A stretch of DNA of 61,340 nucleotides, counting the filler, from Hausera hauseri (taxonomy: Eukaryota): the NCBI GenBank assembly GCA_046269625.1. It is 9 parts of 9 records of this genome, joined end to end, with 100 filler letters (N's around TTAATTAATTAA, not from the genome) between each part and the next. Parts side by side here need not be neighbours in the genome. Positions count along the whole stretch, not along the records: positions 27,322 to 31,758 come from JBJURY010581778.1; 8 more parts are not named here. The stretch is one strand, 5' to 3'. The translations under genes were made by a program, and so were the position numbers. Of the stretch, positions 1 through 61,340 are shown one piece after another (the stretch's first letter is position 1; every line of letters starts with the position of its first letter). Under the pieces are notes generated by a model, which did not search any database, was not told where the DNA came from, and saw only the letters and a list, made by a program, of their open reading frames with translations.

Positions 1-1
1 A

Positions 2-184
2 GAAGTATGGGATCAGGTGCTGGTGCGGAAAGAATCCGGAAGAAAGGAGAAAGACAAATACGAAGGCCCGTACACAATCATTGAGAAAGTTCACGGCAGG
101 CGATACATACTACGACATGAAGATGGCCAAACTTTGGAGAGAAACGTAGAGAAGCTACGAAGATTCTTAAAAAGGGGGATGTGA
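2..184 (+). mobile_element. Ty3/gypsy integrase C-terminus (GPY/F module), 5'-truncated by the contig edge
   Basis: Frame +2 reads EVWDQVLVRKESGRKEKDKYEGPYTIIEKVHGRRYILRHEDGQTLERNVEKLRRFLKRGM*. It has a GPY motif and runs through a polypurine tract (aaaaaggggga, ~169-179) into the LTR. Confidence 0.85.
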
Positions 185-345
185 GGATATAATCGAGGAC
201 GGAAATTCTAAATTTAAATTGGAAACATTTTTAAATTTTAAAAAATATAATTTAAAAGTGTAATGTTGAAGTATAATTTAAATTTTAGAATTTGGCAAAA
301 TTTGTTTCCAAATAAGTATTTTGGATTATAATAATATTTTCAACA
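180..345 (+). mobile_element. Short LTR (~166 bp), preceded by a PPT and followed by a PBS-like site
   Basis: Starts TGTGAG right after the PPT and ends TCAACA. TGGTGTTAAC (PBS-like) follows at 348, then a gag-leader sequence also present at 48115-48250. Confidence 0.7.
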
Positions 346-346
346 A

Positions 347-480
347 CTGGTGTTAACTTTTCAATGAGTAACTACAAATGATCCAATTACGCTTCTGCGG
401 ACATACCAGAGGGCGGGGATTTTCCAATCCTCCCTAAGCTGGGAGACGATGTGGACGGCGTAGATGCGCACGCAGCCAAC
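347..480 (+). mobile_element. PBS plus gag 5' leader of a gypsy element (truncated copy)
   Basis: Closely similar to 48115-48250 (ctggtgttaacttttcaatgagtaactacaaa...gatgcgcacgcagccaaca). The other copy continues as an ORF, MATYATMDIFANQLLPNKFKKGDHVE, that resembles a gag start. Confidence 0.6.
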
Positions 481-1683
481 AGTCACAATTTAGTGACACA
501 GACTTGATTTTGAAAACAGTGCTTCCAAAAAACAACAGTGTCGACTTCATATGTCCAGTATTTCGGGAATGAACTTTACACTAAAGAGCGAACAAATCAT
601 GAAAAATAATGTGACCTTTTCATTAATGTGAGCATCACAATATCTCTGTTACACATTTGGTGGTGGTACTCATTATTAGTTTGTAGGCAGGCGGTCACCA
701 CCTCCTTGTGAGTAGTAGTAGTACTCAATTATGAGCTCGTGGTAATTTGTGCGTCGTCGTCGTCGTACAAAATAAAATTCACGATTTTTCTACAAAAAAC
801 GAACGCATTTATAACGATGACTTTTTAGCAATGCGTTTTTCGATTGTATTTTTCATCCGGTTCCATTGGTCTGATCGTGAGGCGGTTATAATATGAAATT
901 TTCCCCAACTTATGGGTAATTTATGAGACCCATTTCCATCATCGGCAGACTTGAACATGGGTAAATTTTACCCGACGGAAATTTTCCCAACCGGTTTTTC
1001 CCATGTTCCCTTAGTCGCACGACGACGAAACCGTGTCCATTCGACTTGCCAACATCAATTTTACTTCTGTACAAAATTTCGATATACCAGCAACATGTAT
1101 TGCGTTGCCAGTTGAACATTGCCCTTTTTCTTCTTCCGACTCTTGTGCTGCCGGGTTGCATTTTTCGGCTTCGCTGCGCTGTTAACTTTTGTTCGCCTTG
1201 TCCGGCTCGACCGATTGGTCTGGGTTCTAAGTCTATTGCCCGACCTTCTTCTTTCCCTGTGGGAGGATCTTCGACCATCAGATATCAAATGCTCAGAATT
1301 GCAAGATAGGTGGGGAAAACTGGTTTCCAGCTCGATCTGATCACTTTTTGGGAAGTGGTTAGGAAAGGACACTTCTACCTACTCATACTCCACGCTTTTG
1401 AAAAATCGTGGCTCATTATTACCAAATGGAGGTAGTTCCAAAATTTATCATTGAAGAAACATACGAACAGAAATTTTAGTTCCAACATCTTTGACTATCA
1501 CTTGGTTATTCAAAAACTTTCAGTGCAGACAAGTATAAAAGTTAAAATGTTTAAATGTATACAGTTGAATATTTTGATCAAGACGAGGATTTTGTGAATG
1601 TTATAAAATTGTCATAAATCTTTTGCGTTTGACTGAAATTGTGTTTCCAACACAACACGCAACTTTTGTTTGTTTACTACTTA

Positions 1684-2988
1684 CGAGGTGTGATCAAAAA
1701 ATTTGTACAATTTTTAAAATTTCTGCACCAAAAATTTTGGATTATTAAACTTTTTTGTTGGCAAATTGGTTAACCTGTCTTTGAAATTTATTTCAACTGG
1801 CAGCTATATTTGATGTGTATTTTATATTTTACAGCCGTTTAGAAAGTTCTTTTACTATATCTTTAGTGGTTTTTTAATTTTCATAATGAGGGATCAAAAA
1901 ATATGCATTAAATCTTGTGAAAAATGATATCAAATGCTGTAAAACAGTGGAAATGTTGCAGAAGTCATTTGGTAAATCGAGTATGAATAAACGAGCGATT
2001 TACAAACGGCATAAACGTTTTCAAGATGGCCGCGAATTAGTTGAAAATGACGATAGGATTGGGAGACCTAGAACTTCACCCACCAAAAAGAAACATGGAA
2101 GAAGTTGAGGAAAACATCTTTTATGACAGTCAAATTACAATTAGAGAAGTTGCAGAAGAAGTTGGTATATCGTATGGTTCATGCGAAGACGTTTTTACCA
2201 ATGTTTTGGGTATAATGTGAGTAGCAGCAAAATTTGTTCCGAAATTGTTAAACTTTGAACAAAAAATGTGTCGTAAAACAGTCACTCAATATGTCACTCA
2301 TGACTCAACATTTCTTCAGCGCATCAGGATGACGAGACGTGGATCTACGGTTATGATTTCAAAACAAAGGCTCAATAATCTCAATGGAAGCTGCCAAATA
2401 AACCAAGACCCAAAAAAGCACGCTAAGTTTGTTCGCATCTTAAAGTTCTTCTCACTGGTTTTTTCGATTATCGCTGTATGGTATAGCATGAATTTTTATC
2501 TAAAGGTGCTCAAGTTAATAAAGAATATTATTTGAATATACTGCGTAGGTTGCGTGAAGCAATTGGTGGAAAACGGCCAGATTTGTGGAAGAACAACTCT
2601 TAAAGATTGCATCATGATAATGCACCAGCTCATACTTCATCTCTTGTTCGGAATTTTCTGTCCAAAAATAATACTGTAGTGATACCGCGACCACTCTATT
2701 TGCTAGATTTGGTCCAATGTGACTTTTTTCTCTTCACAAAGATGAAAAAAACAATGAAAGGAAAACGTTTTGCGACCATTGAAGAAATAAAAAACAAAAT
2801 TCCTGAAGAAGTTGAACAATATACCAAAATCTGCGTTTCATAAGTGTTTTCGAGAGTGGAATGAACGGTGGAATCAGTGTATTATATTTTATGGGGCCTA
2901 TTTTGAAGGGGCCGATATAAAAATTGATGAATAAATAAATACTGTTTTGCAGAAGAAAGTTTTGGACGAACTTTTTGATCATCCCTGG
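1684..2988 (+). mobile_element. Full-length degenerate mariner (DD34D) transposon
   Basis: Flanked by TA at 1682-83 and 2989-90. Diverged TIRs cgaggtgtgatcaaaaa / tttttgatcatccctgg. Broken transposase with KFVPKLL, DETW, LHHDNAPAHTS and YLLDLVQCDFFLF (YSPDLAPCDF-like), with several frameshifts and stops. Confidence 0.92.
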
Positions 2989-3717
2989 TATATCTTTGCA
3001 AATCTAGATTTGTCTAAGATACAGACGTAACCTTAAACGGTACGTTTAAACGATTCGGCGGTAGCGAATGTAGATACTTTGGATTCACTTATAACACTAA
3101 ATTTTCTGAACAGTAGTTTCTCACAATGGCTACTACTTTACTTCTAAATGCAGATTTTGATGAAATTATGTACACTAAGGTAATTTTGTATGATGAATTC
3201 AAAAATGAAAATTATTTTTGCCCTTAAACAGACATTTCTAAGTTCTGGATAATGATTTTTGTATTATCAGTTCTTTTTGCAAAAGTACTATCCAATATGA
3301 AACTCAAATATCATTACACAATATTACGGTGTTTTATTGAAGAAAAATAATTGCACTGTTAAGTTTAGAGGTTCTAATATAGTTTAGGCCTCACGACCTC
3401 AAACTTAAACTTTAGTTATACTTGCAGTAACCTGTGGGATTACCGAATGTTATTTGATCCTAGTGTGTGAATCGATCGCTTGGATGCATACTAGTAGATT
3501 CCTCCTTATTTATAATGATTTTGAATAAGCGTCTTAATGGGATGCTATACCGAAACGGACCTGGTTTTTAGACACTAGTTAACTATTAATAGAGAGATAT
3601 GATTATGTCACAAAATTTAAGTATTATAAAAAGAAATAAAGTTATACGGCAAGATTTAATAAATTATCAAAGAAAATAGAAAATGCGACTAAAATAAAAA
3701 AATGAAAGACGTAATTA

Positions 3718-4075
3718 CAGTAAGACCCCGCTTAACGCGTAGGATACGTTCCATCAAAGTAGAGCGTAATGCGAAACAGCGCTAAACGAGGCTATCTTAA
3801 CATGTAAATAATGGGGTTAGGGGAAGATGGATAGAAAATTGGTTATGTATTAAATTTAATAATTATGTTTTTTTAATAAAAATTAAACTAAACCTTTATT
3901 TCTTACAAAAATGAAAACATTATAAACGAATATACATATAAAAACAAATAAAATTATAAGTCAGTCAGATCATTCAGTCTATTCTGTGTTTGCAATTTTC
4001 TGCCTTTTTTTCAAGAAGGCATCTAATGTAGTTTGCGTTTTCCTTTTGCGTTTTGTTAGAAGTTGTTGATAAGTG
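3718..4075 (-). mobile_element. pogo/Tigger-like DNA transposon, 3' end with transposase C-terminus
   Basis: TA followed by a TIR-like CAGTAAGACCCCGCTTAACGCG at 3716-3739. The minus strand 4074-3979 reads TYQQLLTKRKRKTQTTLDAFLKKRQKIANTE*, including the PIP-box-like QTTLDAFL typical of pogo transposase tails. Confidence 0.75.
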
Positions 4076-4175
4076 NNNNNNNNNNNNNNNNNNNNNNNNN
4101 NNNNNNNNNNNNNNNNNNNTTAATTAATTAANNNNNNNNNNNNNNNNNNNNNNNNNNNNNNNNNNNNNNNNNNNN
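4076..4175. other. Artificial contig spacer (N44-TTAATTAATTAA-N44); also at 8279-8378, 15808-15907, 21194-21293, 27222-27321, 31759-31858, 48327-48426 and 56925-57024
   Basis: The same 100-bp linker, with stops in all six frames, occurs eight times. Confidence 0.99.
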
Positions 4176-6394
4176 AAATACGATAGAAGAACTAAGAAAA
4201 ATATTATTATACTTTGCAATCAAGACAAACTCAACTCGAGAAAATGACTTAAATTGAGCTACGAGCTTGGCACAAAAAACATCTAGAAAACTTCCAAGAA
4301 AGTAAATTGGTCAAAATTGTTCGACAAAGTAGAAGACAAAAAGAATAGTAATAATGGACTCAGAGACATTATACGCAATTTAACGACAACGGATAATAAT
4401 AACCGAAAAAGCGAATCAAATTGGTTAGTCAGCCTATTTACAATAATGATGTTATAAAACAAATGAGTGCTGTCACTGTCTATGATTGTGACAGATTCAA
4501 GCTTGGACAAAAATATTTACTGATGGACTTAGAAGCATGTGAAGATGCTGACCACACAAATTTGAAACAAAGGAGAAAAGTTATTTCCTGTACCAACAAC
4601 AAGAATTGATATCTTTGGATGGCATGGAATGTGTGCTGAGACGATCTCGTTGTATTTTTTATTGTGGGCTAATGCACGGATACTCATCGATAATTAAACC
4701 AACAACCCCTCCAATTTAAATGAATTTGGAAAGATAATATTGTAAGCAAGCCCGAGAAACCGGAAGACTGAAATGGGATAGCATGGAATTAGAAACGCAA
4801 CCCGGAAAAATAATTAGAGTATATAAGATAGTAGCCGGAAGACTAGATATGCATAATGGGAACTGTGGCGGAACGGAATACGATACCGGAAAAACACTGG
4901 AAGCAAACGTAGTGGTAGTAGACTTTTACGATTCGGAAATGCGAGTTCAAAAAGTAATATTCCATAGCGTCACTAAGAATCAAAAATGTCACATTCAAGA
5001 CGAAACTTGTGCCTTCAAAAGTTCTGTCGTCATATGGGAACCGCCCACCGAAAAGGCCTGTAATTTTATTAAGATAAAGGAATTGAAATTTAATGAAACT
5101 GCCAAAAAACGATACGTAGATAAATCCAACATCAATTCAAGAGCACGTAAAGACGTATCAGGGCATTATACACCTACAATATTAATATCTGATCAACATG
5201 GATTGAAATTCATACAAAAGAAAATGATTTCATGATGTGAAGTAGTAATGTTTACCACTAACTACGAAGCGTTCTTCGTCGCAGAAACGGAGTTAAACGC
5301 GAAAACATACAATTTTGAAACAAAAGACATTCGAATCGAGGATTATCTAAAAACAGAGACGATTATTTTTATTATAAAGGGAAGGTTGGAATTAATGAAC
5401 TATACCACAGAATGATAATTAACGATTGTAAATTAGATGCGGAAATTATGTCGACAAAATTAGCTTTTATTTATGCGAACCCTGAGTAAGCATCACCAAT
5501 CATTTCCATGAGAGAAAAAATTTTTGGTCGTGTTACTGGTGATGTTCTACTAACTTATGAATGCGAGAAGAGAGATATACCAATTAATGTCGAGGAAAAA
5601 CGATGCATACAAGAACTTCCCGTGATCTATCAGAATACTCCGCGCTTAGCCATGCCTCTCTAGAGTATTGCTAGACAACGCAACACAACCTACAATATTG
5701 AAGGATTACAAAGCAAGTTTGGGTGAACCAATGTTTAGACGTAGTGAAACGGATTGGGTTAGCTTACCAAATGGAGGTATCACTGCCGCTCCAAATAAAT
5801 TAACTGGAACTAATTTAGCAAAAGGAATTACCGACGACAAGTTCCAGGATACATCTCAAAAGGGCATTTACAGACCAAGAGATCGAAGCTTTTCGACAAT
5901 TTCTCGCTTTTCCACGACAACGAACACATGAATTAAACCGGGCCATGGCGTCAGTAGTACACACCCGATATCAGGCTAAATGGGAATCCTTGCTTGGTGC
6001 GAACCACTACCAGCGAGTGACCACAGAAATACTGTACAAAATATGGGGAAGATTGTTAATTTTTGGACAAGCTGCATCTGGATTCTTAGCAATATATTTC
6101 CTGATACAGATGGTTAAGGCCGTCATCCAAGCAGTAATTAATGGATGCGAGATATTTACATTGACTGGATTTTCATGTAAACTATTAACTGCAATTATCA
6201 CACCGCTTGGCAAAATGCTTAAAGCGTATGAAGAGAATCGATGGAAAAATGACGTTGAACGCCATGCCGGCTATTATCATAAACGTCGAGCAAGACCCGT
6301 ATTTCGATTGATACACAAGGCTAAGAAACCAATGACACGAAGAAATAATTCAGATGATGATGAGCCTAAGGGAGGAGATGCAATTCTCAGGTAA
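4176..6394 (+). pseudogene. Retroelement env: chuvirus/herpes-gB-like (class III) fusion glycoprotein with upstream leader, degenerate
   Basis: Reconstructed across frameshifts: hydrophobic signal NWLVSLFTIMML/IKQMSA|VTVYDC, then a Cys-rich ectodomain (CVLRRSRCIFYCG, NGNCGG, CHIQDETC, VIWE, INDCKL, TYEC, RCIQELPV, KGIY), then a C-terminal hydrophobic region IWGRLLIFGQAASGFLAIYFLIQMVKAVIQAVINGCEIFTLTGFSCKLLTAII and a basic tail. The motif pattern matches chuvirus-type glycoproteins as I recall them. Confidence 0.8.
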
Positions 6395-7700
6395 AATAGA
6401 CACAAAATGTATTCCATAATTAGAGCACCCTTACCTATCATGCCACCAACGGCTGGAATATACAAAGATTGCAACAGAACATCTATGATGTCATACAGAT
6501 CAGCAATCTGCCAGAAACCCTTCAGCTATGAAGATCCTTATGAAGGAACAAAACAATATGCAGTATTTAAGAAAATGCAAATCACTATTCGATGACGAGC
6601 AGAGGACGACCACGGGATATTATATTCAGCGAGGATAGCTCGGAACATAGAAACAAGATCAACAGTATGGGGAACGCAAGGAACGAAATCTTTCCAAAAT
6701 CCAACAGTACAAGAACTATTAATCAGAAACAACGCAAATAACCTGGTAGTTAACGACTTATACCCTAACGAAGAATTGAAACAGCTGAGCAAAAATATTA
6801 TTTCATCACCAGAGATAACGATAAACGGGCATAAAATTTCTTCAGTTAAACGACCAAAAGACGTCTCGAGTTGTTACGGGTCAGTTATGGAAAGAAGGTC
6901 CTTCACAAAAGTTACTATTGAAGATTGGGAAGTCTATGCCTTAATTGACACCGGATCAGAAAAATTGTTTATCAAATTAGAATCAATACCGCCGGCATTA
7001 CGGAAACAACTGAAACCTGCATCGTTGTCAGACCCAGGCAGCATAGGAGCTTTTGGGCAAGAATCCAAACCAAAATTTAAATGGAGTCCTTTAGTTCAGT
7101 TAATGGGTCAAATCCTTAAACATGGGTTCGCTATAATAGATCAACTTACTGATGACGTAGTACTAGGATGTGACATATTGAAACAATTACCCAATATCGC
7201 AATAAACTTACAGACTGGAAAATTACTTAAACTTGGACCAGTAAAAGGGATTAAAACAATGAAAGAAAGGAAGCAAGGAGAAGTATGGATTCCCGAACCG
7301 AAATGCTAATTTACGCTCAAATCCGCGAAGAGGACGACCAACCAGTATATTTTGAGCCACAAGAGGACGTTAATCCAAATATTATACTTAGTAACATTTT
7401 GACAAGAGTAACGACAGGAAGAGTACCAGTCAGATTAGTAAACAATGCACCAACTCCTGTAAAGTTGTACGTCAATACCACATTGGGTCATGCTTATAAA
7501 GTATCGGCAATAACAATTGAATAAAAACCATATAAATATGCTGAAGTTCCACCTCATGTCAAAACAAAGTTTTCACCAGAGGCATATTGTCAATTTTACG
7601 AATTAATATGTAAATATAAGTCGATTATTGCCCAAAATAAAGAAGACATAGGTAGAGCGAAAACCTTAAGATTAACGATTCCGTTACACAAGAAACCTGG
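6395..7700 (+). mobile_element. Ty3/gypsy pol 5' part: linker, aspartic protease and pre-RT region (RT missing)
   Basis: YALIDTGSE catalytic motif, IGAFG flap and VVLGCDIL. Then a typical PR-RT linker (VPVRLVNN..PVKLYVNTTLG) and IIAQNKEDIGRAKTLRLTIP, after which the sequence becomes non-coding. Confidence 0.85.
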
Positions 7701-8869
7701 CTCCAATGATGAAATTGACTTGGAAGAGCAGAAGATCCCTAAATGGTACTGTAAGGTTCCACCTTACAACAAAATTGAAATAATCATTTAAAAATTTCTA
7801 ACAACAAAATATTAAAATTTATAAGCAAAGAATTTTTAATACTAAATTCGAAATTCAAAAATCGCAAAACTTAAAATAAATGTCTTAAACTTAAAATCGC
7901 AAATTTAAATAACAATTCAAAAAATTAAATTTCCCGACACATAACAAAATCCCCAACAAAAATCACATCGACTTAATATAAAAATTTAACAAAAGACAAA
8001 TCAAATAATCACGGATTCATACTAACAAAACAAAAAATAAAACATTTAGCAAGTGCCAAAGCGACCAGCACTTGCAAATAAAAAAATAATAAACAATCAA
8101 AATCTGTGGATTCAAGTCCATTTTGTTTGAATCCACAGTTTTCCAAAAGGCAGTTCTATTCAAAAGGAAAAAAAGTTATTGTCAAAAAATCTATGAACAC
8201 GACACAACAAACCAAAATGAAACCGATTGCCGAAATCCAAAAAAGATCACACGTTACCACGGGAGTTTCATCAATAGANNNNNNNNNNNNNNNNNNNNNN
8301 NNNNNNNNNNNNNNNNNNNNNNTTAATTAATTAANNNNNNNNNNNNNNNNNNNNNNNNNNNNNNNNNNNNNNNNNNNNCATGGAGAAGCTTGTGAATCAC
8401 TGAAAAACTAAAGTCTTAACAAAAGTCACTACACACGGAGGCGGGCAATGAGGAAGAGAATATGTATACTTTATCAGCGCATAAAATGGCAGTAAAGTCT
8501 TGCAGCCCTTCTCCCCCCACGACCAGTTGGGACTGTCCCGCATGTTCTATAATTTAGTTAATCCGTCACAAGGACCCTCGACACCTGTGTCTCATTCGCA
8601 CAGAATAAACCATGAGAGCGGAATCAATCTTATAGACAGGTATTGGACAGGTTGCCTCCATTAAGCCATCACTGCTGAAATGCACACTTTTAATTTATAC
8701 AAATTATTGCTTGTTGAAAAAAAAACATGTCTGTGCATGTTCACTTGTTTTTTGTGTTGACAAAATATCCCATAAATCAGTTGACAGTTATTATTATTAT
8801 TATTTATTATTAACCTTTATTTAACCAGGCTATGCCCATAAGGGAGACCTGAAAGCAACTTGACACACT

Positions 8870-9220
8870 TGTTGTGTTTGTGTGTGTCTGTGTGTGGGTG
8901 GTCATGTCTTGCTATCTTTGTGAGGACCTGTTTTGCCACAGAAGTCCCTTGTGAGGACATTTTCCAAATTTTGCCCTTGTGAGGACCATCCTCACAAGGG
9001 GAAACGCGATTGTTGGGTCAGGGGTTAAGGTTAGCCCCTTAGATATGAATTGAGTTTATGTTAGGGTTAATATGAGGCATCTTCCTGTGAGGTTAATTTT
9101 AGGGGATGTGGTCAGGGGAGGGCAGTAGAAATTACATTATGGCAATGTAAGTTTTCACAAGGGCTGCAAGACAAGTGTGTGTGTGTGGGTGTGTGTGTGT
9201 CTGTGTGCGCGCGCACGTGT
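8870..9220. repeat. Teleost-type non-autonomous element/MITE with (TG)n ends and an internal ttaggg-like tract
   Basis: (TG)n at both ends, repeated ttgtgaggac units, inverted ends (tgtcttgc..ttgtgaggac / tcacaag..gcaagaca) and a ggttaagg/ttagggtta core. Confidence 0.55.
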
Positions 9221-10456
9221 TTATATATGCGTCTATTTTTCGTCAGTCAATATGGCGACAGACCTGTTGAACAAGCAGAATCCGGTTACAGTCAAGGTTA
9301 CTGCAGTTATATTTCTCAGCACTGTCTTATCAGTCGCCTTCGTTTGGAACAAATTATCTTCTAAAGTCTGTTTGCATCTGTGTATTTTCTCAACAAAGCC
9401 AACAGATCAGGACATGTGACCCTGTAAATGACAAACTTCTTGATAAGAAATAAAAACATTTATTTTTCATACTGCTTCTTCGGCATGCAACGGTTTTATT
9501 ATCCTTATATTGATCAATTGTAAGCCTTTTAATCCGTCAACGTATCAGGTCTTTTAATTTTTTTTTTTACTCACCAGTATTTATCCTTTTACTTTTAAGA
9601 AATCATGTCCCATAATAAACAGCACCTTAAGTAAGTAAAACAATACAATGAAACAAAAACCATCAACTTTTTTTTGATCAAATATGGTTTGTATCTTAAA
9701 ACCATTTCCCGTTCAGACAAGAGAAACAAAATTGTAGCTGAAAGCTGTTATAAATAGAGAAAAAAAAATTGCTCAACAAATTTAACACAGGAGATGCAGG
9801 GTGGAGGCAACACACAAACAAAGTGACTTTCCTGTTTGTATCATACTGGCCTGTAGGTAATTGGCTCATTTTTATTTCACTGTTCACATACCAGCCGCAG
9901 AGCTTTGAAAGAAGACTAGACTCTGCAGTGGCCTCTTTTGACACTTTTTATTTTAAACACACAGCTCAACATTGTATTGTGAAGTGAAACAATAACAAAA
10001 ATACTTACTAAGAACACAAGCTAATTAAACCATTGCTCAGCTATGCGCTGTACTTCCTTCCGTTTTTTTTATTAGATAAATAAATTTAGCAGAAAACAGA
10101 ACTTCAAGCATTTTAGTACAATTGCAAAAGTGAAAAGTGGAACACTTGGTTTCCTGCCTCTTTTGCTCTCCGTTGTGTAACATTTGGTGCCTACCAGCCT
10201 TATCCAACACTTTATTTACCAGAAATAAATACAAAGAAATAGCTGAATTTTTTATCTTAACAATGTAAAAGTTTGCATCACAGATGTTAAAGAATATCTA
10301 TGTTGCGCTTATGTTTCTTGCTCAAGAAAAAAAAAACAACTAACTTTTAATCCAGTTTATTACATTCAGTATGGCTCTTGTTTTTCCTCTCCAGTGCTAC
10401 TACATTTTAAAGGAGGCTGCATTTTCCAACGCTGTTGATATTTTTCAAGTAATTTC

Positions 10457-13400
10457 TCATGTTGAATAATCCATGTTAGCATAAATACTGTCTGTGTGTT
10501 TTGCGCTTTGGCTCATCTCAATTGTTGGTGCCTACAAAGACAGAGGACAGGAAATATTAAGGTTGTTGGATAAAACAAACATTTATGTCACAAGACTTTA
10601 TCTGTAGTGGTCTTAGAAAGCAAAACTAAACTCACTGAAAAACAACACAAAACAAAATGAGTTAAGTACTAGAATAAATAGACAGATTTGGACTTGAATT
10701 GCTGCGGACCACTGACAGGATTTTCTTTATAAGAAGGGGAGGGTCTAAAATAGGCACCAGAAGGTATAAATGGTGGCATCACAAATGGAGCAGAGGTGTA
10801 CAGTAACTAAGTACATTTACTTCATGCAGTATTTATGTCACGTTTTTTGAGACATTGTAATTTTACCAAGTTTCTTTTTAAATCATTACTTTTATTTTTA
10901 TCGTGTTACATTCAAAACATAAAAATGATACGTTTGCTTCTTTACCATGTGTTACAATCATATATTCATCCAAAAAGTATTTTTGGTCTTGTTTTGAGAC
11001 TGATATAAGGGCAGAATGTATTAGTTAACAATATTATTAACCTGGAAATTTGTCTTATTTCAGACAGTTTTACCAAGCAGAATTGTATCACTGCGAGATT
11101 AATTCACTTAATTTGAGAAGACTCAGACTATAAGAAAGGGCAGGACTAATGGTGGTTAGCACTGACACCTTACGGGAAGAGGGTCCTGAGTTTGATCCAC
11201 GGGTTGGGCTTGGGGTCTTTCTGTGCAGACTTTGCATGTTGTCCTTGTGGCTGCATGGGTTTTCTACAGGACCTAGAGAAAACCGAAGCACCTAGAGTCT
11301 AGGTGCTTCGGTTTTACTAACTTATTTCTTTCAAGCTCTTTATATATCTTTGGTTATCAGCCAGTTGATGCATGTATGTTAAGTTATTCTCCATAAACAA
11401 CACAGTATGCATCCATCTTTACAGACATAAAAAACTTCACATATTCTTTCAAAGACTTTTGTGAAATTTGCAAATTTCTGAAGGTCAGTATACAGGTCAA
11501 TGTTGGAGGGAGTTGAGTTGTAGGTTGGAGACTCCAAAGCTCAGTCAGAGCTTTGAGGGGAGATCAGCAGACACAGAGGACAAGTTTGTAAAGGGTCATA
11601 TTGACTCAAGGACATCCACGTCTTCTCTCTTTCAAAACATCACCTTGGTGTAGTGTTTACCATTCAGGACGAATCTCACTCGCAAATTATTGATGTGTAT
11701 AATGAGCTTGGATATCAGTGCCTATTTGGAGCCAGTCTGATGGGTTTTGAGACAACTGGGGTTTGACATGTTGCAGAGGAGCAAACAACAGCATATAAAT
11801 CCCAACCTGTTAGCACACAGTTTCATTTCCATCACTCTGTCTGCGTGCTTAGATTTCTGTTATTTTGATCGCGAGTGTATTTTAACTTCAAGAAATAAAA
11901 TGTACCTCAATGTTAATGTAGATGGGTTCATCAATGACTTTTTCTTCAGGTGGTTCCATGTCTAATGTTTTGCAAGATGCTTTGCTGAGAAACAAAAAAA
12001 AAGACATATACCAGTTTGAGAACTGAATGAATTGTCATTGTTTTAGTTCACATGATTGGATAAAAGATATTTTAAAACATCTGTCAAGAACATTAAATAA
12101 AAAAAAAGAAATCAGATGAAACATATTACTAATGGTACGTCACAAAAAAAAACACATTAAATTATCAAATCAAACCTTTTGGGTGCTTGGGAAGCGGCTC
12201 TGCTGAAGTTTACATAATACCCAGATTCCTTTCGATTTAGCTGGCGTGACCTGGGAAGATAAGATATATCTATTTTAAACACATGAGATCAAACATATTA
12301 CTACAGTAAGATGTATTTAAAATTAATAAATTTTCATATAGAAAGATACTGAGTCCCTAAAGGGACATCGGATGGAGAAAAAAAACTTGGAATGGATTTT
12401 TTTATTTCCCCTGAAATTTTTTCTTTTTTCTTTGTATTAAACTGGATGGAGCTGATGGAACTGACATCATTTTCCAGATCACCTTTGGCAAACAACATCT
12501 GAGCCACCAAAGAACTGTCCTTTGCGGTATCTGGGCCAAGTGTTAGTGCCTTGTGTGGGCCAGAACTGAGCAAGATACATTGTGCTATGTGGGATTTAAT
12601 GGTCTAATTTCTCTCTTTCATTTGGAAAGCATGCATCTTTAATTATTGTGTCACATGCAAACACCAGATTTACCAAGTCGTCATTATTATTATCATCATT
12701 TATTTTTTTAAGTGAGACAGACATCGACTTTCAGTTGAAAACCTTGAACTGATAGCATGTTCTTTCCAACTCTGACCTTTGAAATCCCTCTGCGAGTCCG
12801 TCTGTTGCATGTGCATAAATGCGCTTAGTTAGATTAAAACAGCAAATTAGCAGATAAGGGTCAGAAAATAAAATTTCTGCTCACGTTGGTTAGGTGTCAT
12901 GCTGTAGAGACATGCTTCTTGGTCTAAAAATTGTTGACATGTGATATAACTGCAGAAACTTAAAAAGGGTACCATGGGTCTCAGCACTCCCATGATACAT
13001 ATAAATACGTTCAAAATATCACACCATATATAAGACCTGAAAAAATGTTTACCTTTTGTATTTTATGAAAACAATAATCCCAATAGTGATAATGATCAGA
13101 AGAGCAACAACTGGTATACAGACGGCCATGTAGATCTTGTCATTTCCCAATGAACTTGGCATGGGGACAGCTGTGGATAATAAGTAGAATAAGAGAAGCT
13201 AAACCACAGATTTAATAGAACTGAATATCAGCTTAGACAATCCTAAGAAATCCATGTAGTAAATATACTTACTTGTTGTTTTCAGTGCGGAGGTCGTTAC
13301 AACTGAATAATCTGTGCCTTGAGAAAATATAAAAATGGTTTCAATGGTTTTATATTCAAACCATCCATGCATTATCTGTACACGTTTAATCCTTACAGGG

Positions 13401-14849
13401 TCACGTGGGTCACAGGTGCCCATATCCAGCAGTCACAGTGCGAGGGGCGGGGTGCACCATGGACCAGTCGCAAGTCCATCACAGGTATTAAATTATCTAT
13501 AATTTAGCCTATAATAAATTATAAACTGGTACTTAATTGAGTGGTTGCATCCTCCGAAGTCCACATTCATCAGCCGTTTATATTACTGCCCCATAATGCT
13601 GTCCCAATGTATGGGCGCTTTCTCTTGTGGCCAATGAATGATTAGCTAAACCCTAATTATCTATTTTTTTAATTGCATATTGCTAAGGCTGTGGCCTCTG
13701 TTTGCTATGGTCTAGGCTGCGGCCCCTGAACTGAAATTAGCTAAGCTATATTGCGATATATAAATGAGCTTGGATGCTAAAGTAAAAGGTAAATGGCTAA
13801 AGCTGAGGTTCTCCCTCCATGAAGCAGCTCTGTTCTCCTCCATCCCCATTCTCAGTTGCAAGCTGAGTCATATCTGAATTCTCCTTCGTGTCAATTCACT
13901 TGCGTTTCATTCACGTAACAAGACTGAACATCAGATATTGTCCAATTCACCTTCAAGCTAAATACATCTCTAGATGGCAGCATCTGTGGGACAATATCTA
14001 TTATAAAATTTATAAAAAACTTAATCTACAGTATTTTTAGTCTTGTTTTTATTGTTGAAGTAAATGTTTATAAAATGTCTTATGTTTACACAGTAAAGTG
14101 TAACAAACTGGGAGGATAGACATGATGCCAACTCAACTACTAAAATAAAAAAATACAATTATAGCTACATTTTGTAGAATTAAAATAGCTTTAAAAAGTA
14201 CCTGGTTTATGAACTTCTGGTTTGTTTTCTGTCCCTGTTGATAAAACAAAAACAACATTCAAGGTATTTCTAAGTCATTATTAGAGCATTGAGTCAAAAA
14301 TATATAGTTTAAAATGAACCTGAAATTCTAACCATTCAATTGAATGATGACAGATTTCCGTGTGAAGCTGTATTTGTCTTTATCCGTAGAAACACGTACG
14401 TAGATTTTTTGATTTTCCTGAATGTTGGAGATTTCCAGACCGCAGTTTCCTTTGGTTTTATCACCTTTCAGAATGGTCTTTTTTTTGTAGTTTGGAAGCA
14501 CACAAGTCTCATTGGGGTGAAAAACAAATGCTTGCTTGTCGTTGTCATTCTTACTACACTCACTTTTCCCTCTTGTCTTCCAGTACACCTCTATAACTTG
14601 TTGGTCGGAGGGGTGGGTAAGGGTGCATGGTATCATTAGGTTTGAGCCCCTCGGTGTTGTAAAGTTACTACTGACTTCTATTGTCCAGGCTGCATCTGCG
14701 TTAGCAAACCAACAAAAAGTATGTCATTACTAAAGTTTGTACATCAGTCATATAAGTAAAACCAATTAATTTGCTCATTGTCACCCACCATTTGCACATG
14801 ATACCAAATTCAACACGAGAGTGAGCTCAGTCAGCTTTAGCATCCGCAT
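10457..14849 (-). CDS. Teleost single-V-set Siglec/CD33/PILR-like type I membrane receptor, ~282 aa; coding exons 14849-14789, 14695-14333, 14234-14202, 13317-13273, 13170-13053, 12250-12176, 11984-11906, 10531-10457
   Basis: All seven introns are GT-AG with consistent phases and the total is 849 nt. Signal peptide MRMLKLTELTLVLNLVSCA; V-set domain (W..IPC..VYW..GNCGLEI..IYVRV); Thr/Pro stalk; TM AVCIPVVALLIIITIGIIVFI; tail with YVNF, IYINI and SIYANM. Confidence 0.88.
11140..11270 (+). mobile_element. Fish V-SINE/HE1-like SINE 5' fragment (intronic)
   Basis: tRNA-like head (tggtggttagcact...gagtttgatcc) followed by the core ctttctgtgcagactttgcatgttgtccttgtggctgcatgggttttct. Confidence 0.65.
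13360..13485 (-). mobile_element. Fish V-SINE/HE1-like SINE 3' fragment (intronic)
   Basis: A ccatccat tail and the reverse complement of the typical 3' part (ctgtgatggacttgcgactggtccatggtgcaccccgcc...). Confidence 0.6.
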
Positions 14850-15559
14850 CTGGTTTGAAAAAACATCACAGAGTTAACGGTCTAAAATTTCACAATTTCC
14901 CAACTTTATCCCCAAATGTGACAGACAAAACTACCCATATTCTTTCATTTACAAGATAGAAATAATACTCACTGTGAGCAGGACCCAAATGAGATCAGAA
15001 AGTTTTGGGTATTTTAACCTATGTCCGTTAGATCTGAGCACAGATGTAAAAATACTTGGGTCTGCTTCTTTTTACACTGCCTTGGTAATTACAAAAAAAG
15101 GAAGGAAGTTCCTCAACTAGAAACATTTTGACTACCCACAGTGACCTATGACAGAGACACACTAAACTTTTTATAAACTACCTCTGATGACAGTGAGATT
15201 ACAATGTTCAAAGTAATGAGAATGATTGTAACGCTAATGTGTGACACATAATCACAGTACACAGTTAATAAATAAATAAATAAATGTGGGTAGATAGGTG
15301 GCTCACTGGTCTGTGCACAGTGACTCAATGAAAAGTAGAGGGGAGAGACATGTGCACCATACATCTAGTGGGTTTCTGGTTTGATCCCCCGTTTCAGCCA
15401 AAAACCTTACTCAACCATCTCCGTCTGGATTTTTTTGTTTACCACATTGTTTTCCTGGACAGTCGGCCCTAAGTAGTCAGTTCTGCACCTTTGGGACCTC
15501 TATTCCTTGACTGGCACAAGACATGTATGAGGGCAACAGGGATGGTGGTGAGATGTACT

Positions 15560-15670
15560 GTGGATAGCTTCAAGGTGGTAAAGAGGTAGAAAATCCAGAC
15601 TGAGATGAGTGTCCGCAAAGGTCAAAGGAAAGATTTTCAAGAGTAGTGAGACCAGCTGTGTTGTGTCTCC
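15560..15670 (+). mobile_element. Short RTE-like LINE remnant
   Basis: Reads roughly KVKGKIFK-VVRPAVLC across a frameshift, resembling the RTE ORF2 C-terminal KGKVYKTVVRPAMLY motif. Confidence 0.35.
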
Positions 15671-15907
15671 CAATAGGGACTATACCCCTCACATTTTTGC
15701 AAATGATTGATATCTTTTCACGATACTGCACTGAAAAAAAGACATTTTTGATACAATACTGTATAATTGGGGGGGGGGGGGTAAAGGAGACAGAACTGGA
15801 AGTGAAANNNNNNNNNNNNNNNNNNNNNNNNNNNNNNNNNNNNNNNNNNNNTTAATTAATTAANNNNNNNNNNNNNNNNNNNNNNNNNNNNNNNNNNNNN
15901 NNNNNNN

Positions 15908-18900
15908 CGCGACTTCCATATTTTGCACTTCCCGCTTCTGGCATTTTTTCTCTACGTTTGAGATTATGCAATCGAGGTAGTCACGAAACGGCCTGGCGAT
16001 GCTTCCTTTTGTTACTTTTCGTTCGCCTTCTACAAGTTAGTTTTGAGCATCCTCAGTTTTACTCCGGTGGCTGAGTGCTGCTGGTTGCCGCGACTTCCAT
16101 ATTTTCCACTTCCTGCTCCTGCGTTTTTCTCTATGTTTGAGATTACACAAGAGAGGTAGTCACAAAGAGTCCTGGAGCTGTATAATTTTTACTCCTTTGT
16201 TGATTCTCTACAAGTGAGTTTTGAGGATCCTCAGATTTTGTTTCGTGGTTTGGAGTTGCTGGTTCCCGCGACTTCCATATTTTGCATTTCCACTTCACGC
16301 CTTTTCTCTACGTTTAAGATTATCCATTCGAAGACGTCACAAAATGTCCTAGAGGTGTTTCATTTCGACTCTTTACCTTGACACTCAACAAGTGAGCTTT
16401 GAGCATCCTCAGGTTTCTCCCGTGGTTCGGAGCTGCTGGTTGCCGCGACTTCCACATTTTCCACTTCCTGCTCCTCCGTTCTTCTATATGTTTAATATTA
16501 CACAATAGAGGTAGTCACAAAGTGTCCTGGAGCGGAATAATTTTTATTCCTTTGTTGATACTCTACAAGTGAGTTTTGAGCATCCTCAGATTTTGTTTCC
16601 TGGTTCGGAGTTGCTGGTTGCCGCGACTTCCATATTTTGCATTTCCACTTCAGGCGTTTTCTCTACGTTTAAGATTATCCATTCGAATACGTAACAAAAT
16701 GTCCTGGCGTTGTTTCATTTCGACTCTTTTCCTTAAAACTCAACAAGTGAGCTTTGAGCGTCCTCAGTTTTCTCAAGTGGTTCGGAGCTGCTGGTTGCCG
16801 CGACTTCCATATTTCGCACTTCCCGCTTCCGGCATATTTTCCCTACGTTTGAGATTATGCAATCGAGGTAATCACAAAACGGCCTGGCGATGCTTCCTTT
16901 TGTCACTTTTCGTTCGCCTTCTACAAGTGAGTTCTGAGCATCCTCAGTTTATTTCCCGTGGTTGAGAGCTGCTGGTTGCCGCGACTTCCATATTTTGCAC
17001 TTCCCGCTTCTGGCATTTTTTCTCTACGTTTGAGATTATGCAATCGAGGTAGTCACAAAACGGCCTGGCGATGCTTCCTTTTTTCACTTTTCGTTCGCCG
17101 TCTACAAGTGAGTTTTGAGTATCCTCAATTTTTCTCCCGTGGTTCGGAGCTGCTTGTTTCCGCGACTTCCATATTTTCCACTTCCCTCTTCTGCGATTTT
17201 CTCTATATTTTAGATTACACAATAGAGGTAGTCACAAAGTATCCTGGCGCTGTTTTTCTTTTACTTCTTTTGTTCAATTTTTACAAGTGAGCTTTGAAAA
17301 TCCTCAGTTTACTCCTGTGGTTGAGAGCTGCAAGTTGCCGCGACTTCCATATTTTGAACTTCCCGTTTCCAGCATTTTTTCTCTACGTACGAGTTTATGC
17401 AATCGAAATAGTCACAAAACTGCCTCGCGATGCTTTCTTTTGTCACTTTTCGTTCGCCTTCTAGAAGTGAGTTTTGAGCATCCTCAGTTTTTCTCCCGTG
17501 GTTCTGAGCTGCCTGTTGCCGCGACTTCCATATTTTGCACTTCCCGCTTCCGGAATTTTTTCGCTACGTTTGAGGTTATGCAATCGAGGTAGTCACAAAA
17601 CCGCCTGGCGATGCTTCCTTTTTTCACTTTTCGTTGGCCTTCTACAAGTGAATTTTGAGCATCCTCAGATTTTCTCCCGTGGTTCGGAAATGCTAGTTGC
17701 CGCCACTTCCATATTTTCCACTTGCACTTCCGGCGTTTTTCTCTGCGTTTAAGATTATACGTTCGAAATCGTCACAAAATGTCCTTGCTTTGTTTCATTT
17801 GGCTCTTTTCGTTGACCCTCAACAAGGGAGCTTTATGCATCCGCATTTTTTGGCCCGTGGTTCGGAGCTGCTGGTTGCCGCGTCTTCCATATTTTCCACC
17901 TCCCGCTTCTGTTTTTTTCTCTATGTTTGAGATTACACAATCGAGGTAGTCACATAGTATCCTGGCGCTGTTTCCTTTTTACTTCTTTTGTTTAACCTTT
18001 ACAAGTGAGCTTTGAGAATCCTCAGTTTACTCCTGTGGTTGAGAGCTGGTGTTTTTTACTATGTTTGAGATTACACAATAGGGGTAGTCACAAAACGGCC
18101 TGGCGATGCTTCCTTTTGTCACTTTCCTTTGGCCTTCTACAAGTGAGGTTTGAGCATCCTAAGTTTATTTCCCGTGGTTCGGAGATGCGGGTTGCCGCGT
18201 CTTCCATATTTTCCATTTCCCGCTTCAGCGTTTTTCTCTGTGTTTGAGATTACACAATAGAGGTAGTCACAAAGTGTACTGTACCTCATTCCTTTTCATT
18301 CCTTTGTTGATCCTCTACAAGTGAGTTTTGAGCATCCTCACTTTTTTTCCCGTGGTTGAGAGCTGCTGGTTGCAGCGAATTCCATATTTTGCACTTCCAC
18401 TTTAGACGTTTTCTCGACGTTTTAGATTATCCATTCGAGATCGTCACAAAATGTCCTGGAGGTGTTGCATTTTTACTCTTTTCGTTGACCCTCTGCACGT
18501 GTGCTTTGAGCTTCCTCAGTTTTTCTCCCGTGGTTCCGAGTTGTTCGTTGATGAAGATTTTCATATTTTCCACTTCCCCTTCCGGCGTTTTCTCTACGTT
18601 TAAGATTATCCATTAGAGGTCGTCACAAAATATCCTGGAGATGTTTCTTTTTGACTCTTATCGTTTGCCCTCTACACGTGAACTTTGAGCATCCTCAGTT
18701 TTTCTCCTGTGTTTGAGAGCTGGTGTTTTTTACTATGTTTGAGATTACACAATAGGGGTAGTCACAAAACGGCCTGGTGATGCTTCCTTTTGTCGCTTTT
18801 CGTTGGCCTTCTACAAGTGAATTTTGTGCATCCTTAGTTTTTTTCCCGTGGTTCCGAGCTGTTCCATGCTGAAGATTTCCATATTTTCCACTTCCCCTTC

Positions 18901-21193
18901 CGGTGTTTTCTCTACGTTTAAGATTATCCATTAGAGGTCGTCACAAAATATCCTGGAGATGTTTTATTTTGACTCTTATCGTTGGCCCTCTACACGTGAA
19001 CTTTGAGCATCCTCTGTTTTTCTCCCATGTTTCGGAGCAGTTCTTTGCGCGACTTCCATATTTTCCACTTTCGTTTCTGGTGTTTTTTTCTACTTTGAGA
19101 TTATTTATTCGAGGTAGTTACGAAACGTCCTGGAGATGTTTCATTTGGACTCTTCGAAGGCCCCCAAAAGTGAATTTTGAGCAACCTCAGTTTTTCTGCC
19201 GTGGTTCGGAGCTGCTGGTTGCCGCGACTTCCATATTTTGCACTTCCCGCTTCCGGAATTTTTTCTCTACGTTTGAGATAATGAAATCGAGGTAGTCACA
19301 AAACGGCATGGCGATGCTTTCTTTTGTCACTTTTCATTGGACTTCTACAAGTGAATTTTGAGCATCATCAGTTTTTCTCCCGTGATTCGGAGCTGTTCAT
19401 TGCTGAAGATTTCCATATATTCCCCTTCCCCTTCCGGTGTTTTTCTTTACGTTTAAGATTATCCATTCGAGCCGCTTTCGTTGATCCTCAACAAGTGAGC
19501 TTTGAGCATCCTCAGTTTTTCTCCCATGGTTGAGAGCTGCTGTTTGCCGGGATTTTCCTATTTCCCGCTTCCCGGTTCCTGTGTTTTGCTCTACGTTTGA
19601 GATTTTCCATTCACGTCACTCACAAAACATCCTGGAGATATTTTATTTTGACACTTTGTAGGACCTCCACAAGTGATTTTTTAGCATCCTCCGTTTTTCT
19701 CCCTTGATACAGAGCTGCTGGTTCCGCGACTTGCATATTTTCCACTTCGCGCTTTCGCCGTTTTTCTCTATGTAGGAGATTATGCAATCGAGGTATTCAC
19801 AAAACTTCCTAGCGATGCTTTCTTTCGTCACTTTTCGTTGGCCCTCTACAAGTGAGTTTTATGCATCCTCAGTTTTTCTCCCTTGGTTCGGAGCTGTTCT
19901 TTCTCGCGACTTTTATATTTTCCACTTCCCGCTTCCCGCGTTTTTTTCTATGTTTGAGATTATGCAATCGAGGTAGTCACAAAATGGCCTGGCGATGCTT
20001 CCTTTTGTCACTTTTCGTTGGCCTTCTAAAAGTGAGTTTTGAGCATCATCAGTTTTTCTCCCGTGGTTCGGAGCTGTTCATTGCTGAAGATTTCCATATA
20101 TTGCCCTTCCCCTTTCGGCGTTTTTCTCTGCTTTTAAGATTATCCTTTCGAGATCGTCACAAAATATCCTGGCGGTGTTTCATGTGGCTCTTTTCTTTGA
20201 CCCTCAACAAGGGAGCTTTAAGCATCCGCATTTTTTGGCCCGTGGTTCGGAGCTGCTGGTTGCCGCGTCTTCCATATTTTCCACCTCCTGCTTCTTCCTT
20301 TTTTCTACGTTTGAGATTACACAATAGAGGTAGTCACTGAGTGTCCTGGCGCTGTTTCACTTTTACTTCTTTTGCTGAACCTGTATAAATGGATTTTGAG
20401 TATCCTCAGTTTTTCTCCCGTGGTTGAGTGCTGCTGGTTGTCGCGACTTCCATATTTGCACTTCCCGCTTCCGGCATTTTTTCTCTACGTTTGAGATTAT
20501 GCAATCGAGGCAGTCACAAAATGTCCTGGCGATGTTTCATTTTGACTCTTTTCTTTGACCCTCAACAAGTGGGTTTTGAGAATCCTCAGTTTTTCTCCCG
20601 TGGTTCGGAGCTGCTGCTTGCCGCGACTTCCATATTTTCCACTTCCCTCTTCTGCGTTTTCTTCTATGTTTGAGATTACACAATAGAGGTAGTCACTAAG
20701 TGTCGTGGCGCTGTTTCACTTTTACTTCTTTTGTTGAACCTGTACAAGTGGATTTTGAGCATCCTCAGTTTTTGTCCTATGGTTGAGAGCTGCTGGTTGC
20801 CGCGACTTCCATAATTTGTACTTCCCGTTTCCGGCATTTTTTCTCTCTTTTGACATTATCCACTCTAGGTGATCACACAATGTCCTGGAGATGTTTCATT
20901 TTGACTCGTTTCGTTGACCCTCTACACGTGAACTTTGAGCATCCTCAGTTTTTCTCCCGTGGTTCGGAGCAGTTCTTTGCGCGACTTCCATATTTTCCAA
21001 TTTCGCTTCTGGTGTTTTTTTCTACTTTGAGATTATTTATTCAAGGTAGTTACGAAACGTCCTGGAGATGTTTCATTTGGACTCTTCGAAGGCCCCTAAA
21101 AGTGAATTTTGAGCATCCTCAGTTTTTCTGCCGTGGTTCGGAGCTGCTGGTTGCCGCGACTTCCATATTTTGCACTTCCCGCTTCCGGAATTT
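15908..21193. repeat. Tandem satellite, ~178-180 bp monomer, ~30 diverged copies (whole contig)
   Basis: The anchor acaagtgag recurs at ~16031, 16209, 16387, 16564, 16742, 16922, 17103, 17282 and onward. Conserved blocks include gagcatcctcagttttt, gctggttgccgcgacttccatatttt and gaggtagtcacaaaa. The ORFs listed here are repeat read-through. Confidence 0.97.
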
Positions 21194-21293
21194 NNNNNNN
21201 NNNNNNNNNNNNNNNNNNNNNNNNNNNNNNNNNNNNNTTAATTAATTAANNNNNNNNNNNNNNNNNNNNNNNNNNNNNNNNNNNNNNNNNNNN

Positions 21294-22997
21294 GAAATGC
21301 TTTAAAGCGAGAACGGTGGATAATAGTTCTCGATCAAACGTTGAATATCTGGTTTCAGGGGATGTTAGCTTGCGAGAGAAAAATTCTAGTGGTTGATTTT
21401 CTCCCTTGTAAATCTGGTAGAGTACAGCGCCTAATACAGTGATTGACTCGTCTGTAGTAAAGATGAGCTCTGCATCAGGCTTGGGGAAAGAGAGAATACC
21501 GACGGTCTTAATTCCTTCGCGTAGTTTATCAAATTTGTCAACCAATTCAGGTGTCCACTGGATTGGTTGATGTTTTTTGCCGCCGCTTAGGTGTGCGAAT
21601 GGTGCTGTTAATTCGGAGCAATATGGTACATATTTATGTACAAAGTGTAGTGTACTAAGGAAGCTGCGCATTTCGGTGGTTGTACGTGGCAACTGGATAT
21701 TTTTAAGAGCTTCGACTCGGTCTGGTTGGGGAGAATGACCGTGTGGTGAAATAACGTGGCCTAAAAAGTTAATGCGCTTTTGAAGAAATGGCATTTGTCC
21801 AAATTGACTTGGAGATAATGGTGGTTAAGACGTTGGAATATTGCGCGAAGGTGTTCCTCGTGTTGCTTGGCCGAAGATAAAACGACCAGAATATCATCGA
21901 TATAAGGGTGTACAAACGGGAAATCTGAGAGAATGGAATCAATGTGCCACTGAAAAGTTTGTGCAGCATTCCGCAAACCGAATGGCATAAACAGGTATTC
22001 ATAGAGACCAAAAGGAGTAGTGACAGCAGGTTTTTATATGTCTTTGGGTGCCACCGATATTTGATGATATGCTTTAGCTAAATCAATGGTCAAATAAATG
22101 GTGGTCGAATTAAGACAATGCAAGATATCCTTGATGAGGGGTAAAGGGTACGCATTCATGATAGTCAAGTTGTTCAGCTGTCGGTAGTCGCCACATGGTC
22201 TAAAAGTACCATTCTTTTTGTACAACGTGTAAAGGTGATGACCAAGGAGATTTGGAACGGCGTACTATGCCGGAACGTTCTAGTTCAAGAAATTCAGCTT
22301 CTACGGCCTGTCTACGACGAGGTGACAGAGGTCGTACATTTTGTCGTGTTAAACGTTGATGTTGTGTAACTATGCGGTGTAAAGTATTGCTTGAAGGAGT
22401 AAACGTACAATCTTTTTTAAGTACGCGTAAACATGATGTGTTGATGAATTGCTGTAAAGTTGTAGGTAACTGTGAGAGATTTGGTGGAAGTGGTGAAACA
22501 GCTTGAGTAGTAGCAAATGCTATTTGTAAGTTGTTTGGTGATGTGGAAAAGAATGGTATTTGGTTTAAGATGGTCGAATTGAAAATGGTGTTGGATGAAG
22601 TGATTTCGTCGAATGAATTAACGTTGGTGGTAGTACCAGAATTATCGACATAGAACCTCAATCGAATATTAATATTATTATTTAAAAATTTACAAAATGA
22701 GTTATTATTATGGAAATTCGAATTATTCATTGATTTTTTCAAGATTGACCTCCGCGTCTTGGTCGACTGCGCGGTAGTCGAAATGCTATTGACATGCCAA
22801 GAAATGTCGCCAGTGGTGCCGTTCCTCAAACATCGCTGACTGCAGTCAACCAATAAATTATAATGTGATAAGAAATCAAATCCTAGAATTGCCGTCTGGA
22901 CGTTAGTGACTGTGAACGTCCAGTGTAAGGGTGAAGGAAATTTTGGTAAGATGAAGTGCATTAGCCAGAGTTTGCCGTGACTTCTGGCGGCGAACAT
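21294..22997 (-). mobile_element. Ty3/gypsy pol (partial protease, RT, RNase H), degenerate
   Basis: Protease C-half (WTFTVTNVQTAILGFDFL); RT motifs SKSPWSSPLHVV, RPCGDYRQLN, IDLAKAYHQI, MPFGLRNAAQTFQ, YIDDILV and FLGH; RNase H TTDES..LGAVL and YSTFDRELL. The catalytic DTG half of the protease is absent. Confidence 0.95.
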
Positions 22998-24243
22998 AGT
23001 TTTTTTGAAAGGGTGAACTAAAACGACTATTAGAAGGAAAGGTAGTACGTCCGTCGTTCGTATTGGATTTGGAAGTGCAGACTGGAATGCACTTACGAGC
23101 TTGGTTTTAGAACCTTGCGCGGTAGATGCAAACTAGGGTTTTTTAGGAAAAACTGTTGTTATAAAATTTGCACCCTAGGCAGCACTTTTGAGCACTGGTG
23201 TTAAATATGCTGTGGTAATAACAGATCGACGAACGCGCAGGCGATGGTGAGCGGTTTCTAGACGCAGAACCAATGCGGTCAGTGACAAAATCCCCTCGGT
23301 GTAACAGAGAAAGTTCTTTTGATTTATTATTAATATTGTTGATTGTTGCGTGTAGTGCAGTATTTTCAGCACGTAGCTGATTAAGCTGTTGTTCTATTGA
23401 TGTGTTATTGGTTTGAATATCGTTAGCGGCAACTGCTGCCGAAACAATTGGTGTGGAATTTACGTGTAGAACGTCGTGTGTCCTATCGGCTAATTCGGCC
23501 AATTTCTCAAGAGGCGTGGAGTCCTCCACCACGGCAAGTAGGGCTCGGATTTGGATGGGTAACGCGTTAAGGAAGTAGTGGCGCAGTAGTTCTGGGTTTT
23601 GTTCTTTAGTGACGCCGAGGGTATGTAAATGTGCCAAAGAGGTGCGCAAGAATTCTGATGGTCGTTGCGTGCCTATAGCATTGTCATGGAAAAAACGTTG
23701 TATGATCGTGTCCATGGAGGGTTCTGTGATCTTAAGGACGGCGTTGAAGAGTTGGGGATATGGGTTAGGAAGTTCAGAGATTTCGATGATGTTGTGAATT
23801 CGTGTTTTGATGTTATTAGAAAGTAAGAAGAGAAGATTGTGTGCCTTGGTTAAAGAATCAGTAATATTATTTGCCTGTAGCCATAGTTGATAAAATTGCA
23901 ACCACGTTTTGCTAGAGGCTTGGTTGTCAATAAAGAATTCGGTGCACTGAGGGAAAGGAGCGGAAGAGGTCATAGGTGAGAGGTTGCTAGCAGGGGCAGG
24001 AATGGGTTTTTGAAGCAATATAACAGATTTTGGTTTCGTGGTGGTTTTATCTGTGATGTCTATGGTTGGTGATGAGTTCATGCCACCACGGGTATGGAAA
24101 TGTATGTGAAGACAAGTATGGTTTGAGAAAGATGGTAGATTTCCAGTGAGAGGTACTATAGATCCTTTATATGTGAGGTAAAAATTAGAAGAGTGAAGTG
24201 AGAAGGAGATAAAGTTACGAATGGTTGCAATATGTAAATGCAA
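22998..24243 (-). mobile_element. Ty3/gypsy gag (CsRn1/Kabuki-like) with an N-terminal ubiquitin-like extension and two C-terminal Zn knuckles
   Basis: Gag core (IGTQRPSEFL, FLNALPIQIRALL, LAELADR) and ICYYHSIFNTSAQKCCLGC. In frame past two stops is a second knuckle, VCIYRARF*NQARKCIPVC, then a CAAAAAAAC slippery-like site near 23000. Confidence 0.88.
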
Positions 24244-24439
24244 TGTAATGTACGTGTGTGTTTATTATTGAGAAAAAGAAAAATGAATAGGGAAGAGGTT
24301 ATGTGCCCGGGGGCGTGTTGTGGGGCTGACGCAAAAGGTGCCGTCTGGCCGACGGTGCAGGGTTAACGGCTGGGACCTCCGCCCCGCCGCGACGGGTCCA
24401 AAATTGCAGGGTGACCGACCTCCCCACCTGTATCGTTTT

Positions 24440-26549
24440 TTTGTCGATTACTATAGCATTTATTCTTTAATGTAAACGATGGTCTATTGTACATTAGTTT
24501 GGGCATAATTTCCCGTTCGATGAGCTTTGTGAAATACAGAGTAAGCGACGAATTATTAATTTGGGGATAGTCGAGACATTTTGACGTGCGAATCTTTTTC
24601 GTTTCATTACCATCATGAACTGCCATAAGTTTGAAGTAATTCGACGTTAATGCCACTCCATGCAATAGAGAATACAGTTTTTTCAATGATAACAAATTCG
24701 TTTTTTTAATATTTCCAGATATTCCTGGTATAAGACAACATTACTTTTATATCCATGAACAGACAATCAACTTTGGAGAGTCGTTAAACTTAAAGGTTTT
24801 TGATTGACTAAATGGTAAACCTTTTCAATGTGATTCGAAGAATCTTTTGCAAATTGCACAATAACATTTGCCGTGAAATCGGCCGGTGTCATTTCAATGG
24901 ACAAGTCAATGTTAGGACAACACCGCAATTGGGTAAATGATCGAATCATCATGAAATTAAAATCATCCTCATTGAATGCTGCATTGACGGAATCTGCAGC
25001 CTGGTTCCCCGATCGATAAATGATGATTGGATGACCTTTGGGAGACGATTTTGTAACCATTTGTTCTGTGATCCATTTCGTCTGACTGTAGCCACTTTTC
25101 AGTTGGTTCGCGTATTTTGATAAATCTGAACCTTCCTATCTTACGATATCGTGCGGGAAAACCCCATCTGTGCTGATGTAATGAACGGGTTTTATTTTTG
25201 AGTGACTAGAGAATATTATAATATTACATGTTCCCAGAACATTGCTGCTGTACAGTGCGGAATACGGATAGACAAGATTGATATAGGTGGCTGTATGGAT
25301 AACGTAATCAATTTCTGTTGCTAAGTAACGATAATCATCTTTACTAAGACTGAAATTAATCAACGATATATCACCTTTCACAAACTTCACTCGATGTAAT
25401 ATGAGATCATTCAGACTATCCCCATCAATTTTCAAAAAATTATACGACAGTAGAGTGTCAGTGAATCCCTTTTGAATCTCCACGGTGTTCTTCGAATTGA
25501 TATTCGTGATGCTCTCTCGAATAAGACAGAAAATATGGGACTCAGTGGACTTCAGTAATTCTGACACAAAAAATACTCCCAGAAATCCTGTCGAGCCCGT
25601 CGACAATACGCAGACATTCGTCAATCGAGTTTTGTTAAAGTTCGAAAATCTCCAGAAAGCTCAAAGTTGGATGTCGAGATCCGTATCATACTGACAGTGA
25701 TTGTCGACCTCCTTCTGCAAATCGACCTCTGGTACAAGATCAGGTAATCTGTTATCAATGACCCTCCCCATAGCACTCAATGTTGGATGATTATACAGAT
25801 CTTTAACACTCAATTTAATGTCGAATTTCTCATTTATGATATGCAATAATTTTGCCGCCAACAATGAGTCTTCTCCAAGATTAAAGAAACTTTCCTGAAC
25901 ATCGATGTTGTTTATTTGTGGAACATTACTCCAAATTTCCGACAGCTGTTTCTCTGTCTCAGTTTCTGGGAGAAAATCAGGCTGACACATGTGTAAGCCT
26001 CTGTTCAGTGGTGGAAGTGCTTTTTTGTTCAATTTACCCAACACAGGAAGAATTGGTAATTCTTTGAGGATTACAAGGAATGATGGTATCATATAAAATA
26101 ACAGTCGACGTTTCAGGTCGCCTCTAATTTGTTTAACGGGTGTTGGTTCGTTCAAGACAATGTAGGCAACAAGATATTTATCGTCTCCTTCTTGTCCACA
26201 TGTATTAACAACAGCAGTTTGGACGTATTTCACTCCGATAAGTGATTTTAATAGCGGCAATTTCCACAGAGTAGCCTCTGATTTTGACCATTGCATCGCA
26301 TCGACCACAGATTTCTAAGCTACCATCCAATAGCAGGTAGCCCCGGTCTGCTGTACGATACATTTGATTTCCAGCTTTTGCGTCTCCAAGTATGTCTTGA
26401 CTGTGTGGCAGGAACCTTTTTTTATTTAAATCAGGCTTTTTCGAGTAACCAAGAACAACAGTAGGACCATATACAAAGATTTCTCCTGTCATTCCCAGAG
26501 GCAAAAGTTTTAAATCTTCATCCAGGTTATCATTTAACGTATTTCTCAA
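24440..26549 (-). pseudogene. NRPS-like A-T-R(-R) reductase (ATRR/Lys2-like), intronless, frameshifted, truncated at both ends
   Basis: A-domain C-part (GEIFVYGPTVVLGY, MYRTADRG, GRCDAMVKIRGYSVE, GKLNKKALP); carrier domain FFNLGEDSLL; linker LDIQL*AFWR; thioester reductase (VLSTGSTGFLG, NVLGT, YISTDGVF, GYSQTKW, EMTPADF). Ends in LKNK/AIVI, resembling the start of a second SDR. Confidence 0.88.
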
Positions 26550-28059
26550 GCCTAACAGGAGACAGGAAGTGTCTGGGATGTATGAAAGTTGTTGAAAAGG
26601 TCAACGGATTCGCAAAGATCTTGATTAAGTTCTGGGTAGATAACTGAAAGATTTGGATGGAAAAAATTTGCGTTACAATCCGTTCTGGGGTGTGTTAATT
26701 TAATATAGGAATTAGTATAAGAGACAGGCAGGTAAGAGAAATCAGGTTCATTGGAGATTATTTCATTTATCGGACTATTCGCGTCATTTATCGACGGCTT
26801 GTAAACTTTTCTGAATTGCACATGAAAATGAATTCCCCGACGACGGAGTTTCATGCGCCCTATGTGTGATTGAATTTCAGACAACAGTTCGTACAGCTGA
26901 TCAGCCTGTGGTGTTCAGGTTAAGTCACTTGGCAGCATGCTGCAACAAACCTCACTGATCTAGGGAATATCTGTTAAGGAATCCCAATTGGTACCGTGCT
27001 GATCTTATGAAAGATCCGTTGGTAAAACTTGTTACGACTCCTTAAACAACATTTTGGGCAAACCTCTTCGTGATTAATTCATTGATTAAACTGATTTTGA
27101 ACCTTTTGTACATTTGAGATGAAATAAACCATTATCTTTTGTCCATTATCTTTTGTTGTAACATGTTAAGTCCCACATGATGGACATTCCTATTTTTCCT
27201 GTATTTTGTACAATTAATGTANNNNNNNNNNNNNNNNNNNNNNNNNNNNNNNNNNNNNNNNNNNNTTAATTAATTAANNNNNNNNNNNNNNNNNNNNNNN
27301 NNNNNNNNNNNNNNNNNNNNNCATATGTTGCAAGGTGTTGTTCCTGAAATTGCCAAAACTAAAATTCACTATGATGCTAAATATATTTTACAATAGATGT
27401 TTTATTCCTTAAATCTAAATCCTTATAACCATTATGTGCTCCTCACTCGGGGCACCAGAAAATGTTCTTGTATGCCAATGACACTTCGACGATTTTGTAT
27501 TTCCACATTCTCATTATCCGACTTCTTCGACATACTGAACATTTTATGGAAATTCTTATAGTAATCTGAGGGGTGAGTCCGTTTGGCGGTTTGGTAAGGT
27601 TACCCAGCGCCTATTCGATTTATTTAACATTGTTACTGGATTTTCCGTTAAGGCTTTTAGGAGTAGCTCCGATCTTTATATCTTCTATGATATTAACATT
27701 TTCGTTTGTAATATATGAGGGTTAAAATAAGGTATGGTATTAATTTCGATTCTGACCAGTGATATTCATCTATCTTAATCTTAACATGTTTATATCCCTA
27801 GTGGTTATGATATATTCCAACATAGGTTACCTAGTTAAGACTTGTGAATTCTTCGGTCCAATTATCCAATGATTTTTATCTACTTCGGAAGCATCAACAG
27901 TAATTTACGACTTGGTGATCTAGCCATTTCAAGAGACATTAATGGCGCTAGAGGTTCAATTCTAAGAACGACTTGCAAGGGAATTTGTCTTAGGAATGGG
28001 TTTAAATCTTTTGAAGATGGGTTCCAATTCTTAATTGAATGTTAAAAATGTGTGATTTA

Positions 28060-29300
28060 TGTTAAAAAATTAATATCTTTATACTCTCGCTGTTCAGGTA
28101 TACAACCAGGTCTACCTATTTTTTATTTCTCCACGAGTCCCGTTATGAACCATAAAACCTCAAAATCGGTCAGAAACAAGAATATAAAAACACAATTTTA
28201 AATCTTTGATAGGATATGGTCCAAACATATATACGGGAGGATTAGGGAGGTACGATTTTAATTGCCAACTAAAATTTTAGTCGTTTCAATTATTCACTTC
28301 CTAACAGTGATGATTCACATATCATATTTCCTCGAAATTGGTCCTTTCATGCTCATCAACTATTATCAGAAATAGGATTTGAGAACTCTTTAGTCATATT
28401 ACAGTAATCATAGAAGGCTAGATGTCACCGATAAAATATATAGAGATTCTTCGACAATGTGTAACTTTTATATTCTTTGAAGGTCCAATTCATGTTAACA
28501 ACGGAAATCCACTTCCCCCAAGGAATTTTACATCGAGCTCGCTTTCATTCATAGACACACTAATAAAAACAAGAATGTATACAATATGATATAGTGGGTT
28601 AAAATATTCCCAACAGTTTTGGCTGTTCGATCATCTAGAGATTCTATTCCAAGGTCGTTCTAAAGAAAGAATATACCGGAGGAGCTACGTGAGTGCACGT
28701 AATGATTGTGATACAATGATAACGCCTTTATCTGTCTATTATTCGAAATTACAAGCCAGGTCCGTTTGTACTTCATCTCTATTCAAATCCCTTTAAGGAT
28801 AATAGACTTTCAGTATCGGTCAGAAGCGATAATACAAGAGTATTGTCGGATACCAAAGAAAAATAACGTTAAAACACATATGAGAGGGAAGGCGGAGAAG
28901 CGCTGATTTAATTGGCATACATTACATACCTGAAAATTTAGTCATTTTACTATTAGTATTCCAATAGTGATTACTTATATATATCGTTCTTCTCTTAAAT
29001 TTATTTTCTCACACCTACTAATTAAAGATGAGATTGGAAGATTTTCTAACTACATCATAACAAATTTAGAGTATTAGATATTATAAATAAAGGATGCGAG
29101 GAATTTTGTTAATAGGTAAGTCTTCACTTTCTTCGGGGAATTTACAATTCATGACAATAACGAAGTCCCATCCTTGCATGAGATCCCCAAATCGATCTCA
29201 CTTCCATTTGACAACCAATATTGCTGGGTTACTGTTGGATGAATAGAAAACAAACTAACATATAAGGATAGATATAATACAATAATAAGATAAAATATCA
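28060..29300. repeat. Diverged ~650-660 bp tandem duplication (possibly a third copy upstream at ~27450-28000)
   Basis: Paired anchors tcggtcagaa (28166/28816), aaaattt(t)agtc (~28272/~28933) and caattcatg (~28487/~29145). No long open frame. Confidence 0.6.
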
Positions 29301-30500
29301 ACAATGAAAATTCTAAAATTTTGGTTAGATTCAGCAGGCAGGTAAAATATAAGGTAAAATATCAACAATCAATTTCTAAATTTTATTAATTATTGTGGGA
29401 AATAAATGATCTATTCCAAGTCGAAGAATACAGTCATCTAATTTGACCAATTTATTAGAAAATAAAATCAAATGAAATTCACCCATTTCATTCAATCCTC
29501 GACAATTTCAAATCCTTACCTCTTACTTCTATTATTACACACTTCGAATATACTGATTACTTACACCTCGTATTTTCAGATCGTATTGTTATAAACATCA
29601 AGCAAACACAGAAAGCAATTAATCGCTACCAAATCAGAGGTACATTCGATCACAGTTTAATACTTCTCTGAAATAAAAACGGCATCTGCTTTTCGTTTTC
29701 CGTTGAGATCTCCGTTCGTGTTAGTCGAATAAACCTATGACGTTTCTGCTATCACGAATCTATTTCAATCAAAGGTACCACTCTAAATCTGAGCGAATGT
29801 TCTGGTTTCAGGATATGAGCTTTATGAATATTACTGCCCTCACTTGATCACTTCATAATAAAAGACATACCTCCAACCAAATCAATTCATTAATTCTTAT
29901 TAAAATTCTTTTATTTTTACGACAAACAATTTACAATACAATCGATCAATAATATTGGTAATTTAACAGGTTATAATTTTTTCTAATTAAAAAATTTTTT
30001 ACCCTGCAACTCCCCGATTCTGGGTAGTATGTTGTCATTTGGAATTGGTAAATCATTTGGATGGTCATTACTATTCGTGCTCAATTCTGTATTCGATGAT
30101 CCAGATGGTGTTCGGACATTATTTGTTTTAGAGATATTGGAATTCATTGGTGACTATAATAATGTGATTTCAGTATAGACTCATAATACCCAATTTTCAC
30201 TCACCAGAGGAATGTTTGGTATTATAACTTTCGATAGAATTATGATTGCAAAGATTTGAGTGAGTCTTTTACGAATAATGTTGCTTATTTATAGTCAGAA
30301 TTCTATACAGCTGGCAATTTTCAAATTCAATTACCAGAATTCATATGTTTAAATCTTTATCGTCAAACCCCGTCAATCTGCGCAGACGGTAATTCCCAAA
30401 TTTATTTTCAAAACATCGATTTGTGCAAATGATATTTTCAATTTTAATTGTTAAATTTTGTATCGTTCGTTTATGCATGTGATGTTTTCTGATTCAATCC

Positions 30501-30625
30501 GAGATATGAATTCTCTAAAACATATGTTGTTTTCCTATTCAATTGAAATATGAATTCTTTAAAACATGAGATATGAATTTTCTAAAACATATGGTGTTTT
30601 CTTATTCAATTGAAATATGAAATAT
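30501..30625. repeat. 67-bp direct repeat (2 copies)
   Basis: gagatatgaatt(c/t)tctaaaacatatg..ttattcaattgaaatatgaa at 30501 and 30568. Confidence 0.75.
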
Positions 30626-30661
30626 TGCACTTTTTAATTCAAATTCGAATCAATTTATTAG

Positions 30662-30934
30662 TGTTCAAATTATCTTTTTTAAACCTAATTTCGGTTATTT
30701 TATTAGTGGATTCACAGGCGACTTACAATTAATCAGAGAATAAAAACGCCCATCACGGGGGCTTAACATATATATCGAAGCAAGTGAAGTCAAAAATGAT
30801 TTCGATTAAAATCAATTAAAGTGTCTCCCAAATAAATTGTCTCGAATTAAAGTCGATTAAAGTTCGATTAAAATCGATTAAAGTGTCTCCCAATTAAAGT
30901 GTCTCGAATTAAAGTCGATTAAAGTGTCTCAACA
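30662..30934 (-). mobile_element. 3' LTR (~273 bp) with internal short tandem repeats; PPT at 30935-30949
   Basis: Minus strand: PPT gaaaagggggagaaa, then TGTTGAGAC...TTTGAACA (TGTT/AACA ends). U3 has repeated gagacactttaat / cgactttaat units, then a TATATAT box and AATAAA. Confidence 0.75.
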
Positions 30935-31758
30935 TTTCTCCCCCTTTTCAAAAGGATTCGGTCCTCCGGATCACTCTGGGTACTGACATCGATGAAGCTG
31001 AGGTTTCTTGGTTTAATCGTCAAAGTTGCGTCGTTCACTGGGTTCATCCAATGGCATAATCTTTGGGTTCGGTTGTCGTAGGTGTAAGAGAAGTGGTAGT
31101 ATACTGATGGTTGTCTGCAATATGGACATGAAATACCGTTTTGAAAAGTCATCTGTATAGCGTTTTCTGGGTCAATCGATTTGAGAGATTGAGATCGAAG
31201 TTTGTTGAAACAGGTTGCGCATAATTTGTGATTACATTGGAATTGAACTACTGTTATTCTTTCGGTAAGACATATAGTACATTCATATGTAGGAAACTGG
31301 TCATAGTAGTGAGTTTGTAATGTTGCCCATAGATCAGGAGGGGCTAGGTCGCATATAAGATCAATTGGACATTTACTGAAGACAGGAAACCAATCTTCTT
31401 GTAAAGATATTGGTAATGGTGGGCTATAGGAAATGATTGGTTTGGGTATTATTGTAGGTACAAGTACTGGTAACTCGGGTAATGGTCTAGTAATTTGTTC
31501 TGGATGATAGCGTGGGTGTGGTATTGAAGACGGTTGTCGTAAGAGAGTCATTACATTAATGTGAGGTAAAGGTGTTTGAAGAACAATCTGTGGTAGTCTG
31601 GTTATTATAGAGGGGTCAAATCTATGGATTGGGAATTCTATTCTAACTGATGCTTGTTGTTCAAGTCGGAAGTATCTTGTTGGAAGTATTTGTGGAATTG
31701 GTGTGTTAGTGATGGTAAGGAGAGCTCTTCTAGGATGGTGGAAGTATGAGTAAATAAA
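30919..31758 (-). CDS. Pro-rich plus C3HC4 RING-finger ORF at the 3' end of an LTR retrotransposon (5'-partial)
   Basis: The frame is open from the contig edge (31758) to TAA at 30919. RING: CTICLTERITVVQFQCNHKLCATCFNKL...SCPYCRQ. The C-terminal KRGRNVETL* is encoded by the PPT/LTR junction. Confidence 0.8.
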   Translation of the reverse strand, partial: FIYSYFHHPRRALLTITNTPIPQILPTRYFRLEQQASVRIEFPIHRFDPSIITRLPQIVLQTPLPHINVMTLLRQPSSIPHPRYHPEQITRPLPELPVLVPTIIPKPIISYSPPLPISLQEDWFPVFSKCPIDLICDLAPPDLWATLQTHYYDQFPTYECTICLTERITVVQFQCNHKLCATCFNKLRSQSLKSIDPENAIQMTFQNGISCPYCRQPSVYYHFSYTYDNRTQRLCHWMNPVNDATLTIKPRNLSFIDVSTQSDPEDRILLKRGRNVETL

Positions 31759-31858
31759 NNNNNNNNNNNNNNNNNNNNNNNNNNNNNNNNNNNNNNNNNN
31801 NNTTAATTAATTAANNNNNNNNNNNNNNNNNNNNNNNNNNNNNNNNNNNNNNNNNNNN

Positions 31859-33140
31859 CATCTGGTGTTGGAACTGGAGTTAACGGAAAAGGGACAGGAC
31901 ATGTGTTATAGACATACGCAGCATTCGTCGCGTTGACGTACACAAAACATTGGTCGACAGGCTCCACAGTGGAAGTCGAAGATCCTTTGCAGTCAATTGT
32001 GGAGAATGTCTGTACATGTAGGCCATCCGAAGCACATGTCGCAATATAGGAAGAATCAATATTCGGAATACATGCACGCTGATTAAGAGTCACCTCTGTA
32101 CAGTCCTGACATTTCGAGTCGATGCATGCCTTCTGCTTGAACGAGGTATGCCGCTCAGCATGAGCTGTGGTTGCATCATATTTGAGCCCACATTGGTCCG
32201 TGCCTTTCTCCAACAATATGTAACCCTTCTCACCCCAATCGGCGCCCCATGAATTCTTTACAATCCAGTAGGGGGGATCATATGTGTCGTCAAAACCAAC
32301 AATTAGGACAGCATGGTCTTGCGAGATGCTTGTACAGTTTGTCATGATCCCACCTGTATAATAGTTCCATGAGTCTGCAGCAACTGCAATTGTAACTGGC
32401 CCATGCAGGAACACGAATGCTGCAATCTTATCCTCATCCTGTTCGAGTACAGAGTGTCCAGTGATGACTGCGCCAACAGGAAGTGAACTCAAGTTCTTTG
32501 GACATTGGGGTACGAAATTACCCCCACTGACGTATGGCAGACTGCTCTCACTAATAACTGCACCTTTCCGATACTTCACCAACCAATCAAACGCAGTTTC
32601 TTGATAACCGCTACTACAGCCATAATCCAGAATATCGCACGAGACAAGCTGCTGCTCAGACAACGATGTTAACGGATTGCCCGCAAGAAACCACTGACCC
32701 TCCATATTCCCGGTCGATCCAAACGCCCAGCAACTGCCACAGTTCCCTTGGTTCTTCACGGGAGTAACAGCACCCTTTTTGCGCCAATCGATCTTCTGTC
32801 CAGCAGCAGCGAATGCATCTTTCGCACTCAATCGAAGCACATTCTTCTTTCGCCGACTACTCCTTATATCCCTGGAAGAGCATTTGTGCATCCGCTCGAA
32901 TTCCTCCTCACTCCAGTCTGAAAATTTGTTAACACCAAACTTTGCAAGCGGGTTAGCTTTCGCGTGCTTCTCCATTCGTACCAGGTTCTTCTTGAAGTAC
33001 TCAAACCGCTTCAGTTCCTCCTCCTCACTCGCGTATTGCCGCTCGTACTCCTGCTTAAACCTTTCAAACATCATGTGATTGTCCACGGTGGCAACGACGT
33101 ATAAAATAACGAGTAACACAAATGCCAACTCAAGATACAT
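31859..33140 (-). CDS. Kinetoplastid-type cathepsin L-like cysteine peptidase (cruzipain/CPB family) with C-terminal extension, 3'-truncated
   Basis: Intronless. Signal peptide; I29 prodomain (ERFNIN-like, FGVNKFSD); QGNCGSCWAF, QDHAV and YWIVKNSWG catalytic motifs; Cys-rich extension (FKQKACIDSKCQDC..ACIP..TC..DC..QC..TC). Confidence 0.93.
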
Positions 33141-36100
33141 TATTACTCAAGGTTGTGTCGCGATACGTTCTCTCCGATGTGTATGTGTGATCCGCTATGA
33201 AATAAATTCGCACCTTGTATGGTGAAGCCCCCCTCTGAGCCTTAGCTTAAACAGACAATTATAACTTCAGTCCACTAATGAATAAAAAAGAAAACCACTT
33301 ACCCCTTCCTAGTAGATAAAAACAGTGAAAAATAGATTAATGTTATAAGACTCTTGTATCTGCTAATGCTTGAATGTCTGAGACAGCAATGAAATGTAAA
33401 CAGTGATAAAAAATGGGCAGGTCGTTAACGATATCATATCAAAAACAAAAAAAACCAAGAAAAATAAGTGAGTCACTTCATTGTGAACGTCAGCAACAAC
33501 AGAGAAAATGAGAGTGTGGACATCAGCAACTCCTCAGAGACGTGTTAGTCGAACATCGATGTACGCAATAAAGTAACGTACACGGCTAAACACGTCATCA
33601 TGCATCAAGAAATTGTGGATGAGACCTTTTCATCCCAACACAATCCACAGATTACTTCATCATTGCAAGCAATACAAGTCACAACTGCCTTGAAACCAAA
33701 ACGCAGTCAGACATACAAGTGACGTATATACAAGTGTATTTTGAACTTCTTCAAAGAACAGAAACTCCGCTCACAGCACTCATCTGTATTAGCCTCGTGC
33801 ATCTCACAGCGCCAGCAAATATTCCTTCCCCTCTCTGGGATAAGGGATGTGTTACGTCACACAGTGTAGTGCTTTCCATTTTAATGACCTGTTCACAATA
33901 TTCACATTAACACCCACAACACAGATGCAACCATAACATAAGGAAAAAATGGATGCACACATCCAACACAGTCACAGTAGCGCTATCGATGAAGTGTGTC
34001 CAACGCACCATCATGGTACGAATCTTTGTAATAATGCGTCTCAAAATCACATGCAACACGAAACCGCGCCCGGTACCAGCGGATTATTGGCTAACAATGC
34101 AGAGATACGCATCCCTTAGCGCACACAAAACAATACAACAAAACACCGCATTGTTCAAGAATCCCAGTACACTAATTCCACGTCAGAATGCTTGACGCTT
34201 GAGCTGGTGCGTTGCCTGGCAAAACCAGTACTCTTTAAAGAGATGCCACGTTGCCGAGCTCGACATCCAGAGCCATACATAAAAAATATCAGCTGCGCAA
34301 TTAGTATTAGTAATGATCGAGCAACAACAACGGGACGCGGTAATATAGTCGCTGTATGCGGTTGTGACACTGATGCTGGTGCCGTCCTGTTCCTCTTCAC
34401 TCTATGGGTTCTTATGAAATCTCGACTGCTGTTCGCAGCGATCGTGTGCCACACACTAACATAAATAAACATTTTTTTTTGTCTGGCCATGGCATCGTGA
34501 CATAAGGTTGTGTGTTGCATGTAGTAGCTTTCGTGCATAGATTGTCTCATGAATCAGTGTCAATTCACAGCTGAATGATGCGCGGTACATGTGCTGCAAC
34601 ACTTGCCAATACCATACTCTCTGTGCATTTGTCATTGTAGTTGTTGATCACTGACACGGAGAATACTGTATCAACAATAATCATGTGGACTGCATCGCTC
34701 TGTCGCATGAACGCTTGCGGACAGGTGATGGTACATGTGCAAATGTTCCAGGTCACCAATGTCCCAAGAGAAAACAACCAATCGCTTCAGTTAGCAGCAT
34801 CACAAGCGATAAACAGCTGCTGCGTCGTTGCGTTTGCTGCGCTGCTGTTGGCAGTTCATTTTGAGAATAAAACTCCGTCGCAAAGAAGAATTTGTCATCA
34901 CACGTTCCTCTGGGGTCACTATTGCAGACATCGGACCATGAGAGAAGACAAGATAGAACACACGCATAGCAATATAGAAAGACCTCTCAATAAACCATGA
35001 ACAAGTGAACAGGTTGTCAACATACATACAGCATTGTCTTAGTCCTTCATTAGGTTGAATGAATTAATGGACCACATACTAAACGCCGAAAGCAACATAT
35101 GAACAATAAACATATAATATTGGCTACGTACGTTACCGCACTGTATTCGCTATCGTAATTAATACGGCCAGGCAATATGCGAAAATGTGCATGTGTGAGA
35201 CAAAGGCGGGAGTGATTGAGTTTGTGGGAACACAAATGGTGCCAAAATAACACCTGCAATAATAGGCTTTGAAAAGGGTTTGAGCTCCGCGCAAAAAATG
35301 ATTACCATCAGTTCAGGTTGGTAAGAATCAGCCCTACACACACATGATATTTCCATGCCTTGTATGAATGGTACAATCTTGTTATGATCATCGGACAGAT
35401 TTTCTTGTGAGGAAACGCTCACCAAGCAAAATGCTTGTTGAACAGGAGCTTTCAACTGCTGTGTTGGCTCGTTGATCGTGACGCCGCACTGAACAGAGAA
35501 CGACAGGGTAATCTTCACCACAGTAACAACATACTTCGACATGGCGTCGGCGAGTATGTTACTAACAACCAGACGGTGTCACAATCACCCTCACAGGCGC
35601 ACGCATGCGTCGTAATAAAACCCGAATGAAAGCACCATAATCATCTCAAGTTTATGAAAAGCATTTCAAAGCATGAAAATAAACCGATGGACTTGAATTC
35701 ATTGACATACTACTCGATGGCGCCCAAAAGGTTCAACAGACGACGAACATTGCAACGTGCACAATTGGAGCCATTAAAATAATTCTCTAACACAGGCGAA
35801 AACAAAGGCACACATGTCACATTGGATGCACAATAGTCGCTTGACTTTCTCCCGCTGACGTGAATGCGCCAGAAGCCTTCACAAATTATGAACGCAAACG
35901 TTGTCAAGACGCATCAACAACCCTCATAACCATACGCTTGATCGCCATCATCCAATCCAACTAATCAAAGGCAGCGAGGATCCAAGCTCCAAGCCGCATC
36001 GATGATCATAACGTTCCATGAAGTAGATAAACAACAATTACAGAACATGGAATACAACCATGGATCGTAACTGTGACAACCGAAGGCAATTGAAACTTTG

Positions 36101-39100
36101 CGAGCGCATATGCACCTGTCCGACAACTATGTAGAATTTTCCGGAAAAGCAGCAATGAGTAACAGTTTCATCTCCACGGAATGCTTGCAGTTGATGGAGC
36201 TAGCTGGGCCTCATGAGAGGGGCTTCTCTGTGGTGAGACTGGACGGCGTCCGTGTGGCAGTGGCGAACTCCTTCAACTCGGTTCACGGCAAGCTTCATTC
36301 CCCACTCGTGAGGACATAGTGTCGAATACTGAGCCCTTTGTTCCAGGCGTTATTTCTTTGACGACGGCCACTGCAGCAGCAAACTCTGCGCTCCCACTCC
36401 CAGAGTCAGACTTGCCTTTCTGTATGATTGCGCATCTTAAGGTAGGCAGTCATTCAAGTCTTGAAAGACTGGCAACGCTCTCCGCTGGGAACTCTACGCA
36501 GGCGAGACATATTTATTTCGCGAGAGACGAAGACAGAGAGTGAGAACTTGGATGAACAGATCAACTCTTATGAGGGGAAGAAATATGAGCTAACTGTTGA
36601 TGGAAATAACATGCACCCCGGGGTTAAGATCATAACGTGAGGAGAACTAACGCGCCAACAAAAAGCCGTCATTAATGTATTCTACATGTTGCGCGGCTTA
36701 CTTCACATCGCATAATAACTGTTTTGTTTCCAGACAAATACAGACAATTTTGGGTTCTTGGCTTTTTCTTGCATACAAATGTGAGGGTGGCAATCTGGAC
36801 GGAAGTAAAAAGATTGGAGGACTGTATTGAGAGCATGCGAACAGACTGATCTTGTATGTGACCATGATGCGCAAACAGTGTCACATAACTGTTCGAACCT
36901 TCAAACTACAAACCAACAAAGACGTATAATTAGTGCCTAGATGAAGGTGGTGCAGTCACACTCATGAAGTAAATTTTGCCGTCAGCTAAGGGGCGGTTGA
37001 ACTTGGTCATGCTCATTCACCGAAATCAGATACACGATTGAGCACTCATCTACAGCCAAAGAATTACAACAGCACATTATGGCTGCTGTGTGCAAACGTC
37101 TCTAAGGAATGTCAAAAGATCACTTTGTGATCGTCACCGATAGTCTGTAGTACAGGATGCCAAGGACCAACATATGGCTGTGACGCCAAGAGAAAATGCA
37201 AGCTTTCTCCTACAGAACTCGCAGTTACGCAGTCATGCCGACGCCCTCTGAGCTAAGCGAAAAATAACTGCTGTTCACATGCAAGGAGATCTCGGATGAC
37301 AGTGCCATTCGTGAGTCAGTACAGCTCTCCAAAAACCAATGCGCTTATGAAACAAAGAAGAAAAACAAGTTAGATTAAAGCAGAAAAGGCTGAAGAACAG
37401 AAACTGTTGAACAGTAAAATTCTCATGGCACTATGGACAAAAATAAATAGCCGGAAGAGTTGTTGAACGCTGCGGATACACATTTGTAAAACCCCGTGAC
37501 GTGCGTATGGCGTTTGTACCTTTTCAATGATGCTAGAAATGGAGGCAGACAACATATCTATCTTCCAAGGGGCACATGAGCAGTCTTCAGGGACACTTTG
37601 CACAGCTCTACAGATCGTCAAATTAGGTGGGAGTGTTCACACTAAACTTCGCACTGTCCTTGAACAGGACGAGAACTTGCCAGCCATAGTGCCTAGAAAG
37701 GCTTCAATTGTTTACCCAGGCAGGGGCGTGTTCGTTAGTGGCGCTGAATTTGCGACAACTGGCAATGACAGGCCTTCAGGAACAGCAGCTCAAACATTAG
37801 CGGCTGAATTCTTGGCGCCGCCATAGATGCAGTCTTGATGCTATGAGGCACATCAATCATCCTGTGAGCAAGACGCCACGCGCCACGCCCATGAAGAATA
37901 CATCGAGGAATACAGACAGGAAGCCGCATCAACCATAACGAGCACGATGACACTAAACACGGCAGCAGAACAACAGAAAGGTTCTTGTCGCGGCCATGGC
38001 ATTGCTCCAAGCCCCTTGCTTCTCCAAGGCCTTCACCATCTCAGAAATCCCGTTTGTTGCAAACACGTTACAAGACCGAAGCTGAGCAATATCGATGCAG
38101 CTTCTAACAGCGGCCTGTGACACTATGCGGTTTTACTGGTTAAGCGATTCTGCGTGTCCCACTTAGGGTTCACTGTGAGTAACATGATCCTCGGAACTGC
38201 GTAACCGAGCGGAGTTTGATGCACTTCCTCTGTTTGTGTGCAGAGGGAGATGCAGCACCTGTGCGTCGAAGATAGCCCAGTTGAGTGCCCTTTGTCGATT
38301 TTGAACAGTGAGGCGCTGATCCTGCGGGCGTTTGCCTGAGAGTCGCATCACACGCATGCACAGACAAAAACAGGGTGGGGGTCAGACATGATGTGTCTAC
38401 ACTCAAGGGGTTACATGATGAAACCAAGATCCAGCCGCGCACAGTTAAGGAGTATGGCACTTGCTGGCCATCATTTTCATCCTGCATAAAGGACTGTTTA
38501 ACCCTAGGATGATCACCGGCAACAAGCAGGTACAAGGAAAGTGAGAGTACGAAAGAAATGTAAGACGTTTGAGATTAATGAACATTGCTTTGTTGCCCCT
38601 CAAATGCGGTAAACCGTGTGGCCGCTCTGTTGGCGATCAACAGACTGTATAGCATTTGCCTGTCACGTTGGCCATATTAGATCAGCCAACAGAGCAGTCT
38701 CCCCAAAGTAGAGGTTGAACTGGCAATGCGTGACTGTTAAGCTGAAACTAAAATGTTCATTTGTATGCTCTGTAGATGTTGTGAAGGCATGCGACTACAT
38801 TTCTCGTTGGTTGCACTGAATGAGCACATGTCAGCTATGGCGCTTTTCTTAGATTAATGGCATTTCTCAAGGGGAGGCATCGAACTGGCATGGGCAGCAT
38901 GTGTGACAATGAACGATACACTCTACTCATTCCAAACCAAGGTTGGTCGCTAGCAAAGGCCAAGTCGCATCATCAATACTTAACGTTGCATTAGACGCAC
39001 CCGTCCGCCAATTTTGCCGTACATCGCATATTTTATCCTGGTGATTTGGCATTGCCCGCATATTATTCACTCACGCTACAAGTGTATTTTGAAGTGACAT

Positions 39101-41989
39101 ATGAAGCCTTCCTGGGTATGAAGTTTGACATGTCCGCAATGAAAATTCAAGGAAAGGTAATACACACAACAACAAAAGTCGGGAACACGACTCATGACAA
39201 GCATCTAAATAAGGTGAAAACGTTCTCCAGCTGTGAGGCTAATATTCAACGAAGGAGACTCGCTGAACATTGCTAGTCACAGAAATGCTGGGAAATAGCC
39301 ATTCAGAAGGGGAATGGCCGTTGCCCCTTCCGGGAGGGGAAGGTGCAGTCCTCAACGGACGACGGGTCTGATCGAGAAAACGGGATGGAACAGCCAGCAA
39401 GGGCAACAGAAGTCGGAACGCATGCTGAGACACTTCAGTTCCGACATTTAGACCTTCCACAGGGGCAAAAAGTTGGAGGCTCGCGCTTCCCGTCCTTCAA
39501 GCACAACAGCATTTTATACACAAGACACAATCTGTTTATTCAGACTCTCCACTAGCAAGGAGCGGAGGCGCGCTTTCCCACTAGGAAATAAGGTAAATAA
39601 ACAGCAAGCTGCGATCATTGCAGAGCCTCAAAGATAAAAACTTTCACGAACAGACACAAAGGAAAAAAAAACAGTCTGACAAGGAATTCAAAAAAGGCGT
39701 TTAATCGCCCTTCAAACACATAACAATTGCCAAGAATGTTGTCCCTTAGTTGTTAAAAACAAGCAGATAGAACATGCAAGCTCATTCAAAGATTTGTGTA
39801 TATACACACATTAGGGTCAAATAATCTATGACATCCAGAGGATTCAACTGTGTAAAGGTGATTCAACTCTGCAGTTAGCTTCGCCATGCGTTTTGCAATA
39901 AACGCGCGCGAGTGAAGACAGCGGTTCATATATGCAATGCGACACTCAATCGCGCAGCGGTGCTCGGATGACAAATTGGAGACACTTATGGGATGAGTGC
40001 GGGGAGGATCGACAAGCACACAACGATACTTCCTTTGCTGTCAGACAAAAATACTCAGAATGAGCAATACTGCGTCAGGAAATTAACATCTTCCTGCACC
40101 TCTAGCTCTTGAGAAAGCTCACAGCACATCAATCACGCATACACGTGATAGCCAAACACCGCATACAATTCACCCAAAGGTTTCTACAACACACACCCAG
40201 AAATTTCTTCTCACTACACAGCTGTTTATGAATGAGGCTAATATAATTGGCGCATTAGATTCTCAATAGTTTACCTTCTCTCTTCAATAATAAGAGATTC
40301 TAAAACTATGTATACCACAATGAAAACAAGAATGGAGGGTGAAATAGAATGGAAGACCCAAGCCGAACGTTTATGAGGACACTACAAACACGAACGATAG
40401 ACAACACACTGTGTTTCTGGCGTGGACAACAGTCCGTAGAAAAAGCAAGATCAAAATGGTGTGAAGGGTAACAATCCGCAACCACACATCAGCCGCTAAC
40501 GCGTTCATCATCCAATAGATACCAAGAAAGACGGCATTTCACGGAACATCGCAGAAGGCAATGGGACGAAACAGTTGGATTATTTCACTTCCTAGTAAGA
40601 TCACCTTGAGAACAAGCTTTTGTTTCTTCTGTTAGATTTACCCTACGGACATCGCAAGCCTATGATACTAAAAACTTCATTCGAGAAGACACGAAGAATT
40701 GCAGATAAACAACAAAAGTCAAGACAATGCGTCTCATTGCATATGAAAAAACACAGTATAACATCAGCAGGTTACAATATGGAAAAGACTTTATTGTAGT
40801 AAAACCAAATTTGTCCTTGTATTTTATTTATCTTCTGTTGCTTTTTTACGGCTTTCTTGCTTTCTGGTGCGCAAGAATGTTCACATAAAAGATGTTATTT
40901 CTTATCCGACTACATCTCTGAGTTAATTCGTGTTTGCGAAAGTTTTCATAACTAACCAAGTATCCTGGTTCAGATTACCGGTTGAATGCAAACTGTTTTA
41001 AAAAACTGTGGATCGCTGATTCTGTTTGATGTTACTGTACCTGTGTCAGGGCGACAATCCACTAAGGTAGAGCAGAGATGAAAAAAAATAAAAAAAGCAG
41101 GATAAATAGACAAAAAAAAAAAAAAAAAAGAGCAAAATAATGTGAAACTGCGCACAAGCATCACTCCCGGGATACTGCTACTTGTCTGGCCATTTTCTTA
41201 CTGCATTCACGAATGTTGATGATACCCCGACATGTGTTCATATCCTATACAATTACTGCAGTGATCCCATTTGCTTCGCTCTGTGGCTCTAACCATGATG
41301 CATGTTTCTGCATAAAAGGTCCTTCCATTCCATCCATTAGGTCAATTTATTGGGAAAAGTAAAATAATCCATATAAATACCGCATTTTGACTTGGAAAGC
41401 ATTCAAATACTTCTCATCCTGTCCATTCCACGGATTCTACTGAGAAAGGCACACATAAAAAATAGAACCCTACTGAAGCGTTCATATACTATCCGATCGA
41501 GAAAACAAAAGTAAAAGAGATAAATGTGCATAAATATTAGTAAATACTAAGGAATAAATATAGGATTAATAATCTGAAACCACTAAACAATAACCAAACC
41601 ATTAGAGTGCGGCGCGCCTCATCAGACCTGACATGATTTCTTGATGGATTACTCGAGCCCTTATTATCAGTGGCATTATTTATTTCTTCTATCATCAAAG
41701 AGAATATGATCTTTCGTGATTATGATGACGATACGGATCGGCAATTGTGTGATTGCTCTCTGCTTGGTCCCGCGATCAAGATTCAGCTGATACAACATCG
41801 TCGTTAATCGCCTGAAGTGCAAATGGGAGCAAATGAAACCCATACTGGCCATCTATACGTAGGTTCAGATAGCAGCAAGAATGCCTGTGATGCCCATCAG
41901 AATTGTTAGATGCATTGCAACTGTCAATAGCTCTACAAATGATATCGTTGTCATCGCATGTGTTGTTGTTGTCGTCACAAAAAATTTTT

Positions 41990-42260
41990 CATCCTGCTGC
42001 CGTGTTATGGAGTGTACAGTTCCATGTTACAAGAGTAAATAACACATGCCAATACCCATCTCTAGTCTCAGCGAACACTTCTTGAACAATGTTCTGCACA
42101 GTGGCCGTTTTCATAACCGCACTGAGGGAGAAGTGCTACGCTGTTGCCAACATAGAAGTCGACATATGGAACAGGAAAATTAATGTTGCTTCCGTTCGGT
42201 AACAGAGCACTTCCATCAGTTTGTGAAAAGGGAATGATAGTGTACTTAATATCATTATTA
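41990..42260 (-). pseudogene. Agmatine deiminase/PAD-family C-terminal fragment
   Basis: PVPYVDFYVGNSVALLPQCG resembles ASYVNFYIAN..IILPQFG. After a frameshift, HGTVHSITRQQ resembles GGNIHCITQQ, with the catalytic Cys replaced by Ser. Confidence 0.65.
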
Positions 42261-42789
42261 TTTGCGACGGCGCACAACGTCTTGATATCCGCCTCTGGCC
42301 GGCGCATTAATGAAAGCTTTTTTTCACCCATTGAAAGAGTTGTCGTTGAATTAATGAAACGGACTGCTCCCACACGAGAGGCCTCCACGCAGCGGGGTCG
42401 GGCAGCATTCTTTGGGCGCTGGCGAATTCGTCGAACCTGGTTCTGGGATGGGTTCGCTTCACAGCTGTGGTGATGTTGAGCTCAACTCTGGGCTCTTAAT
42501 CATGGAGGGCGCTTCGGCGTCGATGGAGACCGTGACATGCCCGCACGCCTCAGAGTTTACAGATTGCGTGCTTCAACATACGCGGACTGGCGAATACTGA
42601 AAAGCGTGCCGCGCTAGTCGCTGAAATGTCCATGCGTGCGATTGATATTTTGATAATTGGAGGGACGAGGACAACGAAGAAACTAACAAAACAACGCTTG
42701 AAATCACACAGAAATGAATACTTTGACATGACCATCAGTAGAGATAGCCGATACTAAGGTGTAGGAATCATTACTCGCTCGGAGCTCAG

Positions 42790-43935
42790 TGAGCCTGAAG
42801 GTCTTCGAGGATGGCATGTGACTGGCATTCAAACAATATCTGAGCGCCTTCGGCAATGCCAACTAACTGGACATGGACAGAAGTTCATGTTAATTGGCAC
42901 GTACGTCCCCACGAATGTTAAATTGACAGTATGGAAACGGAATCTGATTGAAGTAGAACAGTTGCTCAGCACGTCATCAGCCGCTCTAATTATGGGGGAT
43001 TTTAATGCCCGCATAGCGCTCAATAACTGCCCGAAGGTACAGCATACCAACCAGCGGGGACAGTTACTGACTGACAAGATAACGGAGCTCGGACTAATTC
43101 TTGGGAGCAATGCGTGCAGACAACAAAAGAAGCGATGCCTTTAGTTCTGCGCAGGGTATATGGAATGTTCTACTATAGACCATGCCATTTTCACACTAAA
43201 CATTATTCAATTTAGTCAAAAAACTAGATACCAGACATTCTACACCATTTCTATAGATCATAGAGCGGTAATCACGACTCTCTATGTTCAGAAACTGCAC
43301 GCTGGTAAATCGCATCCTCCGGGACTCTCCCGGAAAGAAGCCTTTCCAACAAGACTAGAACCAACATTGGAAATTGACAACACATGGGAGCGACTTCTGC
43401 AACAAGCGCTAAAGACACAGAATAATCCGGAAGGACAGAAAATAAAAAGAGGTTTCACCCGTATATATCGGAGAGCACATGGATGCTTATTCGCAAACTA
43501 AGTTTTGGACGCAAATATAGGAAAAACGTTCAAGAGAAACAGGTTTGTAATAAACTGAGACAGCGGATACGGGCATCGATAACAGCAGACCGTCGCAATT
43601 GGTTGGATACTCTAGCTGCTGAACCAGAGAAACATTTAATACACGGAAGCACTCACCTTGCATTCAAAACACTCAGACAATTGTATAATAAGCGAGAGCA
43701 GCAATAGTTGGCTACGGAGGAAGATCTCGCGAACCTTAGGAAGCATTTCACCGATTTATTTACGCCAGGCGAATGGGCTGGCACAATTGACACTCAACCG
43801 CAACCGGGGCTGAGTACAGAGCAATGCTCTGGATGCCCATGGGAGGAGCGGTGGATAGACAACGGTCAATCCACCATGGTGATTTATTCCGACGGCAGCG
43901 AACACAATCAAGTAGCCGGTTTTGGATTAGCTTGC
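42790..43935 (+). mobile_element. Degenerate non-LTR retrotransposon: AP endonuclease, linker and an RNase H-like start
   Basis: LIGTYVPT, LIMGDFNARI, TNQRGQLL, STIDHAIF and IDHRAV (APE motifs); helical linker ending LRKHFTDLF; then VIYSDGS..AGFG (RNase HI-like N-terminal motif). Confidence 0.75.
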
Positions 43936-44289
43936 AAATATACACGCCTACAAGAAAGAGCCGAAATAACTTCTTTAGGACAGAACCTCATAACTTGTTT
44001 GCGAATGGATATCAAACGAGAACGGATGCTCAACACATTGGAAGTTACGACATTATCAACACCGACAACGATTAATTTGGATAATCCTCTTCAGGAGGAA
44101 GACGCTTCTATCGAGAACAGAACTAGATTATCAGAAAAGACAACAATACTTGGACTTAGCGACCGCATTGAACAGAGGACGGGCCTCTTTGTTTCTTCCA
44201 TTCTTTGGAAGAACAACAACTCTCAGGGACACAAAACTTATTAGAACTAGTTCCATTATATTGCGTTGCATCTTGTTTTATATTTTAAG

Positions 44290-44364
44290 GCCCGGTTGCA
44301 GAGAGGAAACATCCTCTTGAAGCAGGGAAACGCACAAGAGGCCAGAGAGGACTTTGAAACAGTG
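44290..44364 (+). CDS. dnajc3: Single 75-bp exon of a vertebrate (teleost-like) DnaJC3/P58IPK TPR co-chaperone
   Basis: tttaag|...|gtgag boundaries. Encodes ARLQRGNILLKQGNAQEAREDFETV, matching the DNAJC3 segment ARLQRGHLLLKQG..EA..DF..V. Confidence 0.8.
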
Positions 44365-44465
44365 GTGAGCTCTAATTTTGTATTTTTTACAGGAGAAATA
44401 TTTGATTTTTGACAGATTTTTTATTTTATAATGTATTTGGTATTCAACACCATTTTGACAATGAA

Positions 44466-47400
44466 TGTTACAAAATTTTTAGTTTCTGATATTTAGATCT
44501 ATGTATAATTTAGCATGAATACAAGATTTTCTAGTATATTTTCTGAAAAACTAAAATCAACCATACATTGCAAGTTAAATTTTTTTCTCACATTAAAATG
44601 ATAAAAATGTTATGCTGTATGTGGAATATTTAATTTGTTTAAATATCCCTAATTGTGATAAACAATAATATATTTTTTGGAAACTTATACTATTTGAAAT
44701 TCAGCAGTGGTGTCAAGAGCAGAAATTAAGACTGATGTTGGGAATCACTAGTCAAAATTACTGGAAGTTATCCCGAATAAAATTCTGAAAAGGGACTCAG
44801 TTATAACGCCGAGAATCTTCAAAGAAGGAAACAGTGCTGACCAATTTTTGGAACTGCATGGATGCATTTATGCCGCAGCTTGAGATATCGGAAGAAACAC
44901 AGTCTGATTTTTTCGTGAAGTACTTAGAAGATATTCAATGCTTTGTGAAATTGCAGTGGGGTTACGGCCAAAATCATCAGAATTTCGAATGGCTCAAGGA
45001 AACTTTTCCAAAATTATATGGTCAGAAAAGCTCAGATATTTAATCGTGGATGAAATTATTTGCCATTTGACAACAGAATGGTCAAGCAACGAAGGCGTTC
45101 ATGAAGGAAGTAAGAAGTCGTTGTTTAAGGAAATACCGAAGTTGACTTCTGAGGAAAGAGAGCCGAAAACTCTTCAGAGTTTTATAAATGTCCTTATTAA
45201 TGGCAACGTTCAGAAGGCCCTAGAAATTTTGAAGCCTAAAACCCTGGGTGAAGCATTCGATATGATAAAAAGGAATGTGAAACTCAGGAAATTCCGCCGA
45301 CATTAAACGTTCTGGCCGCGAATGACGAAATACGCATGCTTAGTACTGAAATATCTGAAGGGAACAAACGTATTAGCTCGTTGCATGAAACTCAAAATAC
45401 TGCAGCGAGAAATGCAAGTGAGTCAGTAGTCATACGATAGTAGAAAGAACAGCTCCATCAGTGAAAAAGGCGGATACTGGAATTGTGGGAGTAACAGTCG
45501 CATTCTGAGGAACTGTAAAATGTCTTTGGTTTGCAAGAAATATAACAAGAAGGGACATATAGAGAAATTTTGTCGAAACGAAAAACGTAAATCAGTTCAC
45601 GTGGTCGAGTCTGCTAGTATATGAAGTAATGAAAGTGAAAGAGATACGGGAACAAGTATTTTTCATATTTCAAATGCCAAGAAGTCATACGCCAAAGTGG
45701 TGAAAGAGAATGTAACGACCCGAAACCAAGAAAATCCTATTGCAGCGAAGAAAAGAACACCAACTCTAAAAGATCGGAGAAAACCAGTTTGCTACGGGTA
45801 GATCAACGGTAACAACGAAAAAATCTTACTAGACACATGAACCGAAGTGAAGGCTATCAGCAAAGACGTGCAGAAATAAGTTTAAAGGCTCAGATAACAC
45901 GTTGAAAACGCGACAGTCATCCATAAAAGTGTAGTGCGTTGATGGATTTACATTGCACGTACGTGCGGAAGTGTTCCTGATTGTTGAATTAGGTGCTAAA
46001 GTGAAAATCTGTAATTTCTTAGTTGTGGATGGTCTGAATTCTGGCATATGTCTTGGGTTTAATATCGATCTCGAGAATAATGTCGTTAATAGTGGCGCAA
46101 TTTTTGTTCCCTTTATGTCTAAGGTGAATGCAGACATAACAGTCCCAATAAATCAGTCAAACTAAAAGGGCGCTGTTTGAGGAGTCGGAAGCACTATATG
46201 CTTTGTGAGGCTCAGGCTGTAGCAGTTGCAGTTACAGACGAAACAACCGAAATTTTATCCACATTTCAATGTATGGATTACAGCATTAGAGAAAGAATTT
46301 AGAGATGTATTTAGTTTGTCTAAATATGATATAGGATTGACCGGAGGGAATGTTTAATATATTTGGATGATATATTAGTTTTTGGAAAGACATAGGAGTA
46401 ACATCTTTACAGGCTGCGAAATATGCTAACCAAAATCAAAGAAGCTGACTTAAGATGCACCATCAAAGTGCCATTTCTTTGCAAATGATGTAAAGTACCT
46501 AGGCCATAGAATGTCATCTAGTGGGATTTCTACGGATTAGGATAAAATCAAGTGCATCTAAGATTGACCACAACCAGAGTCTCGGGAACAGATGAGGAAA
46601 TTTCTTGGACTTTGCTGATACTATCGAAATTACATTGAAGATTACGCCAAAATTGTTGCGCCATTGGAAGAGCATGTGAAGACATTTGGAATAAAACAAG
46701 GAGTAGAAAAATTCATCCGTTGCAATGGTCAAATTATATGCTCAACACTTTCCTTCATATAATACAAGTTTTAACAACAGCTCCAATTTTGTCAATTTTA
46801 AATAGCCATTATCATTTTATTTTGGATGCGGATGCATACGATAATACTATTGGATGTGCAGTTTCTAAAGTTCAAAGTGGAGATGAAATTGTCTACAGCA
46901 GAAAACCACTATTGTGTGACAAGAAAAAAGTTACTAAGTGTCCATAAGTACACAAAAATGTTTAAATGCTCTTTGTTTGGAAGAAGATTTGTCATAAGAA
47001 CAGATCGCAGGGCTCTATGCTAGATGATGAATAGCAAAACACCAAGTACAAGACAATGTACTTCATGGCTCAATGAGTTAAGTGTTTTCGGTATGGATAT
47101 CCAATACAGGAAATATGAAGAACATAAGAATGCAGATGGTCTATCCCGAGCCCCTGAACAATTTCAACAATGTTCAATGAATCACGAGAAGCCTAAGGCA
47201 AAACGAAATGTGAAATACTACAATAAAAATCAAAATGATAAAAAACCGTTGCCTAGTGCAAGCGTATAGTAATGGAAGAAGAGAACGTCTTTCAGATGGA
47301 TGATAATGATAATCTTGCGTTTATAATCAAACCAATGAAAGACAAAAACATTGAAGCTCAGTATCCAGGAGAATTCAAAAATGCAGACAGACGCTGTGTC

Positions 47401-48114
47401 GAAATCGGAAGGACTTGCGATTTAGAGATTTGCTGTATACAATTCGCCATGGAGACTATAAACCCCTATTGCCAAAAATTAGGGGTATGAAACCGTCGAC
47501 CATGCTCATACATGGACATATGGGAGTCAGAAAAACGACAGCACGTTTAAAGGAGAGATTCTACTGGCTAGGTATGTCTTTTGATATTAAAATAAGAATG
47601 AGAAAATGTAAATAGTGTCAAATGTGTAAAAATCAACGACCAGACAAAAATAGGGCACATGGATCCTTAAATGTTAGGTATCCCTTTGAAACAATATCCA
47701 TCGATGTAACGGGACCTCTTCCAGAAAGCAGAAATCGATGTAGATATATTTTGGGTATCATCGATAAATTTTCAAAATACCCTATGCTTATCCCTTTGAA
47801 GAATGACTGCCAAAAAGATATGTAAATATATATTCAACAAGTGGATTTCAATGTGGAATCCCTGATAGGATACATTCTAATAGGGGTACTTTCTTCGAGA
47901 ACGAGATCATACATGAGCTATGTGTACTTCTCGGAATAAGAAAATTCCGCAGCTCACCATACTATTCTCAGGGTGACGGAGTGGTTGAAAGATTATTCGG
48001 CACAGTGAAAGATATGCATTACGCAACAGCAAAGTCATCTAATTGTGAGTGAGACGAAGCAATTCCCATTGTTGAATTCGGAATGAGAAATACCATTTGT
48101 AGAAGTACTAGATT
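44466..48114 (+). mobile_element. Degenerate Ty3/gypsy element: probable 5' LTR (~44466-44706), PBS, gag, protease, deleted RT, RNase H, integrase
   Basis: ...CAGCA then TGGTGTCAAG at 44708. Two eroded Zn knuckles (~45475-45575), LLDT* protease, an RT that jumps from DIGLT straight to YLDDILVFG, RNase H ILDADAYDNTIG, and integrase HGHMGVRKT..FYW..C..C and SIDVTGPLP. Confidence 0.9.
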
Positions 48115-48326
48115 CTGGTGTTAACTTTTCAATGAGTAACTACAAACGACCCAATTCTGCTTCTGCGGATATACCAGTGGGCGGGGATTTTTCAACCCTC
48201 TCCAAGCTGGGCGACGATGTAGATAGCGTGGATGCGCACGCAGCCAACATGGCGACTTACGCCACAATGGACATTTTCGCCAACCAGTTGTTGCCCAACA
48301 AATTTAAGAAAGGAGACCACGTGGAG
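48115..48326 (+). mobile_element. PBS plus gag start of a second gypsy family (same family as 347-480)
   Basis: TGGTGTTAAC followed by an ORF, MSNYKRP...MATYATMDIFANQLLPNKFKKGDHVE, open to the contig end. Confidence 0.6.
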
Positions 48327-48426
48327 NNNNNNNNNNNNNNNNNNNNNNNNNNNNNNNNNNNNNNNNNNNNTTAATTAATTAANNNNNNNNNNNNNNNNNN
48401 NNNNNNNNNNNNNNNNNNNNNNNNNN

Positions 48427-49490
48427 TCGGACTGGCTGGAGGAGAATCTTTCCCATAGATTGACTACAGAGTATGAAAAATGTCCTCAGAACCTCCTCTA
48501 CCCTTAATGCCAGAGCTATCCTGTAATATTTGACTGAAAAAACAAGAATCTCTTGAGAGAAGTGTCCAAAAAAGATGTAATCTACTCAAAAAGGTGTGAG
48601 CCATGTTAAACTGCTCAACAAAAAAAAAGAGTGCAAAGTGCAAAGATAAGTCACGGTTTAGCAAATGACTGATTTTACAACGTTATATACTCCCAATAGG
48701 CTAGTATGTTGGGTTTTCTGTCTGATTCAGCAACCAAGTTTAAAGACTACCTCAGTGGTTTTCACGACTCCAGGCTGTCTTTGTTTAGCTCGCCAACATT
48801 TAAACTGGTCAAACCTGGTCTGAATTATTCCACACTAAACAGATACGTCTTAAAACACATTTTGTGGTTTAGAAAAACAACTTTTACTGTGTTGTTGGAA
48901 ATATGGTGTCTAATCAATGTAGAATTAGCTTGAGCCTTTTTGTAGCTTCCACAATTCATTTGATTTCAGGCTTGAAAATAGGTAACTTCAAAACATTTCC
49001 AAACTTACAAACTAGGGGTGGGTGTTAAAGATTATGATAAAAAACATCAAATTATGTAAAATTATATCGATTAATCTGTACAAAATACTTTTATAAACTC
49101 ATTTGTTCCTTGCTAATGCTAACTGATTTGCATATGCTGTATGTAGCTAGCCACGTAGCAATATAATATTCATTTTATATTTTCAGACAAACTAAACACT
49201 AGTTTATTTTATGTATCGATCTGTAATACACAGATTTTGCTAATGTTAATGTTTCATACTAGCAAAAATTATTAGCATTAGCTACTAGTTTGACACGTAC
49301 CAAACTAGCAAAAGAAATGTTTAACAATCCTGTCACAATCTAAATTTCAGACAAAATTAATGAATAGATCATATTGTTATACCATAAAACAAATTTTCAC
49401 CTTACAAATGCTAATTTTTTGCAACAAGCAAGAAAAGTAGTTAGCCAGCTAATTAAGATTTTATCCAAACATAAATATTTTCAGAATAAA
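48427..49490. other. Non-coding, probably teleost-derived DNA
   Basis: Repeated gctaatgctaac / ttagcattagct / tagctagc motifs, common in teleost repeats. No ORF with recognisable motifs. Confidence 0.4.
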
Positions 49491-50625
49491 TTTGATATCA
49501 AGATGGGTGCGCCAGGTATTATGGACCGAAGATTGAAGATGATGGTTGTCGGAATTTTGGAAACTCCCTGAATACAGATGCATAGCGAGATGTATGAGAA
49601 AGGATCGACGAGACACGGGATGCACGGTGGGACGACAATGAATTAGTCAGCAATACACCAATATGATAAATGATTGCTTCCCTGAACGTTTTATGACAAT
49701 GGTTATATCAACTGTAATGGCATTGCGGTTTACAGAGAATTCTATTTATATCGATACCATGCCTAACTTGACTGTAGAATTCAGCATGAAATTACCGATT
49801 TCAGGTTGTCTCAATCTAGTCGAATTATGGAAGGTTGTTTCCCTTGGAAAAGTCAGGCCAAAGATGAACCGATTGGGAAAAGAGGGGCCCACTGCAACAC
49901 ATGTTTTTATGATATTAATTGACGGGCAATAATGATAATTATGTTTATGAGCCGTTTGTGAAGTCAAGTAAACAACGAGTAACTTGTACGTTACTAAAAT
50001 TGTATATGTATAATTATATGTATTGATTTGCATCAAATCGCGTAGATAGGATTTATGGTTTCCGTTCAGTGATGATTGTATGCCGTTTTGTTCAATTGTG
50101 GTTAATCTTTGATCTATCATGAAAGATTGACTCTAGACAAATACTGAGCAAAGGGATGCGAGTTAAAAATTGTTTTATACACTTTGGACATCGGAGAAGG
50201 TTGCATTCATTTGAAAATGACTTACCGAAATCTGTTATGAGTAGTGGGATTTATTTGATTCCCGTGATGATCCATAAACAATTATTCGAACATTCCCAGG
50301 TGAGGCCTAACAGTGTGATGCCGCCTAGGAACCAACATCCTTTAGAGAATCGTATTCTAAGGAAACGACAAGAACCCTATCGAAAACCTGAAATGAACTT
50401 GTTGTAAACGACTCATATGGAATATTTTTGAATTTTTTCGTTTCTTCTTCAACCGACATTCCATCAAAATAGTATCTCTAGTTTGTTGTTTATATTATGC
50501 CAAGGTACAATGTATTCCTTTGACTATCGTGCAGGTAAGGAATGAATTCATGGGATCGACCAAATAATAGTGAATGGGTCATTAGAAATAAATGCAAAAT
50601 TGAGATATGAGTATTGGATTCCCAT

Positions 50626-50763
50626 TTTAATTAATGAGATAAAATACATTTCAATTAATGAGATAAAATACATTTTAATTAATGAGATAAAATATATTTC
50701 AATTAATGAGATAAAATACATTTTAATTAATGAGATAAAATACATTTTAATTAATGAGATAAA
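50626..50763. repeat. 24-bp minisatellite, ~5.7 copies
   Basis: Unit (t/c)aattaatgagataaaata(c/t)attt. It produces the INEIKYI(S/L) repeats in the ORF track. Confidence 0.95.
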
Positions 50764-51164
50764 GACATCAGATTGTGAGATTCCTTGGATCACTGCAGTA
50801 TATTGTTTAATTTATTATGGTTGGTAAAATGGAAGTTTGGGAGAGCGGATATGAATTATGGCCTATATGTACTTCGATTTCCGATTGCATGGTGCCTTTG
50901 TGTTTATATTTCTATGCAGTCACATGGGATTATGAACGTCAATCGTTCAAACTGGACTTGACATATGTTTCCAGAGAATACGTAACTTATTATCACATTC
51001 CAACAATTAAAGGCGCAGGTATCTCGTATACCGAACCGCCGCCGGACTCCCCCTTCAGAGTTTCTATGGATCTTTATATGTTACTAATATTGACAGAGCA
51101 CTTGGATATACCTGGATATATTTTGATCAAATTAGAACCTAACATCATATCATTAGTAACATCA

Positions 51165-52704
51165 ATAGTACTCTGGTAATTGGTGTTACTAATCTCGGCA
51201 CGTCTTGATATATTACTGGAAGCTCTTGTATACACATCTTTTCCCACATTAGTAGGTACATCTTTCTTTTCACATTCATAGGTCAATAAGATCTCTCCGG
51301 TTACTCGTCCAAAAACACCTTCCTTCATTGGAATTATTGGTGATGCCAACTCGGGATTGGCGTATGTCAGGGCCAACTTAGTTCTCATGATTTCCAAGTC
51401 CAATTTACAGTCATTTGTTATCATTTTGTGGTATAACTCGGCTATCCCGGCTTGTCCTTTATAGTAGAAATAGTCGCCTCTGTTCTTCAAATAGTCTTTA
51501 ATCCGGATGTACTGAGTCTCGATTTTGAACGTTCTGGCATTTATTTCTGTCTCGGCCACGAAAAATGCTTCATATTTGTGGCATACATTACGACGTCGCA
51601 TCTGGAGAGCATAGCTTTCTTTACAAATTTTAATCCATAAGTATCAAAAATCAGTATCGTAGGTGTGGACTGTTCGGCTACATCCTCTTGTGTTTCAGAG
51701 TTAGTTTCCATGCTACTTATGTATCGTTTTCCTGTCGTCTCGTTGAACTTAAGTTCTTTAATTCTGATAAAGTTGCAATCGGTCTTGGTTGGGGGCTCCC
51801 AAATCACTACGGAACTTCTAAACGGGCATGTGCCATCCTAAATGTGGCACTTGTGGTTTTCAGTGTAAAGTTTAGTAACGCTATGAAACATCACTTTCTG
51901 TATACACATTTTGGTTTTGTAAAAATCCACTATTACGATGTTTGACTCTAATCCTTTTTCGGTATCGTATTCCTCACCGTAACAATGTCCGGTGTGCATA
52001 TCCAATCTTCCTGCTGCCACTTTATACACTCTGATTATTTTCCCTTACTGCATTTCCATTTCCATACCGTCCCATTTTATTCTCCCCGTTTCTCTAGCTT
52101 GCTTACAATGCTGTCTCTCTAAATTCATCGGAATTAGTGGGGTTGTTGGCTTAATTATTGACGAGTGTTTATGTACCAGTCTACAATGGAAAATGCTGCG
52201 AAATCGCCGCAGCATATATTCTACTCCGTCAAAGGTAAGTAGTTCGCGTTGTTGATATAATATATAACTTTTCTCTTTTGTTTCTAATCAGTGGGGCCTC
52301 GCATCTTCGCACATTTCCAAGTCCATTAACGAATATTTTTGGCCAAGTCTAAATTTGTCACAGTCGTATACTGTAACTGCGCCCATTTGCCTTATTAACA
52401 TCATCATGGTCAAAAAGTTGATTAGCCAGTTTGATTCGTTTCCTCTGCGATTTCCAGCCACATTTCGCAGCAGTTCTCCAAGTCTATTGTTATCAAAGAA
52501 GGATCCACTCTGATGTTCTTCTTCTTTTTCGAATAACTTAGACCGGTTCACTTCTTGAGATAGTTTCCTGGCGGCCCTTCTTGCTAAGGTAGTGACGTTG
52601 TTGAATTCATTTTCTCGGTTTGGGTTAATTTTAATGGCCAGATATAGCAATACTTTTCTCAATTCTTCTATGGTATTTTCTACCATAATTTTTTCGATTA
52701 TCAT
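51165..52704 (-). pseudogene. Second copy of the chuvirus/gB-like env glycoprotein (N-terminal two-thirds) with leader
   Basis: NTIEELRK...NWLINFLTMMMLIRQMGA|VTVYDCDKFRLGQKYSLMDLEMCEDA; AGRLDMHTGHC; IWEPPT..CNFI; TNDCKL; TYEC; CIQELPVIY..TRVLL. Collinear with 4176-5670. Confidence 0.85.
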
Positions 52705-55700
52705 TTCATCGCTTAAGGTACTTCTGGATCATTTACGCCGAAGGCCCCTCATAGCCTTTGCGGCGTTCGTTATGGTCTTCTCTTTCTCATCCAATACATC
52801 ACCGCTGAGGCTAGAGTGGTTTACTATTAGGATCAAATTTTTCATAAGTTCGTTTAGTTCTTCGTTGTCCGTACTGAAAGTCGGTATGGACATTTGCCTC
52901 AACTGTGATCAAATCTCCATTATAATCGATTTCCTCTCGTATTTTCCGAGGTCTACAGACTGAACTCTTCTGTTTTGTTACAGCAGGTACACTGCCGTTG
53001 AGGGGTACTAAATTCTTATCGTATTGTTCATTATCTTCGTCTGTCTGCAGGTACTCCAAATATACTGTTGTATCTCGGACTCCTATTATTCGTCCTACCT
53101 GCTGTTCGGCTTTAGACTTCCTTATGGCCTCTTCTTTTGTTTCATCGATAGTGATGGTTACCACTAACCGGTTTATTTCGCCTGGAATAATTCCAACCTC
53201 TATCAATAATTCTGACTTGTCTAGTATCCTTCCTCTAAAATAAAGTCTATAGCTCAACTCATGGGCATATCCATTGTCCTTTATCCATAGTAATACATCC
53301 TTTACAAGGGAGCGCGTAGTGAATTTTTGTTCCTTCTCGTCCATCCAATCTGATATTATCTTTACCAGGATCCTTTCCTCAACTTTTACCTTTTAGATTT
53401 TCGCATATTCCTTGAGTAAAAGCTTAGGTACCGTACTAAAAGTCGTACCTTCGTTAGTTAATTTAGTTAAAGTAGGAACCAGAGGTCTTAACTAACTTTC
53501 AGTGAGGTTCACTTCAATTAATTGAATTAAATCCTTCTCGATTTGTACTGGATTCAGAAGCATTCCTACATTGAACCGTTGGTATGGAGAGTATATCTCC
53601 ATCTCCTCCAATTATATTCGGGTTATCGGATTCTTGACGATCATTGCGTCTAAATAGGCCTCCCAATCTGGTTCATTTTCATTATCCGGCAGTTGATAGC
53701 TCCTCGACGGTGTATCAGTCGACCCGTTCACACCTGCGGTCCATGTAGTTTTTATGAGGTCTTGTAGTTTTTGTTGAATTTGGACCACTTTTGTCGTTCG
53801 GAATCATCGTCCATTAGCGGATGTTTGGTTGAGCAGTGTTAACAACGAACACAATTCTTCGGGTGAAATTAACCCTTTTTCTTGGTAGTTTCTTAATTCA
53901 GACGTGACATTTCTTTGCCATCTTTGAAAGAATTGGGATTTATCAGCCTTTTCTGCTTCTGTAAGGGCGTACTTATTTTTATAAACTTCGAGTTTTCCAG
54001 TTAATTCGTCTAATCTCATCGCTCTTTGTTTCGTCTTAATGCAAGTTTCTTCGACTTGCTGTATCTACTGCAACAATTGTCTTAGCTTTTCGTCACTAAT
54101 TTCTGCCATTTCCGCCATCAATAATGCTAATTCGTACATCTCGTTGGTGCTGTTTGAATCTGGATCGATCGCAGCTAATAATTTTTTTACAAATTTAATC
54201 TCCTCGAAATTAAGGTGACGGTCATTCTTTATTTTAATTAGTTCGGTAGGAAGTCTTTGATCCGTTCCACCTCTCCATTCTTGGGGACAATGTAGGAACT
54301 TAACCGCTTCTTCCACGATTAACCGGTATTCTGGACAACAGTCTAAAGTTTTAAGATCTCGGACTGAGACTTCTTCGATGGGTTTGGCTGTCAGCCAGCG
54401 TATTCCCTTCAGGCGGAAATCTCTAAATTGCGGATAGAAATCGCAAATCGCTTTTCACTTTCGCATGAAGTTTGTTTCTTCGATCATCTTATATATATCA
54501 TCTAGTATCATCATCTCCTGTTTCTTTTCCATAAAATTCAATTGACGCAGTGCCTCAAATTGGGTTCGGATGTCAATTTCTGCTTTCATCGTATCTAGAT
54601 TTCGGGCGTCTTCTTCCAACTGCTTCTTTACTGTAGGTTCGCTCTCCGGAAATTCATTCTTCTGTCTGTTTATTAATTCGCTTAACCTTGTTATTACTTT
54701 AAACCATTAGTTCAATTGATTAGCGATTTCTGACTTCGCTAAGATTGCTTTGTTTCACATTTTGCGAGCATCGTCTAGTTCATCATCTGGACCTTTAATA
54801 AAATCGATGATCCGGCAGGCATAGTCAAACTCATCCTTATATTCATCGAACTCGTGGATACAAGCCATAATTATTTTGGGTGTTTCTTCGCTATTGATGT
54901 ACATAATTCTGTTCCTTAGACCGTATATCTGCGACCGTTTTTCGGCTTCAATTCTAATACGATTTTCCAGACTAGTATATTGCTTGGAGACTGTCGAAGC
55001 GACCTTTATCATTTCCATTAAGGGTGGAATATCTATCGGATCTATGCCCAATATCTCTAGGTCATCTGCATCTCGTTCCTTGACCGGCTTCCTTTTTAGT
55101 CGTTTGACTATTGCAAATCTAATTTCATTCATGACACGCTCCAAATTACGCACTACTGTTTTTAATTTCGGGTTGGCTTCTAATGTAGCTAATAGCGACT
55201 GAGCTTGGTTGATTCTAGCTTCAATATCTTGAGTAGTTTTATCCCACGTCTCCGGGATTTTCGTCTCAGTTTTAGTCCACCGTTCTAATTCGCGTTTTCA
55301 CTGAACTAGTGTTTCTTTTGCCACTTCTTTAGGCTGATCTAGGTCTATAGCTTCGCTTAGTTTCCCTTCACTATATAGCTTCATCTTTTTATGTAACCTC
55401 TCTACAAACTGTTGTTCCTTGCCCGAAATATCCACTTGCTCACTCATTGCTTTAAGTTTCTCCAGATTCTGTTGCACCACCTCTGGATTGAAGCAATTTA
55501 TCCTCATTTTTTAATTCATCGGCGTTTTTCCAAGAGCGCCTGATTTTCCATTTTTTAGGGTCAAGTTTCCCTTCTTGCTTTATTTCCTCTTCGCTAGTAG
55601 GTAAGGGACATATGTCGTTTATCTCATTTATAAATGTGGTCGGCTCATCCATTTCGCTTGGTGTAGCTAGATTAATTTCCCAAATGTTCGAGGCGCAATG

Positions 55701-56312
55701 TGTGTCGCTTTCCAACACGATTTCGGTTTCTGTCTTCGTGCTCGACTTCTCCTTGAACATTGGGGATCTCGAACGATCCTTGCGTTTTCGTCTCAATGAT
55801 GGACTACGGCCTCTATTCTTGGTAATTTTAAGTATAAGTGGTTCTAGAAATTCTTCTTTTTCGTCGGCTTCTGCCTTCTTGGTTACCATTTTTATAGTAT
55901 ACTCGGGTTCTATGTCTGAGTCTACTTTATTCGGAGCGTCAGATTTTCCTATTTCATTTAAATTTTTATTTAATGTAGGACTGTTCTTCTTCCGTGCCAT
56001 GTCAATCAGCCTTGACGGTTCAATGGAACGTTCATATTCCGTTTCTGGTTCACGCAGACCGTGGTAAACTTTTAATAGTCGTAACTTGTGTTCATACGCG
56101 TTTCTGGCCACTAAAACTTTAGGGTCTTTAGTATCAGGTTGGGCCTTTAAGAACCGTCTCAAATCTTGTATCGCAATAATCATGCCCGTGTCTCTACGGA
56201 TACCGTAAATTGCTTCTAAATTTTCGTTTTTAATTACATTAGTTTTACTAGGTACGACAAATGAAACACTTCGTGGGTTTGGACAGGATTTCACTATGTG
56301 CCATTCCTGTCC
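52705..56312 (-). pseudogene. ~1200-codon insert between Gag NC and env: low-complexity and helical/coiled-coil segments plus a ubiquitin-like domain (53152-53374)
   Basis: A chain of minus-strand ORF pieces that begins in frame with the gag knuckle and ends in frame with the env leader (ELNELMKNL...GLRRK*SRSTLSDEMIIEK). No protease, RT or integrase motif is visible in it. Confidence 0.6.
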
Positions 56313-56924
56313 TCATGTATAACAGATTAAGTTGCCATTTCTCCCGATCCTTTGTCGGCCATCCTCGTTCACTGGGAATTTCGATTTGCTTGGATTTCTA
56401 TTGCAGTCCTGCCGCACCGGGGCTTGCCTACTATACGCATTTTGGCGGTTATCATAACTCCGGCTGTTATTCTGTCGATTAAAATTTTTGGAGCCATCTA
56501 GGCGTTTATTCGTATGATAGTTTGATTTATTTCGACTATTATCAAAATTCTGATTGCCGTATCGTTCATTCCTGCGATCATAATTACTGTTCTTTTTCCG
56601 ATCTCCATAACTCCTATTAAATCGTCTATCATTCCGATTATTCCGATTCCTATCGTTTCGGTCACTTCGATCATTGTCTCTATCATTTCTGTCGCTGTTT
56701 CTGGCATATCTATCCAATGCCATTTCTAAGTCCTGAGCCAAATGCAATGTCCAATCAAAATTCTCCGGGCGTGCTAGAATCAGTTGCTTTACTATGTCTT
56801 TGGACAAAATACCATTTATTAACTGCGTCATCATCATGACGTCTAAATCTGGAGGACTTGCTTTTTCTGCGGCTTTGCGTCCTGCTTCATTTTTAGACTT
56901 TGCTATGTTCGCTATCCTTAAGAT
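56270..56924 (-). mobile_element. LTR-retrotransposon gag C-half (CA-CTD, R/N/D-rich linker, CCHC knuckle)
   Basis: QLINGILSKDIVKQLILARPENFDWTLHLAQDLE; an RNDR-rich linker; ICYT*GQEWHIVKSC, which is CX2CX4HX4C with one Cys mutated to TGA. Confidence 0.85.
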
Positions 56925-57024
56925 NNNNNNNNNNNNNNNNNNNNNNNNNNNNNNNNNNNNNNNNNNNNTTAATTAATTAANNNNNNNNNNNNNNNNNNNN
57001 NNNNNNNNNNNNNNNNNNNNNNNN

Positions 57025-57440
57025 AAACTTAAAAAAATATGCAAAATTAACATATTTTGTACTGTAGCACAACGTAGGAAAAGTCACATGAAGTTGATTA
57101 ATACACCTTTCGATGCAGAATTAAACTCTGTACAAGATACAACTTTCAAAAAAATTTTAGATTTTTTAGGAAAAATAATTTCTCGCGTAGAACTAAAAGA
57201 ACATGGAAATTTTGCAAATTTTGTGCTATAGCACAACAAAGCAAAGTCCTATGAAGTTGATTCATACACCACGCGACGCAGAATTAAATTTTACACAAGA
57301 TACACGTAACAGAATATTTAGATAAGAAGACAAAAAAAAGTTGTCCGTAACAAAAATTTTCCTACTGTCCAGAAAATTGTCCACGCTCAACACTGTTTTT
57401 TCACTGGGGGTCTGATCTGATTCCGCCTTTCCTACTACTG
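57025..57440. repeat. Interspersed repeat with a ~164-bp internal period; second direct copy at ~58370-58665
   Basis: gatgcagaattaaactctgtacaaga, ctatagcacaac..aaagtcctatgaagt and gtccagaaaatt..ccacgctcaacactgttt..ggggg.tctgatctg are shared between the copies. Anchors recur at 57061/57225 and 57112/57275. Confidence 0.8.
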
Positions 57441-60199
57441 ACAATAGACTTATTAGAAGATATTCACGGAGTTATATCATATTTTTCAACTGAAAAAGAA
57501 CAATATGCAGGAAGGCGAAAAGATATGCAAAATTTGCAGTCACTTAGAGTCTGCGATATGGATTGAAGTAAACCATGTGCATGGTTCAAGGCAAACCAAT
57601 CAGTGAAGGATCATGTTACATTCCAAATAATATTCGTGGATCAAACTAGCTCCGCAATGAGAATGTGTGATTTTCTGTATGGGGCCTATCAGAAATGTTG
57701 TGACTTAGATTTCCGACGAACATATAAATATAAATTTCAAAAGTTCTATTATAATCTGTCCGGAGCCCAAGCTTACATAATCACCGAATTTGAAATAAAA
57801 ATGCCTCAACGCCATGACACAAATCAAGCCAAAACAGGCGATATTGTCCGGAATACCCATCCGTTTAAGAGACTCTTAAATTATAATATTAATAACCTAT
57901 GTATTCGAATCAAGACCAAACTAAAACTACCGGGAGACACATAGATTTTCATCAGATTTATACCGCTAAATACCTCGACTCCTTCCACGAAATAGTTATA
58001 TTGGACGACGACGACCGACTATGTGCTGCAAATTATCGTTATGACAGAATTATCAATTAAAATTTGATCTGTATAATACTTAACCAAACTAGCCAAGTAC
58101 TTATTTGAGAGGATATCGTCGAAAATTCCGAATATGGAAAAATTTCCCTCCCAACAACTGCGAGAAAACGGACTATTTCTGTCAGTTTTTTCGATGAGGA
58201 AGTAAGATGTTTCCGAGATATGACATATATGGAAGATATTAAAGTAATTGGAAATATTTGAAGAATTGGGAACTGCTGTTGCATTTAAAACTCTAATTGC
58301 GTTATTTTGGCTTACTTGGAAATTTTTTATTAATAAGTATTAAATTTTGAACGTTTTTCTGACTATTTTGATGCAGAATTAAACTCTGTACAAGACACAA
58401 CTTTGAAATTTTTTTTAGATATTTCATGAAAACCACTCTCGCCTAAAACTGAACAAAACATGGAAATTTTGCAATTTTTTCTGCTATAGCACAACAAGTC
58501 AAAGTCCTATGAAGTCGATTCATACACCATTAGACATAGAATTAAATCTTGCACACGATAGACCTAACAAAAAAATTTAGCCACTGTCCAGAAAATTTTC
58601 CCACGCTCAACACTGTTTCTTCCCTGGGGGATCTGATCTGGTGTCCTCCTTTCCTACTACTATTGCCCATTGTGTCTTTACATTTGATATATATGAAGCG
58701 ATTAGCGATAATGCAAGAATTATTTCTGCATATGATATCGGTCTTGTTTCCATCGTTACGCTTTCCTTTCTTTCTTGGTTTTACTCGGATTTTCTTTACT
58801 TGAACGCAGATTATAGCGTTTATTTGACCTAATTTCCTTGTAACCATTCTTTATATTGATGCGTGTGATACCCATCGCTGCCGGTGCCCTTTGGACCATT
58901 TGGTTTGGCACGACAGGGCGTCCGTTGCCGTCGCATCGGATCCATAGTCGATACCCATCGTCCGACTTGTCGCTCTAAGAATTTAATAACTTAAAGACAT
59001 CTCCAAAACTGAATACAATACCGGTCGTGTGTCGTCAAAGAGGATTATGTACCAGAATCAGACACGAAAGAAGCTGTACAATCCCCATTATTACTACAAT
59101 ACCTTTACATAGCTAATGCTGATCACAGCCAATCGTTAGTTGCTGCCGAAGAAAAAGGATACTTCACTTCTGCCAGGTCATCTTTTACTGCAATTGGCAA
59201 AATGAAATGGAAAGGAAGCGTTATTACACCGCCTGCCGAACTGTCCGTCGAAGATCGCATCAAGACATTTCAAAGAAAATTGGGAAGAAAAGTCAAAAAA
59301 GTCGAATAAACCCAAATTCTATTTGCTTCGCGACGAATCATTATCGATGCCCAAACCAATGAAGTTAGAACCTCGGTCGAAAAATCAATTAAATCAAAAA
59401 AGCGATACTAGCCAACTAAATGACGACCTGAATAATGATAGTCTGCGTTTCAGCACAATCCACAAGAAAACGAGAGGTCCTGTTCCGTTGAAATCTGATA
59501 ACATTGTCCGGAGAAACATTCTGAGTGAAACTAGCATGACCGGAAAAGAAAAGGACTCAATCAGTAATGCTATGCAACAAGATTGTTTGGTAAAAGACGA
59601 TATCGTATCGAATCTGGATAACAATGAAATCCAAACATTAAGCAGACAGCAAAAGTCCTCCATTTTCATTTTGGATGAATTTCTACAAATGACTCATCAA
59701 CTAACATTTATTATGGCCAAAGGAAATTATAAAATCAGTCTGGCTTTGTTTCTCTGCACCGAATTCCATTTTAGAGAAACGATGCAAATTACGGAATTTA
59801 CAAACGGATCGTGCCGACGACCGACGAGGTCCAGTTAAATAGCGAATAAACAATACAGTATGCTTTTTCGAATTTGTGTTGGTCATTTTAATTGAAGAAA
59901 ACATTTTAATCCTAAATTTTGATTACCAGTTTAAATTTATATTTGCGAGAGTGCGAAATTGGTGTCACAGGTCAGCTTTTGAAATTATACCATTGGACAC
60001 ATTTCCACAAATCCTAATTTACGAAGACGGAGATTTCTAAGAATAACGGTCCAGTGCTGTATAATATTACATATAACGTGATGGGTTACTGGTATTATAA
60101 CATACGAATCGAATATCCAGGCGATATAAAAATCCTACTTAAAAGACGAATTCTAAAAATCCTTTTAGTGCCCGTCCGTTACAAAACGATCAATCACCA

Positions 60200-61340
60200 G
60201 GAACCAACAAACAATGCGACCTCTTCTTTGCCATTTTTGTTAATATACACAGCGGTCGGCGTGGTTCTGAGAAGCTCATAAGGACTTTTTCCGGCTCGAG
60301 TGAGCCTCAAAGATGTGCCTTTCTTGGCTGTCGGGTAGTGTACATAAACCAAATTTCCTTATTCTAGATCATGTGGTTTAGCCTTCTTGTCGTATTACTT
60401 TTTAAATTGTTATTGATACCCTTAAGACAATTCTTTTGCTACTTCCCAGCACTTTTGTCGTCTAGTCCGTAACACCTCGACAAAAATTTGTTTTAGATTT
60501 TCCGTCTTCGTTGTATATGGTACCATTCCTAAGTCCGTGGGTAGTATAGCTTCTCTAATATAGAGCGTAAAAATGGTGTAAATCCTGCTGAATGCTGTGG
60601 TGTAGTGTTTATGGCAAATTGCATGCCTTCTAAAAATCGATCCTAATCCTTCTGATTTTTTGCAACTGCTGTTGATAAGATTCATACGATTGTTGCCTTC
60701 ATTCGTTAGAGCATTCTGTTACATTTAGGGTGATAAGAGTCGTGGTTAACCGTTCAATTTCAAATATCTTGGTAATTTTATCGAATAGTTCACTTCTAAA
60801 GTTACTTCCTCGGTCTGTTGGAATCTGTTCGGAAGGGCCATATCTACAGATAATTTTTCTCACGACGGCTTCTGCAAGAGTCAGGGCCTTTTGGACCACT
60901 AATGCCATCAGTTCGACAAAATGAGTTAATCGATCTATACATGTCGAAATGTATTTATTGTCCTTATGAGTTGTTGGTAACGGTCCTACAATATCCATGG
61001 ACATCGCTTGCATTGCTCTGTCCGGCACGTTTATCGGTTTAAGTTCGGCAATGTAATTCCTCGCTTTCCTCCCTTTGGTTGCGCATACTTCGCAAGCACT
61101 TACCCAATTCTTCACATCGATGTATATGCATGGCCCGTAATATATTTTATATTCTTTTAATGTCTTCTTCCACGACGTGTGTCCCGCTAAGTATATGTCA
61201 TGTTCGGGAGTTAGCACTTCTGTCCGTAATCCCTTTAGCATGACTACTAATTTTTGTGCCTTCTGTTTATAATACAGTACATTTTCATGGCTTGTGCCCC
61301 CCATTACGCAGCACTTATGACCATGTCTCTCTAAATATTT
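60200..61340 (-). mobile_element. Ty3/gypsy integrase (HHCC, DDE core, eroded GPY region), degenerate
   Basis: HDIYLAGH..CEVC, MDIVGPLP, CIDRLTHFV and TDRGSNFRSELF. After a frameshift, GMLERM; later SPYELLRTTP. Confidence 0.92.

What the first reader, a model, noticed from the sequence alone, without database searches (positions are those of the whole stretch)
30662..31758. LTR retrotransposon ending in a C3HC4 RING (E3-ligase-like) ORF that reads through the PPT into the 3' LTR
Seen: an uninterrupted ORF of at least 279 codons (Pro/Ile-rich, then CxxC-x11-CxHxxCxxC-x24-CxxC) ends KRGRNVETL* across gaaaagggggagaaa|TGTTG. This is the same way the integrase ORF at 2-184 ends (KRGM*). What looks like a host RING gene is therefore element cargo in the position of env or a chromodomain. 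Its lack of stops, unlike most neighbouring elements, suggests a young or selected copy. Inference: an element-encoded E3 that might degrade a host silencing factor, analogous to viral RING ligases such as ICP0.
Basis: partly seen in the sequence, partly recalled or inferred. Interest (0 to 1): 0.7.

Follow-up and report, generated by a model that had tools for sequence, protein, structure and literature searches.

The report
Triple-RING gene carried by retrotransposon
A highly repeated DNA element, likely an LTR retrotransposon, keeps an intact gene for a RING zinc-finger protein right up against its end, and this protein is predicted to be a ubiquitin ligase that would help the element spread by tagging host proteins.

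Summary
The ORF (279 open codons, minus strand, cut by the contig end at 31758), its C3HC4 RING and the purine tract followed by TGTT are real. It is not a single-copy host gene. In run X1, 6,396 contigs lie on this contig, summed depth over the ORF is about 470 times the flank, and similarity among copies breaks at 30931, four bases past the purine tract. Of the 25 listed copy differences, 16 are synonymous against 6.8 expected. Relatives show two more RING-like domains upstream, giving a roughly 430-aa triple-RING protein with no membrane segment.

Corrections: the RING loop is x27, not x24. The proposed LTR end at 30662 is unsupported. The read-through tail differs between copies, so it is incidental. 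No pol, 5' LTR or target-site duplication could be reached.

Best reading: the 3' accessory gene of a high-copy LTR retrotransposon, likely an E3 ligase. Its target is unknown. My literature searches found RING domains in gag, and other cargo at the env position, but no RING there.

The parts
30919..31758 (-). 3' part (279 codons plus stop) of a multi-RING ORF, cut by the contig end; relatives indicate at least about 145 further residues upstream with two more RING-like domains
   Evidence: open frame; P0001 63% and P0002 56% identical, extra Cys clusters
31285..31758 (-). Conserved segment after RING2, followed by a Pro-rich linker (residues 1-158)
   Evidence: 17% Pro; 45 of 60 and 38 of 65 residues identical to P0001
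31114..31281 (-). C3HC4 RING (C160-C214) followed by Arg215, the likely linchpin position
   Evidence: Pfam; spacing; 8 zinc ligands, Pro and Arg invariant in all 12 rows of A4
30985..31113 (-). Best-conserved stretch of the ORF (residues 216-258), predicted beta-rich; candidate substrate- or partner-binding part
   Evidence: 36 of 43 and 29 of 43 residues identical to P0001 and P0002; strands in a low-confidence model
30935..30949 (-). Polypurine-tract-like run of 15 nt; the length of its G-run differs among copies
   Evidence: one-base length variant at 30939 in all four runs (table 4)
30931..30934 (-). TGTT, likely LTR start; last bases shared by most copies
   Evidence: loose ends at 30931 in 57 contigs of X1, 7 of X2 and 2 of X4; an X3 piece also stops there
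30662..30930 (-). Low-copy LTR-like segment of this copy, with a 62-bp x2 tandem repeat (30801-30925), a GC-rich motif near 30745-30775 shared with other copies, a TATA-like site (30774) and AATAAA (30704); far end not established
   Evidence: joints 30768/30769/30775 to 30919 in 4 contigs of X1
30476..30708 (-). Degenerate tandem repeats (45-bp-spaced pair 30631-30708; 44/23-bp units 30476-30626) that run across 30662 and suggest the LTR extends further
   Evidence: unit-number variants in other contigs (tables 5 and 5c)

Best explanation
This is the 3' end of a very high-copy element, likely an LTR retrotransposon, whose last ORF encodes a protein with a C3HC4 RING (three RING-like domains in relatives) that likely acts as an E3 ubiquitin ligase helping the element. 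Shown: the ORF belongs to a large repeat family, ends at a purine tract/TGTT junction where copy similarity breaks, is kept under purifying selection and has no membrane segment. Inferred: (i) it is a separate ORF3 behind pol, in the env slot; (ii) it is likely made from a spliced subgenomic RNA, because called starts fall at three different places inside RING1 and no initiator Met is shared; (iii) RING3 would recruit a host E2~ubiquitin, while the conserved beta-rich tail or RING1/RING2 would bind a substrate; (iv) the substrate would be a host restriction, silencing or cell-death factor whose removal lets the family amplify. Step (iv) has no direct evidence.
For: Repeat nature: 6,396 contigs laid in X1 and 794 in X2. 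Summed depth is 24,500-42,000 over five ORF bins against a median of 66 over 21 flank bins, ratio about 470 (X2 about 270). The tool warns this is no copy number. Boundary: loose ends at exactly 30931 in X1, X2 and X4. Their continuations resemble each other (15 of 15 nearest letters X2 versus X4, 12 of 15 for X1, compared by eye), as expected of diverged LTR starts rather than random flanks. All 4 of the 7 family proteins that reach the C-terminus end across the same tract (P0001, P0002, P0004, P0007). Selection: 16 of 25 listed differences are synonymous, expected 6.8, reached in 0 of 5,000 simulations; none makes a stop. Stand-alone size: no relative longer than 425 aa among 153-744 aa candidates, none at 745-2125 aa, and none longer in the no-index search. 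RING: all 8 ligands plus the Pro and the Arg after the last Cys are kept in P0001, P0002 and P0004. An Arg linchpin is the catalytic hallmark of RING E3s (PMC12326332, passages; its position in the motif is recalled). No membrane segment (max KD19 1.03-1.34), so not env.
Against: No gag, pol, 5' LTR, primer-binding site or target-site duplication was seen: the contig ends inside the ORF and no flanking DNA of relatives could be fetched. The proposed LTR end is unsupported, and this copy's LTR-like segment is not the majority one. The 25 differences are only those shown inside the ORF out of 40 displayed rows, with 534 more rows hidden, and they are biased to the best supported. Runs X2-X4 may hold traces of the same DNA as X1, and X1 may be the window's source, so they are not independent. 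The 'longer' search is weak by its own statement. Starts were called by an unknown gene caller, so (ii) is soft. Structure models were unusable (pLDDT 27.6) or low (54) and gave no fold match at E <= 0.001. RING2 lacks the His ligand and a basic residue after its last Cys. Many RING-like zinc fingers are not ligases (established knowledge).
Confidence: 0.5

Rival explanations
1. A non-autonomous LTR element whose only intact ORF is the triple-RING gene; it borrows gag/pol from a partner family, and the RING protein is its contribution or is simply what selection kept.
For: No pol-fused or neighbouring pol was found. Many different LTR starts follow the same ORF.
Against: Absence of pol was not tested on DNA: nothing upstream of RING1 could be read. 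Purifying selection on the ORF fits autonomous elements equally well.
Confidence: 0.2
2. The RING array is the C-terminal extension of the pol polyprotein, in the chromodomain position, and steers integration by reading or ubiquitinating chromatin.
For: The ORF ends across the purine tract as integrase ORFs often do (2-184 here). The called start of P0001 lies inside RING1, so the frame may extend upstream.
Against: P0001 is called as 425 aa on a 19,467-bp contig, and P0004 and P0003 share that start. No 745-2125 aa relative was found (weak), and none in the no-index search.
Confidence: 0.12
3. Not an LTR element: a different mobile unit (DNA transposon, Polinton-like or endogenous viral element) or an amplified host gene family, with the purine tract/TGTT junction being that unit's end or a coincidence.
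For: Similarity among copies ends only 4 bases after the tract, as it would at an element terminus. The nearest outside look-alikes are small unnamed RING proteins (E about 5e-4 to 9e-4) and Atlas clusters of DNA viruses (scores 0.84-0.90, leads only).
Against: What follows 30931 is related between runs and partly shared with this copy's segment through joints, not random flank. A 15-nt purine run directly before TG is the textbook LTR junction (established knowledge), and only 2 such motifs lie in the 61-kb window. An intronless 840-bp frame on thousands of contigs is not typical of a host gene.
Confidence: 0.1
4. The element reading is right, but the protein is a non-catalytic zinc scaffold that binds the element's RNA, capsid or a host partner.
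For: RING2 is atypical. An arenavirus Z-type RING cluster appears among Atlas look-alikes of residues 90-200 (0.86, lead only). No confident RING fold was obtained.
Against: RING3 keeps Ile before the second Cys, a hydrophobic helix, Cys-Pro-aromatic-Cys and the following Arg in all 4 copies that have it; these are recalled as E2-contact positions.
Confidence: 0.08

Closest known systems
LTR retrotransposons with a captured non-env ORF3 behind pol (bdelloid rotifer Vesta/Juno: GDSL lipase, DEDDy exonuclease; PMC5408684, abstract and passages)
   Same: A host-like enzyme gene sits in the env slot before the 3' LTR.
   Different: The word RING does not occur in that paper's main text. There the pol link is shown; here it is not. 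Here the cargo is a triple-RING protein on thousands of contigs.
Burro/GYPSM1 giant gypsy elements of planarians (PMC6431247, passages)
   Same: A high-copy animal LTR element with ubiquitin- and apoptosis-related domains (AIR1 'RING Zn-finger', MATH/TRAF, BIR, SUMO-like), proposed to meddle with host systems.
   Different: Those domains lie in a ~4,900-aa polyprotein or an upstream accessory ORF, not in a terminal RING ORF at the purine tract. No sequence link to Burro was tested.
Osvaldo/Isis-like gypsy and Pao elements with a RING finger annotation (PMC3630058, passages)
   Same: A RING-annotated zinc finger inside an LTR retrotransposon.
   Different: A single finger in gag or the polyprotein, not three in a 3' ORF. 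That Pao fingers are usually read as PHD fingers is recalled.
Orchid gypsy elements with an extra AlkB ORF (PMC9289625, abstract and passages)
   Same: An extra ORF with an enzyme domain, kept across subfamilies and proposed to counter host control.
   Different: A plant element with a demethylase whose activity was shown in vitro; here a RING with no assay.
Viral RING E3 ligases such as herpesvirus ICP0 (recalled, not from a call)
   Same: A C3HC4 RING plus a Pro-rich low-complexity region in a genetic parasite.
   Different: No sequence relationship seen. ICP0 has one RING and known substrates.

Membership tests
LTR retrotransposon (Ty3/gypsy or Bel/Pao type) | Polypurine tract directly before a TG-starting 3' LTR | tested here: met
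   15-nt tract plus TGTT; copy similarity breaks at 30931 with related continuations
LTR retrotransposon (Ty3/gypsy or Bel/Pao type) | Dispersed, multi-copy family | tested here: met
   6,396 contigs laid in X1, depth ratio about 470; 7 proteins in 4 clusters. Dispersal itself was not mapped.
LTR retrotransposon (Ty3/gypsy or Bel/Pao type) | Complete LTR with TG...CA ends | tested here: inconclusive
   Start supported; the end at 30662 cuts a duplicate and has flank-level depth
LTR retrotransposon (Ty3/gypsy or Bel/Pao type) | Matching 5' LTR, primer-binding site and target-site duplication | not testable with these tools
   Contig ends at 31758; no genome held; no second copy in the window
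LTR retrotransposon (Ty3/gypsy or Bel/Pao type) | gag and pol (PR-RT-RH-IN) upstream | tested here: inconclusive
   No loci of relatives in the viral, metagenome or genome collections; no fused protein
env-bearing retroelement (errantivirus-like ORF3) | ORF3 is a membrane fusion glycoprotein | tested here: not met
   No hydrophobic 19-mer above 1.34 in 4 of 4 proteins; Pfam finds RING families and no env family
C3HC4 RING finger | Eight zinc ligands in C3HC4 spacing | tested here: met
   C160, C163, C175, H177, C180, C183, C211, C214; two Pfam families at or above cut-off
C3HC4 RING finger | Cross-brace RING fold | tested here: inconclusive
   Model pLDDT 54; best viral match a RING protein at E 0.03; no PDB match at E <= 0.001
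RING E3 ubiquitin ligase | Basic linchpin residue and E2-contact hydrophobics | tested here: met
   Arg215 and the preceding Pro are invariant in A4; role from PMC12326332 passages; positions recalled
RING E3 ubiquitin ligase | E2-dependent ubiquitin transfer | not testable with these tools
   Needs a bench assay
XB3/XBAT31 plant E3 ligases (best Pfam E-value) | Score above the family cut-off; ankyrin repeats (recalled) | tested here: not met
   33.6 bits against a cut-off of 50; no ankyrin hit

The most novel reading that the evidence does not exclude
An animal LTR retrotransposon family has replaced env with its own triple-RING ubiquitin ligase, uses it to destroy a host silencing or restriction factor, and has thereby risen to the order of a thousand copies: a retrotransposon counterpart of viral anti-defence ligases.
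Probability: 0.25. Interest if true: 0.78.

Novelty: new variant of a known kind. Interest (0 to 1): 0.52.

Why it matters
Transposon-encoded counter-defence proteins are much discussed but few are identified in animals. A selected, catalytically plausible RING ligase at the 3' end of a hugely amplified element gives a concrete protein to assay: its substrate would name the host factor that restrains the element. It also warns that RING genes annotated in such assemblies may be element cargo. Captured ORF3s and ubiquitin-related domains in LTR elements are already known, which limits the surprise.

Tried and rejected
No own genome is held. Within-window blastn found no second copy of any part of the contig, and the junction motif occurs once. 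The search for related loci found nothing in viral contigs (120 pattern hits, none confirmed), metagenome contigs (175 hits each, none confirmed) or prokaryote genomes (42 hits, none confirmed). A short motif scan of viral contigs gave 30 loci; 0 of 30 had a tblastn hit. No relative of 745-2125 aa was found among 3,161 candidates (weak). In the no-index search 7 proteins passed E 0.001: 3 are family members, 3 are generic small RING proteins, and P0008 is a repeat artefact and was dropped. PHROGs: 0 of 4 proteins matched. PDB sequences: only TRAF6 RING at E 0.08-0.09. Atlas look-alikes scored 0.90 or less and are leads only. AlphaFold gave pLDDT 27.6 for the full protein and 54 for RING3 plus tail; fold searches were uninformative. 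No tRNA or Rfam match in the contig. No RNA holder was listed. No earlier scan findings were returned. CERV of Cer1 was checked as a possible RING precedent and is not one: 'ring' there means ring-shaped multimers (PMC10309623, passages). Rejected: a 273-bp LTR ending at 30662; a function for the read-through tail; an env identity; XB3/XBAT31 membership. No complex prediction was run.

Full report
Setting. The window is nine contigs joined by N spacers. The feature lies at the end of the contig 27322-31758 (33% GC), and no genome is held. Other contigs look trypanosomatid, possibly vertebrate, or like AT-rich animal repeat DNA, so the assembly is mixed. That the element belongs to the AT-rich animal component is an inference.

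Observation. The minus-strand frame 31758-30919 is open for 279 codons and ends LLKRGRNVETL*. A 15-nt purine tract at 30935-30949 precedes TGTTG; a scan for such motifs found 2 in the whole window. The ORF at 2-184 ends the same way but belongs to an unrelated contig.

Is it an element? Ten public runs hold part of the stretch; I laid the best 4 of the 10 on the whole contig. In X1, 6,396 contigs were laid, most 90-99% alike. Summed depth is 24,500-42,000 over the five bins wholly inside the ORF, against a median of 66 over 21 bins from 27766 to 30873. I left out the three bins at 27322-27765 (554, 515, 151) and the mixed bin 30874-31021. The ratio is about 470, and about 270 in X2. Near-identical pieces of this very copy have depth 13-19, which would put the family in the order of a thousand or more copies. 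The tool warns that summed contig depth is no copy number, so I use it only as a sign of a very large family. X2-X4 may carry traces of the same DNA, and X1 may be the source, so they are not independent. Similarity among copies ends at 30931: 57 contigs of X1, 7 of X2 and 2 of X4 have loose ends there, and an X3 piece stops there. The continuations are mixed in X1 (agreement 0.53) but related between runs (15 of 15 nearest letters X2 versus X4, 12 of 15 for X1, by eye). That fits diverged LTR starts better than random flanks. Four X1 contigs join 30919 onward to 30768-30775 with different sequence between, so this copy's LTR-like segment has a few relatives.

The LTR's far end. The proposed end at 30662 is not supported. 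It falls inside the second unit of a 45-bp-spaced duplicate (24 of 33; 0 of 600 random flank 33-mers reach 24), AACA occurs 27 times on that strand, and depth there is at flank level. Further tandem repeats continue to 30476. A TATA-like site at 30774 and AATAAA at 30704 fit a compact LTR but are common in AT-rich DNA. The far end, the 5' LTR, the primer-binding site and the target-site duplication stay open.

The protein family. Searches found 7 unnamed ENA proteins in 4 clusters: P0001, P0003, P0004; P0002; P0005, P0006; P0007. P0001 is 63% and P0002 56% identical to the window ORF. They extend upstream with a Cys-only RING-like cluster (in 5 of the 6 proteins examined; P0003 ends inside it) and an N-terminal RING. 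The full product is thus about 430 aa: RING1, RING2, Pro-rich linker, RING3, conserved tail. All 4 of the 7 that reach the C-terminus end across the same tract, as GEKC (P0001, P0002, P0004) or GRNVRVC (P0007), against GRNVETL here. The tail therefore follows the varying length of the G-run (table 4) and is incidental. P0005 and P0006 stop in the linker and P0007 is out of frame for most of its length, as expected of decaying copies. Called starts lie at alignment columns 1, 13 and 35, within RING1, so no initiator is shared. I infer a short upstream limit and likely splicing, but this rests on an unknown gene caller. No longer or pol-fused form appeared (one search is weak by its own statement), and no flanking DNA could be fetched. 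No membrane segment is present, so this is not env.

Selection. Of the 40 difference rows displayed, 25 fall in the ORF (534 further rows were not shown). Fifteen are at third positions (p = 0.006) and 16 are synonymous, against 6.8 +/- 2.2 expected; 0 of 5,000 simulations reached 16, and none makes a stop. The family has kept this ORF under purifying selection; the sample is biased to the best-supported rows. The stretch just after RING3 is the most conserved (36 of 43 and 29 of 43).

Mechanism. RING3 keeps all eight ligands, the Pro after the seventh and the Arg after the eighth in all 12 aligned rows. An Arg linchpin stabilises the closed E2~ubiquitin state in RING ligases (PMC12326332, passages; the motif position is recalled). 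I commit to an E3 ligase made from a 3' accessory ORF, binding its substrate through the conserved tail or RING1/RING2 and removing a host factor that restrains the element. The repeat nature, junction, selection and motif are shown; pol linkage, splicing, activity and substrate are inferred. Structure prediction did not help: pLDDT 27.6 and 54; the best fold match was a viral RING protein at E 0.03, with none in PDB at E <= 0.001. Atlas look-alikes were mostly DNA-virus RING clusters at 0.90 or less, a lead to a possible viral origin and no more.

Comparison with what is known. Non-env ORF3 capture is documented in rotifers (PMC5408684; abstract and passages; no 'RING' in the main text) and plants (PMC7264820, one passage; PMC9289625, abstract and passages). 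RING-annotated fingers are reported in gag of Isis-like/Osvaldo and in a Pao element (PMC3630058, passages), and ubiquitin-related domains in Burro (PMC6431247, passages). Nine retrotransposon-directed searches (listings seen, seven papers in all opened as passages, none read whole) showed no RING ORF at the purine tract. The library lacks most subscription journals and Repbase, and I opened no supplements. The Calliphora supplement and the primary Burro descriptions could bear on this, so absence from print is not established.

Verdict. A real, selected, triple-RING cargo gene of a very high-copy element that is likely (about 0.8) an LTR retroelement. It is a new variant of a known kind, with the pol link and the ligase function untested. 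Interest 0.52. The boldest reading not excluded, a retrotransposon-encoded anti-silencing ligase in place of env, has probability about 0.25.

Noticed in passing
window 31859-33146 (-): Intronless cathepsin L-like protease with I29 prodomain and DUF3586 extension; the best solved relatives include cruzain/cruzipain. It points to a trypanosomatid contig, so the window is a mixed assembly.
   Followed up: partly
window 14328-14723 (-): V-set immunoglobulin exon (Pfam E 3e-4, below cut-off) that looks vertebrate-like by recall; a possible third organism in the sample.
   Followed up: no
window 5819-7309 (+) and 51074-51643 (-): Two contigs hold Monjiviricetes-type fusion glycoprotein remnants. 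In the first, the remnant lies just upstream of a retroviral-type protease, an env-before-pol order like that described for Burro (PMC6431247, passages). Both are in pieces.
   Followed up: partly
window 21294-24261 (-) and 24767-26600 (-): Gypsy-type gag (DUF7041, weak) and RT/RNase H next to a fragmented carrier-protein/thioester-reductase (NRPS-like) gene.
   Followed up: no
window 27322-30873: The flank is itself low-copy repeated: a paralogous 1,523-bp contig at about 88% covers 27980-29548 with skips, and depth rises to about 550 at 27322-27617. A much longer LTR reaching the far contig end is not excluded.
   Followed up: partly
window 15908-21193: A T-rich contig whose frames repeat the same peptide motifs, apparently a long tandem repeat.
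   Followed up: no
window 60699-61340 (-): Integrase zinc-binding and core domains of another LTR element.
   Followed up: no

Follow-up and report, generated by a model that had tools for sequence, protein, structure and literature searches.

Excerpts of Arkhipova and Yushenova 2019 (PMC6431247) describe Burro and GYPSM1 as giant Ty3/gypsy elements of planarians with an internal region of up to 25 kb (citing Grohme 2018 and Jurka 2007), give the layout of Burro as Gag–Ubl–BCL2–in-frame Env–PR–RT, and report a Burro1 ORF of 4,873 codons. An env set in frame within a gag-pol polyprotein, after ubiquitin-like and BCL2-like domains, was thereby already published for Burro in 2019; signal peptides are mentioned nowhere in PMC6431247. 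The available part of Chary and Hayashi (PMC13524379) describes GAG-ENV-POL errantiviruses with an HSV/gB-type ENV, group Platyhelminthes_C1a, and cites nematode GAG-ENV-POL elements (Sacco et al. 2022). Env also lies within a single polyprotein of 2,828 residues with internal TMs in Atlas virus, a belpaovirus, according to an excerpt of bioRxiv 10.1101/2021.11.23.469668.

The window, by which we mean the whole stretch of DNA analysed (61,340 nucleotides, filler included, from nine records of the Hausera hauseri assembly GCA_046269625.1), contains on its minus strand at 51169-56924 what is probably a decayed, 5'- and 3'-truncated, multicopy LTR retrotransposon of the Ty3/gypsy type, with GAG-ENV-POL order and a Burro-like layout (Table 1). 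This main copy lies on contig 48427-56924 (JBJURY010622109.1), and a second copy lies on contig 4176-8278. Along the minus strand, the end of Gag and a damaged CCHC knuckle come first, then an insert and an internal signal, and last an Env of chuvirus/gB type. The contig end has removed the 5' LTR, the upstream portion of gag and, with it, the capsid domain. The tblastn matches to Env stop at 51169, before the TM, and since Env breaks off at ~51170 the main copy lacks both the C-terminal TM and Pro-Pol; of the C-terminal TM followed by Pro-Pol that the sequence-only reading had drawn, a TM and a protease are found on the contig of the second copy and neither in the main copy. Contig ends or truncation leave both copies incomplete; neither includes RT, and neither carries gag, env and pol all together: the gag-env order comes from the first contig, the env-protease order from the second, and the complete order is found in a relative (L002).

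Table 1. Features of the two copies, with positions along the whole window.
Feature	Position	Strand	Remarks
Gag C-terminal part	56325..56924	-	end of helical region, then R/N/D-rich low-complexity tract; open frame
CCHC zinc knuckle	56283..56324	-	read directly; one knuckle
Insert part 1	55452..56282	-	286 open codons, charged, basic RS-like patch; frame change near 55507
Insert part 2	53567..55510	-	~650 codons, E/K/L-rich, seven stops; many 80-95% alike X1 contigs
Conserved module	53141..53566	-	helical subdomain 53566-53396 and putative ubiquitin-like domain 53392-53141
Degenerate motif, presumed AT-hook-like	52943..52963	-	where relatives have GRP-K/R motifs; frame change near 52905
Helical leader	52429..52908	-	160 codons before signal; one stop, TGA 52731-52729
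Internal signal or signal-anchor segment	52378..52428	-	predicted cleavage after Ala at 52380-52378
Env N-terminal part, chuvirus/HSV-gB-type (Pfam Monjiviricetes_fusion)	51169..52377	-	three stops, two frame changes
Second copy: leader end, signal, whole Env, TM (~6083-6139), cytosolic tail	4176..6394	+	also decayed
Second copy: linker and retroviral-type aspartyl protease, then protease-to-RT linker region	6395..7690	+	RT not reached

The element resembles Burro and GYPSM1 in its Gag with a CCHC knuckle, its long accessory region and its Ubi2/SUMO-like domain, and, as far as the excerpts of PMC6431247 describe those elements, its relatives also resemble them in a BCL2-like domain and in an env of mononegavirus type that is set in frame ahead of pol and followed by a protease. 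It differs in having one knuckle in the window, against the two or three described for Burro in the same excerpts. Pfam finds no BIR, RING, MATH/TRAF-C or ankyrin match in 56924-52811 (read-through and open pieces, in which decay lowers sensitivity), and we rejected filing the element as Burro proper. Gene order and Env class are shared with the Platyhelminthes_C1a elements, for which the available part of PMC13524379 notes ectodomains flanked by two TMs. Those elements are intact and described as three ORFs, whereas the main copy is decayed; the main text of PMC13524379 uses neither 'fused' nor 'single ORF'. By eye, the alignment of our relatives has motifs in common with the six Schmidtea Env rows of its supplementary file 2, and the bryozoan and nematode Env rows examined there are without those motifs. 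Because the main copy has no RT, it cannot be placed on the POL tree of PMC13524379. The nematode elements, in the part cited there, likewise have an RNA-virus-type glycoprotein gene between gag and pol, but the nematode Env rows examined look different from the Env in the window. Atlas virus differs, in the excerpted text, in being BEL/Pao with the order Gag-Pol-Env and class II phlebovirus-like Gn/Gc; membership of BEL/Pao was rejected because Env precedes the protease and the relatives' Pfam sets are of the Ty3/gypsy type.

The main copy is dead and yields no protein. It carries 14 stops up to 51574 (mid-Env), with frame changes near 55507 and 52905, and has no single open frame. The successive frames of its path hold 1 stop in 472 codons, 9 in 867 and 4 in 444, against shuffled means of 31.6, 61.9 and 31.1 (lowest in 1,000 shuffles 16, 38 and 15), a depletion beyond chance. 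In sequencing run X1, 11,128 contigs lie across gag, insert and env alike. Among the 40 rows listed, these copies have a different codon at 4 of the 14 stop positions; the position of the leader TGA is not covered by those rows, and this stop may be shared among copies. Length differences occur at both frame changes (3 contigs at 55507 and 1 at 52905), in a minority of the local depth and in a run from which the window may itself derive. With the frame broken 14 times and shifted twice, continuity as one ORF depends on the relatives.

An exhaustive phmmer search gave 40 relatives of Env at E ≤ 0.001; word-index protein searches with the Env region gave no match. The relatives' Pfam sets are of the Ty3/gypsy type (PR-RT-RH-IN), and a profile that includes P0015 matches Ty3 Gag-Pol (E 4.8e-46). 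One relative seen as DNA (L002) is a single ORF of 2,693 codons with knuckle, Env, PR, RT, RH and IN, in which no terminal repeats were found, and an in-frame env between gag and pol is present in L002, P0015 and P0024. The arrangement Gag-insert-signal-Env-TM-Pro-Pol in one frame exists in relatives, and Env inside one long capsid-to-polymerase frame is real, if mostly a known layout. A protease follows Env in 8 of the 16 relatives scanned, and RT in 4. A CCHC motif stands in the same protein 233-625 residues upstream of Env in five of the 13 relatives examined; seven of the 13, seen as proteins only, have no knuckle in the predicted protein and only 144-368 residues before Env.

The end of Gag (56325-56924) gives no Pfam match, and R/N-rich tracts are found at the same place in relatives. 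The knuckle, read earlier at ~56325-56285 with the frame running on, is confirmed at 56324-56283 and is followed by 286 further codons, with the addition that its second Cys codon is a TGA stop (56315-56313); it aligns weakly with the knuckles of P0005 and P0009 (E 0.12-0.24). That no protease follows it also stands, as Pfam finds none in the read-through of 56924-55452 or 55510-52811. The figure of ~3.6 kb for the insert is right as the distance to the conserved leader, but from knuckle to signal the distance is 3.85 kb. Part 1 of the insert matches no Pfam family up to E 5, part 2 is probably helical or coiled-coil as judged from composition, and across the two (~900 codons) neither Pfam families nor, by blastp, relatives were matched. 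This lack of matches, together with a length twice that in the knuckle-bearing relatives (233-625 residues), is what would be expected of an unrelated nested element or host sequence lying between gag and env by chance in this copy, which the sequence-only reading had named as evidence against itself. It was not borne out: gag, insert and env share a strand and one stop-poor path throughout, the 3' module of the insert has homologues at the corresponding place in six relatives, divergent X1 contigs cover the insert as they do gag and env, and over 1,300 residues likewise precede Env in P0023. We rejected the nested origin as largely refuted and extremely improbable, and the helical and ubiquitin-like module common to relatives argues that the insert is part of the element.

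This module, whose helical part has two stops inside it or at its margin, scores 22.2 bits against a profile of six relatives, where 500 shuffles reach at most 6.8. Its AlphaFold model has a pLDDT of 55.6; ubiquitin-fold entries make up all 38 Foldseek matches listed (E 0.16-0.34, none at E ≤ 0.001), residues 63-146 reach a VIA Z of up to 6.3 (rmsd 2.5, 65 aligned), and the counterpart in L001 matches Pfam ubiquitin (E 3e-04). Each of these signals is modest alone, and together they point to a ubiquitin-like domain in the accessory region. The helical subdomain before it has Spn1/IWS1 and ARM/HEAT repeat matches (Z 5.4-6.8) and may be TFIIS-N-like, a reading that got no Pfam match in L001. The motif that we take to be AT-hook-like is present in the window and in 5 of the 15 relatives examined. 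In five relatives a Bcl-2-like domain precedes the signal (Pfam Bcl-2 in P0008, E 9.6e-04, and in L001, E 0.028; a Bcl-xL match among relatives, E 0.01). The accessory region is built of modules: ubiquitin-like and Bcl-2-like domains occur in some Env relatives and are missing in others.

The leader sits where relatives have the Bcl-2-like domain and aligns with it in register, at a profile score of 0.2 bits, which is below shuffles. Its AlphaFold model is poor (pLDDT 45), and a fold search returned nothing more specific than generic helical bundles (Z under 8), with no Bcl-2 among the 50 VIA rows listed. Where the sequence-only reading saw at least ~150 in-frame codons with one TGA before the signal, we counted 160, with the TGA at 52731-52729. 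The leader had also been called conserved in the second copy, and the two copies are 68% identical over 1,504 aligned bases. Selection is seen on both leader and Env; for the leader, pN/pS between the copies is 0.19 (0.10-0.31, 37 codons; dS is saturated, so that only pN/pS is quoted), a value by which the leader was under purifying selection.

The internal signal claimed before Env corresponds to a signal-like segment at 52428-52378, where hydrophobicity over 11 residues is higher than anywhere else in the frames before Env (KD 2.25, elsewhere at most 1.65). A point against it is that the hydrophobic core is short and modest (KD11 2.25; relatives 2.15-3.68). A small residue is kept at the predicted cleavage position in 30 of the 34 sequences with the motif. 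PF24664 is above its cut-off in both copies and in all 16 relatives scanned, which assigns Env to class III: in the main copy E is 6.6e-07 (28.1 bits, cut-off 27) and in the second copy 2.8e-18 on 5819-6391. The TM of the second copy (KD19 2.05) is in the same frame as the protease (RVP E 1.3e-04), with two stops between, and 6395-7690 matches P0006 residues 1096-1401 (tblastn E 3.7e-19). The Env tree is poorly resolved for the most part and gives the window a long branch; from it we used only the pairing of P0007 with L001 (support 100/99).

Active ancestors would have encoded, in one frame, Gag, the accessory region, the internal signal, a class III gB-type Env, its TM and protease-RT-RNase H-integrase, the accessory region comprising a helical part, the ubiquitin-like domain, the AT-hook-like motif and possibly a degenerate Bcl-2-like leader. 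Flavivirus and alphavirus structural polyproteins begin with a capsid, followed by an internal signal cleaved by host signal peptidase; these viruses have a positive-strand RNA genome and class II fusogens, and their capsids and enzymes are unrelated to this element. The topology like theirs that the sequence-only reading proposed stands as an analogy of topology, with no homology found or expected. Processing by signal peptidase is plausible here too: the N-side of the inserted signal would face the cytosol, signal peptidase would cut after the signal, Gag and the accessory domains would stay membrane-tethered until trimmed by the element's own protease, and the TM of a luminal Env would bring Pro-Pol back to the cytosol. 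If so, Pol would be unlinked from Gag after the cut and could enter particles via the Env tail, with assembly tied to the membrane. That signal peptidase splits the polyprotein into two membrane-bound halves, with the signal as the C-terminal anchor of the Gag-Ubl-Bcl-2-like half and Pol packaged only through the Env tail, is possible though doubtful. If true, it would mean a tail-anchored viral Bcl-2 mimic, obligatory membrane assembly and an element with its own apoptosis modulator, and in some lineages (L001) control of the Env-Pol half by stop read-through.

A single ORF yields as much Env and Pol as Gag, an uncommon ratio among retroelements. Recoding within the same element may remove this problem of stoichiometry: Gag and accessory domains would be made in excess, ending at a stop that leaks or at a frameshift ahead of the signal, and only read-through would give signal-Env-Pol. 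In L001, the other relative seen as DNA, a gag-accessory ORF of 999 codons ends at a single in-frame TGA immediately ahead of the signal; signal and Env then continue in that frame, with no ATG following the stop. The main copy has a TGA 100 codons ahead of the signal as well as two frame changes. However, its breaks fall elsewhere than that of L001 and amid 14 scattered stops; P0005, P0007, P0008 and P0023 are unbroken from the Bcl-2-like domain into the signal; P0007, the closest relative of L001 on the Env tree, has no stop at that place; and L002 is wholly open. We therefore consider recoding unlikely. As to the stop with an independent ATG just before the signal that had been set against the one-frame topology, the stop is thus present in one of the two relatives seen as DNA, with no ATG, and absent from the other. 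The ATGs in frame within the leader (52893, 52845, 52752, 52704 and 52686) bear instead on expression of Env, or Env-Pol, from an RNA of its own, spliced or started internally, with a leader Met, by which the signal would come near the N-terminus and Gag would be unlinked. Several predicted relatives begin 144-233 residues before Env, and the available part of PMC13524379 treats GAG, ENV and POL as ORFs, with ectodomains between two TMs. Against this, the frame from knuckle to Env is open in five proteins and in L002, which would be hard to keep without translation across it, and P0021, P0023 and the Env frame of L001 lack any Met within 45 residues of where Env starts. We consider such an RNA quite unlikely; it and the polyprotein are not mutually exclusive.

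Returning to the polyprotein split by signal peptidase, neither this processing nor packaging of Pol without a Gag-Pol fusion was found in the literature searched, and Sacco 2022, Lee 2026 and Grohme 2018 may discuss them. The conserved internal signal makes both a testable prediction. The window sequence itself adds little, being a dead fragment of known layout; the modularity of the accessory region among Env relatives is a modest addition, and L002 shows the Burro-type in-frame env in compact elements too (compare the codon count excerpted for Burro1 in PMC6431247). No RNA dataset was listed as carrying the sequence, a result with no bearing on expression or splicing. Searches for further loci gave 421 pattern matches in viral_contigs and 303 in genome_contigs, none confirmed in either, and a metagenome scan (53 of 64 parts) gave at least two related loci.

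The window feature is real and decayed: frame reading on the minus strand of the contig at 48427-56924, one of several separate contigs that spacers link into the window, places the element in three successive frames (see table), with stops at 1 of 472, 9 of 867 and 4 of 444 codons in turn, where shuffled sequences gave means of 31.6, 61.9 and 31.1 and minima of 16, 38 and 15. The sequence-only reading had held that the frame stays open beyond the CCHC knuckle without a protease, and this is borne out by the open codons and by Pfam, which found no protease downstream of the knuckle in this copy; the leader also agrees with its estimate of at least ~150 in-frame codons and one TGA ahead of the signal. 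The glycoprotein, a Monjiviricetes_fusion protein (Pfam), ends abruptly near 51170, and the C-terminal TM and Pro-Pol claimed to follow it are thus missing here.

Features of the element and of the rest of the window
Feature	Position	Strand	Description
Frame 1	56924-55452	-	Gag end, R/N-rich tract, CCHC knuckle, then 286 open codons
CCHC knuckle	56324-56283	-	second Cys codon is a stop
Frame 2	55510-52811	-	900 codons, nine internal stops
Frame 3	from 52908	-	160-codon leader with one TGA, signal-like segment, Env start
Signal-like segment	52428-52378	-	within frame 3, ahead of Env
Helical and ubiquitin-like module	53557-53159		
Helical subdomain	53396-53566		ahead of ubiquitin-like domain; VIA hits to Spn1/IWS1 and ARM/HEAT repeats, Z up to 6.8
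Tandem repeat	50623-50763		24-base unit, 5.9 copies, immediately beyond broken-off Env
Immunoglobulin V-set exon	14331-14723	-	
Diverged tandem array	15908-21193		entire contig, period near 180 bases
Decayed retroelement	21294-24261	-	
NRPS-like gene	24767-26914	-	carrier domain and NAD-binding reductase, interrupted by in-frame stops
RING-finger ORF	30922-31758	-	intronless
Papain-family cysteine protease	31860-33146	-	intronless; I29 propeptide, DUF3586
Decayed retroelement	42536-44244	+	
Decayed retroelement	44807-48052	+	

A related copy occupies most of the contig at 4176-8278 and runs on through the Env C-terminus, the TM and a retroviral-type protease in the same frame as the TM, with two stops between, so that this part of the claim stands for the second copy as regards TM and protease. 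The two copies are 68% identical across leader and Env, in line with the leader conservation noted in the sequence-only reading, and the suggested selection check gave pN/pS of 0.19 (37 leader codons) and 0.18 (336 Env codons), with synonymous sites saturated, demonstrating selection.

An origin of the insert as an unrelated nested element, which would refute the proposed polyprotein, is contradicted by a helical and ubiquitin-like module common to six relatives, whose profile scores 22.2 bits in the insert (best of 500 shuffles, 6.8). The module model (pLDDT 55.6) retrieved only ubiquitin-fold entries among the Foldseek matches listed (E 0.16-0.34), and VIA found ubiquitin-like chains with Z up to 6.3. 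About 900 insert codons matched no family in Pfam or among relatives by sequence search. One public run, possibly the window's own source, contains the stretch and has 11,128 contigs matching the element's contig, mostly 80-95% alike and spread over gag, insert and env; summed depth, which is no copy number, is far lower outside 50983-56924. Among the 40 listed of 1,415 places where run and window differ, four hit 4 of the 14 stop codons, with at least 99% of depth disagreeing with the window there, and the leader TGA is absent from those 40. Length differences occur at both frame changes, in just three contigs at one and a single contig at the other.

A phmmer search of 1.84 billion representatives returned 40 relatives, 16 of which, picked mostly by length, were domain-scanned: all carry the same Env family, eight a protease after Env and four an RT. 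In five of 13 relatives examined, the protein that contains Env also carries a CCHC motif, 233-625 residues ahead of it; P0023 has 1,365 residues ahead of Env, and seven, as predicted proteins only, have no knuckle and just 144-368 residues there. DNA checks matter because P0029, with mitochondrial ribosomal protein L47 fused to the Env N-terminus, is likely a gene-calling chimera or insertion. At least two related loci were found as DNA. In L002 one ORF of 2,693 codons encodes knuckle, signal, Env, PR, RT, RNase H and integrase, which shows the order of parts and the single-ORF layout in this relative; L002 is close to the relative P0024, and the pair is therefore not independent evidence. 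In L001 a gag ORF of 999 codons encodes the ubiquitin-like module and a Bcl-2-like domain and ends at a single in-frame TGA (3058-3060); signal and Env follow in the frame of that ORF, with no ATG after the stop. The sequence-only reading named a conserved stop with an independent ATG or splice acceptor as refuting the polyprotein; L001 has a stop at this place and lacks the ATG. This stop, either a read-through site or decay, is the sole result against strict frame continuity, and it is the basis of a less likely rival in which read-through controls Env-Pol expression.

Beyond the integrase, L002 (440-8521) continues for ~300 final codons with one or two hydrophobic segments, as do the C-termini of P0006, P0010 and P0015, and this region is reminiscent of another small protein, membrane-bound or secreted. 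P0006, P0007, P0009 and P0018 carry several aspartyl-protease-like repeats downstream of Env in one polyprotein. P0015, a gag-env-pol polyprotein labelled by NCBI as a Flavobacteriaceae hypothetical protein, probably comes from a mis-binned eukaryotic contig.

The Bcl-2-like domain also precedes the signal in P0005, P0007, P0008 and P0023 (Pfam Bcl-2 E 9.6e-04 for P0008 and 0.028 for L001; Bcl-xL match E 0.01, in an alignment that we take to span the regions labelled BH1 and BH2). The window leader aligns to it in register, with a score not above shuffles and a poor structure model. The signal, assigned like the TM by hydropathy, is conserved: a hydrophobic stretch lies ahead of the Env start motif in 13 of 13 relatives measured, and of the 34 sequences that carry this motif (44 examined), 30 have a small residue where cleavage is predicted. 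The flavivirus/alphavirus-like membrane topology of the sequence-only reading is plausible. By general membrane-protein biology, Gag and the accessory domains would stay in the cytosol, the internal signal would start translocation, signal peptidase would cut after it, and Env would be luminal, its TM acting as stop-transfer and returning Pro-Pol to the cytosol. Cleavage at this site would leave Gag and Pol on different halves, which would have to come together at one membrane for packaging, and any Bcl-2-like domain would gain a C-terminal anchor. Alternatively, Env could come from a subgenomic env-pol RNA, for which the window leader offers five in-frame ATGs.

A layout that puts env between gag and pol in one frame has already been published; the signal-peptidase step was not found in the literature searched. 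In the available text of PMC6431247 (Arkhipova & Yushenova 2019), planarian Burro has a 4,873-aa ORF ordered as Gag with CCHC knuckles, accessory domains, Ubi2/SUMO-like, BCL2, env and PR, its env matching mononegavirus fusion proteins. The accessible part of PMC13524379 (Chary & Hayashi) describes Ty3/gypsy elements in GAG-ENV-POL order that carry a gB-type Env; they occur in Nematoda, Bryozoa and Platyhelminthes, and in some the ectodomain lies between two TMs. Compared by eye, its six Schmidtea Env rows have motifs in common with our element's relatives. Judged by Env motifs, the host may be a flatworm. The window element fits this class in its CCHC knuckle, its gB-type Env and, with the two copies taken together, its gag-env-pol order. 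According to Lee 2026, as cited in PMC13465017, stem cells are protected by a BIR/RING region of Burro1; no BIR, RING, MATH or ankyrin domain was detected in the window element, which we therefore name Burro-like, not Burro.

Elsewhere in the window, the other decayed retroelements contain gag-pol with RNase H, a LINE-type endonuclease and an integrase zinc domain. The cysteine protease is presumably kinetoplastid-like, which suggests that the window holds mixed organisms.

Follow-up and report, generated by a model that had tools for sequence, protein, structure and literature searches.

The window, that is, the whole analyzed stretch of 61,340 nucleotides from the Hausera hauseri assembly GCA_046269625.1, is composed of nine parts joined by identical N-flanked spacers at positions 4076, 8279, 15808, 21194, 27222, 31759, 48327, and 56925. 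One of these parts, a contig of 8.5 kb at 48427–56924, carries on its minus strand a retroelement copy (copy A) in which the 3’ part of gag is followed by a middle region, a segment that is likely ubiquitin-like, a helical/hydrophobic region, and a partial env (Table 1). Gag of copy A runs off the contig end upstream, at 56924, its 5’ part being absent, and its CCHC-type knuckle was recognized by pattern and gave no Pfam match. The env part matched the Monjiviricetes_fusion profile in the Pfam search with E-values of 6.6e-07 and 0.016 and ends about 60% through this profile; it is interrupted by stops (four in the 452-codon env frame) and by a frame change. Behind env, no transmembrane part, protease, or pol was found on this contig; a 24-bp tandem repeat is seen at 50600–50787, just downstream of the truncated env. 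Gag, middle region, and env each lie in a different frame, and copy A, truncated and stop-ridden, is dead. The ubiquitin-like segment is located ~970 residues past the Gag knuckle and ~240 residues ahead of the hydrophobic stretch that is probably the env signal or anchor. The peptide quoted in the preliminary description was recovered exactly, in a stop-free frame.

Table 1. Coordinates of the element features in the window.
Feature	Position	Strand	Description
gag, 3’ part	55455..56921	-	basic, Asn/Arg-rich; a single, broken CCHC-type knuckle near 56324
middle region	53393..55597	-	long, charged, apparently helical; 11 in-frame stops; unassigned
stop-free frame, 193 aa	52811..53392	-	domain and ~110-aa unassigned linker; last stop-free piece of the 928-codon middle frame (11 stops)
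likely ubiquitin-like (beta-grasp) domain, 74 aa	53153..53374	-	peptide read in the stop-free frame
helical-looking region ending in hydrophobic stretch	52372..52899	-	hydrophobic from ~52428, mean hydropathy 1.46; common to copies A and B from ~52677
gB-type env ectodomain, N-terminal part	51077..52371	-	Pfam Monjiviricetes_fusion (PF24664), profile positions 63–391 of 653
decayed relative, copy B	4176..8278	+	env, then retroviral aspartyl protease; other contig

A second, likewise decayed member of the family, copy B, begins downstream of the slot of the ubiquitin-like domain and extends further in the 3’ direction, with env including its C-terminal part (Monjiviricetes_fusion, E 2.8e-18 and 6.9e-12), a stretch of ~100–250 aa without assignment, and then the protease (RVP, E 1.3e-04); no reverse transcriptase was recognizable on its contig. 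Copies A and B share 68% DNA identity over 1490 columns, the likeness ending near 51206. As copy A has the Gag knuckle ahead of env and copy B has RVP behind it, the family order, joined across the two copies, is gag, accessory region, env, protease, thus gag-env-pol. The element is likely a decayed gag-env-pol type of the Ty3/gypsy group that resembles the planarian Burro elements. The preliminary description had placed the domain inside a Gag-Env polyprotein; env is indeed encoded downstream, and in working copies Gag, accessory region, and Env would form one polyprotein, an arrangement deduced across the stops and frame changes that separate gag, middle region, and env in copy A.

Further features lie elsewhere in the window. 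The contig at 15908–21193 consists of a diverged satellite with a unit of ~178–181 bp in at least 29 copies. By eye, we noted a gypsy gag-protease-RT at 21294–24261 (minus strand), a non-LTR endonuclease-like region at 42758–44241 (plus strand), and an integrase frame at 60702–61340 (minus strand), as well as what we take to be a vertebrate-like Ig domain at 14331–14723 and an intronless gene, presumably cathepsin L-like and kinetoplastid in look, at 31860–33146. Judged by eye, the nine contigs appear to stem from more than one organism, the latter two features being examples. Adjoining a gypsy element, a stop-interrupted and apparently intronless NRPS-like tail (24770–26600, minus strand) comprises an adenylation C-terminus, a carrier (PP-binding, E 5.7e-14), and a terminal reductase (NAD_binding_4, E 6.6e-30). 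An intronless RING-finger frame with a Pro-rich start (30922–31758, minus strand; RING_XB3-XBAT31, E 4e-08) lies beside short tandem repeats and could be mobile-element cargo.

Conservation of the segment among related copies had been named as a check in the preliminary description. Related contigs were taken from one public run (X1), which is possibly the source itself and hence not independent; 11,128 contigs fell on the whole copy A contig and 367 on 53141–53392, mostly less than 95% alike, numbers that do not give copy number. At 53141–53392, synonymous changes made up 28 of the 40 differences shown (47 in all) versus 31% expected (p 4e-07), 28 of the 40 fell on third positions, and the rough N/S ratio was 0.19. 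When the same differences were read in the other two minus-strand frames, 4 and 11 of the 40 were synonymous. No indel row was listed for this interval among the 367 contigs, and none of the 11 covered core positions had a listed amino-acid change, the latter being weak evidence. Two single-contig joints bypass part of the domain and may represent diverged or deleted copies. The segment is thus a coding part of the element family under purifying selection, a result that demonstrates coding and not ubiquitin-like identity. For the whole contig (40 differences shown of 1415 in total), the 36 rows scored comprised 30 non-synonymous and 6 synonymous differences, 4 rows having been omitted on account of broken codons; this set is not like-for-like with that of the domain and probably records the decay of copy A itself, since nearly all contigs differ from copy A at these positions.

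The likeness to ubiquitin was approached by profiles, by alignment, and by a protein language model. In the Pfam search named in the preliminary description, the 74-mer matched two families at E ≤ 0.12, both of them ubiquitin-fold families, but below their curated cut-offs: UBX (E 0.018; 15.6–16.0 bits, cut-off 21) and Rad60-SLD_2 (PF13881; E 0.12; 12.9–13.4 bits, cut-off 23). No profile match of the 74-mer exceeded a curated cut-off, PF11976 gave no match, and the UBX and Rad60-SLD_2 matches disappeared when the domain was scanned within longer read-throughs. The end-to-end likeness claimed earlier stands at a modest level, with 16 identities to ubiquitin (~20% identity): when the domain was aligned over its full length to viral ubiquitin with BLOSUM45, its score was equalled by 8 of 3000 shuffles and by none of 439 natural decoys, and with BLOSUM62 by 129 of 3000 shuffles and 3 of 439 decoys. 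By contrast, the local match to ubiquitin that the preliminary description had stressed is at chance level, as 692 of 3000 shuffles scored as well in local pairwise alignment and 940 of 5000 were as good against an HMM built from 78 viral ubiquitins; a search for diverse ubiquitin-like proteins to obtain a better profile yielded near-ubiquitin sequences only. In the ESM Atlas, every cluster shown that carries a Pfam family belongs to ubiquitin, Rad60-SLD, or TUG-UBL (cosine 0.87–0.92), and the ten best family matches all belong to one family or clan, an outcome also obtained with about one third of shuffled proteins; these two observations count as a single source of evidence. Shared-feature counts in the Atlas were 140–163, below the 170 typical for true family members. 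Hydrophobic residues occupy 14 of 17 core positions and G47 is kept; as 122 of 1000 shuffles equal this pattern, it is not significant.

Structure prediction, likewise a check named at the outset, gave a divided answer. From the single sequence, AlphaFold returned a helix-helix-three-strand arrangement (pLDDT 63, pTM 0.44) without a beta-grasp and, in Foldseek, without a PDB match at E ≤ 0.001; models made without an alignment are frequently wrong. When 17 ubiquitins were supplied as alignment, five models with pLDDT 79.5–83.5 were obtained, the best of which (83.5) follows the beta-grasp order and finds ubiquitin, SUMO, and UBX as structural matches, with a TM of up to 0.86 to ubiquitin variants; this model is circular and lacks a control, and thus indicates compatibility only. 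Pestivirus polyproteins were also among the fold matches of this model. The predicted second strand of the domain is devoid of the hydrophobics corresponding to I13 and L15 of ubiquitin.

Direct homologues were not retrieved. In word-indexed protein searches, neither the 193-aa frame nor the domain region of the 928-aa read-through nor the env read-through found a homologue, phmmer against 1.84 billion protein representatives gave 0 matches at E ≤ 0.001, viral and metagenome contigs contained no homologue of the domain region or env, and phmmer against the PDB produced one unrelated match (E 1.7). The linker beside the domain in the 193-aa frame had no Pfam match below E 0.1. Since env was missed as well, we attribute the blank homologue searches to database coverage rather than to absence.

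The closest precedent is Burro. According to the sections considered of Arkhipova and Yushenova (2019, PMC6431247), Burro/GYPSM1 are giant gypsy-like LTR retrotransposons of planarians with an ORF of 4,873 aa, with MATH, Smc/AIR1, BCL2-like, BIR, RING, dUTPase, and ankyrin modules, and with a Ubi2/SUMO-like domain that precedes an env read in the same frame; this cargo was suggested to interfere with host ubiquitination and apoptosis. As far as that published description goes, on which the likeness rests rather than on a direct alignment with the Burro domain, the two share a Gag with CCHC knuckle, a long accessory region, a ubiquitin/SUMO-like domain (a likely one in copy A), a further domain, env, and protease in this order, an env related to mononegavirus fusion proteins, and high apparent copy diversity with decayed fragments. 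Relative to the same description, and with respect to features that an 8.5-kb contig can show (unlike overall size, LTRs, dUTPase, BIR, and ankyrins), copy A differs in having one broken knuckle only, in the part of gag present, and in its best Pfam matches being UBX and Rad60-SLD_2 rather than PF11976; the position ahead of env agrees, but the domain match is sub-threshold and the frame is broken in copy A. In the slot where Burro carries Smc and MATH, the middle region of copy A, neither was detected with Pfam (E ≤ 10), and in the BCL2-like slot, the helical-looking region, no such domain was found by Pfam (E ≤ 10) or PDB phmmer, tools that fall short of the sensitivity of HHpred, the method of the published analysis. 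Because MATH and BCL2 were not detected, the element is filed as Burro-like, not as Burro.

A second group of relatives is formed by the GAG-ENV-POL errantiviruses with HSV/gB-type env from Platyhelminthes, Bryozoa, and Nematoda (Chary and Hayashi, eLife 2026, PMC13524379), with which, in the parts of that report considered, the element shares a gB-type env between gag and pol. Env of copy A ends domain I-II, by eye, with a motif run like that of six Schmidtea rows (class C1a), and the motif 'YATN' occurs in two rows of the supplementary table, both Schmidtea, the comparison covering a portion of the table and, beyond it, a search by motif. From these env motifs, a flatworm host appears probable. 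The first Schmidtea element spans ~14.8 kb in that source, close to the Burro ORF of 4,873 aa, for which reason the Schmidtea rows are probably Burro. In contrast to the present element, ubiquitin is not mentioned in the main text or the seven text supplements of that report. With the reverse transcriptase absent from the element parts in the window, no clade placement relative to these viruses is given.

Given that profiles, language model, and end-to-end alignment point the same way, that the segment is under purifying selection, and that Burro provides a precedent, the segment likely adopts a beta-grasp fold and represents an integral, non-conjugatable ubiquitin-like domain, much of the weight of this assignment coming from Burro. 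Chance resemblance, with the segment being a conserved but unremarkable alpha/beta part of the polyprotein that has another fold, is unlikely in our estimation: it would account for the single-sequence model without beta-grasp or PDB match, for local and HMM scores at chance, for sub-threshold profiles, and for an Atlas score of 0.9 that shuffled proteins attain in 4–10 per 100, but not readily for the convergence of three partly independent methods on one fold class for an identical stretch of 74 residues, or for a related element type carrying a ubiquitin-like domain in about the same slot. The integral, non-cleavable character proposed in the preliminary description is therefore retained as likely, short of any curated profile cut-off, and the claimed lack of a C-terminal diglycine holds, as no GG occurs at or after the domain and the sole GG of the 928-residue frame is far upstream. 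A ubiquitin fold without diglycine can neither be conjugated nor be cut as a ubiquitin precursor.

At the surface, the positions of L8, I44, K48, and K63 of ubiquitin are occupied by I, Y, R, and P, respectively; equivalents of R42, G47, and V70 are retained and those of H68, Q62, and E64 lost, with a C-terminal register uncertain by one or two residues. Judged from these residues, the combination of a ubiquitin-like buried pattern with a divergent surface would better suit an integral interaction module of the UBL/UBX type than a ubiquitin stand-in. We therefore favor, at a probability of roughly one half, a genuine integral ubiquitin-like domain in a predicted Gag-accessory-Env polyprotein that would probably serve as a host-directed cytosolic binding module, rather than modify other proteins or act as the late domain of Gag. 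The cytosolic position is predicted because the domain precedes the first hydrophobic signal/anchor of env. As a non-conjugatable protein-binding module, the domain may act as a ubiquitin/SUMO mimic or decoy aimed at host ubiquitin-system proteins, and it could either be freed by the protease of the element or be retained on the Env leader. Binding to the host ubiquitin system is favored because it is in keeping with the other cargo of Burro; no function for the Burro domain was found in the literature searched.

A role internal to the element, as a folding or spacer unit or as an aid to protease processing without a host partner, appears rather unlikely to us. A surface patch diverged from that of ubiquitin, most buried positions being still hydrophobic, would agree with such a role, as would the weak sign that covered core positions lack listed changes. 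Integral ubiquitin-like domains adjoin proteases in other polyproteins, which also speaks for it. Against it, the domain has no LRLRGG-type cleavage tail, such as pestivirus ubiquitin inserts carry, and the MATH, BIR, BCL2-like, and RING cargo of Burro points to the host ubiquitin and apoptosis systems.

The preliminary description had further drawn on ESCRT-dependent budding of fusions of ubiquitin to Gag to suggest a role in budding, besides sorting or proteasome interaction. The budding idea survives as an analogy only, and we regard as quite improbable that the domain is a built-in late domain, on a cytosolic Env leader or on an uncleaved Gag precursor, that recruits ubiquitin-binding ESCRT proteins. 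In the relevant sections of the published work on engineered Gag-ubiquitin fusions (Zhadina and Bieniasz 2010, PMC2958808), ubiquitin replaces late domains, L8 and I44 are needed, and lysines, including K48 and K63, are dispensable. Common to these fusions and to the present element would be a non-conjugatable ubiquitin fold within a retroelement structural precursor; in that work, however, true ubiquitin sits directly on Gag, whereas here a domain of low identity that reads I/Y at the two critical positions lies far from Gag. The absence of PTAP/PSAP, PPxY, and YPxL motifs from the three read-throughs examined, the retained equivalents of R42, G47, and V70, and the predicted cytosolic location ahead of the env anchor are consistent with a late-domain function; the missing 5’ part of gag, however, could hide a late motif. 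The altered L8/I44 patch, the loss of H68, Q62, and E64, and the long distance from the Gag knuckle argue against it, and at such divergence recognition by ubiquitin-specific domains would be unlikely. Least probable is a variant according to which the domain acts as a non-removable ubiquitin mimic on a cytosolic Env leader that is membrane-tethered via an internal signal anchor and recruits ESCRT, by analogy to the foamy-virus Env leader; if true, this would be a natural instance, in a retrovirus-like element of an invertebrate, of late-domain motifs being replaced by a ubiquitin fold.

Returning to the host-directed binding module, the gag-accessory-UBL-env architecture has been published before for planarian Burro, as far as the description considered goes, a precedent that the preliminary description does not mention, and copy A is a further, decayed case with selection evidence. 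If real, the domain extends the ubiquitin/SUMO-like cargo of Burro to another, divergent gag-env-pol family, the added value being the evidence of purifying selection on the domain. Small and stop-free, it would also lend itself to structural and pull-down studies of the interplay between enveloped retrotransposons and the host ubiquitin machinery.
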